Source of the DNA: a virus
Length of the DNA stretch: 39,705 bases
IMG/VR virus record: IMGVR_UViG_3300043120_000159
Location: 1 to 39,705 of that record
Direction: 5' to 3' (one strand)
Positions 1 through 39,705 of the stretch are shown here, one piece after another (the first letter of the stretch is position 1; every line of letters starts with the position of its first letter). Under the pieces are notes generated by a model that was not told where the DNA came from, ran no database searches, and worked only from the letters and a program-made list of their open reading frames with translations. Position numbers and translations under genes: made by a program.

Positions 1-127
1 CGTTCAATCAGACCGTAAACGTGAACGGCGGAGCATCTGCCGGAGACGTCAAGTCGGCGGTCTCCAAGGCGAACGAAGGACTGGAAGCAAGGGTCCGGAA
101 GGTTGTTGCAGAGATGTTCCAGGAACG
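1..127 (+). repeat. Terminal direct repeat, copy 1 (identical to 39579..39705)
   Basis: Read directly: cgttcaatcagaccgtaaacgtgaacgg...gagatgttccaggaacg occurs at both window ends. Confidence 0.95.
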
Positions 128-149
128 GGAGCGGACAGCCTATGCCTAG
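1..149 (+). CDS. Tail tape measure protein, C-terminal end (continuation of 37265..39705 across the circular junction)
   Basis: The frame starting at base 3 reads FNQTVNVNGGASAGDVKSAVSKANEGLEARVRKVVAEMFQERERTAYA and stops at TAG 147..149. The first 127 nt duplicate the window end. The joined gene is 2463 nt (820 aa). Confidence 0.8.
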   Translation, partial: FNQTVNVNGGASAGDVKSAVSKANEGLEARVRKVVAEMFQERERTAYA

Positions 150-357
150 CACGTACACAACGTCCCAGGGAGAGACTTGGGATTCGATAGCAAAGCGCGT
201 TCTGGGCAGTGAGGTGCGCCTCCATCTGCTTCTGGACGCAAACCCCGAACACAGGGGGGTACTGATTTTTTTCGCCGGCACCGTCCTGCGGATTCCCGAC
301 GTGCCGTCCATGGCCACGAAAACCGTAACACCTCCGTGGAAGCAATATGAAGTCTAG
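142..357 (+). CDS. Tail protein X (LysM-like, P2 gpX family)
   Basis: MPSTYTTSQGETWDSIAKRVLGSEVRLHLLLDANPEH... matches the gpX/LysM pattern (YTT.QGDTWD.IA...LL.ANP). ATG 142 overlaps the tape-measure stop (ATGCCTAG). The ORF-track frame opens at 103. Confidence 0.7.
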   Translation: MPSTYTTSQGETWDSIAKRVLGSEVRLHLLLDANPEHRGVLIFFAGTVLRIPDVPSMATKTVTPPWKQYEV

Positions 358-1378
358 GGCTGCAAAGATCCAGATCGCATACCAGGGCGCCGACATCAGC
401 AAAGACATTGCGCCGTTTGTTCGAGGTTTTTCCTACACCGACAACGCACACGGCCAAGCTGACGACCTGCGTATTGACATGGACGATCGCGACCACCTCT
501 GGAAGGGAGACTGGCTTCCCCAAAAGGGCGACACCATTGTCGCCTCTATCGTGTGCCTTGAAGAGTGGAACGGACCAGGGTCCCCCTCTGTGTCCATCCC
601 TTGCGGCACATTTGAAGTCGACGAAGTAGAGCTTGCCGTTGGGGACCAGGGCGACACGGTTGCCCTGAAGGCGGTGAGCTCGCTGACGCAAAACTCCATC
701 CGAAAAGAGAGCAAAAGCCGCGGATGGGAAAATGTCAGCCTTCGCCAGGTATTTAGCGACATAGCCTCCCCCGCAGGGTTCCAGCTCTCCTGGCAGGCCG
801 ATGACGTTCAGCTCCTCCGCCTTGACCAGCACGCGGAGACGGACCTGGCTTTCATGAAGCGAGTTGTCGACGAGTACGGCCTGAACCTCAAGATCAACGA
901 CGCGACGGTCATTGTTTTTGCTGGCGAAAAGTACGACGCCCACCCGGTTTCACTCTCCGTTACCCGGGGCCAGTCCGACTTGCGAAGCGCGTCCCTGAAA
1001 ACCAAGACGATCGAGATCTACAAGGCCTGCGAGGTCTCATTTCACGACCCCAAAGACAAAGAGCTCAAGACGTTCACGTATTCGCCTCCGGATCCTCCGG
1101 CCGGATCCGGGCGCATCCTGCGGGTCAATCAGATAGCCGACGACATCGCCATGGCGGAACGGAAGGCCAAGGCTGCTCTGCGAAAAAAGAACCAGCGCGA
1201 AGTCGAGGGTGATCTGACGCTCATGGGGGAGCCGAGGCTGTTGGCCGGAATGAACATAGCCCTCGGAGGCTTTCGGCTTTTTGACGGCACATATGCGGTC
1301 GAGCAGGCGAAGCATAGTTTCACGCGCACTGGAGGATACTCCACATCGGTGAAGATAAGGAAGGTTTTGAAATGGTGA
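347..1378 (+). CDS. Late control protein D / tail protein D family (P2 gpD-like)
   Basis: 343 aa. N-terminus AKIQIAYQGADISKDIAPFVRGFSYTDNAHGQADDLRIDMDDRD is typical of Phage_GPD. It sits just after the tape measure and X. Confidence 0.8.
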   Translation: MKSRAAKIQIAYQGADISKDIAPFVRGFSYTDNAHGQADDLRIDMDDRDHLWKGDWLPQKGDTIVASIVCLEEWNGPGSPSVSIPCGTFEVDEVELAVGDQGDTVALKAVSSLTQNSIRKESKSRGWENVSLRQVFSDIASPAGFQLSWQADDVQLLRLDQHAETDLAFMKRVVDEYGLNLKINDATVIVFAGEKYDAHPVSLSVTRGQSDLRSASLKTKTIEIYKACEVSFHDPKDKELKTFTYSPPDPPAGSGRILRVNQIADDIAMAERKAKAALRKKNQREVEGDLTLMGEPRLLAGMNIALGGFRLFDGTYAVEQAKHSFTRTGGYSTSVKIRKVLKW

Positions 1379-2157
1379 ATGAAATACTGAGACGTCTCGA
1401 AATGCTGGAATCCGTGGTTGGGCGGCTGCTGCGCGTTGGTGTTGTGACATCGGTCTACCCAGAGCGCGGCACAGTTAGAGTCCAACTCCCGGACGTGCAC
1501 CATGGCGAAACATCCTTGGTGACAAGAGAGCTGCCGGTTCGATTCGACAAGACCTGCAAGGACAAGCAGTACCACATGCCCGACATCGGAGAGCACGTGA
1601 TGTGCCTCTTTTTGCCGACCGGGCAAGAGCAAGGCTGTGTGCTGGGTGCGATATACTCTCAGGCCGACGCGGTTCCTGTCGCAGATCCTGACAAGCGTCA
1701 CTTCCGCTTCGATGACGGTTCGTGGTTCGAGTATGACCGCAAGCAACATCTTTTGTCCGGGCACGTCGTGAACGGATGCGCGGAACTGACCATCGACAAG
1801 GACCTGACAGCCGATATCGGCGGGACGGCCGTGGCGAGAGTGGAAGAGGATCTCTCTGTGGATGTCGGTGGGAATACCATCATCACTGCCGGCGGAGATC
1901 TGACAGCCGAATCGCAAGGCGTGGCCACACTGAAGTCTGCCAGTACGGTGCGGGTCGAAGCGCCGCAGATAGTCCGGACGGGCAACATAACCTCCTCGGG
2001 AGCCGGCGGCGCAGTCTCCACCGAGGTCAAGACGGCAAACGTCGACCATACCGGAGACGTAGAGCAGCAAGGGAATTACCGGATACACGGAACCCTGCAC
2101 GTTACTGACCTGGTTGTTGACAATCCGATCAACGGCGTTCTCGCCGGAGGTGCGTGA
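1372..2157 (+). CDS. Baseplate assembly protein V / central spike
   Basis: RVGVVTSVYPERGTVRVQLPD...MPDIGEHVMCLFLPTGQEQGCVLGAIY matches the gpV OB-fold N-domain. The C-terminus is a repetitive beta-helix-like region. The start overlaps the gpD stop. Confidence 0.8.
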   Translation: MVNEILRRLEMLESVVGRLLRVGVVTSVYPERGTVRVQLPDVHHGETSLVTRELPVRFDKTCKDKQYHMPDIGEHVMCLFLPTGQEQGCVLGAIYSQADAVPVADPDKRHFRFDDGSWFEYDRKQHLLSGHVVNGCAELTIDKDLTADIGGTAVARVEEDLSVDVGGNTIITAGGDLTAESQGVATLKSASTVRVEAPQIVRTGNITSSGAGGAVSTEVKTANVDHTGDVEQQGNYRIHGTLHVTDLVVDNPINGVLAGGA

Positions 2158-2537
2158 TGCAGGTCGGCAGCTTTGGCCCTCTCGTTTTTCGTTCGAGTGC
2201 ATCTGATGTGTTTACCCCTGTCGACCTGCGCCGCCGCCGAGTGGCTCAGTTCGCCGAACATCCGGTCGTCGACGGCCTTGCAAGGCTTCAACACCTGGGC
2301 ACGTCGCTGGCTGAGGTGAGCTTCAAGGTTCAACTGGACCACACGTTCACCGATGTCGAGGCGAAACTGATCGAGATCGACGCACTGCTTGAGTCCGGCG
2401 AGCATCACGCCCTTGTTATTGCTGGTCGCCGCTTGGGTCGCTTCGTGCTGACGGAATCGAACGAGGTGGCCAAGAAAATGTCGGCGTCCAAGGTTCTTTG
2501 GGCCGAAGTCGAGCTCAAGCTCAAGGAGTACAACTGA
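2157..2537 (+). CDS. Tail protein, P2 gpU-like
   Basis: MQVGSFGPLVFRSSA...RRRRVAQFAEHPVVDGLARLQHLGTSLAEVSFKVQL...GRFVLTESNE fits the GpU family pattern. ATG 2157 overlaps the upstream TGA. GTG 2154 is an alternative start. Confidence 0.65.
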   Translation: MQVGSFGPLVFRSSASDVFTPVDLRRRRVAQFAEHPVVDGLARLQHLGTSLAEVSFKVQLDHTFTDVEAKLIEIDALLESGEHHALVIAGRRLGRFVLTESNEVAKKMSASKVLWAEVELKLKEYN

Positions 2538-2866
2538 TGGAGTTTATCCTGGACACAACGCTTCCAGCGGAAGTCGTTATTGGCGCGACCGGGGTGACCG
2601 AGATCCTGCAGAATGTCCGCACGATCGTCTCGACAATCAAGGGCTCTGTCCCGCTGGACAGAGACTTCGGGGTCTCGGCGTCGTTTCTTGACAGCCCGAC
2701 GCCCGAAGCGATGGCCGCGTTCACCGGGGAAGCCATAGACGAAATAGAGAAGCAGGAGCCCAGGTGCTCCGTTGTGTCCGTCGACTTCAAGCCTTTGGCC
2801 GAAGCCGCGATGGACGGACGCCTGTTCCCGGTAATCCGAATCGCTATCGAGGGTAGATATGAGTAG
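2537..2866 (+). CDS. Baseplate wedge protein W (gp25/GPW lysozyme-like fold)
   Basis: 109 aa. ILQNVRTIVSTIKGSVPLDRDFGV is the GPW_gp25 signature. TGATG overlap with the upstream gene. It directly precedes the J-like gene. Confidence 0.75.
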   Translation: MEFILDTTLPAEVVIGATGVTEILQNVRTIVSTIKGSVPLDRDFGVSASFLDSPTPEAMAAFTGEAIDEIEKQEPRCSVVSVDFKPLAEAAMDGRLFPVIRIAIEGRYE

Positions 2867-3983
2867 CCTGAAGACAATTTTGCGTGACACTCAATTTTGC
2901 GAAACCGATGCGTCGGCAATTGAAACTGAGATCATCACTACATACGAACGAATCGCGGAATCCAAACTGTACCCGGGCGACCCTGTTCGGCTGTTTCTGG
3001 AAGGATTGGCGTACATCGTGGCTCAGCAGCGTTTCCAGATCGACTATGCCGCCAAGCAGAATCTGGTCTATTACGCCGATGGGGACAACCTTGACCACTT
3101 GGGTGCTCTGACAGACACGCGGCGGCTGAAGGCGTCCCCTGCGCTGGTCACTCTCCAGTTTTCACTTTCGGAGCCCTTAGCTCACGATGTCGTCATCCCG
3201 GCCGGAACACGCGCCACACCCGACGGCAAGCTGTTTTTTGCCACAACCGAAGTCGTATCCGTGCCAGCTGGCGAAACATCTTCATCTGTTGAGGCGGCCT
3301 GTCTGACCGCTGGCGCAGCGGGGAATGGGTTTCTGCCTGGCCAGATAAACAGATTCGTTGACACCGTGCAGAACGTGTCCTCCGTTGCTAACACGACGCC
3401 ATCGGCAGGCGGGAGCGATCTGGAGTCCGACGACAACTATCGAGAGCGGATCCACATTTCTCCCGAGAAGTATTCCGTGGCCGGCCCTGATGGGGCCTAC
3501 CAGTATTGGGCCAAATCGGCCCACCAGGACATCGAGGACGTATCTGTGTCCAGTCCCGCCCCGGGAGAAGTTGACGTCTGCGTGCTGCTCAAAGGGGGCC
3601 AGATCCCGCCTGAAGAGATACTCAATCAGGTAAGAGCCACACTCGATGCGGAGTCCGTTATTCCGCTGACCGATCTCTGTAAGGTCGTGCCTCCCACGCC
3701 CAGAGACTACTCCATCTCCGCCGTGTACTTCATCCACCAGGACCAGGCAGCGCTCGCCGGACAGATTCAGGACTCCGTCAACCGTGCCGTGGACAACTTT
3801 GTAGACTGGCAGCGCTCGAAGCTCGGGCGCGACATCAACCCCTCTCAGCTCACCCACTTGATTCAGTCCGCCGGAGCCAAACGGGTGGAAGTCCTGGAGC
3901 CGGCCTTTGTCAGCCTGACCCCGCTGGAGGTCGCCAACAATGTAAACATCGAGGTGCAGTATGGCGGGCTTGAAAGCGACTAA
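2859..3983 (+). CDS. Baseplate J-like protein (gpJ/gp47 family)
   Basis: 374 aa. ...YPGDPVRLFLEGLAYIVAQQRFQIDYAAKQN... and SVAGPDGAYQYWAKSAHQDIEDVSV... are typical Baseplate_J motifs. Order is W-J-I. Confidence 0.85.
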   Translation: MSSLKTILRDTQFCETDASAIETEIITTYERIAESKLYPGDPVRLFLEGLAYIVAQQRFQIDYAAKQNLVYYADGDNLDHLGALTDTRRLKASPALVTLQFSLSEPLAHDVVIPAGTRATPDGKLFFATTEVVSVPAGETSSSVEAACLTAGAAGNGFLPGQINRFVDTVQNVSSVANTTPSAGGSDLESDDNYRERIHISPEKYSVAGPDGAYQYWAKSAHQDIEDVSVSSPAPGEVDVCVLLKGGQIPPEEILNQVRATLDAESVIPLTDLCKVVPPTPRDYSISAVYFIHQDQAALAGQIQDSVNRAVDNFVDWQRSKLGRDINPSQLTHLIQSAGAKRVEVLEPAFVSLTPLEVANNVNIEVQYGGLESD

Positions 3984-5013
3984 CCTTCACTTCTCGGAGA
4001 TTCTGCCGAGCAGTATTTCCGATGACGAAAAACTTTCCGCAGCGTCCGAGTCACTGAATGGACACCTTGTCAGGCTGGCCAGCGACACCGACCTGGCACG
4101 TATTTACTCCCGCATTCCGGAGTTGCCCGAGGCTGCTCTCGACCTGCTTGCCTGGCAGCTTCACGTGGACTTCTGGCTGCCCACCCTGCCTATCGAGTCA
4201 AAGCGAAGCCTGGTCGAAGGATCCATTGCTTGGCATCGGAAGAAAGGCACGGCCTGGGCCGTGAAGCAGGTCCTCTCCGACTTGGGCGTCGACGCTGAAA
4301 TCATCCAGTGGCACCAACCGGGCGGAGAAGGCTTGGACCGGTTCACGTTTGCCGTCCGGGGGATGATTCGTCGTCCGCTGTTGCCCACCGAAATGTGGGG
4401 ACCGGAAACCATCACGGAAGTGGAGAGAGCTATTTCCGTAGCGAAGAACACCCGCTCCTGGCTCGGTTGGCTGACCTTGGCCCTCGAGATGGATGTCCCT
4501 GTGAAGGCTCCCGGACACGACCTGACGCAAGCCGCTCGCAAGGCGTGCGTTGCGCCGCTTTCTTTTGGCCCCCTCTTTGACCGGGGAGCCGCTGAGGCTC
4601 TTGACGAATCAGGCATCGACCAAGCCCCCGTTGCACGAGACGAAACATCGGCAGCGTGGACCATGGGTCGCCCCTGGTCCCTCGATATGTTCTACGAGGA
4701 GGGATCTGCAGGCTGGCTTGACCAGATGATTCCCGGAGTGGAAGGAGCCGCGCTTCCTCCGGCAGATTGTGTTCCCGTGTCCATCTTGCCGGCGTCAGTC
4801 CCTCTTTCGATCGCAGCCGCTGCAGCCGAATCTTCGCGCAAGAGCCATCGATTTTTTATTGGCATCAGTCCCGACGTCAAAAACAACTCAACCAGTACAG
4901 CGCCGGCGTATTTCGGGGCGGACGAAGTCTTTCTGGACGAAGCTCCCGGAATGGATGATGTCGCCTTGGATTTATGCCCGCTGGACGCACTTATGGAGGT
5001 AGCACATGCCTGA
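3961..5013 (+). CDS. Tail protein I (P2 gpI family) with long C-terminal extension
   Basis: N-terminal half LPSSISDDEKLSAASESL...IPELPEAALDLLAWQLHVDFW...SIAWHRKKGTAWAVKQVL is the Tail_P2_I signature. The C-terminal ~160 aa is Ala/Pro-rich and unassigned. Confidence 0.7.
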   Translation: MAGLKATNLHFSEILPSSISDDEKLSAASESLNGHLVRLASDTDLARIYSRIPELPEAALDLLAWQLHVDFWLPTLPIESKRSLVEGSIAWHRKKGTAWAVKQVLSDLGVDAEIIQWHQPGGEGLDRFTFAVRGMIRRPLLPTEMWGPETITEVERAISVAKNTRSWLGWLTLALEMDVPVKAPGHDLTQAARKACVAPLSFGPLFDRGAAEALDESGIDQAPVARDETSAAWTMGRPWSLDMFYEEGSAGWLDQMIPGVEGAALPPADCVPVSILPASVPLSIAAAAAESSRKSHRFFIGISPDVKNNSTSTAPAYFGADEVFLDEAPGMDDVALDLCPLDALMEVAHA

Positions 5014-5428
5014 GATCACGTGGAAGCGGGCTGAAATTCAGACCCGGCTGTACGACAAGATAGGTCAGTCGCTGACCGGAGTCGGACCCTGTCCGCGGGT
5101 GGTGTCTTTCGCCGCCGGCTACGGGCACATCGACGAAACAACCAATCCGCCAACCCTGGAATCCCTGCCCTTGAGCGCGAGCGAGGTTCCCGGATTCATT
5201 ACGTCCGGGACACCTGAAGCCTCGATGTCCGACGGGCGTGCGCTTTTCGTCTGCGCCATCCCCGAGGATGCAGTCTCTGCGCCGCAGAAGTGCAACATTA
5301 TCGGTCTGTACGATCAGGACGACGAACTTGTGGCCCTGGCGTCGTTTCTTCCCGAATGGCTGGCCCCGGGCAAGCGATACGAGAACTTCGTCTACATCAC
5401 CTTCCCAGCCCCCGAGGAGGAAAGCTAA
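5006..5428 (+). CDS. Tail-collar fibre protein (DUF3751-like N-terminal fibre module)
   Basis: 140 aa in the gpH position after gpI. CAIPEDAVSAPQKCNIIGLYDQDDELVALASF resembles the tail-collar motif (GLfD.dG.LiAva). Confidence 0.5.
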   Translation: MPEITWKRAEIQTRLYDKIGQSLTGVGPCPRVVSFAAGYGHIDETTNPPTLESLPLSASEVPGFITSGTPEASMSDGRALFVCAIPEDAVSAPQKCNIIGLYDQDDELVALASFLPEWLAPGKRYENFVYITFPAPEEES

Positions 5429-6000
5429 TGCTCTCGAGTTTTGTGAAGTACAAAGAGCGCTACGCTTCGTTTGCGCTCAACAGGAAAATGGCTGGCGTGT
5501 TGACCCCGGGTGTGTACCAAGGGTTCGAGATCCTGCCGGCGGAGGGGCTGAACGTGCTTATCTCCGCATCTCACGACGACTACCCGGCCTCCGTGGCCGT
5601 AATCGAGCGCGAGGGATATTCCGTCACCCTGCGGATGGATGCCAGCGAAACCCTCCCCGTCGCAGGCCCCGGAACCTGGCATCCGGTTCTGGAGTCCTAC
5701 TACACGCCGGGACAGGAAACATACCAACAGCTGAAGATCGTAGCCACACCTGAGCCGCACCATGTGGTTCTCGGGACCATCACGGTCCCTGACGGCGCCG
5801 CTGCAGTGACGGAAGACATGATCACCGACGAAGGCCGGATGATCGGCTCTCAGGATCTGCTTGTGATGCAGTTCACCTCAGCCCTGATTGCCAATGAAAC
5901 CGAACTGCTCGGATACAAACAGCGGCTGTCCAACATCGAAAACTGGGCGCGGACCGCAGGATACGACCCCGCCAACCTTTATACCGGAGAAGGAGAATAA
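5428..6000 (+). CDS. Hypothetical tail-fibre-associated protein
   Basis: 190 aa. ATG 5428 overlaps the upstream TAA (TAATG). It sits between the tail-collar gene and the fibre. The ORF-track frame opens at 5290. Confidence 0.5.
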   Translation: MLSSFVKYKERYASFALNRKMAGVLTPGVYQGFEILPAEGLNVLISASHDDYPASVAVIEREGYSVTLRMDASETLPVAGPGTWHPVLESYYTPGQETYQQLKIVATPEPHHVVLGTITVPDGAAAVTEDMITDEGRMIGSQDLLVMQFTSALIANETELLGYKQRLSNIENWARTAGYDPANLYTGEGE

Positions 6001-6001
6001 G

Positions 6002-8506
6002 ATGGCATCCATGAATGAACGAGTGCAAGAGCTCATCAACTCTGTACAGACCTTTAACAACCAGGCGTCGCTGCTGTTGGCGGCCGTGGGACAGGGGCAG
6101 CTGGATCCCGAGAAGATCCAGGAGCAGATCCAGACAGCCACCCAGTCGGCGATCGACGCCGTACTGGCCCAGCTCGACGGATATGACGCAACCACCATTC
6201 TGCAGCGACAGGATATGTTGAAGCTGGCGCAGGACATCCGCAACGTGACCGACGACGAGAAGTTTTTCTTCGAGTTCTTCCGCCGCCCGTTCTCGTTTGC
6301 CGACCAGATCGAAGTCGGCAGCGTTGTCACTGTGGCGGGCGACGAATCCGTGGACTGCGCAGACACCTCCCTGCTGGAGGTCGGGCAGGAATACGTTATC
6401 TGCTCGGGAGACCTCCGCGAGACCGTGACTGTCGAGGCCGTATTGACCTCCACCCGGTTCCGCGCCACGTCCGAGGTGTCCGCATCATACTCCGGAGCCA
6501 CGCTGAAAAGGACATCCGCCCAACTCGACGGACAGTCTACCCGCTTTGCTCCCGGAGACATCTACTACGGCGGCAAGTTTGCGCTTGGCCTGGCCGATGT
6601 GGACAAGGCTATCCTCATTCGCCGCGGGGCTGTCGGAGAGCTGTCGGTCTACTTCCAGGACGCAACCCACGAATCTTGGACGCTGGCTCCCTGGGAATGG
6701 GTGCGGACCAATGAGGACGGTACACAGGATGTCGAATACCGACTTCCAGCTCGCGGTGATTTTGATATCAAGATCGTGAACGAGTCCGACGTTGAAGTCG
6801 TGACTCAGTATATCGTTGGCGTGCACCAGGACACCGGCCTGCTGGGCGACCACCATCCGCCCGTCAAGCCCACCAACGTCTCTCCGGCCGCCGGGGCCAT
6901 CGACCTGCAGGAAACCCCGACGCTGACCGGCTCTGTTTACAGTCACCCGCTCGGAACGTCGCAAGGCGCTCTGCAGGTTCGCGTCTACAGCGACGCGGAC
7001 AGCTATGCGGAAGCGATCTACGACTCTGGCGAGCAGCCCGCCGGGTCCAGCTTCAAGCTCCCCGCGGGAATCCTTTCCGTAGGCGGCACGTTCAAGTGGG
7101 AGATTCGCTACAAAGACAGTCAGGGCGCATGGTCCCCCTGGTCGGATATGACCGCGTTCGATACTGCGGCTTCGTTTGTCTACATCGAGACGCCGACCCT
7201 CACCAACCCTGGCAACGGCGCAACGGACATTCCTGAGCAGCCGACCCTGACCAGCTCCCCGTTCACTGTGTCCGGCGGCTCTGACAACCACGTCGGATCC
7301 AGGTGGATGATCCGTGAAGCCGGAGGCTCCTACGACACCCCCGTTTACGACTCCGGCAGCTCGCTCGACTTGGAGTCTCACGTGGTTCCCGCCGGCAACC
7401 TGCAGGACGGTGAAGTCACATACTACGCCAAGGTCCAGCACGAAGGTGAAACGCTTGGCGCTTCAGAGTGGTCCTCGGAGATCAGCTTTACCACCAAGGA
7501 CCTGTTTGCGGTGATCGTCGGCATTGCCCAGGTGGCTTCCGGCGGCGGCGCAGGAACGTGGCAGCGCGTCGACGAAGACGGAAACAACAAGACTACCGAC
7601 ACCGCATACTTCAACAACCATCCGACCTACGCAGGGATTCAGGACGCCACCATCGACGGGCAGGCCATGGTCCAGATTCCCAAGTTCTACTACAAGGTCG
7701 CGCAGGCCCCCGCCGGCAGCGACCAAGCTGGCAAGAAGTGCTGGTGGATCTCCGATCAGCCCGCCGCAGGCTTTGAGCTGCACCCCGCATTCATGGACGG
7801 CGGAGTAGAGATCGACCGCTTTTACGTGGGTAAATACGAAGGCACCGATGACGCGGGAACCAAGGTCGGCTCCGCTGCCGGCGTTTCCCCTCTTGTGTCT
7901 GTCGACTTCACGACCATGCACTCCCGTTGCGCCGCCAGGAATACCGACGGAGTTGAGGGGTTCCACATGTGGAACATCCACGAACTCAGCGCCATTCAGA
8001 TGTTGGCGCTGATCGAGCTCGGCACGCCCGATGCCCAGTCGGCCATTTCCGCCGGCAACACGAACAGCTCTTCAGCGGTTAACACCGGCGCGTCCGGAGC
8101 AGTTTGGCGCGGGATCCACGAGCTGTGGGGGAACGTATGGGGCGCGGTTGACGGCTTTAAGACCGACACCAGCAACCGCTTGGAAGTCTTCGACCGCCTT
8201 GGCAACGAAACCTACATCAACACCGGGACGGTCATCACGACCAGCGGGTGGACCACGTCCATGCTCGAAGCCTCTGGCGCAGATTGGGACTTTGCCAGCA
8301 TGTTCGCTGCGGCCAATGTGGACAGCACTGAAGGCAACGGCACTTTTGCCGATTACTGGCAGTCGAACTCCGCCGGCAGTGAATATGTCTGCTACCACGG
8401 CGGCAGCTGGGGCAGCGGCTCGCCCGCGGGCTTGTTCTCCTTGCTCTTGCACGCCGTCGCTTCGACCTCGTACGCGGACCGCGGCTGCCGCCTCGCCAAA
8501 CGGTAA
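6002..8506 (+). CDS. Tail fibre / receptor-binding protein, DGR target 1 (Mtd-like, C-type-lectin/FGE-fold C-terminus carrying VR1)
   Basis: 834 aa from ATG 6002, with GGAGAAGGAGAA upstream (frame opens at 5888). Two tandem FN3-like repeats at nt 6851..7505. The C-terminus ...CYHGGSWGSGSPAGLFSLLLHAVASTSYADRGCRLAKR aligns with the TR with adenine-specific differences. Confidence 0.9.
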   Translation: MASMNERVQELINSVQTFNNQASLLLAAVGQGQLDPEKIQEQIQTATQSAIDAVLAQLDGYDATTILQRQDMLKLAQDIRNVTDDEKFFFEFFRRPFSFADQIEVGSVVTVAGDESVDCADTSLLEVGQEYVICSGDLRETVTVEAVLTSTRFRATSEVSASYSGATLKRTSAQLDGQSTRFAPGDIYYGGKFALGLADVDKAILIRRGAVGELSVYFQDATHESWTLAPWEWVRTNEDGTQDVEYRLPARGDFDIKIVNESDVEVVTQYIVGVHQDTGLLGDHHPPVKPTNVSPAAGAIDLQETPTLTGSVYSHPLGTSQGALQVRVYSDADSYAEAIYDSGEQPAGSSFKLPAGILSVGGTFKWEIRYKDSQGAWSPWSDMTAFDTAASFVYIETPTLTNPGNGATDIPEQPTLTSSPFTVSGGSDNHVGSRWMIREAGGSYDTPVYDSGSSLDLESHVVPAGNLQDGEVTYYAKVQHEGETLGASEWSSEISFTTKDLFAVIVGIAQVASGGGAGTWQRVDEDGNNKTTDTAYFNNHPTYAGIQDATIDGQAMVQIPKFYYKVAQAPAGSDQAGKKCWWISDQPAAGFELHPAFMDGGVEIDRFYVGKYEGTDDAGTKVGSAAGVSPLVSVDFTTMHSRCAARNTDGVEGFHMWNIHELSAIQMLALIELGTPDAQSAISAGNTNSSSAVNTGASGAVWRGIHELWGNVWGAVDGFKTDTSNRLEVFDRLGNETYINTGTVITTSGWTTSMLEASGADWDFASMFAAANVDSTEGNGTFADYWQSNSAGSEYVCYHGGSWGSGSPAGLFSLLLHAVASTSYADRGCRLAKR
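8398..8496 (+). repeat. DGR variable repeat VR1
   Basis: Base-by-base alignment to TR 9229..9327 (offset 831). There are 18 differences: 17 at TR adenines and one T->G opposite TR 9312. No change opposite any TR C or G. Confidence 0.92.
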
Positions 8507-8534
8507 ACTGAAACCTGCAACCTGAAACACTGAA

Positions 8535-8556
8535 GGTCCCCGCGAGAGCGGGGGCC
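8535..8556 (+). promoter_or_regulatory. GC-rich hairpin with GAGA tetraloop downstream of VR1 (DGR target-recognition element)
   Basis: ggtccccgc-gaga-gcgggggcc forms a 9-bp stem (one G-U) with a GNRA loop. It starts 29 nt after the target stop codon. A counterpart follows VR2. Confidence 0.7.
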
Positions 8557-8572
8557 ATAAAGGAGATACACT

Positions 8573-8872
8573 ATGAGTCTCGGACAGACTATTTCGTGGG
8601 GCCCTGTGGAAGATCTGAATCTGGACGCATTCAACTACAGCGTGCCCGAGGCGGACCATCGCCAACGCGTCAGGGTTTATTCCGTCCCCACTGACGTCGA
8701 CGCCGGCGGCTACTTCGTCGCCGTGTCTGCGCCCTGGGACCCAGTCGTGGTCCCCCCCAGCAGGGTGAAGGACACCGCGCTGCTGGTTGAGTACGACCTT
8801 GACCCCGACGGAACCTTCCAGGTCAAGACCATGCTGCCGCAGATCAAGCGGGCAATGCAGGTGCCCTATTGA
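8573..8872 (+). CDS. Hypothetical protein between DGR target and avd
   Basis: 99 aa with AAAGGAG RBS 8 nt upstream. No recognisable motif. Position suggests a fibre-assembly or DGR accessory role. Confidence 0.55.
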   Translation: MSLGQTISWGPVEDLNLDAFNYSVPEADHRQRVRVYSVPTDVDAGGYFVAVSAPWDPVVVPPSRVKDTALLVEYDLDPDGTFQVKTMLPQIKRAMQVPY

Positions 8873-9213
8873 GCCTGATGGACGGACTGAAGATCCTGGC
8901 CAAGATGGAGGAGCTTGACGCATACGCCCACAAGGCCATGCTTCAGTTTCCGAAATATGAACGCCATGTGCTGTGCGCGGCCATTCGCGAGACTTCCGCG
9001 GGGATTATCCGTTTGGTCGTGCGCTGCGCAAAGCGCTACCACAAAAAGACCTCGCTTCAGGATTTGGACATTGAAGTCGAATACCTGAGAACTCTTGTGA
9101 GGAAGGCTCATGCGCTGGGCTACATCAACGTCCATCGCTATGAAGTGTGGTCTCGCCATATTGACGAAGTGGGGCGCATGGTCGGGGGCTGGATCAAGCA
9201 TGTAAAATCTTAG
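8869..9213 (+). CDS. avd: DGR accessory variability determinant (Avd, four-helix-bundle protein)
   Basis: ~112 aa and basic. FPKYERHVLCAAIRETSAGIIRLVVRCAKRY...LDIEVEYLRTLVRKAHALGYINVHRYEVWSRHIDEVGRMVGGWIKH matches the four-helix-bundle/Avd pattern. It is immediately upstream of the TR and RT. Start is TTG 8869 or ATG 8878. Confidence 0.8.
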   Translation: MSLMDGLKILAKMEELDAYAHKAMLQFPKYERHVLCAAIRETSAGIIRLVVRCAKRYHKKTSLQDLDIEVEYLRTLVRKAHALGYINVHRYEVWSRHIDEVGRMVGGWIKHVKS

Positions 9214-9228
9214 GGCAGGCACCTGTTA

Positions 9229-9327
9229 CGGCGGCAACTGGAGCAACGGCTCGAACGCGGGCTTGTTCAACTTGAACTTGAACAACGTCGCTTCGAACTC
9301 GAACACGAACATCGGCTGCCGCCTCGC
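9229..9327 (+). repeat. DGR template repeat (TR)
   Basis: 99 nt with 23 adenines. In the VR frame it encodes GGNWSNGSNAGLFNLNLNNVASNSNTNIGCRL with 10 AAC codons. It matches VR1 and VR2 except at adenines. The 3' GC-rich block cggctgccgcctcgc is shared by all three copies. Confidence 0.92.
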
Positions 9328-9426
9328 AACCGGGCTCAAGCCAGAAGGGTGCGCTTTACGGAGCACACTCCAGCGCTTTTCGTTTGGGGCGCCTGTCCTC
9401 CCTACCCAACAGGGAAAGATACATAA

Positions 9427-9482
9427 GCCGAGGCGGCGAGTAAGCCCCGGAAAGGGGCCCAAAGTGGCCTCGGCCTTTTTTT
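9427..9482 (+). terminator. Terminator-like compound hairpin plus T7 run inside the TR-RT spacer
   Basis: The outer stem gccgaggc (9427..9434) pairs with gcctcggc (9467..9474). The inner stem is gcccc-ggaaa-ggggc. Then cttttttt (9475..9482), ending 18 nt before the RT start. Confidence 0.5.
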
Positions 9483-9500
9483 GACCAGAGGAGAATACTG

Positions 9501-10571
9501 GTGCCGAAAACACATGGCGACCTTTGGAAACAGATCATCTCATTCGACACGCTCTGCGGAGCCTTTAACCAGGCCCGCCTCGGAAAACGCTACACGCCTG
9601 AAGCACTACGGTTCGCCAGCCGACTTGAAGAAAATCTGATCAATATCCAGAACCACCTGATTTGGAAGACATGGTCTCCGGGTAAATGGAGGGAGTTCTG
9701 GGTTTACGACCCGAAGTGGAGACAGATTCAGGCGCCGCCCTTCTACGATCGCGTTGTCCACCATGCGCTTGTGAGCGTTGTTGAGCCTCTTTTTGAGCGC
9801 AAGTTTATTCACGACTCGTATGCCTGTCGGCGCGGTAAGGGCACTCACGCCGCCGTGTACCGCCTTCAGTCTTTCTTGCGACGCACGCGGCGGCACTGGC
9901 CGCGGGTTTACGTCGTCAAGGCCGACATCTCGAAATACTTTCCATCCATAAATCACTCCAGACTGGAGCAACAGCTCGGCAGAACCCTGCGCGACCAGGA
10001 CGCCTTATGGCTGTGTAGCAAAATCATACGCGAAAACGGATATGAAAGGCGGGGCATTCCTGTGGGCGCCCTTACTTCGCAGCTTTTTGCCAACATTTAC
10101 CTGAACGAGCTGGACCACTTCGTGAAGGATGAACTTGGAGTAAAGCACTATGTCCGGTACATGGATGACTTTGTTTTTCTTGGCCCGGACAAGGCCCGCT
10201 TGCGGCGGCTACTTTCCGTCATCGAGGAAAAGCTCGTCATGGATTTGCGGCTTGCCTTGAACCCAAAGACCTGCATTTTCCCCGCATCAAGAGGTGTGGA
10301 CTTTGCCGGGTATCGCACTTGGGCCACCCACATAAAGCCTCGAAAAAAGAACGTCACAAGAATGCGCAAGCGGCTCACGCGCATGGCTGATCTTTACGCC
10401 CAGGGCCGCGCATCCCTTGAGGATGTCCGCGCAAGGGTGATGTCGTTTATTGGATACATGAAACACTGCTCTGGCCACGTGACGACCCAAAGAGTTCTTC
10501 AGGAGATCGTTTTGACCAGGGAGAACAAGGCGCAGGAACAAGAGCCTGCGCCAAGGAGGTGGAAGTTATGA
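9501..10571 (+). CDS. DGR reverse transcriptase
   Basis: 356 aa with a GTG start after GAGGAG. Catalytic YVRYMDDFVFLG. The DGR-clade motif IPVGALTSQLFANIYLNELD (GxxxSQ) is present. It is adjacent to avd and the TR. Confidence 0.95.
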   Translation: MPKTHGDLWKQIISFDTLCGAFNQARLGKRYTPEALRFASRLEENLINIQNHLIWKTWSPGKWREFWVYDPKWRQIQAPPFYDRVVHHALVSVVEPLFERKFIHDSYACRRGKGTHAAVYRLQSFLRRTRRHWPRVYVVKADISKYFPSINHSRLEQQLGRTLRDQDALWLCSKIIRENGYERRGIPVGALTSQLFANIYLNELDHFVKDELGVKHYVRYMDDFVFLGPDKARLRRLLSVIEEKLVMDLRLALNPKTCIFPASRGVDFAGYRTWATHIKPRKKNVTRMRKRLTRMADLYAQGRASLEDVRARVMSFIGYMKHCSGHVTTQRVLQEIVLTRENKAQEQEPAPRRWKL

Positions 10572-11374
10572 ACAGTCCTCTTGCATGGCTTGGCGGGAAG
10601 TCTCGTCTAGCCAAGAAAATCGTCCCGATGTTGCCTCCTCATGAACACTATGGAGAGCCGTTTGCCGGGGCCGGGTGGATATTCTTCCGCAAGGCCCCGT
10701 CTCGAGTCGAGTCTTTGAATGACATCAACTCGGATCTGGTGTCCTTTTATAGGGTGCTCCAGAACCACCTGGAAGAGTTTTGCCGGCAATTCCGTTGGCT
10801 GCTCTCTTCAAGGGAAATCTTTGAAGACTTCAACCGCCAGAGAGATGCCGGCGGGCTGACGGACATCCAAAGAGCTGCTCGGTTCTACTATGTTCAGCGG
10901 CAGGCTTTTGGGGGAAAGGTTTATGGCCAGTCGTTCGGGGTGGACCGGTCCAGTCCCCCGCGGATCAATCTCCTGCGCATCGAGGAGGAGCTGTCCGCAG
11001 TTCATCTCAGGCTTACCGGCGTCACTCTGGAAAACCTACCCTGGCACCGGTATCTCGAAAAATATGACGGGAAAGAGACGCTCTTCTACCTCGATCCTCC
11101 ATACTATGGCTGTGAGTCCGATTACGGGAAAGATATATTCACCAGGGGCGACTTTGACAGGCTTGCGGAGCGCCTTGCGAAGATCCAGGGCAAGTTCCTC
11201 CTCAGCCTGAACGACACCCCGGAGGTGAGAGATATCTTCGGAGGCTTTTTCGTTGAAGGAACCACTACCAGATACACGGTTAACGGAGCCAATCCGCGCA
11301 CAGTTGGCGAGGTTCTAGTGATGAACTACAAGCCTTCTGCCGGACTACTGGATCTGATTGAGAACAAGAGCTAA
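10568..11374 (+). CDS. N6-adenine DNA methyltransferase (D12 class, Dam-like)
   Basis: MNSPLAWLGGKSRLAKKIVPMLP...EPFAGAGWIFF (AdoMet site) and LFYLDPPYYG (DPPY catalytic motif). ATG 10568 overlaps the RT stop (ATGA). Confidence 0.85.
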   Translation: MNSPLAWLGGKSRLAKKIVPMLPPHEHYGEPFAGAGWIFFRKAPSRVESLNDINSDLVSFYRVLQNHLEEFCRQFRWLLSSREIFEDFNRQRDAGGLTDIQRAARFYYVQRQAFGGKVYGQSFGVDRSSPPRINLLRIEEELSAVHLRLTGVTLENLPWHRYLEKYDGKETLFYLDPPYYGCESDYGKDIFTRGDFDRLAERLAKIQGKFLLSLNDTPEVRDIFGGFFVEGTTTRYTVNGANPRTVGEVLVMNYKPSAGLLDLIENKS

Positions 11375-11388
11375 ACACAGGCCCAAAA

Positions 11389-11412
11389 GACTCCCCAGCA
11401 CCAACGGGAGTC
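11389..11412. terminator. Weak stem-loop between convergent methyltransferase and repressor genes
   Basis: gactccc-N10-gggagtc, a 7-bp stem with no clear U-tract. Confidence 0.25.
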
Positions 11413-11429
11413 CTCGCTCTTGCCAAATA

Positions 11430-12320
11430 TCAAGAACCCAAGCCCTTGGCCCTGCGAGGCCCCTGATACTCATTCGTCTTCCTGCCCGAAGACGTGCCAA
11501 CCTTCCTGGCCGGTCCCGCTTCTTCTGAGGCGGGGCCGCGCCGGGATTTTATCGCCTCGAGCATGGCCTGATGAACAAGCTCCTCCGGAGCGTTGGCTCT
11601 TTCGAACTCCCTTCGCACATCTTCCAGCTCTCGACCAAGCTCAGACTTGCCCGCCTCCTCGCCCTGAGATGGCCCCTGAGCGTCTTCTTTGTCTTTTCCG
11701 GGGAACACCCCGGCAAAGGCGGGCGAAATGCTCCCTGTCTCAAGTGAGGCAGTTTCTTTTGCCCACCTGCGCTGGGCAACCTCAGACAGAGGCCCGCCCT
11801 GTGAAAAAATATCTCCATCCACAGTAGGCTGCCCGATTTGCGCGAGAGCAAAGTTGGCGTTCAAGCCATAGCGGACTACCCACCGGGCCAAAGCCAGCGC
11901 CGGGGGCTGAAGACGTGCGCCAAGACAGGCGTCGAGACAGGCACGATTCATTCCACCTACTTTCGCGACTTCGTCCAGGTCGGCCTCAACCTCTCCTTCG
12001 AAAAAATCCCTCAGCGCATCCGCAGTGGCCACGAGATCCGAGTTGAACTCGGCGTCGGCTGGGTCGAAATAAGCATCCGGCCCCCTTGGCGCATACATTT
12101 CGCCTTCACCTGTCAGCAGCCAGCCAGGGTCAACGCCAAAATTTAGTGAAAAAGCCGCGACGGTTTGCACGTTCGGCAGGGCAGCCCCCTCCAGATAGTT
12201 CCGGAGAGTCTGGGGCTTCTTGATACCGGCCTTTGCGGCCATATCCTTGAGGGAGAGCCCTTGCTCATCTTTGATTGCGCAAAGCCGTTGCGCGAACTGT
12301 TCCTTGTTAAAAAAAGACAT
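11430..12320 (-). CDS. CI-like lysogeny repressor (XRE-family HTH)
   Basis: N-terminus FAQRLCAIKDEQGLSLKDMAAKAGIKKPQTLRNYLEGAALPNVQTVAAFSLNFGVDPGWLLTGEG is a classic HTH_3 domain. It is transcribed divergently from the early genes. Confidence 0.75.
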   Translation of the reverse strand: MSFFNKEQFAQRLCAIKDEQGLSLKDMAAKAGIKKPQTLRNYLEGAALPNVQTVAAFSLNFGVDPGWLLTGEGEMYAPRGPDAYFDPADAEFNSDLVATADALRDFFEGEVEADLDEVAKVGGMNRACLDACLGARLQPPALALARWVVRYGLNANFALAQIGQPTVDGDIFSQGGPLSEVAQRRWAKETASLETGSISPAFAGVFPGKDKEDAQGPSQGEEAGKSELGRELEDVRREFERANAPEELVHQAMLEAIKSRRGPASEEAGPARKVGTSSGRKTNEYQGPRRAKGLGS

Positions 12321-12333
12321 CGACTCCGTTTCC

Positions 12334-12349
12334 TAGTTGACAGCAACTA
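12334..12349. promoter_or_regulatory. Perfect palindrome TAGTTGacagCAACTA in the divergent repressor/cro intergenic region (candidate operator, contains TTGACA)
   Basis: tagttg and caacta are reverse complements. A related half-site pair AGTTaaggCAAC lies at 12364..12375. Confidence 0.5.
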
Positions 12350-12412
12350 ACTTTTGGTCTACCAGTTAAGGCAACACATTTTTATAAACCTTTAACACAA
12401 GGAAATATCGTT

Positions 12413-12712
12413 ATGAAAACAAATCTTCCGCGTCAAGGCCGTATCGTCGGTTGGCTGAAGATGCAGGGCGCAACCCTGGGAGATTTGGCAGACCATCTGG
12501 GCGTGTCCGTTGGCCACACCAGCAAGATCTGCAACTCCGAAACGGCCCCCACGTCCATCCGGGAAAAGATGGAGTCTTACAGGGCTCCCACTGGCGAGCG
12601 TATCCCAGTCGAGCTGCTGCCCGTCGGCAAAGACAGAAAGCGCGGGCCCGAGAAAGGCTGGCTTGACAGACTGAAGGCGCAGGCCGCGGCCGGCCAATCC
12701 ATGAGCGCATAG
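12413..12712 (+). CDS. Cro-like small DNA-binding regulator
   Basis: 99 aa. VGWLKMQGATLGDLADHLGVSVGHTSKI is HTH-like. It is the first rightward gene opposite the repressor. Confidence 0.5.
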   Translation: MKTNLPRQGRIVGWLKMQGATLGDLADHLGVSVGHTSKICNSETAPTSIREKMESYRAPTGERIPVELLPVGKDRKRGPEKGWLDRLKAQAAAGQSMSA

Positions 12713-12774
12713 TTTTCTCATGATTCGCTGATGCAATCTTTTTTCGAAACCTTCCACGATAAAAACGGAGAAAA

Positions 12775-13251
12775 ATGACCATGTCGATAGACCCGTCCAC
12801 CCATCGGAGCCTTGTAGACCTCTTGTACGAGGTCGCCCACCGCGCTCCATCTGGAAAATCATTCACGCAGATCGCGGAGCTCATGAACAAGCCGTACTCG
12901 ACTCTGGCCAGCGAGCTGAACGCCGGGATCGACACCCACAAGTTCGGGGCCGGGGATCTTCTTTTGCTTATGGAGCTTGCCGAGAGCGACGCCCCTGTCG
13001 ACTTTCTGGCGCAAAAGCGTGGCGGCGTTTTTGTGAAGATGCCTCGCATCAAGGCCAAAGGGCCCATCGACCAGGCGTCCATTAAGGCTGTTAAGGAGTT
13101 TGGCGAACTCATGGCCGCGTATGGCCAGGCGCTTGAAGACGGAAAGCTCAAAAGCCACGAGCGCAAGGAAGTCCTCAAGGAAGGCTATGAAGCCATCGAA
13201 GCCGTGATGGCCCTGTTGCGCCACGTAGAAGATATGGAGATCTCGGAATGA
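12775..13251 (+). CDS. Phage regulatory protein CII-like (CP76 family)
   Basis: FTQIAELMNKPYSTLASELNAGIDTHKFGAGDLLLLMELAESDAPVDFLA...ALEDGKLKSHERKEVLKE fits the Phage_CP76 pattern. It sits after the cro-like gene. Confidence 0.55.
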   Translation: MTMSIDPSTHRSLVDLLYEVAHRAPSGKSFTQIAELMNKPYSTLASELNAGIDTHKFGAGDLLLLMELAESDAPVDFLAQKRGGVFVKMPRIKAKGPIDQASIKAVKEFGELMAAYGQALEDGKLKSHERKEVLKEGYEAIEAVMALLRHVEDMEISE

Positions 13252-13856
13252 GCTCGGCATGGATCCAGACACAGAGCGGCCAACAGTTCTTTCCTTTTGA
13301 TCCCTTTCGCAACGAATACAGGATCGAGGACATAGCTCATGCGCTTGGGAATATATGTCGGTTCGCCGGGCACACCAAAGAGTTCTACAGTGTTGCCCAG
13401 CATTGCGTCTTGGTCTCGGAAAACGTCCTGCCGGAGTTCTCCAAGTGGGGGCTTCTCCATGATGCGGCCGAAGCGTACTTCGGGGACCTTCCGAGCCCAA
13501 TCAAGTCCATCATGCCGGAATACCACGCCGTAGAACATCAAACGGCAGCGCTTATTGCTGACGCGTTCGACATAACGCTCGACCCCGAGATGGAACTGGC
13601 AGTCAAGATGGTAGACAGGCTCGTTTTTTGGGGAGAGGTCGCGCAGCTGATGCAGCCTATTCACCCCGACCTCCGCCACCAGATGAAAGAGGTCGGCATC
13701 GGCGACCAGGGCCCGGACATCAAAATCACCCCCTTGCCCCCCGCCCAGGCCTCAGCGCTTTTCCTGAATCGGTTTCAGGAGCTCTGGCTCGACAAGAACA
13801 AGGAGAGCCGCGATGAAGACGCTCTTGGCTTTATGGAAAACCAGAACCGAACTTGA
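13248..13856 (+). CDS. HD-domain phosphohydrolase
   Basis: EDIAHALGNICRFAGHT...YSVAQHCVLVS...WGLLHDAAEAYFGDLPSPIK carries the H...HD...D metal-binding pattern of the YfbR-like HD family. Confidence 0.6.
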   Translation: MSSAWIQTQSGQQFFPFDPFRNEYRIEDIAHALGNICRFAGHTKEFYSVAQHCVLVSENVLPEFSKWGLLHDAAEAYFGDLPSPIKSIMPEYHAVEHQTAALIADAFDITLDPEMELAVKMVDRLVFWGEVAQLMQPIHPDLRHQMKEVGIGDQGPDIKITPLPPAQASALFLNRFQELWLDKNKESRDEDALGFMENQNRT

Positions 13857-14031
13857 ACGGCTTTCTTGCCAGCCCGAGCTCCTGCCGAGCGAAAAGGCCG
13901 CGCTTCGCGGCGCGAGAGGGACTTTGAAGTTTATCGCCGAACGGCTGGAAGAAAGGGAAGCCAGGGACAATGAACCAGACTGGAGAGAAGCCCAACTGCC
14001 GAACGGAGATCGAGAAGAACTTGCGAGGTGA
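13813..14031 (+). CDS. Hypothetical small protein
   Basis: 72-aa charged ORF that overlaps the end of the HD gene by 44 nt. No motif. Confidence 0.35.
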   Translation: MKTLLALWKTRTELERLSCQPELLPSEKAALRGARGTLKFIAERLEEREARDNEPDWREAQLPNGDREELAR

Positions 14032-14033
14032 CC

Positions 14034-14183
14034 ATGTCGGCTACTTACGTGACCCTAGGCGCCCTGACCCTGTTTGCAGTGGGGCTGGCGGCAATTCGAC
14101 TGATGAAAAGGCTCAAGGCCAAAAGACGCGAGACAGGGCTGTCTTTGGACTTTGAGAAGATGAAAGCAAACGAGCGAATATAG
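14034..14183 (+). CDS. Hypothetical small membrane protein (49 aa, single TM)
   Basis: Translated by hand: MSATYVTLGALTLFAVGLAAIRLMKRLKAKRRETGLSLDFEKMKANERI. GAGGTG lies upstream. It is below the ORF-track length cutoff. Confidence 0.3.
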   Translation: MSATYVTLGALTLFAVGLAAIRLMKRLKAKRRETGLSLDFEKMKANERI

Positions 14184-14193
14184 GAGCAAAAAC

Positions 14194-15405
14194 GTGAATA
14201 CCAATGTTTCCGAAGCAATCAAGCTGGCCCTTGCTGAATTGGAGAAAGCCGAAGAAAAGCACCCCAACTGGCCATCCGATCCGATTCACGCGGCGGCAAT
14301 AGTGGCCGAAGAGGCTGGAGAGCTGATCCAAGCGTCACTGGACACCACCTATTCCGGCGGAAGCCAAGACAGGATGCGCGCCGAGGCATCTCAGGTGGCT
14401 GCTATGGGGCTTCGATTCCTTGCAAACCTCTCTACCCCAGGCCTTCGCGAACCTCACGTTGTCGGAGTTTCGTTCGACGGCGCAGGAACGTGGCAGCGCG
14501 TCGACGAAGACGGAAACAACAAGACCACCGAAACCGCATACTTCAACAACCATCCGACCTACGCAGAGATTCAGGACACCACCATTGACGAGCAGGACAT
14601 GGTCCAGATCCCCAAGTTCTACTACAAGGTCGAGCAGGCCCCCGCCGGCAGCGACCAGGCTGGCAAGAAGTGCTGGTGGATCTCCGATCAGCCCGCCGCA
14701 GGCTTTGAGCTGCATCCCGCATTCATGGACGGCGGAGTAGAGATCGACCGCTTTTACGTGGGCAAATACGAAGGCACCGATGACGCGGGAACCAAGGTCG
14801 GCTCCGCTGCCGGCGTTTCCCCCTTGGGCGGGCTTGATTTTTGCGAGACGAAAGAGCGCTGCGAAGCAAGAGGCGCAGGATGGGGGATGTGGGACATCTG
14901 GCAGCTTGGTGCCATCCAGATGCTGGCACTGATCGAGCTTGGCACGCCCGACGTCCAGTCTGTCGTCTCGAGAGGAAACGTGAACGGGTCGGGGCTACGG
15001 AAGACAGGGAGCACTGGAGCAGTCTGGCGCGGGATCCACGAGCTGTGGGGCAACTCTCTTCACATGGTGGACGGACTCGTTGCCAACCCTGAGAACCGGC
15101 TCTTTGTTCGTTCCTCTGAAAACCAGAAAGCATGGTTGGATGTAGGCGCCGAAGCATGCGCAAGATCGGGATGGATAAGCGCATTCGAAAGCAAGGTTCC
15201 CGCCGCATTTGTCCCGAGCGAAACAGGGAGCGATGATGAAGTCGTGGGCGACTATTACTGGCCTGCATACAAGGGCGAGGAAAATATCTGCTACCACGGC
15301 GGCCACTGGAGCTACGGCTCGTACGCGGGCTTGTTCTACTTGGACTTGCACTACGTCGCTTCGTACTCGAACACGAACCTCGGCTGCCGCCTCGCCAAAC
15401 GGTAA
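14194..15405 (+). CDS. DGR target 2: chimeric MazG-like N-terminal domain fused to CLec/FGE-fold domain carrying VR2
   Basis: GTG start after TAGGAG. aa 1..~90 (KHPNWPSDPIHAAAIVAEEAGELIQ...ASQVAAMGLRFLANL) resemble small phage MazG-like NTP pyrophosphohydrolases. From GAGTWQRVDEDGNNKTT onward it parallels the tail-fibre C-terminal domain. It ends ...CYHGGHWSYGSYAGLFYLDLHYVASYSNTNLGCRLAKR (VR2). Confidence 0.85.
   Translation: MNTNVSEAIKLALAELEKAEEKHPNWPSDPIHAAAIVAEEAGELIQASLDTTYSGGSQDRMRAEASQVAAMGLRFLANLSTPGLREPHVVGVSFDGAGTWQRVDEDGNNKTTETAYFNNHPTYAEIQDTTIDEQDMVQIPKFYYKVEQAPAGSDQAGKKCWWISDQPAAGFELHPAFMDGGVEIDRFYVGKYEGTDDAGTKVGSAAGVSPLGGLDFCETKERCEARGAGWGMWDIWQLGAIQMLALIELGTPDVQSVVSRGNVNGSGLRKTGSTGAVWRGIHELWGNSLHMVDGLVANPENRLFVRSSENQKAWLDVGAEACARSGWISAFESKVPAAFVPSETGSDDEVVGDYYWPAYKGEENICYHGGHWSYGSYAGLFYLDLHYVASYSNTNLGCRLAKR
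15297..15395 (+). repeat. DGR variable repeat VR2
   Basis: Alignment to TR 9229..9327 (offset 6068). There are 9 differences, all at TR adenines (9236, 9245, 9254, 9269, 9275, 9281, 9284, 9296, 9311). Confidence 0.92.
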
Positions 15406-15434
15406 ACTGAGCCCTGCAACCTGCATTCTGAACA

Positions 15435-15452
15435 GGATCGCGAAAGCGAGCC
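15435..15452 (+). promoter_or_regulatory. Hairpin with GAAA tetraloop downstream of VR2 (DGR target-recognition element)
   Basis: ggatcgc-gaaa-gcgagcc starts 30 nt after the stop codon. Spacing and GNRA loop match the VR1 hairpin. Confidence 0.65.
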
Positions 15453-15470
15453 TATTAGGAGGTTAAGAAA

Positions 15471-15752
15471 ATGAAACATGAAGCCGCCTCTTCGACAGTC
15501 GAGATAGTCAAGAACACCATCAAGGAGCTGTTTTCCGATGCTGCCGACCTGGCTCGTCTCGGGCACAAGGAGCTGCTCACGGGACGCGAGGTTGAACTGA
15601 TCTACAGCTACCCGTCGTCAACCCAAGAAAAGGATCGGTGCGCAGGCATCGGGCCCTCGTACATCAAGAGGGGGAAGCGAGTCCTGTATCGTCGTCGGGA
15701 TCTGGATCAGTATTTCGGCGCTTTGAGAGTGAAAACCAGAGACCAGGTGTAA
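15471..15752 (+). CDS. xis: Excisionase / AlpA-type HTH DNA-binding protein
   Basis: ELLTGREVELIY...GIGPSYIKRGKRVLYRRRDLDQYF matches the MerR/HTH_17 excisionase pattern (G.GP.Y.K.G..V.Y...DL..W). It is adjacent to the integrase. Confidence 0.65.
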   Translation: MKHEAASSTVEIVKNTIKELFSDAADLARLGHKELLTGREVELIYSYPSSTQEKDRCAGIGPSYIKRGKRVLYRRRDLDQYFGALRVKTRDQV

Positions 15753-16872
15753 TGTCATGACGGAAAGCCGCATCAATACAATCAACGGCCTGCCTCTGGA
15801 CGTCGGGGCACAGGTGGCTATACCTCTCCGTCACTTCCTCGTTGGTGTGCCCCATCAGCTTGGCTATCCAATAGAGCGGGACGCCAGAGATGGCCAGCCA
15901 GCTCCCGAACGTATGACGAAGGGAGTGGAACACAACCCTGTGGCGGGAATCATCCACCCCTTTGTTGAACTCCAGCGCGTCCACGGCGCGTCGGAACATG
16001 GCGGACGGCTCCGTACGCACGCCGCCGGTGCGCGAAGGAAAGACGACCTGCCCCGGCGGCGTCGGCTTGCCCATAAACACGCGGCGCAGCTCTCCGGAGA
16101 TAAAGACAGTCCGGTCCCTTCCAGACTTCGTATCCTGAACCCGGATCGTCCCCGCGGACAGGTTCACCTGTTCGCCCTTCAGGCTGGCGATCTCTCCAAA
16201 GCGCATGCCGGTGTAAAGAGCGGCCACACAGACGCACCAGAAAGACTTCTGCGGGTCTCTGCAGCGCCTGTAAACCTCTTCAAGCAAGGCCCTTGCTTCA
16301 TCCGGAGACAGCCATCTTGCGCGGCGGTTGTCGTAGCGTGGCCACTGGATCCTATCCGTCGGCGCCTTTCCTCTGTAGACACCCCACGCCTCAACCTTGC
16401 GGTAGATTCTTCTGATCAGAGAGAGGGCGTGCTCAATGGTTTTCGGGCTTTTGCCCTGCTCCTGCAGGTCAGCCTTGAACGCTTCCAAATCCAGGGGGGA
16501 TATATCGCTCAGCATTTTTCCGCCGAGGGCATCCTTGAGAAGCGAGTTCCATCTGGACAACGTCTTCTGCGGGCTCTTGGTGTTCGCCAGGCAGTGGTTG
16601 TCGTAATAAAGAGCCCACGCCTCCTTCAGCGTCAAGCTGTCCTCTCCGCGCACCTGAGGCTGCTCGCCAAGCCGAACCTGGTTGAGCAGCTCTGTGCGCT
16701 TCTGCGCGGCGTAAGCCGCATCGACACCATCGGAGCGCCATCCAATTTTGTGCCGCTCTTTCTTGCCTTTGTTCTTTATTGTGACGTAGTAGCAGACGTC
16801 TGGACGGCCTTGAAACCGTCGGGTGGTAGACGCGTAAAAATAGACCCCTGTGAACTTCTTGACCCGCTCCAA
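15664..16872 (-). CDS. int: Tyrosine integrase (site-specific recombinase)
   Basis: 402 aa. The catalytic residues are present: TGMRFGEIASL (R), FHSLRHTFGSW (HxxR) and GHTNEEVTERYSHL (H...Y). The start appears to be TTG. It is adjacent to the tRNA-like attP core. Confidence 0.92.
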   Translation of the reverse strand: MERVKKFTGVYFYASTTRRFQGRPDVCYYVTIKNKGKKERHKIGWRSDGVDAAYAAQKRTELLNQVRLGEQPQVRGEDSLTLKEAWALYYDNHCLANTKSPQKTLSRWNSLLKDALGGKMLSDISPLDLEAFKADLQEQGKSPKTIEHALSLIRRIYRKVEAWGVYRGKAPTDRIQWPRYDNRRARWLSPDEARALLEEVYRRCRDPQKSFWCVCVAALYTGMRFGEIASLKGEQVNLSAGTIRVQDTKSGRDRTVFISGELRRVFMGKPTPPGQVVFPSRTGGVRTEPSAMFRRAVDALEFNKGVDDSRHRVVFHSLRHTFGSWLAISGVPLYWIAKLMGHTNEEVTERYSHLCPDVQRQAVDCIDAAFRHDITPGLWFSLSKRRNTDPDPDDDTGLASPS

Positions 16873-16875
16873 TTT

Positions 16876-16924
16876 TTTGCCCCTTTTTTGCCCCCATACA
16901 ACGTATTTGCCCCCGTTTTGCCCC
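16876..16924 (+). repeat. Four direct TTTGCCCC(C) repeats on the int side of attP (candidate arm-type integrase sites)
   Basis: Copies start at 16876, 16887, 16906 and 16917, with 10..19 bp spacing, just upstream of the int start codon. Confidence 0.55.
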
Positions 16925-17029
16925 TTTGTGCGGCAACATGCGGAAGCGTGAGGAAATTCAAAACCTCTTTAATACTGGGGACTAGCGGCGTCAAGCAGGG
17001 TGTGGAGGCTTGCGGCAAAGGTGTAGTAA

Positions 17030-17079
17030 TCGGGCTCATAACCCGAAGGTCAGAGGTTCAAATCCTCTCCCCGCTACCA
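17030..17079 (+). other. attP core: 3' portion (anticodon arm to CCA) of an initiator tRNA-fMet
   Basis: TCGGGCTCATAACCCGAAGGTCagaGGTTCAAATCCtctCCCCGCtACCA contains the anticodon stem tcggg/cccga with a CAT anticodon and the GGG:CCC pairs typical of initiator tRNA. It also has the T-arm agagg-ttcaaat-cctct, the 3' acceptor strand and CCA. No matching 5' acceptor strand or D-arm lies upstream. Confidence 0.75.
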
Positions 17080-17087
17080 AGAATATC

Positions 17088-17130
17088 AAGGACTTACGGA
17101 CATAGTTTCCGTAAGTCCTTTTTCTGTTTT
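17088..17130 (+). terminator. Rho-independent terminator following the tRNA fragment
   Basis: aaggacttacgga (17088..17100) pairs with tccgtaagtcctt (17108..17120) as a 13-bp perfect stem, followed by tttctgtttt. Confidence 0.75.
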
Positions 17131-17279
17131 GCCCCCTATTTGCCCCCACGCTGCAACCTGGCTGCGTCCTGCCGCCGGGAAAATCCCTCTTTCACCATAA
17201 TTTTTTGCCCCCTATTTGCCCCCTGCTCAAGCCTTTTCGAGCTGTGCAGCGTAGGCTTTTGCCCCCTTTTTGCCACCCC
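17127..17279 (+). repeat. Six further TTTGCCCC-type repeats on the other side of attP, including an exact 21-bp duplicate
   Basis: ttttgccccctatttgccccc occurs at 17127..17147 and again at 17203..17223. ttttgcccccttttTGCCACCCC is at 17257..17279. All copies share the orientation of the left cluster. Confidence 0.55.
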
Positions 17280-17611
17280 TGACGATAGCACACGTCGCCA
17301 CCTGGGCCTTCGTGCTTTGCCAGCCTGCGATCATCATCGCGGCCGCCGCCAGCGGCCGCATCCACTGAGTGGTCCGCACTCCCTTCTTTCCCCCCGCACC
17401 CCCTCCCAAAAGGGAGCTGAGAAAGGTCTAATTGCAGGTCCGCAAATCTGCAGCCGACTTTGGGTCCTCCCAAGGCCACCCGGAATACGGGTGCTCCGAA
17501 TCTCGATGTTTTCGCGGGGTCGGACATTTAATTATTTTACAACTTTACAATTCTTGCTCCGGCCTGCCGAAGGGCTCCGGCCAATAAAACTCGCGCAAAA
17601 GGTGGTCGACT

Positions 17612-19285
17612 ATGGACGTTAAAAAGGAAGTGGAACAGGCGGTCGCTGAAGAGCGAGCAGCCCACAAACCAAACGAGCAGCCAGAAAACGAACCGCCAAA
17701 GGACAGCAAGCCGCGGGACAAGAGCTTTTTCGACCAGCTGCGCAAAGACTTCGACGACAACCACATGGGGGACGCCCGCCGGTTTTCGGAAAAGTTCGAC
17801 GGCAGGCTGGCCTACGACAATATCCAGGGCCGGTGGTTCATCTACGAGAAGACGCATTGGCAACAGGATCGAGGGAAGGTCCACACACACAAGGTGACGG
17901 AGATCGCCGACGACTACAAAGCTCAGAGCCACTGGATGGCTCAAAAGATAAACGAGGAAAAGGCCAAGCCTGAGTTTCAGGCCATGGCCAAGGGAGAGCA
18001 GAAGGACTTCCTCCGCCCGATGATCGCCAACCAAAAAGCCTACGAGTCCCGGGCAAAGGAACTCAAGGATCCGGCGCGGATTAACAAGGTGCTCTCGTTG
18101 GCCAGCGTGGCCACGCCTGGCTACCTGGGCGTGGTCGGCAAAGAATGGAACGAGGATCCCTGCCTATTTGCCTGTGGAAACAGGGTGATCGACCTGAGGA
18201 CCGGGAAGGCGTTGGAACCAGATCCTAAGTTCTACATCAACCGTGCCTCCACGATTGAGTGGGCTGGACTTCAAGCCGAAAGCCCCCTCTGGGAAAACTT
18301 CCTTAGCCAGGTGTTCAACGGAGATGTGGAGCTGATCGACTACATCCAAAAGTGTGTTGGATACTGGATGACAGGACTCATGACCCATCAGGAGTTCTAT
18401 TGCCTGTGGGGGCCACAAGGTCGCAACGGCAAAGGTGTGTTTTTCCGGACACTCCGGATGGTCATGGGCAGCTATTTCCAGATGATGCCTTCCAAATACC
18501 TGCTCGACGAAAAAAGCCTGCAGAACACCGACAAGCCGGACCAGCACCTAGTGGCCCTTGAGCACACCAGGCTGGCCTGCGCATCCGAGGCCCCGAAAAA
18601 AGCACGATTCTCGGAAGGCGCAATCAAGCAGCTGTCTGGGGGTGACCCAGTTACCTGCCGCGGCATGTATGCGCTGGATGTGACTGAGTACATCCCGAAG
18701 TTCAAAATGCTTTTTGCAACAAACCGCGTGCCAACTGTCAACGGCGACGACAAAGCATTTCAAGAGCGGCTCCGGATTATCAAATTCCCGTGCACATTCA
18801 AACACGGGGTAGAAGCGGATCCGGAAGCAAAGGTCTACCCGATGGATCCACAGCTCGAAAAGAAGCTGCACACTATGGACAACCTCCAGGGGATTCTGGC
18901 CTGGGCTGTGCGCGGCGCCGTCGAGTTTATTGCATCGGGCACCCTTATGCCGCCCGAGTCCGTTCTCTCAGACACCCGCAGCTTCATGGAAGACAACGAC
19001 TTCATCGGCGAGTTCATACGCGACTGCCTCGAGGTTCACCCGGACGCGCCAGAAAGCAACACGCCGAAGGAGCAGAAGACTCAGATGAAGCACATCTACG
19101 AAGCCTTCCGCAAGTGGTCCATCGAGGAAAAGGCCGTACCTGAAAACAAGGTCTGGTCTATGCGAGCCCTGGGCAGCGACTTCGGGAACCGGACGGACAT
19201 CCACCGCGTCAGCCCTAAGAACTTGGTTTTCTACAACATAACCATCAAGCCGGAGTGGCGCGAGAAAGAGCAGGCTCAATTCTAG
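17612..19285 (+). CDS. Replicative helicase/primase, P4-alpha / poxvirus D5 NTPase family
   Basis: 557 aa. Walker A is in WGPQGRNGKGVFFRTL. The D5_N-like region is WNEDPCLFACGNRVIDLRTG. ...LACASEAPKKARFSEGAIKQLSGGDPVTCRGMY is typical of the phage/plasmid primase P4 C-terminal domain. Confidence 0.8.
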   Translation: MDVKKEVEQAVAEERAAHKPNEQPENEPPKDSKPRDKSFFDQLRKDFDDNHMGDARRFSEKFDGRLAYDNIQGRWFIYEKTHWQQDRGKVHTHKVTEIADDYKAQSHWMAQKINEEKAKPEFQAMAKGEQKDFLRPMIANQKAYESRAKELKDPARINKVLSLASVATPGYLGVVGKEWNEDPCLFACGNRVIDLRTGKALEPDPKFYINRASTIEWAGLQAESPLWENFLSQVFNGDVELIDYIQKCVGYWMTGLMTHQEFYCLWGPQGRNGKGVFFRTLRMVMGSYFQMMPSKYLLDEKSLQNTDKPDQHLVALEHTRLACASEAPKKARFSEGAIKQLSGGDPVTCRGMYALDVTEYIPKFKMLFATNRVPTVNGDDKAFQERLRIIKFPCTFKHGVEADPEAKVYPMDPQLEKKLHTMDNLQGILAWAVRGAVEFIASGTLMPPESVLSDTRSFMEDNDFIGEFIRDCLEVHPDAPESNTPKEQKTQMKHIYEAFRKWSIEEKAVPENKVWSMRALGSDFGNRTDIHRVSPKNLVFYNITIKPEWREKEQAQF

Positions 19286-19289
19286 CGCC

Positions 19290-19560
19290 TACGTCGAAGG
19301 TCTCCGCTTTTGTCTATGGAAACGACTAAAGGAGTAAACACATGAAAACAAACATTTTTCCATTCCTTTTTATCCTACCTTACCCCTCTTACCCCTTTTT
19401 CTTAGAAAGTAGAGAGAGAGAGAAAGTAAAAAGAGAAATAGATAGGTTTTACATAGGGGGGAGTAACAGTGAAAAAAGGTCTATTCTCTCTAAGTTTGAC
19501 AGTTTTTTCAATTACTGCGGTTCTTTATACCAAAAGACTGTCTTTTTAAGGGGCCAGTCA
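19290..19560. other. AT-rich island with polypyrimidine/polypurine tracts (candidate origin of replication)
   Basis: Composition drops sharply against the GC-rich background. ttccattcctttttatcctaccttacccctcttacccctttttctt is followed by agaaagtagagagagagagaaagtaaaaagagaaatagatagg. It lies between the two replication genes. Confidence 0.45.
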
Positions 19561-19634
19561 TTGACTAAGGAACTGAGACAAAGGCGAAGATTTGCCCCCG
19601 ACTTTGACCTTTCGGCTGCCTGCTTGGCGAAAAG

Positions 19635-21149
19635 ATGCCTGCCGGCAGAAGGGGGTGCGCAATGAGCATGGCACTGGACCGCCTAGGCAGTGAGGAACGA
19701 AGGGTAATAGCTGAGAATCTGCTGACAGAAGCAAAGCCGTTCAAGGCTGGAGAGCTGACAGCACACTGCCCTTTCCACTTGGAAGGGACCCCCGGTGGCG
19801 CGTTTTTTTATAACCATGAGCGCGACCTGGCATACTGTCACAGCTGCGGGCAGAACTCCGACCTGGTCGGGATATACAACGCGGTCAACGGTCGCGACGT
19901 GGACGATTCTGAGGGGTGTCGTGAGTTTCTAAAAACCTATTGCCCGAACTCTGGCGGGACACGCCCTGTCCGACAAGGTGAACGGCCTCGCCGGCCCGAA
20001 GGATGGTCCCCTCCTTCAACCGCGTTCCCCCCAGACTTGTGGATTCAAAAGGCGACCGACTTCGTAGGGCATTCGGTTGATCGCTTGCAGGAAAATAAAG
20101 AGCAACTTGCAGAGTTAGCCCGGTGTGGGATCAGCCCGAAAGTGGCCAAGCTCTGCAGAATGGGATGGAACGACAAAGACAAGTGGCCACCCGTTACAGC
20201 GTGGGGGCTTCCTCACGAGAAGAACGAACGGGGAAAAGAGAAAAAAATATGGCTCCCAGAGGGATTGGTTATCCCGGCGATACGAGATGGCCAAGTGGTC
20301 AAGCTGAAGGTGCGCCGCCCCAACCCCAGAACACCCTGGGGCGATGACCGTAAATACTGGGAAGTCAAAGGCGGCGCCAACGGCCTTTTCCATGTTTACG
20401 GGCGCCCGACATTCCGGATTTGGGTGCTCGTCGAAACAGAGCGAGACGCTGCAATGGTGTGGGCTCTTTGCCATGACCTGGGCGTCGGGGCGATCGGGGC
20501 CGGTGGAGCCGCAAAGCGTCCGTGTGAATTTGTGACCGGAATCCTGCGCAGGGCCAAGGTTATACTCAACGCACTGGACTACGATCCCGCCGGCGCGACG
20601 AACACCTATAAGTTTTGGGAGCAGGAGTTCCCGAACAGCGTTCGCTACCCCGCCCCGCCGTCAATGGGAAAAGACGTCGGCGACGCGTACAGGAACGGCC
20701 TCGATGTCCGTCAATGGGTATGGGAAGGCCTCCCCGGATTCGTCCAAAGATATCTGCAAAACATGGCCGGCCAACCCGAAACGACGGAGCAGTCGCAGGA
20801 GTCAGCCGCCCAAGAGCAGCCTCAAGCGGCAACCCCACGCCCCACACTCGGGCAGGTTTTGCAATGGATGGAGCCCTGGCCTCTTTGGAGGCAGGAGCTT
20901 TCCGAGTTTTATTCCGCGATGGCGGAGACAGAGTTTCGAATCTTTCGTCGTCAAGGGGATGACGGGCTTTGGATGGGCATCGAAAGCAATGACTGGGATG
21001 CGCTGAGAGAAGACGAGCCGCGCCGGATCCTTTTTGTCACGCTGAGAGAGCGGCTCTTCAACCGCATAGAGCTTGATCCTGATCTTGGCTTGAACTCGCT
21101 CGACAACATCATCAACCACTATTTCGGCGACTACTTGGAGGTGCGCTAA
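19635..21149 (+). CDS. DNA primase (zf-CHC2 zinc finger + Toprim-like domain)
   Basis: CPFHLEGTPGGAFFYNHERDLAYCHSCGQNSDLVGIY is a CHC2 primase zinc finger. The central VLVETERDAAMVWAL...ALDYDPAG is Toprim-like. The more likely start is ATG 19662, after GAAGGGGG. Confidence 0.7.
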   Translation: MPAGRRGCAMSMALDRLGSEERRVIAENLLTEAKPFKAGELTAHCPFHLEGTPGGAFFYNHERDLAYCHSCGQNSDLVGIYNAVNGRDVDDSEGCREFLKTYCPNSGGTRPVRQGERPRRPEGWSPPSTAFPPDLWIQKATDFVGHSVDRLQENKEQLAELARCGISPKVAKLCRMGWNDKDKWPPVTAWGLPHEKNERGKEKKIWLPEGLVIPAIRDGQVVKLKVRRPNPRTPWGDDRKYWEVKGGANGLFHVYGRPTFRIWVLVETERDAAMVWALCHDLGVGAIGAGGAAKRPCEFVTGILRRAKVILNALDYDPAGATNTYKFWEQEFPNSVRYPAPPSMGKDVGDAYRNGLDVRQWVWEGLPGFVQRYLQNMAGQPETTEQSQESAAQEQPQAATPRPTLGQVLQWMEPWPLWRQELSEFYSAMAETEFRIFRRQGDDGLWMGIESNDWDALREDEPRRILFVTLRERLFNRIELDPDLGLNSLDNIINHYFGDYLEVR

Positions 21150-21991
21150 TGAGCAAGGAGACAATTTGGTTTAAGAACGCTGCACAGATACATCGCTACC
21201 TCACGTGCGAGATAGGTGAAGAGTATATCTACGGCGACAGAGAGGTGGCGACAAAGGAGAAAGGGCTGGTTTTCAGCGTTGCCCAGAAAACCGTCTATAA
21301 CCACATCGACGCGGCGCTGCTGAAGTCCAGGCGCGGTGCAGGCGGCTATGCGAAGCGCACGGTCGACCAATACGCGAAGCGTGAGCTGGGGGACAAGATC
21401 GTCTCCGGCAGCAAAGGAGAGCTGCCCGAACCGGACGAAACGGAAGATGAAACCGGCCTCGCCCGTTCGCGTAGAACCATGGCCGACGCGGAAGTAAAAG
21501 AGGTTGACGCTCAACTGAAGCGGCTCAAGCTCCAGGAGAAGCTCGGCGAGATTGTCCCCCTATCCCAGGTTGAACGCGAGCTCGGCGAACGGCAGCAGGC
21601 ATGGAAGCTCTATATGACTTCCTTCATGCGAGACCACAAGTCCGAACTCATCTCCGCATTCGGCGGGGATCTGGACGTGGCGCAAGAGATTATCGCCCTG
21701 GTCGACGGAGACACAGAAAAGGCGGAGGCGCTGTCCGGATGGATGTTCGCCCGTTCCCCCGTCCTGCTGGACGCTTTTCGCAAGCGCATCGTTGACGGCC
21801 TGAACGCCTTTGCCATGGGTGAATGGTTTACCGACGAAGTTCGGGACGCATGGGAAAAATGGGACGCTGCCCGGAAAGCGAAAGACGTTGAAACGATGGA
21901 GATGCTCATCGAGCTCGTTGACGGAGACCCCGACCAGGCGCGTCTCGCACTCGACCGTTTTGAAGTCAAGATGAAAGGGGGTGCGGCATGA
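21149..21991 (+). CDS. terS: Putative terminase small subunit (Nu1-like position)
   Basis: 280 aa immediately upstream of the GpA-type large terminase and overlapping it. The coiled-coil segment AEVKEVDAQLKRLKLQEKLGEIVPLSQVEREL resembles Nu1-type small subunits. The call rests mainly on position. Confidence 0.45.
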   Translation: MSKETIWFKNAAQIHRYLTCEIGEEYIYGDREVATKEKGLVFSVAQKTVYNHIDAALLKSRRGAGGYAKRTVDQYAKRELGDKIVSGSKGELPEPDETEDETGLARSRRTMADAEVKEVDAQLKRLKLQEKLGEIVPLSQVERELGERQQAWKLYMTSFMRDHKSELISAFGGDLDVAQEIIALVDGDTEKAEALSGWMFARSPVLLDAFRKRIVDGLNAFAMGEWFTDEVRDAWEKWDAARKAKDVETMEMLIELVDGDPDQARLALDRFEVKMKGGAA

Positions 21992-23883
21992 GTTACAACA
22001 CCCCTCCCATAGCTCTATATCCGGGTGAGATTCAGGTATTGCAGTCCCGTCCGTGGAAGTCCACGGCAGACTTTGCGTCCGACGACTTCGTGCTGGTCAC
22101 CGGCCCGCACGCAGGCCAGACCTATCGGCATGATCTGTACCCCTATGGGCGCTGGATTATGGAGCTGTGGGACATGCCCTCCGTTCGGACCGTCTTCATT
22201 GTTGCACCTTCTCAGACTGGGAAGACGACCATAGCCTATGCCTGCCTGTGCTCCGAGATTAGCCGCAACCCTTCGTCTGCCGGCATCGGTATGCCAGACC
22301 AGAGCACAATGATTCGGATCTTCGATGAAAAGCTCGGCCCACACTTCAAGCGAAGCAAAGCGCTGAGAGAGCTGCTGTCTGAAGACAGGCAGATAGCCCT
22401 CCAGAACGGCAAAATCCTGACGAAGTTCGGAGCCATCTACGGCATGTATGCAGGCTCCGACGCGTCCGCATCGTCGGTGACGCTCCGGCTGCTGGGTGTC
22501 GATGAAGAGGATGCGTATCTTGACAAGCAGGCGGCACACAGAATGCTCGAGCGGACCATGTCGTATGAGGACGAAGCGAAGGTGCTTCGCTTTTCCAAAG
22601 TCCGCGGCAACGAACGGCAGTCCACGATCTGGCGCGATATGAAGGCAGAGGCTCAGATAATATACCAGCCCCGCGCCAAGTGCCCGAACTGCGGCACCCT
22701 CCAGCTCATGGACTTCAAGCGGATCAAGGTCCCGGGCAAGATGCGCGACCCGAAGCAGATCCTGCAGCAGCGTGCGGCATACTACGAGTGCGAAGGCTGC
22801 GCCATGCGCTGGAATGACCACCACCGGAACCTTGCCGTGCAGCGCGGGGATCTCTACTCGGAGCATGAAGTGCCCAGCCCGTCAGCTGTGGGCGTAATCA
22901 TACCGTCCTGGTACAGCCGGACAGTTTCACTGAGTAAAGTGATGTCCGATTGGTTCACCGCCCTCGAACGCGGAACGCCAGCCGACATGCAGGCGTTCGA
23001 CAACGCCCATCCGTCAAAGCCATACCAGGTCGTGACATTCGACACCCCGGAAGATCAGATCAAAAAAATGATCCTCCACGACAGGCCCCCTCGTATCGTG
23101 CCGGCGGAAGCCGTTGCGCTGACGATGGGAGTTGACAGCCAGAAATCCAGCTATTTCTTTGTAGTCCGCGCCTGGGCACGCTCCGGCGAGTCCTGGCTGA
23201 TAGACTATGGTGAGCTGCCAAACAAAGAGGCGCTGGATACGCAAAGAACCAGATCCGCCTACCCGGTGGAAGGACGCGACGACGTGCTCATGCCGATCTG
23301 GCGGACCGCCATCGACTTCGGCGGCACCAGAGACGAATCCCACATGGAGGGCTGGTCCAGGTCTGAAGAGGTCAAGCTGATGGTTCTCGAAGCCGATGAC
23401 GACAACTTCTTTGCCGTCAAGGGCGCGTCCCGCAAGCAAGACGTTGTGGTCCGCAGATCGGAAACCGGCGTACACCGGGATGTCCCGCGAGAGTACCAGC
23501 AGAACATCACCATCTACACGCTCGACACCATCGATCTGAAGGACCTGATCTTTCTGGTTCGGCTACGCCCCGACTCGCTGCAACCCATGTGGCTGCACAG
23601 AGAGGTCGGAGACGACTACCTTCGCCAGCTGAACTCGGAAAAGCGAGAGGTTGACGGCAAAGGCAATGCGACCTGGGTGCAGAAAAAAGCGGCAAACCAC
23701 CTGCTTGACTGCGAAGTCTACGCGGCTGCGTGCGCGCACCCGGACTGGACGCCCGCCCTCCAGTTACTCGCCGAACCGCAGTACCGCAGTTCGACTCCTC
23801 AAAGCCACGCGGATCCGGAGCCTGCGGTTTCCATGTCACCCCTTTCCGGCCGTGTCATCAACCCCAACTTCCGGAGGTTCTGA
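21988..23883 (+). CDS. terL: Terminase large subunit (lambda GpA family)
   Basis: 631 aa. Walker A is in VFIVAPSQTGKTT. The zinc ribbon CPNCGTLQ...CEGCAMRW and overall length are typical of Terminase_GpA. Confidence 0.9.
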   Translation: MSYNTPPIALYPGEIQVLQSRPWKSTADFASDDFVLVTGPHAGQTYRHDLYPYGRWIMELWDMPSVRTVFIVAPSQTGKTTIAYACLCSEISRNPSSAGIGMPDQSTMIRIFDEKLGPHFKRSKALRELLSEDRQIALQNGKILTKFGAIYGMYAGSDASASSVTLRLLGVDEEDAYLDKQAAHRMLERTMSYEDEAKVLRFSKVRGNERQSTIWRDMKAEAQIIYQPRAKCPNCGTLQLMDFKRIKVPGKMRDPKQILQQRAAYYECEGCAMRWNDHHRNLAVQRGDLYSEHEVPSPSAVGVIIPSWYSRTVSLSKVMSDWFTALERGTPADMQAFDNAHPSKPYQVVTFDTPEDQIKKMILHDRPPRIVPAEAVALTMGVDSQKSSYFFVVRAWARSGESWLIDYGELPNKEALDTQRTRSAYPVEGRDDVLMPIWRTAIDFGGTRDESHMEGWSRSEEVKLMVLEADDDNFFAVKGASRKQDVVVRRSETGVHRDVPREYQQNITIYTLDTIDLKDLIFLVRLRPDSLQPMWLHREVGDDYLRQLNSEKREVDGKGNATWVQKKAANHLLDCEVYAAACAHPDWTPALQLLAEPQYRSSTPQSHADPEPAVSMSPLSGRVINPNFRRF

Positions 23884-24116
23884 TGCACGACTCGTTACGG
23901 GCGATTCCAAAAGAAGATCTGCGCAGGCTGGTAGAGGAGATTCAGGGTGCCGGAGCGGTGGACTACAGCTCCAGATATGGCGCCATCTGCCCCGTGTGCG
24001 GAGCGGAGCGGTGCAGGGTGACAAGGACTGATCCGTGGTTTGGGTCTTGCCGAGAGCGGTTTCATCGATGCAAGGCCTGTGGGCTGAGATTCAAAAGCGT
24101 GGAGGCGGACAGATGA
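23883..24116 (+). CDS. Ogr/Delta-like zinc-finger protein (candidate late-gene transcription activator)
   Basis: 77 aa. ICPVCGAERCRVTRTDPWFGSCRERFHRCKACGLRFKSVE follows the Ogr/Delta layout CPxCG-(R.T/S)-...-R(E)R(Y/F)HxCxxxxCGxxF. ATG overlaps the terL TGA. Confidence 0.6.
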   Translation: MHDSLRAIPKEDLRRLVEEIQGAGAVDYSSRYGAICPVCGAERCRVTRTDPWFGSCRERFHRCKACGLRFKSVEADR

Positions 24117-24382
24117 TGCGAATCAGCCTTGAAGCCCAGGCGTCCGACTTCGCCGTAACCACCAGGCGCGACGGCACCACCGGGCTCTTCATCAAGCAAG
24201 AGGGAGCCAGTGTGGCCATCGAGCTTGACCAGGGCGGAGTGGACCGCTTGACCGAACTACTTTGCCAGTTGCCGCAGCGCTGCGAGGATTGCGTTCACGT
24301 TGAAGCCTGTCGCCATGCAACCGAAGACACAGACCCGAGCCTTTGCGGAGGCCGGTTCGAAAAGGAGAAAAGCCATGAGTAA
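24113..24382 (+). CDS. Hypothetical protein
   Basis: 89 aa. The start overlaps the upstream stop (ATGATG). Cys/His cluster CEDCVHVEACRH. No family recognised. Confidence 0.45.
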   Translation: MMRISLEAQASDFAVTTRRDGTTGLFIKQEGASVAIELDQGGVDRLTELLCQLPQRCEDCVHVEACRHATEDTDPSLCGGRFEKEKSHE

Positions 24383-25367
24383 GATTGAATGGACAGACCA
24401 GACTTTGAACCCTGCCGTGGGTTGCTCACCAGTCTCTCCGGCCTGCGACAACTGTTACGCCGTGCGCATGGCCACCCGCTTGGCGGCGAATCCGAAAACC
24501 GCCCTCCGGTATGACGGCGTTGTCGCCGACGGGAGCTGGACAGGGCGGGTAAATCTTTTCCCGGAGGTGATGGAAAAGGCGCTGCGCAGAAAGAGGCCAA
24601 CCCGCTTTTTTGTCGGCTCCATGACGGACCTGTTTCACCCGAACATCCCGCTGCACTTCCTGGACAAGATTTTCGCCTACATGTGCGTCGCTCCGCAGCA
24701 TGTCTTCCAGATCCTGACCAAGCGGCCTGAACGCATGAGGGAGTATGCCTCCAGCATGTACACGGTCGGATGGAAGCGCCGGCTCCAGATGCAGCTGCCA
24801 CCGGAGCTGCAGCGAAGCAAAGTCTGGCGCGACTGCAATTCTCCCGTTGCAAACGTCTGGCTCGGAGTGACCGCGGAGAATCAGCTGCAGGCGGACAAGC
24901 GCATCCCTGCTCTGATCGAAACACCGGCGGCCGTGCGCTTTGTGAGCGTGGAGCCGTGCCTGGGCGAGGTGCATTTGGAGCCGTATCTTCTGAGCTCCTA
25001 CGACAAAGCGGCTCACGATGCGCAAATGACCGGAGAGGAGCTCCGAACAGACAAACTGGACTGGGTGATATGCGGCGGAGAAACAGGCCCCGGCTCCCGG
25101 CCCATGCACCCCGATTGGGCGCGGAGCCTTCGAGAGCAATGTGACACATGGGGAACCCCGTTCTTTTTCAAGCAGTGGGGAGGCTGGGGGTTTGCCGGGG
25201 GCGACTGCACCCACTTCCTGCACACGAACGGGGCCCTGCGGACCATGGGACAGAGAGGCGCAGACGGCAAAGGCGAGTGGCCATGCGCCCGTGTCGGGAA
25301 AAAGAAAGCCGGACACCTGCTCGACGGCCGTGAATGGCGGGAGTTTCCGAAGGTGGAGCTCAAGTAA
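24375..25367 (+). CDS. Phage Gp37/Gp68 family protein (DUF5131, three-Cys motif)
   Basis: [29 protein letters not shown] is the characteristic N-terminus (IEWTD.TWNP..GC...S.GC..CYA). Also ...FVSVEPCLG...[19 protein letters not shown]...FFFKQWG. ATG 24375 follows AAAGGAG. Confidence 0.75.
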   Translation: [330 protein letters not shown]

Positions 25368-25441
25368 ATCCTTCGCCGTGATTGATAGTGCAAGTTATTT
25401 TCTATAACTATACACGAATCAATCAAAAACGGAGGTACGAT

Positions 25442-26098
25442 ATGGCTCTACTAGACGGACACGGGCAGCCTGTTATCAGGTATGGAGCAAAAAGGATTCA
25501 GGACAGAGACATGGACGAGCTCATTGGAATATGTCGGGGCATTATTGCTGATGAGGTTGTGGTGGAACAGGAGGCTCGGTTTCTCCTCAGGTGGCTTAAC
25601 AAGAGGAGGGAAAGTATCGACACCTGGCACGGGCAACTCTTGTACGACAGAGTCAAAGAATACCTCTCCGACGGGGTGTGGTCAGCTGACGAACAAAAGA
25701 ACTTCAGCCAGCTGGTCAAGAAGTTTGTTGGCGTAGACGGGAGAGATCCTGTCGAAGCCGGGAGGTCTTGCCAGCTTCCAGTCGACAACCCACAGCCGGA
25801 AATCATTTTCCAGGAAAAGGTTTTTGTGGCCACTGGCAAGTTCGCAACCGGGCTGCGACCAAAGGTCGAGGCAATGATCAAGGCTCGCGGTGGCGAAGTA
25901 AAGTCCGGCGTGAGCAAAAAGATCAACTATTTGGTCATTGGAGACTTTTCCAGCAAAGACTGGATCCACACCTCCTACGGTCGGAAGATTGAACGCGCTG
26001 CAGAGCTTCGTGAGCAAGGAGCCCCGATCAGCATCGTCAACGAAGAACACTGGTACCTGGCTTGCGCCTCCTGCGAGTCGCCGGCCGGACTGCCGTAG
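25442..26098 (+). CDS. BRCT-domain protein (unknown N-terminal helical domain + C-terminal BRCT)
   Basis: C-terminus FQEKVFVATGKFATGLRPKVEAMIKARGGEVKSGVSKKINYLVIGDFSSKDWIHTSYGRKIERAAELREQGAPISIVNEEHW matches the LigA-type BRCT pattern (F V.TG.L...R.E....I...GG.V..SVSKKT.YLV.G). ATG 25442 follows ACGGAGG. GC content looks lower than in the neighbours. Confidence 0.65.
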   Translation: MALLDGHGQPVIRYGAKRIQDRDMDELIGICRGIIADEVVVEQEARFLLRWLNKRRESIDTWHGQLLYDRVKEYLSDGVWSADEQKNFSQLVKKFVGVDGRDPVEAGRSCQLPVDNPQPEIIFQEKVFVATGKFATGLRPKVEAMIKARGGEVKSGVSKKINYLVIGDFSSKDWIHTSYGRKIERAAELREQGAPISIVNEEHWYLACASCESPAGLP

Positions 26099-26373
26099 CT
26101 CTTGACATTATGAAAACAGTTATGGCAAAGACGGGATTACGGAGCGTCGAAACTCCAGAAGGCGGACACCGCCTCCCGTCAGCAGCGGTTTTTTTGCGTC
26201 CAGGCAAGACCGACCCGCCATAATTGGACGACAAAACAATACCAGCCAGCTTTTGCCGGGAGTGGGGAAATGTCCAGGGCGTAAGCCTAAAATACCCAGC
26301 CTCGCCTTCTGAGGTTCGAACTCCCGGCTTTTCTATTAAGAAGGGCCCATTCGAAAACAGAAGGAGACCTATC

Positions 26374-26631
26374 GTGAACCCCCACCTGTATCACCAGTCG
26401 GCTACGCGCCTGCGCTGCCGCCGCGAGCAGCTGCAATCCCTCAGCACCCGCTTCACCGCCCTGCTCTGGGCCATGACCAGCTACCTCGACGAGCAAGAAG
26501 ATACCGTCCTTGACGGCCTGTCCGAGTTTATGAACGACATCGACCGCGACCTCCGCCGCTTAAACGACGACGTGGATCGCGACGTGCGCGACATAGGCCA
26601 GAGCCTCTTCTCTGGAGGTGCCCATGTCTAA
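26374..26631 (+). CDS. Hypothetical acidic coiled-coil protein
   Basis: GTG 26374 lies 7 nt after AAGGAG. 85 aa, ...LDEQEDTVLDGLSEFMNDIDRDLRRLNDDVDRDVRD. The longer ORF-track version (from 26224) lacks an RBS. Confidence 0.4.
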   Translation: MNPHLYHQSATRLRCRREQLQSLSTRFTALLWAMTSYLDEQEDTVLDGLSEFMNDIDRDLRRLNDDVDRDVRDIGQSLFSGGAHV

Positions 26632-27424
26632 TCTCATCCCCTTTGACTTTGACGGTGACGCCGTGCGCGTCGTCATGCAGGGCGCTGCCCCTTGGTTTAT
26701 CTTCAAGGATCTTTGCAGGTGCTTAGACCTCACTTGGAAGGGGTCCGACAGTACTGGTACCCCCTTGGATGAAGATGAAAGAAGCACTGTGGTGGCAGAG
26801 ACTCCCGGCGGTCCGCAAAAGGTCTCCGCCGTTTCCGAGTCTGGCCTGTATTCCTTGATCTTCACCAGCCGGAAGCCAGAAGCTAAGCGATTCCGCAAGT
26901 GGGTCACTTCCGAAGTGCTTCCAACCATTCGCACCACAGGAAGGTATGAGGCTCAAAAATTCGCACCGGCAACGCCTTCGATTCCAGCCTCTTTGACGCT
27001 CAAACCATCCCTTCGTGGCCAGGCCATGCGTGCGGCAGTGCAAACCGCCCGGCTCTCCGGCGGCACGGAGGAGGATGTCAAGCGGCTGTATGAAGAGTTC
27101 TGCGGGCTGTTCGCCGCCCGCCCGGACCGGCCCAACCTACGCGACGGCCTGCCGTTCCCGGAGAATCAGGGACTTGTGGAGGAGTTCATTGCGGAAGAAA
27201 TGACCATCGTAGACATCGACCCGAGCATCCCCACACCCCGACACATGAAGACGCAGGCCAAGGATCTCTACGAGATGTTCCGCGTGTGGTGCCGCGGCCG
27301 GGGGACCCCCTCAAGGGACATCCCGACGCACAACCTCTTTGGCAGGTCGATCAAGATCATCCCCGGAGTGGAGCGGACAACACCCAAAAACAAGGTGTTC
27401 TACAACATCGTTCCACGCCCTTAG
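26624..27424 (+). CDS. Bro-N domain protein (antirepressor-like) with D5/primase-type C-terminal domain
   Basis: N-terminus NLIPFDFDGDAVRVVMQGAAPWFIFKDLCRCLDL...VSESGLYSLIFTSRKPEAKRFRKWVTSEVLPTIRTTG is a Bro-N domain. The C-terminus resembles the C-terminus of the 17612..19285 protein. ATG 26624 follows GGAGG. Confidence 0.75.
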   Translation: MSNLIPFDFDGDAVRVVMQGAAPWFIFKDLCRCLDLTWKGSDSTGTPLDEDERSTVVAETPGGPQKVSAVSESGLYSLIFTSRKPEAKRFRKWVTSEVLPTIRTTGRYEAQKFAPATPSIPASLTLKPSLRGQAMRAAVQTARLSGGTEEDVKRLYEEFCGLFAARPDRPNLRDGLPFPENQGLVEEFIAEEMTIVDIDPSIPTPRHMKTQAKDLYEMFRVWCRGRGTPSRDIPTHNLFGRSIKIIPGVERTTPKNKVFYNIVPRP

Positions 27425-27453
27425 GCACGCCCCTTGCTTTATAATATGATACC

Positions 27454-27495
27454 AGCCCCCTGAATGGAGCCTCTCCCGGCACTGTTCAGGGGGCT
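27454..27495 (+). terminator. Stem-loop after the Bro gene
   Basis: agccccctgaa (27454..27464) pairs with ttcagggggct (27485..27495). The stem is 11 bp and perfect, the loop is 20 nt, and only a short tt follows. Confidence 0.4.
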
Positions 27496-27498
27496 TTC

Positions 27499-27549
27499 GT
27501 GTAGCAAAACTCCACGTGTAGCAATTTGCTAATGCTGGAGTTTTACTAC
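27499..27549. promoter_or_regulatory. Nested direct and inverted repeats upstream of the head operon
   Basis: gtgtagcaa occurs twice (27499, 27516). The inner palindrome is tagcaa-t-ttgcta (27519..27531). The outer inverted repeat is gtagcaaaactcca (27501..27514) / tggagttttactac (27536..27549), with one mismatch. Confidence 0.4.
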
Positions 27550-27622
27550 GCCGTAGATATAGACTTTCCCCTCCCTGCTGGTAATTTCGACGCATTATTA
27601 CCGCCGCACGAAAACACGGCGA

Positions 27623-27853
27623 ATGGAGTCGAAACAAATGGCAGAAGATCCCAAACAGGTTGAAGATATTTTAGAATCTTCCATTGAGCAGGCAGCGCAA
27701 GTGGAAGAATACGAGGGATACGGGCGAAGGGTAAAGCGCCCCAATCTGACAACGCTCCTCAACGCACGCGAGGAGCTGGGCGGCGAAGACCGTGTCCGTC
27801 GCCAAGGCAACATCCTTGCCCGCGCCGGCAACGTCACAGCGAGGCGTGGATAA
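27623..27853 (+). CDS. Hypothetical head protein in the lambda gpW position
   Basis: 76 aa immediately upstream of the lambda-family portal and overlapping it (TAATG). The call rests on position only. Confidence 0.45.
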   Translation: MESKQMAEDPKQVEDILESSIEQAAQVEEYEGYGRRVKRPNLTTLLNAREELGGEDRVRRQGNILARAGNVTARRG

Positions 27854-29358
27854 TGCGCAAGCCCGTTGTCCCATCACGCCGCGCATCCCGCGCCAAGCAC
27901 GCCCGCCGCTCCAGCGCGTCTCTCCAGGGAGCGCTTTCCAACTGGACCAACTCCGTTGTCAGCCGCCGGGAGGCTGAACGGCAGATCGAACGCGCCAGCG
28001 AGCGTGCCCTGGATCTCTATCACAACGACGCCATGGCACACGGCGTTCTGGAGTCGCTGGTGGTTGAGGCGGTGGGCATAGGACTCACGCCCCAGCCGGC
28101 ACCCAGAACAGACTGGGTCGGCCGGACGCCGGAATGGGAAGCCGAATTTCAGTCCGCCGCCTCCCGCTGCTGGGAGGAGTGGGGACTCGACTGTAGACAC
28201 TGGTGCGACGCCACGCGCCGTCTGAATATTTACGGCCTGCAAGCTCTCGCCTACTTCCAATGGAAGCTGCTGGGAGTGGGCGTCTTTCAGGTCGTAGCAA
28301 AGCCCCGGCCCGGAGCCCCGTTCTCTACCTGTCTCCTCCCTATCGACCCCTTCCGGCTCGTCACACCCTCCGATCTCGCCGACAGAGACATCTACGACGG
28401 CGTCCAGATCGACAGGGATGGCGAGCCGGAAAAGGTCTGGATCCGCAAGCCCGGGGCACTTTCCATGCGCCCCCCGTCCTCCGATTGCACATCGTTCGAT
28501 GTGTACGACAAGACGACCGGCCTCCCCAGGTTCCTCCTTGTCAGCGATGTCCGCAATGTCGCTGAATACCGTCAAGACTCCGTGCTAGGTCCCATGATCG
28601 GTGAGATACGCCATTCCAATGACCTGGCGGAGGCCGCAGTCGTCGGCGCCATGGTGCGCAACCTCTTTACTCTCTTCATCAACGACTTCGGGCAGGGGGC
28701 CATTGACCGCAACACCCCATGGCACCAGCGAGTGATGGAGCTGGAAAAGGGCACTGTGCTGTTCGGATCCGGCAAGGAAAAGCCGACATTCTTCCAGCCC
28801 GACGCAGCCCCTTCGCGCTACTCCGAAATGTTCGGGGCGATTATCGACCGTCTGGGGATGTCCACCGGACGTGGCGCAGAAAACGTCATGCGCAAGTTCC
28901 AGGCCAGCTACTCCGCAAGCAAGGCGTCCATGGAGAAGGCGGAGCAGTTCAACGAGTTTGAACACCGCGTCGTGAACGACCAGTTCAACCAGCCCATCTG
29001 GGCGTGGATCCTTTACGAAGCCACCCTGCGCGACAGGTTGCCGCTGACCCCCGAAGAATATCGCTCCAACCTGTACGCATACAGCCACGCCGAACACCTT
29101 GCCCAGCCCATGCGCCAGATCGACCGCGAAAAAGCGGCGAAGGCCTCTGTGCTCGAGCTCGGAAGCCACACCACGAGCTATCGCGCCATCTTTGGTCGCA
29201 ACGGCCACGACTGGCGCGAAGGCCTCCGACAGGTGGCCAAGGAAAAGGCGTTCATCAAGAACCTGGAGGGAGAGTACGGCGTGGACATGAGTTCCTACAA
29301 GATTCCCGACTCCGCATGGAAGACGGAAGAACAGAGCGAGGATGACGATGAAAGTTAG
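27853..29358 (+). CDS. Portal protein (lambda gpB family)
   Basis: 501 aa. SERALDLYHNDAMAHGVLESLVVEAVGIGLTPQP...RLNIYGLQALAYFQWKLLGVGVFQVV fits the lambda-family portal. It is followed by the S49 protease. Confidence 0.9.
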   Translation: MRKPVVPSRRASRAKHARRSSASLQGALSNWTNSVVSRREAERQIERASERALDLYHNDAMAHGVLESLVVEAVGIGLTPQPAPRTDWVGRTPEWEAEFQSAASRCWEEWGLDCRHWCDATRRLNIYGLQALAYFQWKLLGVGVFQVVAKPRPGAPFSTCLLPIDPFRLVTPSDLADRDIYDGVQIDRDGEPEKVWIRKPGALSMRPPSSDCTSFDVYDKTTGLPRFLLVSDVRNVAEYRQDSVLGPMIGEIRHSNDLAEAAVVGAMVRNLFTLFINDFGQGAIDRNTPWHQRVMELEKGTVLFGSGKEKPTFFQPDAAPSRYSEMFGAIIDRLGMSTGRGAENVMRKFQASYSASKASMEKAEQFNEFEHRVVNDQFNQPIWAWILYEATLRDRLPLTPEEYRSNLYAYSHAEHLAQPMRQIDREKAAKASVLELGSHTTSYRAIFGRNGHDWREGLRQVAKEKAFIKNLEGEYGVDMSSYKIPDSAWKTEEQSEDDDES

Positions 29359-30712
29359 AGCGAAGCGGGCCTTCTCCGCCCTTGTGGGCGAAGTGTGGGC
29401 CCTTGAACCGAACAAGATGGAACAGGTGGCGGACTTTGCCCAGGCAATGCTGGAAGGCCGCGCCGGCAGTGGTGAAATTTTTGCGCAGCTGGCGGGAGAG
29501 TCCGACAGTGCCTCCCGTCCCTACGCCGTCGTGAACAACGTGGCCGTTGTGCCCGTCAACGGCGTAATCGCCCGTCGGTTGAACCTCTTCTCCGCCATAT
29601 CCGGCGGGTGCAGCACGGAGCTGGTCGGCAAGCAGATCCGCCAGGCCGCAAACGACGAAGACGTTCGGGCCATCGTGCTGGACATCGACTCCCCCGGCGG
29701 CGGCGTATTCGGCCTGAACGACCTGGCCGAAACCATCGCCCGGGTGCGCGAGTCCGGAAAGCCTGTCATCTCCCACACCTCCGAGCTGATGTGTTCCGCT
29801 GCCTATTGGATCGGCAGCGCGGCGCAGGAAATGATCTGCACCGCAGACGCGCAGGTGGGTTCCATCGGCGTGGCGGCGATGCACTTCGACTACTCGGAAC
29901 GCGACAAGAAAGAGGGCATCACCAGAACCGTTCTGTCCGCCGGACACTACAAGCGGCTGGCATCCGACGAAAAGCCTTTGTCCGAAGAAGGCAGGGAATA
30001 CCTGCAGGAGCGGGTCGACCACTATTATTCGCTGTTCGTCGACGCCGTTGCGCAGCATCGAGGCATCTCCGCTGAAGAGGTGATCGAAAAGCTGGCGGAC
30101 GGCTCGACTCACATAGGCCACGAAGCCCAGAAGAGAGGCTTCGTTCATTCCATCGGCAATCTGGACTTCGCCATTTCGCGAGCTCTGGAGCTGTCCGAAC
30201 AACCCAACCAGGAGGAACATATGCCCACCGGAACCTCTTCCGCTGGTGACACCGACGCCCGTGGCGGCGATTCCGGTGTCATGAACCTGTCCGCGGTGAC
30301 TGCCGAGCAGCTTTCCGCCTCCAACCCCAACCTCGCAGCAGAGCTGGAAGCCCGAGGCGCAGCCGCTGAGCGAGCCCGAGTCGTGGATTTGTTCGAAGCT
30401 CAGGCCGACATGGACATGACCCTGGAAGCGGTCAAGTCCGGAGCCGACCCCAAGGATTTTTACAAGGCCACGCTGGCCGCTGAACGCAAAGGCAAGAAAG
30501 AAGCGCTCAGCGAGTTTGAGCAGAGCATGGGCGAATCCGCCGGCCAGGATGGCCAGAACCAGTCTTCCACCGCCGCGGAAGGATTCGAAGCCCTGGTGGA
30601 AGGTCACATGAACACGGCGAAGTGCTCCAAGGGTGAAGCCATCATAGCCATGGCTCGCCGTCACCCCGACGCCCACACGGCTTGGCTCGCCGGCAAGAAC
30701 CAGGAGAAGTAA
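29342..30712 (+). CDS. Head maturation protease (S49/SppA family, lambda gpC-like) with C-terminal scaffold region
   Basis: VRAIVLDIDSPGGGVFGLNDLAETI...GKPVISHTSELMCSAAYWIGSAA...VGSIGV is the ClpP/S49 fold signature. The C-terminal half is helical and charged. Confidence 0.85.
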   Translation: MTMKVRAKRAFSALVGEVWALEPNKMEQVADFAQAMLEGRAGSGEIFAQLAGESDSASRPYAVVNNVAVVPVNGVIARRLNLFSAISGGCSTELVGKQIRQAANDEDVRAIVLDIDSPGGGVFGLNDLAETIARVRESGKPVISHTSELMCSAAYWIGSAAQEMICTADAQVGSIGVAAMHFDYSERDKKEGITRTVLSAGHYKRLASDEKPLSEEGREYLQERVDHYYSLFVDAVAQHRGISAEEVIEKLADGSTHIGHEAQKRGFVHSIGNLDFAISRALELSEQPNQEEHMPTGTSSAGDTDARGGDSGVMNLSAVTAEQLSASNPNLAAELEARGAAAERARVVDLFEAQADMDMTLEAVKSGADPKDFYKATLAAERKGKKEALSEFEQSMGESAGQDGQNQSSTAAEGFEALVEGHMNTAKCSKGEAIIAMARRHPDAHTAWLAGKNQEK

Positions 30713-30715
30713 CCC

Positions 30716-31105
30716 ATGAGCTACAACGATTATGGAATCGGGTCCCACCCCGCAGCTGAAGATATCGTCGAAGGACGTCGCGTGGAGTTCAACTCCAGCG
30801 GCCAGGTGGTTCACGCCCCGGCCACCCGTCTTGGTGTCGGGGTTTCCCGCATCTCGCAAAAGACCGGCGACCCCATCGGAGTCGCGTACTGGAACAAGCC
30901 GGGCACGCATCACCTTGAAGTGCGCGGCGCGATCGACATCGGCGAAGACGTCTTCGCCGCTCCGAGCGGCACTGTCCAGGCCCTGCCCACCGCCGCCGGC
31001 GACTACATCAAAGTCGGCGTGGCCCTCGAGGCCGCTGCCGAAGACGGCGATGTGATTGAAGTTGTCCCCGCAGAAGGTGGCAAAGTCGTCACCGTTTCCG
31101 CCTAG
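30716..31105 (+). CDS. Head decoration protein (gpD position; DUF2190-like)
   Basis: 129 aa between the protease and the major capsid gene. Gly/Val-rich beta-type sequence. Confidence 0.5.
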   Translation: MSYNDYGIGSHPAAEDIVEGRRVEFNSSGQVVHAPATRLGVGVSRISQKTGDPIGVAYWNKPGTHHLEVRGAIDIGEDVFAAPSGTVQALPTAAGDYIKVGVALEAAAEDGDVIEVVPAEGGKVVTVSA

Positions 31106-31123
31106 CTATAAAGGAGAACCCGC

Positions 31124-32116
31124 ATGATTCCCGAAAATGGAACTGAAAGACTTCGCCCGGATCTGGGTGTTCTGGTCCACGAGACCATGACCAACGCCCC
31201 CAGCATGGGCTTTATCGCTTCCAAGGTCGCGCCGTATTACCCGGTCGGCTCCCAGTCGGCAGACTTCCCCGTGTTGCCTGCCAAGTACCTCTTCAACGTG
31301 GAGAAGGTCGAACGCGCTCACGGCGCTGCCTACCAGCGCAGTTCCGGCAAGTTTGAGGCCGGACACTACTCCTGCCGCGAACGTGGACACGAGCATCCTC
31401 TGGATGATCGATTCCGGGCCATCTACAAGTCCCAGATCGACATGGAGAAGGGCGCCACCGACCTCTGCACCAACACTGTCCTTCGCGCCTTCGAGGTGGA
31501 AGTCGCCGCCAAGCTGACCAACCCGAGCAACTTCCTTTCCGGAGCGGCCACGGCGAAGTGGACCGTCCCCGCCGATGCGGATCCGAAGCAGGATATCGAC
31601 AACGCTCGCACCGAAGGCCGCAAGAAAGGCGTCTTTTACAACAAGCTGATCATCACCTGGCAGACCTATCTGGATCTGACGCGCTGCAACAAGGTGAAAG
31701 ACGCTGTCAACTACCTGTTCCCCGACACTCGCAAGACCGGAACTATCGGCCTGCAGCACCTCGAAGCGTACCTGGACATCCAGATCGAGCTGGCCGGCGC
31801 CATGATGAATGGCGGCAATCGCGCCAAGAACCCCGAGCTGCAGGATATCTGGAGCGACGACGTTGCCGTCCTGGCTTGCGTTGCCGCCCAGGGCTCCGAG
31901 ATCTACGAGCCGTCCATCGCTCGCACGTTCAAATGGAACGAAGGCGCGTCTGAAGACTTCGTCGTCGAGGACTACTACGACCCCGCTGTGCGCTCGACCA
32001 TCATCCGTGTGCGCCACGACATCGATGTGCGCCTGATCAAGAGCTACGACGACAATGGCAACGTGCTGTCCGACATCAGCAAAAACTGCGGATACGTTTT
32101 GACCACCATCCGATAG
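31124..32116 (+). CDS. Major capsid protein (lambda gpE family)
   Basis: 330 aa in the position after protease and decoration. SMGFIASKVAPYYPVGSQSADFPVLP... and the overall length fit Phage_cap_E. Confidence 0.85.
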   Translation: MIPENGTERLRPDLGVLVHETMTNAPSMGFIASKVAPYYPVGSQSADFPVLPAKYLFNVEKVERAHGAAYQRSSGKFEAGHYSCRERGHEHPLDDRFRAIYKSQIDMEKGATDLCTNTVLRAFEVEVAAKLTNPSNFLSGAATAKWTVPADADPKQDIDNARTEGRKKGVFYNKLIITWQTYLDLTRCNKVKDAVNYLFPDTRKTGTIGLQHLEAYLDIQIELAGAMMNGGNRAKNPELQDIWSDDVAVLACVAAQGSEIYEPSIARTFKWNEGASEDFVVEDYYDPAVRSTIIRVRHDIDVRLIKSYDDNGNVLSDISKNCGYVLTTIR

Positions 32117-32129
32117 CCCCACTCCACCC

Positions 32130-32173
32130 GGGGGACGCGCCGTTTTTTCTTCCTTTTTTTCGGCGCGTCCCCC
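32130..32173. terminator. Strong stem-loop terminator after the capsid gene
   Basis: gggggacgcgccg (32130..32142) pairs with cggcgcgtccccc (32161..32173) as a 13-bp perfect GC-rich stem. The 18-nt loop is almost entirely T. Confidence 0.75.
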
Positions 32174-32205
32174 AAAGGGCGCAACCCGGCAGGAGATGTC
32201 GACCG

Positions 32206-32631
32206 ATGTTGAAAGAAGTTTTTTTAGACAACCTGACACTGAAATCCGTGTTCGCGGGCATCGGCGGCTGTTCAGCGTGGCTGCTTGGCGGAATCGACGT
32301 CGCGCTGCTGGCTTTGACCATCCTTTACGTCACCGACTTCGCTCTCGGGTTTTATCGCGCCTGGGAAAACGGGACATACAACAGCTGCAAATTTCGCCGC
32401 GGCCTGTGCAAGTTTATATTGTACGCCGTGGTTGTCATGTCTGCGCACATGCTCGATCTGGCATTGGCGGACCCGCTGCCATTCATATCCACCTATGTGC
32501 GCGACTTCATGGTCGCGTTCATCTGCATCAATGAGTTCCTCTCTGTCTGCCGCCATCTGGGCGAACTTGGAATGCGCGTCCCGCAGAAGCTGATCGTCAA
32601 GCTGGAGTCGTTTCAGGAGGGGAAGAAATGA
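32206..32631 (+). CDS. Holin (Phage_holin_4_1-like)
   Basis: 141 aa with 3-4 predicted TM segments. LYVTDFALGFYRAW...KFRRGLCKFILY...ICINEFLSVCRHLGELGMRVP matches D..TG...A......S.....G..KK...E..SI.EN....G...P. AGGAG lies 10 nt upstream. Confidence 0.65.
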   Translation: MLKEVFLDNLTLKSVFAGIGGCSAWLLGGIDVALLALTILYVTDFALGFYRAWENGTYNSCKFRRGLCKFILYAVVVMSAHMLDLALADPLPFISTYVRDFMVAFICINEFLSVCRHLGELGMRVPQKLIVKLESFQEGKK

Positions 32632-33086
32632 GGCAGACCGACCCTATTGACGTACTGATCATTCGCAAGAGTTCCACCGCACAAGGAACCGTGGGCTTGA
32701 TCATCATCCCCGAGATGATGTTCGCCACCCCTTGCATAGAGCTGCCCTGGCGAGACAACCAGACGAATATTTCGTGCATCCCCGAGGGGGAATACGAAGC
32801 CTTCAGGCGGTGGTCGAACCACTGGAACAGCCACGTGTATCAGCTGAAGAATGTTCCCGGCCGCACCGCCGTGCAGATCCATGCCGGCAACGTCGCCGGT
32901 GACACCTCGCTCGGATACAAGACCCACAGCCACGGCTGTATCCTGCCGGGGTCTCGCGTTGGATCTCTGTACGGGCAGTCGGCCGTTTTGGCCAGCACTC
33001 CGGCCTTGTCTCGCTTCATGGCCAGGACCATGCGCCGCCCCCTGAACCTCAGAATTTTTAGAGAAGGAGTTAATAGCAATGTCTAG
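32628..33086 (+). CDS. Putative endolysin, DUF5675 / YkuD-like (L,D-transpeptidase-type catalytic motif)
   Basis: 152 aa immediately after the holin (ATGA overlap). ...ELPWRDNQTNISCIPEGEYEA...LKNVPGRTAVQIHAGNVAGDT...HSHGCILPGS has a His...(S/T)xGC(I/V) motif like L,D-transpeptidase folds. Confidence 0.5.
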   Translation: MRQTDPIDVLIIRKSSTAQGTVGLIIIPEMMFATPCIELPWRDNQTNISCIPEGEYEAFRRWSNHWNSHVYQLKNVPGRTAVQIHAGNVAGDTSLGYKTHSHGCILPGSRVGSLYGQSAVLASTPALSRFMARTMRRPLNLRIFREGVNSNV

Positions 33087-33654
33087 CCTCGTGGACCTGA
33101 TCGGAACCTCTCTCCTCGGAGTAGGGACGGGCGGCATCGGCACCCTGTTTCAGTCGATCTTTGGGGGAATATCCACCTGGATCGGCGAATGGCAGAAGCG
33201 CAAAACCGCTGCCTTGCTTCACCAGCAAGATCTGGAACGTGCCGACAAGGAAATCCAGATGATGCAGGTCGAGACGGACGGCAGGATTCAGGAGGCGCGG
33301 GAAGAACGGGCCTCCAGAGAGGTCGAGGTTGCAGCGGAGTCCTATCAGGCCAGCTTGCACCATGACCGCGCCACCTATTCCGCAGGGAAAACCACCTGGG
33401 CGGACTTCCTGCTGACCATCACCGACTTTATCCGCGGCATCACCCGCCCGGTGATGACGGCCTTTCTTTGCTACGTGAGCTGGCGGACATACGTCCATTT
33501 CACCCAGTACATGACCGCAAACAGAATCCTGTTGGAGTCTGAACAAGCCGGGGAGATCACCACATACGTCGTGCACAACGTCATCTTCATGGCGTCCACT
33601 GCCGTCGGTTGGTGGTTCAGTTCCCGCAGCCCCAAGGGCCAGGTGAAGAAATGA
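33079..33654 (+). CDS. Lysis-associated membrane protein (3-TM holin-like / spanin candidate)
   Basis: 191 aa. It has an N-terminal Gly-rich hydrophobic segment, a central charged coiled coil and two C-terminal TM segments. It is the third gene of the lysis cluster. Confidence 0.4.
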   Translation: MSSLVDLIGTSLLGVGTGGIGTLFQSIFGGISTWIGEWQKRKTAALLHQQDLERADKEIQMMQVETDGRIQEAREERASREVEVAAESYQASLHHDRATYSAGKTTWADFLLTITDFIRGITRPVMTAFLCYVSWRTYVHFTQYMTANRILLESEQAGEITTYVVHNVIFMASTAVGWWFSSRSPKGQVKK

Positions 33655-33947
33655 GCATGATGGAAGCTATCCAGGACGATCTGGACATCTTCCTCGATGA
33701 CTTTGGTTTGCCTGTTGTCATCAATGGCACATCACTGATCGCCTTGGTCGACGACGAAGGTCAGGGGCCTGACGAGGCGCGGGAAAGCGTTAACGTCCAG
33801 GTCAAGAAGCTGGTGGTCAAGGAGGCGGAGCTGCAAAGACCGAAGTCGCATCGCCCTCTCATGCTGGACGACGAACAGTGGATTGTCTCCAGAACGGAAA
33901 GCCAAGGGGGCTTTCTCGAGATTCTTATCTACAGGGAGGTGTCCTGA
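33651..33947 (+). CDS. Head-tail joining / head completion protein (hypothetical)
   Basis: 98 aa with an ATGA overlap upstream. It lies between the lysis and tail-completion genes. Confidence 0.5.
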   Translation: MSMMEAIQDDLDIFLDDFGLPVVINGTSLIALVDDEGQGPDEARESVNVQVKKLVVKEAELQRPKSHRPLMLDDEQWIVSRTESQGGFLEILIYREVS

Positions 33948-34564
33948 TGGCCCGTGACGACTTGATCAGAATAGACTCTTTTCATGCGGAGAAGGCCCTT
34001 GAGGGATTGCGGGATGTCTTGGCTCTGGTCCCCGGCGGGGCAAAGAAGGCTGTCTACAGGGCTTTGTCAAAAACCATCACCGGGATGCGCACCGACACGG
34101 TGAAGAAGGTCCGTGAAGACTACAACGTCCCGGCCAAGCAGATCCGCGAACGCATCACCCTTATTAAGCCCCAGAAGGGAGCCGACTACCCCCGCGCCCT
34201 ACTGAAGGCTGTGGGGAAGATGTCCGTCCCACTGGTTCACTACGGAGCAAGACCACGAGTCCCCGTCACAGCCGGTGGACGGCGCCCGAAAAAAGGCGTT
34301 TCCGTCCAGGTCAAAAAAGCCTCCGGGCGCAAGGTTGTGGAGGGCTCGTTCATTCAAACCCCCCGCTCCGGTGGCGAGCCGCAGATATTTAAGCGCGTGG
34401 GCGAGGATAGAGAGCCCATCCGCAGGCTGTACGGCCCCGGACATCTCCAGGCGCTGAAAGACGAAGGGAATCTTCTGGAGTTGCAGGAGCAGGCGTCTGA
34501 GCGCCTGACGAAGAACGTGCTGCACGAAGCCGACTACGTACTGCAGGAGGCTGGACTCAGATGA
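33947..34564 (+). CDS. Tail completion protein, minor tail protein Z-like
   Basis: 205 aa. ...AVYRALSKTITGMRTDTVKKVREDYNV...VPLVHYGARP...GVSVQVKKASGRKVVEGSFIQ...IFKRVGEDREPIRRLYGP fits the Minor_tail_Z pattern. Confidence 0.55.
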   Translation: MARDDLIRIDSFHAEKALEGLRDVLALVPGGAKKAVYRALSKTITGMRTDTVKKVREDYNVPAKQIRERITLIKPQKGADYPRALLKAVGKMSVPLVHYGARPRVPVTAGGRRPKKGVSVQVKKASGRKVVEGSFIQTPRSGGEPQIFKRVGEDREPIRRLYGPGHLQALKDEGNLLELQEQASERLTKNVLHEADYVLQEAGLR

Positions 34565-35025
34565 TCGCGCAGCTTGTAGCAGCTCTCGGACACTGCCTGG
34601 AAGACGGCCTGCGGGGCTTTCTTTTAGAGCACCCGGAAACGGGCGCCGGAGTAGTTCCCCCTGTCTACATCGGGGGGCTGCCGGACGACCTTGGTGCGGA
34701 AGAGGCGTTCCCGTGCGTGGTCGTGGCCTGGGAGTCCGTCGAAGACGATGAAGACGACAGCCTTATATCCGCCGAAGTGACGCTGTGCATGAGCTCAAAC
34801 AGCGGCTCAAAGTCACTTGAGGAGTGGGCGGCAGGGTTTACGGACCGGGTGCGGTCCATCCTGCGAGACGTCCGCATTCTGGAAAACAAATTTGAACGGC
34901 AATGGCCGGTCCGGATTCGACGCCCGGACCCCAGACGTGAACAGCATAGATACGCGGTCGTAGTCCTGACCACAACCTGGCGCAGGCCTGCTCCGCGGCA
35001 AACTGTGGAGGGATTTGATTTATGA
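34561..35025 (+). CDS. Tail terminator / sheath-proximal tail completion protein (hypothetical)
   Basis: 154 aa, overlapping both neighbours, immediately upstream of the sheath gene. Confidence 0.45.
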   Translation: MIAQLVAALGHCLEDGLRGFLLEHPETGAGVVPPVYIGGLPDDLGAEEAFPCVVVAWESVEDDEDDSLISAEVTLCMSSNSGSKSLEEWAAGFTDRVRSILRDVRILENKFERQWPVRIRRPDPRREQHRYAVVVLTTTWRRPAPRQTVEGFDL

Positions 35026-36263
35026 GCGCGTATAAACACGGCGTTTACGCCCTTGAGGTTCCCACCTCGATCCTGCCGCCGCGCCGAATTTCGGCATCGG
35101 TGCCTGTTGTTTTTGGCACCGCACCAATCGAGGACCAAGACCCTGCCGACCGCAAGGTCAATGAACCGGTGCTCTGCTACAGCTATTCCGAGTTCGTAGC
35201 GGCATTCGGGGACAGCGACGACTGGGAGAGCTATACCCTTTGCGAGTTCGCCAGGTCGCAGTTCGGCCTGTATGGCGTGGCTCCTGTGGTTTTCGTCAAC
35301 GTGTATGACCCTGAAGTCCACACGTCGGGGGATCCCGCCGTCCCGGATCCGGCCCAAGTTACTTCCGCAGACATCATCGGCGGAGTCGACGAAACTACCG
35401 GCAAGCTCACCGGGCTGGAGCTGATCAGCGAAGTTTTCACCCGCTTCCGCATCGTCCCCGGCCTGATCTGCGCCCCCGGGTGGTCCGAGGATCCGGCTGT
35501 GGCCATTGGCATGGCCGCCAAGGCCACGGGCATCAATGGCCTGTTCAAGGCCATGGCCATCGTGGACGTGCCCGACAGCACGGTTCCCAATTACACGGAC
35601 GTTCCCGGGTGGAAAAACGACAACAACCTCGCTGATCCGAACATGATAGTCTGCTGGCCGAAGGTAAAGCTGGGCGACGAAGTGTTCCACATGTCCACGC
35701 AGGTGGCCGGACTCATCGGTGATGTTGACGAGCAGGCCGGCGATGTGCCGTACCGCTCCCCGTCCAACAACCGGCTGTACGCAAACTCTGCGGTCGCCGC
35801 AGGCAAGGAAGTCTGGCTTGGCCTTGAGCAGGCGAACTACCTTAACGGCCAAGGCCTCATTACTGCCCTGAACTTCGTGGGCGGATGGAAAGCGTGGGGC
35901 AACCGCACCGGCTGCTACCCCAGCGTCACCGACCCCAAGGATGCGTTTATCCCCATCCGCAGGTTCTTCAGCTGGCACGCCAACACCTTCATCCTGACCT
36001 ACTTCCAGAAGGTTGACTGGCCCATTACCCGCCGTCTGATCCAGACCATCATCGACAGCGAGAACATTCGCCTCAACGGTTTCCGCGCAATGGAGATCAT
36101 TCTTGGCGGGCGCATCGTTTTCTCCGAGGACGAAAACCCGACCACGGACCTGATGGACGGCATCATCCGCTTCCACACGTATCTGACCCCGCCCTCTCCG
36201 GCACGCCAGATCGTCAACACCCTGGAGTACGACCCCGCGTATCTCCAAAACCTGTTCTCGTAA
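35022..36263 (+). CDS. Tail sheath protein
   Basis: 413 aa. The N-terminus MSAYKHGVYALEVPTSILPPRRISASVPVVFGTAP is typical of sheath proteins. It is followed by the tube gene. Confidence 0.9.
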   Translation: MSAYKHGVYALEVPTSILPPRRISASVPVVFGTAPIEDQDPADRKVNEPVLCYSYSEFVAAFGDSDDWESYTLCEFARSQFGLYGVAPVVFVNVYDPEVHTSGDPAVPDPAQVTSADIIGGVDETTGKLTGLELISEVFTRFRIVPGLICAPGWSEDPAVAIGMAAKATGINGLFKAMAIVDVPDSTVPNYTDVPGWKNDNNLADPNMIVCWPKVKLGDEVFHMSTQVAGLIGDVDEQAGDVPYRSPSNNRLYANSAVAAGKEVWLGLEQANYLNGQGLITALNFVGGWKAWGNRTGCYPSVTDPKDAFIPIRRFFSWHANTFILTYFQKVDWPITRRLIQTIIDSENIRLNGFRAMEIILGGRIVFSEDENPTTDLMDGIIRFHTYLTPPSPARQIVNTLEYDPAYLQNLFS

Positions 36264-36273
36264 GAGGTGACAC

Positions 36274-36807
36274 ATGGGCAACGTGAACAAGATTCCTGAA
36301 AAGACCATCGCGTTTAACGTCTACAAGGACGGCGCGGTACTGATGGGTGTAGCCACGGTCGACCTGCCTCAGCTGCAGTCCATGACCGAAACCCTCTCCG
36401 GCGCAGGCATCGCCGGCGAGATCGACAGCCCGACCCTCGGACACTTCCAGTCCATGACCGTCAAGCTGTCGTTCCGCACCAAGACGGCCAACTTCGTCAA
36501 ACTCCAGGCCCCGGAGTCTCACCATCTCGATTTGCGAGCCGCTGTTCAGCATCACGACGGCGGCTCGGGCACGATCGGAGCAACCCCGGAGAGAATCATT
36601 CTGCGAGGCATGCCCAAGAGCGCGTCCTTCGGCAAGTTCGAAACCGCCAAGCCTCAGGACTCCGAGATTGAACTCGAGGTGACCTACCTGAAGCTGGTTC
36701 AGGACGGAAAGGAAGTGCTGGAGATGGACAAGCTGAACTTCATCTTCATGGTCGACGGAACCGATTATCTGACTGCCGTGCGCTCTGCGCTTGGCGTGGA
36801 GGGATAA
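36274..36807 (+). CDS. Tail tube protein (P2 FII-like)
   Basis: 177 aa. IAFNVYKDGAVLMGVATVDLPQLQSMTETLSGAGIAGEIDSPTLGHFQSMTVKLSFRT matches the major tail tube family. Confidence 0.85.
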   Translation: MGNVNKIPEKTIAFNVYKDGAVLMGVATVDLPQLQSMTETLSGAGIAGEIDSPTLGHFQSMTVKLSFRTKTANFVKLQAPESHHLDLRAAVQHHDGGSGTIGATPERIILRGMPKSASFGKFETAKPQDSEIELEVTYLKLVQDGKEVLEMDKLNFIFMVDGTDYLTAVRSALGVEG

Positions 36808-36811
36808 GGCT

Positions 36812-37111
36812 ATGGCGAAGCAGAACCTGACAAAAACGATACCCCTGAACGAGCCTCTGGAAATCGGAGGCAAGGACGTCACGGAGCTGACCATGCGCCG
36901 CTGCCTGGTTCGCGACCGCCTGGAAGCCCAGAAAGCGGCCGGCCCCGACGCAACCCCCGCCGAGGTCGAAGTGACCCTGTTTGGCCTGCTGTGTGACGTT
37001 CCCTCCGAGGAGCTCCTCGACATGCCCGACGGCGACTACGACCTGCTTGTGGAGGCGTATCTTTTTTTGAAAAAGAGCCGCCGCCAGGCAAGCAAAAAGA
37101 CGGAGGCATAA
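36812..37111 (+). CDS. Tail assembly chaperone (P2 gpE-like), zero-frame product
   Basis: 99 aa between the tube and tape-measure genes. It contains the slippery heptamer near its 3' end. Confidence 0.7.
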   Translation: MAKQNLTKTIPLNEPLEIGGKDVTELTMRRCLVRDRLEAQKAAGPDATPAEVEVTLFGLLCDVPSEELLDMPDGDYDLLVEAYLFLKKSRRQASKKTEA

Positions 37112-37254
37112 AGGATTTGAGACGGGCCATCCTCCTGCTGAGCAGGTTTTCCGGGTGGCCGCTGTCTGAGATCAAGGACATGGATCTGGCTGAACTGCTG
37201 GACTGGCTTGAGGAGGCTGTCCAGGTGGAAAAAGAGATAGGTCCTCAAGTGTAA
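36812..37254 (+). CDS. Tail assembly chaperone E+E' (-1 frameshift product; shift at 37063..37069)
   Basis: After T-TTT-TTG the -1 frame stays open for 61 codons to TAA 37252..37254. It encodes ...RRAILLLSRFSGWPLSEIKDMDLAELLDWLEEAVQVEKE, which resembles the P2 GpE' family motif. Confidence 0.6.
37063..37069 (+). promoter_or_regulatory. Programmed -1 ribosomal frameshift slippery site T-TTT-TTG
   Basis: The zero-frame codons are CTT TTT TTG. The X-XXY-YYZ heptamer is identical to the P2 E/E' slippery sequence. Confidence 0.65.
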
Positions 37255-37264
37255 CGGAGCGCAA

Positions 37265-39705
37265 ATGGCAGAGCGGAAACTCGGCATAACCATGGAACTC
37301 GGGGCCTCCCTGGGGTCGACATTCAAGTCGACCTTCGGGGGGGCCGAGTCCCGGATCAAGGAACTCGGCTCGTCCATACGCGGCCTGAGAGAAGAGCCCA
37401 CCAACAAGCTGATGCACAGCTTTTACAAATTGCGCGACAAGGTGCGCTCGTCAAGGGCGGAGCTTGGCCTCGCCGAAAGAAATCTAGCCAACTTAAAAGC
37501 ACAGGCCGACGCTGCCGGCGGCGCCAGCGGGATGCTCGCACACCGCATACAGCGCGCCGAGGGGCGCGTTAAGAGCCTGCGCTCTTCTGTAAAAAACTCC
37601 ACTCAGCAGTTTGTAGACCATAAGCTGAAGATCGACGAGACAGGAAGAGGTCTTGGCGACCTGGCCTCCGACTATCGCCGACTGACGCAGGAGATGTCTC
37701 GGGCAAGAAAGACGCAGGAGGCCCTGAGTGAATTACAAGGGCGCCATCAGTCCGTCCTTGAGAAAAGGGACAACTTGCGCGGGCAGATGTTTGACATGGT
37801 TGCCCTCGGAGCAACCGCAGCCGCACCAGTTATGCATGCGATGAACATGGAGCAGGCGCAGGTCAGGCTAAAAACTGTACTGAACGCCGACGACAAGGAT
37901 CGCGCCCTGGCCGAAGCGAAGACGGAAGCGCGAGGCCTCGCCAAGAGTGGTCTGGTGGGCCTCGGTGAAGCCTACGATATTCAGTACGCCCTCAACTCCG
38001 CAGGGTTGGATGCCGCAGCCGCTCGCAGCGCAAGCCAGGTGGTAGCCAGGGTAGCGAAGGTGACAAGTGGCGTCCCTGAGAAGGTGGGGGAGGTCGTGGC
38101 AACCACTTACAACAACCTGGGAAAAAGTTTGGAGGGCACGACGAGCGAAAGGCTTGGGAGGATTGGCGACCTCTTGACCAAAACCCAGCTTAAATTTCAG
38201 ATCCGGGACTTTGGCCAACTGGGCGAGTCGATGACAGAGGGGGCAGCCGGACTTGCATCGTATAATGTGGAGCTCGCTCAAGGTGTAACCCTACTTGGGC
38301 AGTTAAACACTGCCGGGATGGGCGGCAGTAGGGCCGGGACAGCTTTGAACGCAGTGCTTAGATCTCTAGGGAAGGCCCAGAAGGAGTACGGCATAGATCT
38401 GGTACGCAACGAAAAGGGCCAGCTGGACATGATTGCGACCCTGGAGCAACTCCGAGACGCTACAGCCGACATGGATACTGACAGCAGAGCCCAATCTCTA
38501 CAGAAAGTTTTTGGCGATGAAGGCGCGAAAGGCGTGGTGCCTCTGCTCAAGCAGTTGGATGAACTCAAGAGCGCGTACGGCGACGTCAAAGAGGGATCCA
38601 AAGGGATCGTTGACAGTGAGGTCAGGCTGTTCACAGAGAGCTCCGCCGGACAGATGGCAAAGCTTACGGGTACCATGTCTGTGCTTGGCTCCGTTGTTGG
38701 CGCAACGGTCCTTCCTGGCGTCAATGCGCTGTTCGGAGCGGTTGCCGGTATCCTCGGGCCAGTTGCCGAGTTCGCGGCCCAAAATGAAACACTGACCGCA
38801 GTCGTCACTGGGACGGCTGTTGGGCTTTTGGGCTTGAAGGTTGCGGCTATCGGGCTCGGTTACGGGTGGACCTTTGTCCAGGGCGGCGCACTCATGGTTC
38901 GCAAGGCTCTTCTATTAGTGGGGACTCAGGCCGGGTGGACTACCGTAAAAACCAAATTGCTCGGGGCAACCCAAAAGGCCTGGGCTATGGGGCAGACGTT
39001 TGTCGCCACCGCATCTTCAATTGCCACTACAGCGATCCACGCCATCGGATCCACCTCGTCTTGGGCCGCCGTAAAAATGGCCGCACTGGGAGTTGCGCAA
39101 AAAGCGTGGGCTGTGGGACAGGCAGTTGTAACGGGGGCCTGCGCCGCTATCGGGACAGCATTCAGGGTCATGGGTATGGCTGTCACGGCCAACCCAATTG
39201 GTCTGGTTGTTGGCCTCCTCGCCATCGGTGCTACTTTACTTATCTCAAACTGGGGCAAGGTAAAATCATTCTTTGTGGACGTGTGGACGTCAGTCGTGAA
39301 AGCGTTCAATTGGGCCTGGGAGAAGATCAAAGCCATCCCCCTCATAGGAACCCTCGTTGAAGGGGCTTCCGCGGTGGGGAGTCTGATTGGATCCGTCGCA
39401 AGCGCCGTTGGCGGCATATTTGGCGATGACGAGGAGGCCCCCACTTCATCGCCGCCCACTGCGGCCGGTCCGAGCTACGCCACCCCAGCCCAACCCCAGA
39501 GCGCATCCGCAACCAGAGAGGGGCGCCTTTCCCAGATGGATCGCGCCGTCAAGTCCATCCCGCCGAGACAGAACATCACGTTCAATCAGACCGTAAACGT
39601 GAACGGCGGAGCATCTGCCGGAGACGTCAAGTCGGCGGTCTCCAAGGCGAACGAAGGACTGGAAGCAAGGGTCCGGAAGGTTGTTGCAGAGATGTTCCAG
39701 GAACG
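37265..39705 (+). CDS. Tail tape measure protein (3' end continues at 1..149)
   Basis: Translated by hand from ATG 37265; no stop before the window end. N-terminal coiled coil. The core ...GLGEAYDIQYALNSAGLDAAAA...GSRAGTALNAVLRSL...FGDEGAKGVVPLL is the tape-measure signature. The C-terminal half has hydrophobic Gly/Ala-rich repeats. Confidence 0.9.
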   Translation, partial: MAERKLGITMELGASLGSTFKSTFGGAESRIKELGSSIRGLREEPTNKLMHSFYKLRDKVRSSRAELGLAERNLANLKAQADAAGGASGMLAHRIQRAEGRVKSLRSSVKNSTQQFVDHKLKIDETGRGLGDLASDYRRLTQEMSRARKTQEALSELQGRHQSVLEKRDNLRGQMFDMVALGATAAAPVMHAMNMEQAQVRLKTVLNADDKDRALAEAKTEARGLAKSGLVGLGEAYDIQYALNSAGLDAAAARSASQVVARVAKVTSGVPEKVGEVVATTYNNLGKSLEGTTSERLGRIGDLLTKTQLKFQIRDFGQLGESMTEGAAGLASYNVELAQGVTLLGQLNTAGMGGSRAGTALNAVLRSLGKAQKEYGIDLVRNEKGQLDMIATLEQLRDATADMDTDSRAQSLQKVFGDEGAKGVVPLLKQLDELKSAYGDVKEGSKGIVDSEVRLFTESSAGQMAKLTGTMSVLGSVVGATVLPGVNALFGAVAGILGPVAEFAAQNETLTAVVTGTAVGLLGLKVAAIGLGYGWTFVQGGALMVRKALLLVGTQAGWTTVKTKLLGATQKAWAMGQTFVATASSIATTAIHAIGSTSSWAAVKMAALGVAQKAWAVGQAVVTGACAAIGTAFRVMGMAVTANPIGLVVGLLAIGATLLISNWGKVKSFFVDVWTSVVKAFNWAWEKIKAIPLIGTLVEGASAVGSLIGSVASAVGGIFGDDEEAPTSSPPTAAGPSYATPAQPQSASATREGRLSQMDRAVKSIPPRQNITFNQTVNVNGGASAGDVKSAVSKANEGLEARVRKVVAEMFQE
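39579..39705 (+). repeat. Terminal direct repeat, copy 2 (identical to 1..127)
   Basis: Same 127-nt string as the window start. It lies inside the tape-measure coding sequence. Confidence 0.95.

Follow-up and report, generated by a model that had tools for sequence, protein, structure and literature searches.

The tail-fibre locus of the phage analysed here raises the question of whether it carries a complete diversity-generating retroelement (DGR), which genes such an element would rewrite, and whether it has been at work recently. DGRs are, to our knowledge, the only natural system of bacteria and phages that rewrites a protein binding surface through targeted reverse transcription. The window, by which we mean the whole analysed stretch of 39,705 nucleotides (IMG/VR record IMGVR_UViG_3300043120_000159), contains baseplate, fibre, CI/CII, integrase, terminase, portal, capsid and sheath genes, bears a 127-bp terminal repeat, and has a prophage copy in Desulfovibrio sp. 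7SRBS1. Our main reading, to which we assign a probability of about 93%, is that a complete and recently active DGR resides in the genome of a temperate Desulfovibrio myovirus. Among deposited phage genomes no close relatives were found, the only matches being short ones to other DGR template repeats and RTs and to methyltransferases.

Organization of the locus

The DGR lies directly downstream of P2-type baseplate and tail-fibre genes. Its components follow one another in the order target, orf99, avd, template repeat (TR), RT, the canonical arrangement that an earlier note, made from the sequence alone, had reported:

5428..6000, + strand: tail-fibre N-terminal-domain protein, 190 aa (PHROG tail-fibre families 454, 2631 and 5454)
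6002..8506, + strand: target gene 1, 834-aa tail-fibre protein (PHROG 5302 'tail protein', E = 5e-35)
8397..8496, + strand: VR1, variable repeat at the 3' end of target 1, with 18 mismatches to TR, 17 on adenines
8573..8872, + strand: orf99, small beta-rich protein, from a family (92-95 aa) that follows such fibre tips
8878..9213, + strand: avd, DGR accessory protein, 111 aa from the ATG at 8878 (NF033474, bAvd, PHROG 3206)
9228..9327, + strand: TR, template repeat, with 24 A and 10 AAC codons in the target frame
9328..9500, + strand: spacer (Sp) between TR and RT
9501..10571, + strand: DGR reverse transcriptase, 356 aa (PHROG 1423, E = 1.6e-132)

The 190-aa protein directly upstream of target 1, whose gene call in relatives is also 190 aa, is context and lies outside the DGR. 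Target 1 itself has a shaft and an Ig-like domain (Pfam Ig_Rha78A_N), and its C-terminal ~320 aa form the variable module; outside VR1 its dN/dS is 0.03-0.13.

The position of an open reading frame between target and avd, as first described, was confirmed, and its description could be amended to that of a small family following such fibre tips, with two readable relatives. In one (L012) the orf99 relative likewise lies between a VR-bearing target and avd; in the other (L013) it comes after a related fibre end, and the ~370 nt left on the contig contain no avd. An exhaustive search returned 22 matches, 16 of them small proteins (85-122 aa; 27-98% identity), of which 15 were aligned, while a word-based search retrieved the protein's own cluster only. 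Matches to giant repeat proteins were set aside, as they look like compositional or repeat noise. The AF2 model of orf99 has a pLDDT of 78, and a fold search with it gave no significant match.

Template and variable repeats

A repeat search returned a direct repeat between 8397-8496 and 9228-9327, 100 nt long, gap-free and 82% identical, VR1 being the last codons of the ORF at 6002-8506. The gap-free alignment claimed earlier held, while its length of 99 nt fell one base short at the 5' end. The count of 23 adenines is right for the 99-nt version, and the target reading frame of TR (codons from 9230; translation GGNWSNGSNAGLFNLNLNNVASNSNTNIGCRL) contains exactly the 10 AAC codons reported. A recount of the mismatches gave the same figures as before: 17 of 18 fall on TR adenines (A>C 8, A>G 6, A>T 3), none on a TR C or G, and the remaining one on a TR thymine (9312 T versus 8481 G). 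Under a hypergeometric model, 17 or more of the 18 would fall on A with a probability of 8.6e-13.

The earlier note was right about this first target; a second variable repeat lies outside the region it had described:

14194..15405, + strand: target gene 2, 403 aa, in which a 95-aa helical N-domain precedes a ~310-aa copy of the variable module
15296..15395, + strand: VR2, second variable repeat, at the end of target 2, all 9 of its mismatches falling on TR adenines (P = 7e-7)

Target 2 is found 4.7 kb downstream of the RT, between early genes and the integrase, has a dN/dS of 0.16-0.24, and is 64% identical to the C-terminus of target 1. The plus-strand ORF at 15757-17622 was rejected as spurious, since it has no family matches and the integrase is encoded on the opposite strand.

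Pooling the window with six relatives of the locus (L001-L006), taken from metagenomes and from a prophage of Desulfovibrio, gave 11 distinct VR copies, in which, upon realignment, mismatches stay adenine-specific: 130 of 133 are on TR adenines and three elsewhere, one of the latter being accounted for by a TR change in L006. This corresponds to a mismatch rate of 49.6% per A versus 0.36% per non-A (Fisher P = 7e-90), with 23 of the 24 TR adenines variable and no stop codon arising. One rival reading takes the repeats for an ordinary duplication, diverged by point mutation or selection, next to an RT belonging to an unrelated retron or group II intron. It is already refuted by these counts, nearly all differences falling on a single template base; moreover, it is the non-coding copy that is invariant (TR differs by 0-1 nt among five independent loci), and the coding copies that vary.

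Reverse transcriptase and Avd

Some support for the same rival reading comes from the RT, which belongs to the matches of the general RVT_1 family and gives weak scores with group II and retron models. The scores, however, are 137.6 bits against a cut-off of 300 for the group II model TIGR04416 and 58 bits against 235 for the retron model NF038233, and curated DRT models also score under their cut-offs. The best solved relative, in contrast, is 8ub7_A, identical in sequence to the BPP-1 Brt (E = 2e-55, 39% identity), group II intron RTs reaching only E = 1e-21. The motifs VGALTSQ and YMDD fit the DGR-clade [I/V/L]GxxxSQ and YxDD patterns, and the sequence comparisons point, as had been proposed, to a DGR-clade enzyme.

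The assignment of an Avd-type gene beside TR was likewise borne out, the protein passing the curated equivalog model NF033474 'DGR protein Avd' of NCBIfam (111 bits, cut-off 80) and Pfam bAvd (96 bits, cut-off 40); a TTG at 8869 is an alternative open start. Sequence searches of the PDB returned nothing real for either Avd or target 2. With an Avd equivalog adjacent to the RT, and an Rfam search of the window yielding tRNA only and neither group II intron nor retron RNA, we leave virtually no room for the duplication reading.

Evidence of recent activity

Could the element be a fossil, which once diversified its VRs but is now inactive, the differences being old? Identical VRs in some relatives (L004 and L003, L005 and L004) would fit this explanation. 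Against it, the RT, Avd and TR, all intact, show strong conservation (dN/dS 0-0.17), and two contigs from different metagenomes (L014 and L015), identical over 4,620 nt save for 4 nt, differ exclusively at adenine-templated VR1 positions. Likewise, genomes that are 99.6% identical have VRs differing at 9-13 sites. We consequently see a very small chance that the element is a fossil, and comparison of assembly against assembly suggests that the DGR has recently been active.

Among relatives, VR1 is hypervariable only at adenine-templated codons, and VR2 varies at such codons too, with adenine-only variants encoding 7 distinct peptides. The same holds for the protein variants of public clusters, whose differences are almost confined to TR Asn or A-containing codons: P0122, P0124 and P0128 differ from the target 2 of the window at 9-10 VR residues and at a single residue elsewhere. 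The element offers an unusually clean natural record of activity, comprising a near-invariant TR, 11 VR alleles, and near-identical genomes differing only at adenine-templated sites. We infer that VR1 variation may alter host range.

Fold of the variable module

Since Pfam and NCBIfam searches with both targets found no lectin or FGE domain, but only the Ig-like domain of target 1, the fold was approached by structure prediction, a check that the earlier note had proposed. The AF2 model of target 2 has a pLDDT of about 97 over residues 96-403. Foldseek places TaqVP at the top of its matches (E = 3e-15), which also include PvdO, Mtd, TvpA, CalU17 and EgtB. The model supports a C-type-lectin/FGE fold for the variable module, whose predicted structure best matches DGR variable proteins (TaqVP, Mtd, TvpA). 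The coding capacity of each VR is about 3.7e13 peptides (15^10 x 4^3).

Role of target 2

The N-domain of target 2 is modelled with low confidence (AF2 pLDDT ~60), and its relatives are standalone early-region phage proteins; in other full-length relatives of target 2 (P0033, P0116, P0071) the N-domain is an unrelated one. A MazG-like/NTP-pyrophosphohydrolase identity, considered from an EEAGEL stretch, is unsupported, because a 22-sequence profile had no PDB matches and Pfam gave only PRA-PH, at E = 0.11 and in 2 of 22 sequences.

Target 2 might be a decaying partial duplicate of the fibre gene, keeping a VR-like end by chance and no working DGR target. It lies outside the tail module, it resembles an accidental fusion because its N-domain is otherwise a standalone early gene, and its dN/dS is higher than that of target 1. 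Yet this dN/dS, 0.12-0.27 in both domains, indicates that target 2 is maintained under purifying selection, and the ORF is intact in every relative covering the locus, duplicated in tandem in L005 and with its 5' part joined to the 3' part of target 1 in L006. The adenine-only variants of VR2 are its own, and both the VR-specific flank and a GAAA-loop hairpin (see below) are retained. Decay is, on this evidence, distinctly improbable.

Our best guess is that target 2 is a second receptor-binding protein with an unusual N-terminal adaptor. It is rather unlikely, but worth stating, that it could instead be a non-virion binder diversified by the DGR and expressed early in infection or by the prophage, in which a conserved early-gene domain, possibly enzymatic in view of its invariant His, Glu and Arg, is fused to the variable lectin module. 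If so, a single TR would serve to evolve the receptor-binding tip as well as a recognition protein, intracellular or associated with the envelope, that acts, e.g., in superinfection exclusion or counter-defence. Given its odd architecture and location, the role of target 2 could widen the known uses of phage DGRs beyond tail fibres.

Sequence and RNA elements around the repeats

Several candidate cis elements were identified downstream of the VRs and around TR:

8497..8524, + strand: VR-specific 3' flank, candidate IMH-type target-recognition sequence (CAAACGGTAAACTGA..CCTGCAACCTG), common to VR1 and VR2 and absent after TR
8535..8556, + strand: hairpin 38 nt after VR1, 9-bp GC-rich stem, GAGA loop (DNA fold z = -2.8)
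15434..15453, + strand: hairpin 38 nt after VR2, 3+4 bp stem with internal mismatch, GAAA loop (z = -2.3)
9212..9224, + strand: upstream strand of a predicted cPRT-stop-like duplex, AGGGCAGGC.CCU (RNA fold, duplex search)
9388-9399, + strand: Sp strand of the stop duplex
9400-9414, + strand: Sp stem-loop, then AAAGA
9427-9482, + strand: terminator-like hairpin plus T7 in Sp

In blastn, 8381-8524 matches 15280-15423 at 85%, and the flank is seen in the three-way alignment; the GC-rich 3' end is common to TR and both VRs. The two hairpins share offset and GRNA loops, the VR2 stem being interrupted. According to PMC3240598, stems of 7-10 bp and 5'-GRNA loops characterize the hairpins of phage DGR targets, a pattern that the VR1 hairpin fits.

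The RNA flanking TR is predicted to form a AGGGCAGGC:GCCUGUCCU duplex, found in a search run with BPP-1 as positive control, which has the same core as the avd:Sp 'cPRT stop' duplex of BPP-1 (bioRxiv 10.1101/2023.10.23.563531), at nearly the same positions. Sequence conservation of the 'cPRT stop' duplex thus extends to a distant myovirus. A template:primer duplex of the BPP-1 type was not located, the best TR:Sp candidate (TR 9317-9325/Sp 9429-9437) being no better than shuffles, nor was a counterpart of the BPP-1 priming nucleotide, as no adenosine occupies the equivalent spacer position.

Proposed mechanism

Adenine-specific mismatches, RT similarity, the Avd equivalog, the C-terminal fold and the fibre-locus position all support the DGR interpretation put forward originally. 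By homology with the element of Bordetella phage BPP-1, an RNA spanning the end of avd, TR and the spacer would be bound by an RT-Avd complex, and the RT would copy TR into cDNA, misincorporating opposite template adenines. A target gene would then have the homologous VR at its 3' end replaced by the cDNA, which would presumably be guided there by the GC-rich TR/VR end, the VR-specific 3' flank and the downstream GRNA-loop hairpin. One TR would in this way rewrite two genes, those of the 834-aa tail-fibre protein (VR1) and of the 403-aa protein beside the integrase (VR2), and the encoded peptides would be displayed on a domain with a C-type-lectin fold.

Experiments are feasible, if the strain is in culture, because the sequenced host Desulfovibrio sp. 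7SRBS1 carries the prophage.

Comparison with known systems

The prototype DGR, that of BPP-1 (mtd-avd-TR-brt), has the same gene order, with an Avd family member in both elements and RTs that are 39% identical. Its TR is homologous (78% nucleotide identity, with the same GGNW..N..N layout of Asn codons), and adenine-specific TR-to-VR differences, a GRNA-loop hairpin after VR and about 1e13 possible variants are likewise found. Beside TR, BPP-1 has the same AGGGCAGGC:CUGUCCU duplex, then a stem-loop and adenosines. The present phage is, however, a Desulfovibrio myovirus and BPP-1 a Bordetella podovirus; the present element has two targets instead of one, an extra gene, orf99, between target and avd, and 14 nt from the avd stop to TR. 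Its priming site is not identifiable by homology, and a terminator-like hairpin precedes the RT gene. Outside the VR, its targets have no detectable sequence similarity to Mtd, and only the fold matches.

TaqVP of Thermus aquaticus (PDB 5vf4), the protein whose structure comes closest to the target 2 model (E = 3e-15, TM ~0.5, ~390 columns), has a C-type-lectin fold with the VR at the C-terminus, as in that model, but is only 16% identical and comes from a bacterial DGR, with no phage tail locus.

A second, non-adjacent target, a few kb away in the same prophage, is a feature of many phage DGRs, and a pair of targets inside the cassette is seen in 13% of DGRs, according to Wu et al. 2018 (PMC5758913). 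In the cases given there, one target is beside the cassette and one a few kb off, as here; unlike those cases, the present second target is in the early/lysogeny region beside the integrase, with an N-domain that is otherwise a standalone early-gene product. This architecture was not found described in the literature searched.

DGR prophages of Desulfovibrio piger come from the same host genus and are reported to combine an RT with an Avd-like protein and a target of the tail-fibre or FGE-domain type, but are described as Mu-like group B, with one target each (PMC12724379). The kind of element is already known, and the present one is a well-supported new example, useful rather than surprising.

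Identification of the retroelement

A repeat search over positions 5500-11500 returned one direct repeat, pairing 8397-8496 with 9228-9327 over 100 nt at 82% identity, without gaps. The former copy is the variable repeat (VR1) of the tail-fibre gene, here target 1, the latter the template repeat (TR). Seventeen of the 18 mismatches fall on TR adenines (A>C 8, A>G 6, A>T 3; hypergeometric P = 8.6e-13 for at least 17 of 18) and none on a C or G, the sole exception being a T at 9312 in TR, which is G at 8481 in VR1. The TR copy contains 24 adenines and the VR1 copy 7; read in the target-gene frame, TR includes exactly 10 AAC codons.

Searching with the 3' end of the repeat revealed a third copy at 15383-15395, and full alignment defined a second variable repeat (VR2), differing from TR at 9 positions, 9 out of 9 on TR adenines (P = 7e-7). 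VR2 is the end of a 403-aa open reading frame, target 2. The components are listed below.

6002-8506, plus strand: target 1, tail-fibre gene (834 aa), containing VR1
8535-8556: hairpin after VR1, 9-bp stem, GAGA loop
8878-9213: avd, passing the NCBI DGR-Avd equivalog model (111 bits, cut-off 80) and Pfam bAvd
9228-9327: TR
9501-10571: reverse transcriptase (RT), best solved relative 8ub7_A (E = 2.2e-55)
14034-14183: 49-aa ORF immediately preceding target 2, one membrane helix predicted
14194-15405, plus strand: target 2, containing VR2 (15296-15395)
15434-15453: hairpin after VR2, stem of 3+4 bp, GAAA loop
15664-16872, minus strand: integrase, adjoining the tRNA-Met-like sequence
16999-17079, plus strand: tRNA-Met-like sequence (ARAGORN, 81 nt; Rfam 17020-17076)

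The sequence of 8ub7 is identical to Brt, the RT of Bordetella phage BPP-1, which carries the prototype diversity-generating retroelement (DGR); the window RT shares 39% identity with it over 297 residues, contains the motifs VGALTSQLFANIY and RYMDDF, and matches the best group II intron RT at only 1e-21. It falls far under the curated cut-offs of group II intron, retron and defence RT models. At the nucleotide level, TR is 78% identical to the annotated BPP-1 TR. Apart from the primer duplex discussed below, the element has each of the DGR hallmarks that could be assessed. The assignments of an Avd-type gene and a DGR-type RT made in the earlier note are confirmed by these matches, and its counts for the TR/VR1 pair (17 of 18 mismatches on adenines, none on C or G, 10 AAC codons) are reproduced; the pair is gap-free as described, with bounds extended by one base at the 5' end.

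VR1 and VR2 have in common a further 28 nt 3' of the repeat (CAAACGGTAAACTGA..CCTGCAACCTG), absent from TR, and exactly 38 nt beyond the end of each VR there is a tetraloop hairpin. This is the arrangement described by Guo et al. for phage DGR targets, in which a GC-rich stem 7-10 bp long is capped by a 5'-GRNA loop; BPP-1 depends on such hairpins for efficient retrohoming (PMC3240598).

Evidence for activity in nature

Both targets belong to public protein clusters rich in variants, in which differences are almost confined to codons that in TR specify Asn or contain A, the scaffold G-G-x-W-x-x-G-S-x-A-G-L-F being fixed. The window was compared with related loci from metagenomes (L001, L003-L006, and later L014 and L015) and with L002, a prophage of Desulfovibrio sp. 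7SRBS1, assembly GCA_048612855.1; these loci show 96-99.6% identity to the window. Among five loci TR differs by 0-1 nt, and 11 distinct VR sequences are found. In the window and L001-L006, 130 of 133 VR mismatches against the TR of the same locus fall on adenines, corresponding to 49.6% per A site versus 0.36% per non-A site (Fisher P = 7e-90). Of the three exceptions, one reflects an altered TR in L006 and not an altered VR. Substitution affects 23 of the 24 TR adenines, yields G 58, T 37 and C 35 times, and gives rise to no stop codon.

A long-dead element is ruled out by the comparison of L014 and L015, since these loci, from different samples, match base for base over 4,620 nt but for 4 positions, all in VR1 and opposite TR adenines. 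VR1 alleles are also mosaic: that of L014 (3896-3995) joins the 5' half of the L003 allele (119-218) to the 3' half of the L015 allele (3896-3995), with the junction within the A-free block GCGGGCTTGTTC. Either partial VR replacement or recombination among co-existing variants may produce such mosaics.

RNA elements around the template repeat

According to cryo-EM of the bRT-Avd complex, the BPP-1 TR needs a flanking duplex, formed by the avd 3' end and nt 59-70 of the spacer (Sp) between TR and RT; this avd:Sp duplex, followed by a short stem-loop and unpaired adenosines, constitutes the stop of cis-primed reverse transcription ("cPRT stop"), while a distinct template:primer duplex, TR:Sp, extends to Sp A56, the nucleotide that primes synthesis (bioRxiv 10.1101/2023.10.23.563531). 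Our duplex search, for which the BPP-1 avd:Sp pairing served as positive control and was recovered, predicts in the window the pairing of AGGGCAGGC.CCU (9212-9224) with GGG.GCCUGUCCU (9387-9399, spacer nt 60-72). Around this core, a longer duplex is predicted between 9198-9225 and spacer nt 59-102. The core sequence is identical to that of BPP-1 and its position nearly so; a stem-loop (9400-9414) and AAAGA follow on the 3' side. In contrast with BPP-1, the window spacer lacks an adenosine at the position equivalent to Sp A56, and the search found no TR:Sp primer duplex, the best pairing being no better than those of shuffled sequences.

The spacer ends with a strong terminator-like hairpin (GCCGAGGC...GCCUCGGC and seven T, 9427-9482), 18 nt 5' of the RT start, which might set the 3' terminus of the DGR RNA. 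The 5' arm of this hairpin also has complementarity to TR at its 3' end (9317-9325).

Fold and evolution of the two targets

Sequence-library searches found no lectin or formylglycine-generating enzyme (FGE) domain in either target. AlphaFold2 modelled target 2, from a 68-sequence alignment, with pLDDT of about 97 over residues 96-403; the best match among solved structures is TaqVP, a DGR variable protein of Thermus aquaticus (E = 3e-15), along with PvdO, Mtd variants, Treponema TvpA and further FGE-fold proteins, and viral-library matches are tail-fibre proteins. The predicted structure thus supports the C-type-lectin/FGE fold proposed in the earlier note. The final ~320 residues of target 1 are 64% identical to this variable module.

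The N-terminal 95 residues of target 2 are predicted, with low confidence, to form three helices. Pfam and PDB searches gave no match for the family to which this N-domain belongs, one of small, uncharacterised proteins that phages encode in their early regions. Its relatives are nearly all standalone, 72-110 aa long, with invariant His, Glu and Arg; in other phages they are found among the early genes, following Mu Gam or close to ParB and integrase. Residues invariant in the family (14194-14478 in the window; related proteins P0147-P0167) are P24, P27, D29, H32, E39, E40, E43, E64 and R74. Other relatives of the variable module bear unrelated N-domains, Mtd_N among them; the module is therefore combined with many adaptors.

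Target 2 is a maintained second target, because both its parts are under purifying selection (dN/dS 0.12-0.27) and its ORF is intact in all six relatives covering the locus (L001-L006). In L005, target 2 is duplicated in tandem together with the upstream 49-aa membrane ORF (copies at 3293-3442 and 4851-5000), so that this contig, which does not carry the cassette or target 1, has at least two VRs of the target 2 type. In L006 (9456-12200), the 5' part of target 2 runs into the 3' portion of target 1, beyond which come orf99, avd and TR, and the genes that precede the fusion are not of phage type; this fusion shows recombination between the homologous modules of the two targets. In the window, the DNA of the two targets is 83% identical over ~590 nt at the start of the shared module (7543-8134 and 14475-15054) and 85% around the VR, the ~240 nt in between (8135-8380 and 15055-15279) being too diverged for DNA alignment. 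Such mosaic identity suggests module exchange.

The orf99 gene, between target 1 and avd, encodes one of a family of small proteins, most of them 92-95 aa long. In contig L012, a family member with 38% identity occupies the place between a VR-bearing target and avd, and another lies 3' of a related fibre C-terminus in contig L013, with no avd in the remaining ~370 nt. Judged by these two short contigs, orf99 seems to go with the fibre tip and not with the RT machinery. A fold search gave no significant hit; speculatively, the protein might act as a chaperone or accessory factor.

Phage genome and host

The window ends (1-127 and 39579-39705) are 100% identical over 127 nt, so the window represents a whole phage genome of ~39.6 kb, either circular or terminally redundant. 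P2-type baseplate proteins are followed by a 190-aa fibre-base protein and by target 1 with the DGR cassette; next come a Dam-type methyltransferase, a CI-like repressor and a CII-like protein, a phosphatase with small ORFs, and target 2. A possible excisionase, the integrase and the tRNA-Met-like sequence follow, and the last part encodes primase, terminase, portal, protease, capsid, sheath and tube. The tRNA-Met-like sequence probably marks the attachment site, because homology with the Desulfovibrio prophage, which carries the same element, stops ~50 nt past it. A plus-strand ORF over the integrase/tRNA region (15757-17622) was rejected as spurious. The Dam-type N6-adenine DNA methyltransferase gene (10568-11374) overlaps the RT stop codon through ATGA, a position kept in relatives; no functional link to the DGR was found.

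Comparison with known systems

DGRs with two targets, and non-adjacent targets inside one prophage, are already documented (PMC5758913), and DGR-bearing Desulfovibrio prophages have been reported (PMC12724379); the window element is therefore a known type of system. It stands out for how well its activity in nature is evidenced, for a stop duplex conserved with BPP-1 at the sequence level, and for target 2, whose architecture and location are both unusual.

Follow-up and report, generated by a model that had tools for sequence, protein, structure and literature searches.

To our knowledge, work on phage DGRs has dealt almost entirely with tropism switching by tail fibers. The DGR of Bordetella phage BPP-1 (mtd-avd-TR-brt) resembles the system described here in that Avd, TR, and RT lie downstream of a CLec-VR tail fiber target, the repeats show adenine-only differences, the TR contains AAC codons, the 3′ flank is VR specific and distinct from the TR flank, and each VR is followed by a GC-rich hairpin whose loop has 4 nt. 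By analogy with BPP-1, these hairpins would serve in target recognition. Unlike the BPP-1 DGR, the present cassette has two targets; the second sits in the early region, 6 kb away from the TR, and neither its position nor its N-terminal architecture is that of a tail protein. Mtd of BPP-1 is among the Foldseek matches of the model of this second target, hereafter target 2 (E ∼2e-4). The best structural match is TaqVP from a Thermus aquaticus prophage DGR (PDB 5VF4; Foldseek E=1e-15, TM ∼0.5), which shares with target 2 the FGE-type CLec fold, the C-terminal VR, a prophage origin, and a similar size (381 versus 403 aa) at a sequence identity of ∼15 to 17%. TaqVP is a single-domain monomer in which the first 111 residues wrap the CLec domain (PMC6328139). 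It lacks the separate helical NTP-PPase-like module of target 2 and is a cassette-adjacent target, whereas target 2 is remote.

Wu et al. (2018; PMC5758913) reported many non-adjacent prophage DGR targets at distances of up to 50 kb from the RT, and Baykov et al. (PMC10743442) described gut phages whose two CLec targets differ in topology (“tentaclins”). In such cases, as here, a prophage carries a further VR that depends on a single TR/RT; the second phage targets published so far have been called adhesin-like or structural or have stayed uncharacterized. Cellular DGR targets can carry an N-terminal protease, kinase, NTPase, TIR, or metallophosphatase domain (categories b4 to b12; PMC5758913), and NACHT/STAND DGR “antigen sensors” have been proposed for bacteria (PMC10907252). 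Like target 2, the cellular enzyme-fused targets join an effector- or enzyme-like N terminus to a diversified C-terminal FGE-type CLec domain and are predicted to be nonsecreted. They are chromosomal, belong to another DGR lineage, and are large, multidomain, and defense associated, whereas target 2 is phage encoded, has 403 aa with a small helical module, and, like its neighbors, had no defense-family match in PADLOC.

In the literature on second targets of phage DGRs, we found none described as an NTP-PPase-like fusion or as an early-operon gene adjacent to xis/int. The first-pass annotation had been aware of no hypervariable binding domain attached to a nucleotide-hydrolase-like module among lysogen- or early-expressed genes. 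The novelty is narrower than this suggested, because non-adjacent prophage targets, two-target phage DGRs, and enzyme-fused cellular targets have already been published (PMC5758913, PMC10743442, and PMC10907252).

VR2 and the DGR cassette

The window, by which we mean the whole 39,705-nt stretch of DNA analyzed, comes from a temperate Desulfovibrio phage. It contains one RT, one Avd, and one TR, and no second TR or RT was found in it. The relevant features are as follows.

5999..8506, + strand: target 1, the tail fiber gene, with an Ig-like domain and a CLec domain
8397..8496, + strand: VR1, within the tail fiber gene
8535..8556, + strand: VR1 hairpin, 9-bp stem and GAGA loop
8869..9213, + strand: avd, accessory variability determinant (Pfam bAvd, 1.9e-27)
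9228..9327, + strand: TR, the sole template repeat in the window
9501..10571, + strand: DGR reverse transcriptase (Pfam RVT_1, 2.4e-22)
14194..15405, + strand: target 2 gene, encoding a 403-aa fusion protein, with a GTG start, a TAA stop, and an AGGAG Shine-Dalgarno sequence 8 nt upstream
15296..15395, + strand: VR2, 100 nt, at the end of the target 2 ORF, with 13 adenine-containing TR codons
15396..15423, + strand: IMH-like 3′ flank of VR2, CAAACGGTAAACTGAGCCCTGCAACCTG
15435..15452, + strand: VR2 hairpin, GGATCGC-GAAA-GCGAGCC, 7-bp stem with one mismatch and a GNRA loop

A single repeat family (D2) joins the regions of VR1 (8381-8524), TR (9212-9355), and VR2 (15280-15423). Aligned in register, TR and VR2 differ at nine positions, all of them TR adenines; with adenines making up 24 of the 100 TR bases, the calculated chance of nine mismatches all falling on adenines is C(24,9)/C(100,9), or ∼7e-7. 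VR1 differs from the TR at 17 adenines and by one T>G change. In two diverged relatives, every VR2 mismatch again fell on a TR adenine (12/12 in L001 and 11/11 in L003), and eight more VR alleles from other contigs differed from the window's TR almost exclusively at adenines. Together with the natural alleles, the flank, and the hairpin described next, this mismatch pattern identifies VR2 as a true second target for the one TR/Avd/RT cassette.

Three related proteins (P0143, P0145, and P0149) have no differences over 366 non-VR residues and 9 to 10 differences in the 37-residue VR segment, every one at an adenine-containing TR codon. Several alleles on otherwise identical proteins indicate that VR2 is diversified in nature, and the TR codons allow a calculated ∼3.7e13 possible peptides. 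In a comparison of nine distinct VR2 alleles, six had Tyr at codon 377, where the TR encodes Asn, which suggests that the content of VR2 is under selection. The VR2-flank and IMH sequences had no match in the metagenome collection when scanned as exact patterns, and an IMH scan of IMG/VR matched one contig, which spans VR1 only.

The 28-nt flank of VR2 shares 26 bases with that of VR1 and does not resemble the TR flank (AACCGGGCTCAAGCC...); it is therefore VR specific and differs from the TR's IMH*, as expected of a putative IMH. The VR2 hairpin begins 40 nt past the end of VR2 and is kept in all relatives, and the offset is comparable at both VRs (39 to 40 nt past the VR end). The fold z-score of the whole 91-nt stretch bearing the hairpin is only −1.5, and covariation support is absent because all copies of the hairpin are identical.

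The first-pass annotation had placed VR2 at 15297..15395, which is right within one base, at a distance of 6 kb from the TR, which we measure as 5.97 kb. Its count of nine differences, all at TR adenines, holds in the register alignment, and its proposal that VR2 is served in trans by the same TR/RT gains support from adenine-only mismatches in three genomes, the IMH-like flank, and the hairpin. Invariance of VR2, which would have spoken against that annotation, was not seen among the relatives, in which VR2 alleles vary.

The fusion gene and its relatives

The target 2 ORF runs in frame without interruption from a ribosome-binding site rated as good, and its product is chimeric: aa 1 to 80 resemble small stand-alone proteins, and aa 96 to 403 resemble the C terminus of the fiber. 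Its parts are as follows.

14194..14433, + strand: N-terminal domain, aa 1-80, a three-helix module with the motifs AEEAGEL and E64xxQ
14434..14457, + strand: linker and fusion junction, aa 81-88, STPGLREP H, defined by alignment and the full-length AF2 model
14458..15402, + strand: C-terminal domain, aa 89-403, FGE-type C-type-lectin fold, a paralog of the fiber C terminus
14479..14828, + strand: segment A, 350 nt, ∼95% identical (16 differences) to 7547..7896 of the fiber gene

The C-terminal domain shares 64% identity with the product of the fiber gene (BLASTP, E=3e-134), with homology beginning at aa 96 of target 2 and aa 517 of the fiber, and it also matches phrog_5302, annotated “tail protein” (8e-41). 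It was modeled by AF2 with pLDDT >90, and Foldseek returned TaqVP followed by Mtd, TvpA, and FGE. In this model, VR2 is predicted to encode the ligand-binding C-terminal surface of the CLec fold. Many homologs of the CLec module are short (300 to 430 aa) and have unrelated N termini of ∼100 aa, some with Mtd_N. In the full-length AF2 model, the linker has no secondary structure, and the N-terminal part reached a pLDDT of only ∼60 to 65, so that the model is uninformative on interdomain packing. The low confidence reflects the omission of N-terminal homologs from that run, as MAFFT misaligned them when they were mixed with C-terminal ones.

Segment A is followed by ∼450 nt with only ∼60 to 70% identity to the fiber gene, giving a mosaic. 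A distance matrix placed the segment-A paralogs within one genome as close to each other as, or closer than, orthologs from different genomes, which suggests gene conversion between the two targets in this segment.

We considered separate translation of the CLec domain from an internal start and rejected it: there is no in-frame ATG, GTG, or TTG between aa 88 and 135, and on direct reading, Met136 lacks a good ribosome-binding site. The protein begins MNTNVSEAIKLALAELEKAEEKH, and direct reading shows no hydrophobic N terminus of the signal peptide type. The earlier description of target 2 as a chimeric gene without a signal peptide was thus correct, with both halves matching separate proteins. 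So was its account of the C-terminal part as a paralog of the fiber's ligand-binding domain that lacks the fiber's N-terminal and FN3 parts (here, its N-terminal and Ig-like parts).

The identical protein (P0142) is on record on five contigs, and relatives share 89 to 98% identity, among them WP_424299611.1 of Desulfovibrio sp. 7SRBS1. The phage is present in JGI metagenomes 3300036944, 3300043029, 3300036940, 3300035530, and 3300005882. Several independent assemblies, one of them a prophage within a 4.55-Mb contig of that strain, carry the same fusion ORF intact. It is undisrupted in all relatives; the assemblies differ by synonymous and nonsynonymous changes, and none has a broken reading frame. 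Estimates of dN/dS were 0.12 to 0.17 for the N-terminal module and 0.17 to 0.27 for the non-VR part of the CLec domain, at dS of 0.09 to 0.22, whereas the VR changes among relatives comprised 7 to 14 nonsynonymous and 0 synonymous substitutions. Both halves of target 2 are under purifying selection. In a full-length protein search, both halves occurred together only in the P0022 and P0023 clusters.

One objection that the first-pass annotation foresaw was a sequencing or assembly artifact, for instance an overlooked stop or frameshift around 14440..14480; an incorrect join over the 350-nt repeat would be another such artifact. A direct repeat of ∼95% identity could mislead short-read assemblers, and among the related contigs, L002 may be a chimera of this kind. 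The junction (14434..14478), however, lies upstream of the repeat and recurs in frame in independent assemblies from different samples, including the 4.55-Mb contig. The artifact reading is effectively refuted, and the recurrence of the gene in independent assemblies together with purifying selection establishes target 2 as a real fusion.

Contig L002 carries the N-terminal module, a target-1-like C terminus, and then avd, exactly as a crossover in segment A would produce; it could also be an assembly chimera across the repeat. A tandem duplication of the target 2 locus, with an identical junction, was present in two samples. We dropped the idea that the first copy in this duplicate is hairpin-less and frozen, as the junction supplies another GC-rich hairpin ∼57 nt downstream, which leaves the observation anecdotal. 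An internal 60-nt duplication at the target 2 locus was seen among relatives. A megablast search of 12700-17700 against GenBank phages gave no match. Unfused relatives, from which the first-pass annotation had hoped to date the fusion, were sought with the HD phosphohydrolase as bait and were not found in IMG/VR or GTDB: IMG/VR yielded just an unrelated locus with 41% identity, and the GTDB genomes returned Desulfovibrio sp. 7SRBS1 alone.

The N-terminal module

Residues 1 to 80 match stand-alone proteins of 72 to 158 aa at 50 to 67% identity, in a family with 4,404 cluster representatives (E≤1e-3). In the alignment, these homologs terminate a few to ∼15 residues past the RFL motif, and the window's module retains all family-invariant residues, including EEAGE (residues 39 to 43) and E64. 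The stand-alone homologs are found in phage early regions beside NUDIX and NAD synthase genes, Mu Gam, or ParB and int, and fusions of the module to DUF4406 or to a P-loop kinase-like domain occur in other proteins. These matches place the module in a large family of small early phage proteins that lacks annotation. The family's occurrence in early regions near nucleotide-metabolism genes is shared with small phage MazG-like NTP pyrophosphohydrolases.

AF2 modeled the module as three helices (pLDDT 90), with EExGE on helix 2 and the conserved Glu on helix 3. Foldseek searches of BFVD matched phage models annotated as NTP-PPase or pyrophosphatase (TM 0.65 to 0.72, E 0.05 to 0.07, prob 1.0), and those of the PDB gave weak matches to MazG, HisE, and DCTPP1 (E 1.2 to 6, TM 0.42 to 0.50). 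With its EExGE and conserved Glu, the predicted helical bundle resembles the MazG, HisE/PRA-PH, and DCTPP1/RS21-C6 superfamily, and hhalign aligned these residues with the MazG motifs at an E value of 0.02 to 0.03, which applies to a single comparison. Members of the superfamily, however, have four helices and an ExxD motif, whereas three helices are predicted here and the family carries ExxQ/H. The full MazG metal motif EExxE...ExxD is accordingly absent, with the Asp position occupied by Q67 in the window and by Q, H, or E across the family.

Profile searches of aa 1 to 80 against Pfam and NCBIfam (MazG, MazG-like, PRA-PH, and dUTPase_2) gave no match. PRA-PH was touched by only 2/22 and 5/148 family members, at E values of ∼0.09 to 0.11. 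A single-sequence search and two profile searches of the module against PDB sequences found no NTP-PPase; the matches to a designed helical protein and to ATP-synthase subunit d (E>0.4) were rejected as chance. Pfam I_LWEQ, which recurs in the family at E ∼0.009, below its gathering threshold, was rejected as noise from helical composition. No structural-protein family matched the module.

The predicted fold resembles that of small phage NTP pyrophosphohydrolases, and the module is MazG-like at the level of predicted fold and partial motif only. The first-pass annotation, which had read the N terminus as a MazG-type enzyme, is upheld to that extent and not for a profile match or the full ExxD motif; the alternative that it foresaw, a module without any MazG-like fold, is disfavored on fold-level evidence only. 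In two fused lineages (P0151 and P0023), the EExGE motif carries E40V, which argues that catalysis, if any, is dispensable.

Setting, origin, and possible roles of target 2

Target 2 lies downstream of cI/cro/cII-like genes, between the HD phosphohydrolase gene and xis/int, and ∼1.6 kb from attP. The surrounding features are as follows.

12220..12247, + strand: promoter-like site upstream of the cro-like gene, from a consensus scan only
15471..15752, + strand: xis-like small HTH protein, a weak call (Pfam HTH_17, E=0.015), beside int
15664..16872, − strand: tyrosine integrase (phrog_1, 7e-66; PF00589 on orthologs)
16999..17079, + strand: tRNA-Met copy marking attP, from comparison with the integrated prophage

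The xis call is supported by its position beside int. A + strand ORF that overlaps int (15757..17622) has no family match and is probably spurious. Homology to the integrated prophage of Desulfovibrio sp. 7SRBS1 stops at 17129. The site at 12220..12247 is a candidate early promoter of an operon cro-cII-HD-72aa-51aa-target2-xis. A consensus scan found no terminator-like site on the + strand in 12300-15300 except a match inside VR2, and neither a sigma-70-like + strand promoter directly upstream of target 2 nor a flanking terminator; the scan used E. coli-type consensus sequences, uncalibrated for Desulfovibrio, and is weak evidence for its phage. Based on this arrangement, target 2 looks like part of an early lytic operon. 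By neither position nor architecture is it a structural gene, as it lies outside the tail module and lacks the N-terminal part of the fiber. The gene thus lies between early regulators and xis/int as annotated at first, with int on the minus strand; of the two modes of expression proposed then, the early one fits the operon placement, and lysogen expression is unsupported, since the consensus scan found no separate promoter for target 2.

We consider it likely, taking the explanation as a whole, that the one DGR of the phage truly diversifies 14194..15405 as a second target and that this gene arose by fusion. The 3′ ∼0.95 kb of the fiber gene would have been duplicated into the early region, bearing the whole FGE-type CLec domain, the VR, the IMH-like flank, and the downstream hairpin. 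By insertion at the 3′ end of a small early gene, a member of a widespread NTP-pyrophosphohydrolase-like family, the duplicate would have replaced the stop codon of that gene and created the in-frame 403-aa fusion. Because the copy retained all cis signals, Avd/RT would copy TR RNA (9228..9327) with errors specific to adenines, and the product would replace VR2 in trans as it does VR1, by biochemical steps that we assume from the Bordetella phage paradigm. Recombination with the fiber gene may have repeatedly homogenized the first 350 nt of the copied domain while its middle scaffold diverged.

The most likely function, in our tentative reading, is that target 2 is an early-expressed, cytoplasmically made hypervariable binding protein, a non-virion use of the phage DGR. 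The CLec domain would recognize a changeable ligand, and the helical module would supply an ancestral nucleotide-directed activity or an oligomerization scaffold. In a more specific and rather unlikely form, target 2 would be an intracellular sensor-effector directed against rapidly changing host-defense or rival-phage proteins, acting in counter-defense or superinfection exclusion; if true, this would be a phage-side mirror of the DGR “antigen sensors” proposed for bacterial immunity. That target 2 is instead a second receptor-binding protein, virion docked or soluble at lysis and with its N terminus as an oligomerization or attachment module, seems somewhat unlikely to us. Such a protein would provide a second, independently diversified host-recognition specificity, and it is consistent with the 64% identity to the receptor-binding end of the fiber, the ∼95% identity held in segment A, and the “tail protein” PHROG. 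The many short CLec homologs with unrelated N termini (some Mtd_N) also fit, as do the published two-target phage DGRs with both targets proposed to be adhesins (PMC10743442), and E40V in two lineages suggests that the N-terminal module need not be catalytic. Against it, the gene lies outside the structural module, in an early operon beside xis/int, and its product lacks the N-terminal and Ig-like parts of the fiber. Moreover, the N-terminal family otherwise consists of stand-alone early proteins, with nucleotide-metabolism neighbors and fusion partners, and structural-protein families do not match the module.

The mosaic pattern of identity to the fiber gene (∼95% over 350 nt, ∼60 to 70% over ∼450 nt, and then the VR) would also be expected if target 2 were a recombination reservoir, a divergent binding-domain scaffold that lies between homology arms (segment A upstream and VR/IMH downstream) and could enter the fiber gene by gene conversion. 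The locus would then be akin to the silent cassettes of antigenic variation, with the target 2 protein of secondary importance. The closeness of segment-A paralogs within genomes, the L002 hybrid, and the tandem duplication with an identical junction in two samples point the same way. We nevertheless judge this improbable: both halves, including an N-terminal module irrelevant to a cassette, have dN/dS of 0.12 to 0.27, the relatives are all undisrupted, and the ribosome-binding site is good. L002 could be an assembly chimera across the repeat, and one crossover between the direct repeats would not swap scaffolds but remove the DGR together with the immunity region. Very improbable is the view of target 2 as a passenger, a duplication that retained the IMH and hairpin by accident and is therefore hypermutated regardless of whether the protein is useful. 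The limited spread of the fusion across phages (a single narrow lineage, with P0022 and P0023 the only such clusters in the full-length search) and the instability of the locus (tandem duplication, internal 60-nt duplication, and hybrid form) are compatible with such an origin, whereas purifying selection on both halves at dS of 0.09 to 0.22, the undisrupted ORF in all relatives, and Tyr at codon 377 in 6/9 VR2 alleles despite the TR Asn argue for a used protein.

Target 2 is unusual in being a DGR target that is diversified in nature and under selection, is nonstructural by position and architecture, has no export signal, and carries a nucleotide-metabolism-like early-gene domain. If, as in our tentative reading, its site of action is the cell interior, phage DGRs would serve in intracellular conflict besides adsorption. 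The system may be tractable, as the prophage resides in a named strain, Desulfovibrio sp. 7SRBS1, and the N-terminal family is a worthwhile target in itself because it has thousands of members and no annotation. The locus appears to show the birth of a new DGR target: an unrelated gene received a duplicate of a binding domain along with the IMH and hairpin, after which the duplicate probably went through gene conversion and tandem amplification.

Genome context of the second target

At ∼39.6 kb, the window represents a complete phage genome in circularly permuted form. Bases 1 to 127 recur exactly at 39579 to 39705, and this direct repeat of 127 nt at the termini marks the assembly as that of a complete genome, either circular or terminally redundant. 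The genes around the diversity-generating retroelement (DGR) and its two targets are arranged as follows.

Gene order of the phage
Tail and baseplate genes, first in order, before the fiber gene
5999..8506, tail-fiber gene (target 1), VR1 at its 3' end
99-aa ORF, between the fiber gene and avd
8869..9213, avd (Pfam bAvd, 1.9e-27)
9228..9327, template repeat (TR) core, between avd and the reverse transcriptase gene
9501..10571, reverse transcriptase (RT; RVT_1, 2.4e-22)
Dam-like methylase gene, after the RT gene
cI-like repressor gene, minus strand, after the Dam-like methylase gene
cro-like gene, then cII-like gene, after the cI-like repressor gene
13248..13856, HD-domain, YfbR-like deoxyribonucleoside 5'-monophosphate phosphatase (phrog_318, 1.5e-60)
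Two small ORFs, between the HD/YfbR-like phosphohydrolase gene and target 2
14194..15405, target 2, uninterrupted frame of 403 codons
xis-like HTH gene, directly after target 2
15664..16872, minus strand, integrase
16999..17079, tRNA-Met copy/attP
P4-type primase gene, then terminase and remaining genes, after tRNA-Met/attP

Target 2 starts with GTG, preceded at 8 nt by an AGGAG box. The prophage integrated in Desulfovibrio sp. 7SRBS1 is homologous to the window up to 17129, which places target 2 ∼1.6 kb from the prophage end. A strong bidirectional terminator hairpin (17088..17120) follows the tRNA-Met copy, and this end of homology identifies 16999..17129 as the attP region. On weak evidence, a promoter-like site lies upstream of the cro-like gene, and we found neither a terminator-like site between it and target 2 nor a promoter-like site just upstream of target 2. 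The simplest reading of this layout would be early lytic rather than lysogen expression. Of the lysogen- or early-expressed location proposed in the first-pass annotation, the early region near xis/int is retained, and lysogen expression is not supported, as the scan showed no separate promoter-like site. The HD/YfbR-like phosphatase gene, three genes upstream of the NTP-PPase-like module, forms with it a small nucleotide-metabolism cluster in the early operon. The longest ORF here, on the plus strand (15757..17622; 621 aa), is probably spurious: it matches no family, and its GC3 is 0.56, compared with 0.71 for the integrase ORF that overlaps it on the minus strand.

VR2 as a target and its natural variation

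Repeat analysis identified an element of ∼144 nt in three copies (8381-8524, 9212-9355, and 15280-15423), which correspond in order to VR1 at the 3' end of the fiber gene, the TR, and VR2 at the 3' end of target 2. An in-register alignment of the TR with VR2 (15296..15395) shows nine mismatches, all of them at TR adenines, as first reported for 15297..15395; with 24 adenines per 100 TR bases, we calculated a chance probability of ∼7e-7. VR1 has 17 adenine mismatches and one T>G (G at window position 8481, T at TR position 9312). This change also occurs in an identical phage contig (L018), and VR2 carries no non-adenine difference. In diverged relatives, mismatches between VR2 and its own TR fall on adenines in 12/12 cases in L001 (a JGI contig) and 11/11 in L003 (the prophage, in a 4.55-Mb contig of Desulfovibrio sp. 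7SRBS1).

The 28-nt 3' flank of VR2 matches the VR1 flank at 26/28 positions and is unlike the TR flank, which is the appearance expected of an IMH and its IMH* counterpart. A GC-rich hairpin capped by a GNRA tetraloop lies 39 to 40 nt after each VR (VR1, 8535..8556, GAGA loop; VR2, 15435..15452, GAAA loop, 7-bp stem with one mismatch); the VR2 hairpin is identical across all relatives, so covariation is uninformative. In the Bordetella phage DGR, the IMH and hairpin function in target recognition. Judged by these sequence signals, VR2 is a bona fide DGR target, and the adenine-only mismatches, shared IMH-like flank, and equally spaced hairpin argue that it is served in trans by the same TR and RT, as originally suggested. 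From the TR codons (10 AAC plus AGC, ACG, and ATC), we calculated ∼3.7e13 possible VR2 peptides.

Clustering at 90% identity groups 11 members around the closest relative in the database. P0142 is identical to the window protein, and three related proteins (P0143, P0145, and P0149) show 0 differences in 366 non-VR residues and 9 to 10 in the last 37, with all VR differences at adenine-containing TR codons. In nucleotide comparisons with the window TR, the differences of all VR copies recovered from seven related contigs fall almost exclusively on adenines. These differing alleles on otherwise identical proteins indicate that VR2 is diversified in nature rather than invariant across populations. 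The L001 TR has G at TR index 14, where the window TR has A, and both L001 VRs also have G (TR and both VRs, 5035-5134, 4204-4303, and 11103-11202), consistent with a TR mutation copied into both targets and with both VRs receiving their information from the TR. Among the 9 distinct VR2 alleles compared, 6 have Tyr at codon 377, where the TR encodes Asn; no VR1 allele has Tyr there, which hints at selection on VR2 content.

Modules and origin of the fusion

The full-length model has pLDDT >90 for aa 89-403. The C-terminal module best matches TaqVP, the DGR variable protein of a Thermus aquaticus prophage (E=1e-15), followed in PDB by PvdO, Mtd, FGE, and TvpA; these matches assign it to the FGE-type CLec fold, in agreement with the initial lectin-fold assignment. 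TaqVP is a single-domain monomer and, unlike target 2, lacks a helical N-terminal module (PMC6328139). Many C-terminal-module homologs are short proteins with unrelated N termini, and they frequently belong to clusters that are large and variable.

The N-terminal module (residues 1-80) has homologs among stand-alone proteins of 72-158 aa, at 50-67% identity, and a profile search recovered 4404 cluster representatives at E<=1e-3, mostly of 80-170 aa. Searches of Pfam, NCBIfam, and PADLOC gave no family match, and PHROG matches were without known function. AlphaFold2 predicted three helices (pLDDT 90), the fourth being missing. Foldseek matches in PDB were weak (E 1.2-6; TM 0.42-0.50) and enriched in MazG, HisE/PRA-PH, and DCTPP1/RS21-C6; in BFVD, the best matches after direct family members were small proteins of phages that carry an NTP pyrophosphohydrolase or a pyrophosphatase annotation (TM 0.65-0.72, E 0.05-0.07). 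An hhalign comparison used five phage proteins that we take to be DCTPP1-type, retrieved with a bait sequence, one of which is annotated MazG-like in its own record. It placed AEEAGEL on (I/G)E(A/S)xEL and E64 on the Glu of ELADV (E=0.02-0.03, single comparison). Where ExxD has Asp, members of the family carry Gln or His. In other proteins, fusions join the module to DUF4406 or a P-loop kinase-like domain, and stand-alone members in phage early regions adjoin NUDIX and NAD synthase, Mu Gam, or ParB and integrase. The module is therefore best described as NTP-PPase-like in predicted fold and context; its earlier designation as MazG-type holds to that extent, and membership in the MazG family is not established, given the missing Pfam/NCBIfam match and Asp. 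All family-invariant residues are intact in the window protein. Two fused lineages, P0151 and P0023, carry E40V in the otherwise invariant EExGE motif, and P0151 also has W26R, suggesting that constraint on the putative metal site has been relaxed in some of the lineages with the fusion.

The chimeric gene is real: its 403-aa architecture recurs in several assemblies made independently from different samples, as well as in strain 7SRBS1 (WP_424299611.1). Nei-Gojobori estimates among the window, L001, and L003 gave dN/dS of 0.12-0.17 for the N-terminal 95 codons (dS 0.09-0.22 overall) and 0.17-0.27 for the non-VR lectin part, indicating purifying selection on the non-VR parts; in the VR, the ratio is not defined (7-14 nonsynonymous and 0 synonymous changes). 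This recurrence and selection exclude, for practical purposes, the assembly or sequencing error considered at first.

DNA homology to the fiber gene starts sharply at 14478/14479, with ∼95% identity over 350 nt (segment A), drops to ∼60-70% over ∼450 nt, and recovers in the VR and IMH. Because VVGVSF (aa 89-94), the conserved first beta-strand of the lectin module, lies upstream of this start, the original junction is placed in the linker (aa 81-88), with segment A probably homogenized later. Segment-A copies of target 2 differ from each other at 16-28 positions and from target-1 copies at 15-34, which fits such homogenization.

Two contigs from different JGI samples (L021, 3293-6282; L020, 1-1787) carry a tandem duplication of window 13870..15428 (a small ORF plus target 2) with an identical junction (15428 joined to 13870), yielding two fusion genes whose VR2 alleles differ. 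One VR allele is shared by the upstream duplicates of both samples, and the downstream allele differs. The upstream duplicate lacks the native hairpin, and the junction supplies another GC-rich hairpin ∼57 nt downstream. Alleles of 423 aa (P0146, P0147, P0148, and P0150) contain a 60-nt in-frame internal tandem duplication just upstream of VR2 (unit VPSETGSDDEVVGDYYWPAY, present twice; window equivalent about 15205..15269). In L002 (JGI 3300041959 contig; 8891-12200, encoding P0023), the N-terminal module is joined via segment A to a target-1-like C terminus. The order there is cro-like gene, a deletion that removes cII and the greater part of the HD gene, fusion, 99-aa ORF, avd, and TR, with host genes (MarR, NrdD, MCP, and sensor kinase) directly adjoining on the left. 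L002 is either a recombinant prophage remnant that retains a DGR, with the fusion as its sole target, or a chimeric assembly across the repeat.

Possible role and comparison with known systems

Our data support the cis signals, the restriction of differences to adenines, a natural turnover of alleles, purifying selection, and the predicted folds of both halves. By analogy with the Bordetella phage (PMC6182149) and with target recognition there, RT-Avd would reverse-transcribe TR RNA with adenine misincorporation, and the cDNA would replace whichever VR carries an IMH and hairpin, here VR1 or VR2. As to role, our leading but tentative reading is that target 2 could be a variable binding protein made early and in the cytoplasm, with a helical module that supplies nucleotide-directed activity or oligomerization. 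An accessory or soluble receptor-binding protein, considering its fiber-like lectin module, is conceivable but rather unlikely. A recombination reservoir for the fiber, with which it shares segment A, seems improbable, and a passenger without function, set beside the selection on both modules, very improbable.

Non-adjacent DGR targets are common within prophages (PMC5758913), two-target phage DGRs have been described (PMC10743442), and known cellular targets include some that carry protease, kinase, NTPase, TIR, or NACHT domains and have been proposed as intracellular sensors (PMC5758913, PMC10907252). Prophage DGRs of Desulfovibrio piger are reported to act on fiber-like FGE-sulfatase proteins, with no second target of this kind described (PMC12724379). 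What appears to be new is the NTP-PPase-like fusion: in agreement with the first-pass annotation, our full-text literature search did not turn up any DGR target described as carrying a fused MazG-like or NTP-PPase-like module. For specialists in DGRs and phage conflict, the locus suggests that a phage DGR may serve outside the virion, and the prophage in a named strain, Desulfovibrio sp. 7SRBS1, may make the system experimentally tractable.

Elsewhere in the genome, the protein encoded at 24300..25367 matches the PADLOC candidate-defense models PDC-M41B and PDC-M30B (3e-67) as well as phrog_2045, and its ortholog carries DUF5131. The protein that follows matches PDC-S48 weakly, and the region 24300..26098 may encode a phage-borne defense or anti-defense pair. 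A short ORF (19342..19665) between the primase gene and the next replication gene sits in a markedly AT-rich island (codon-position GC 0.39, 0.43, and 0.44 versus 0.58 for the genome) and may represent either inserted foreign DNA or an origin-like region.
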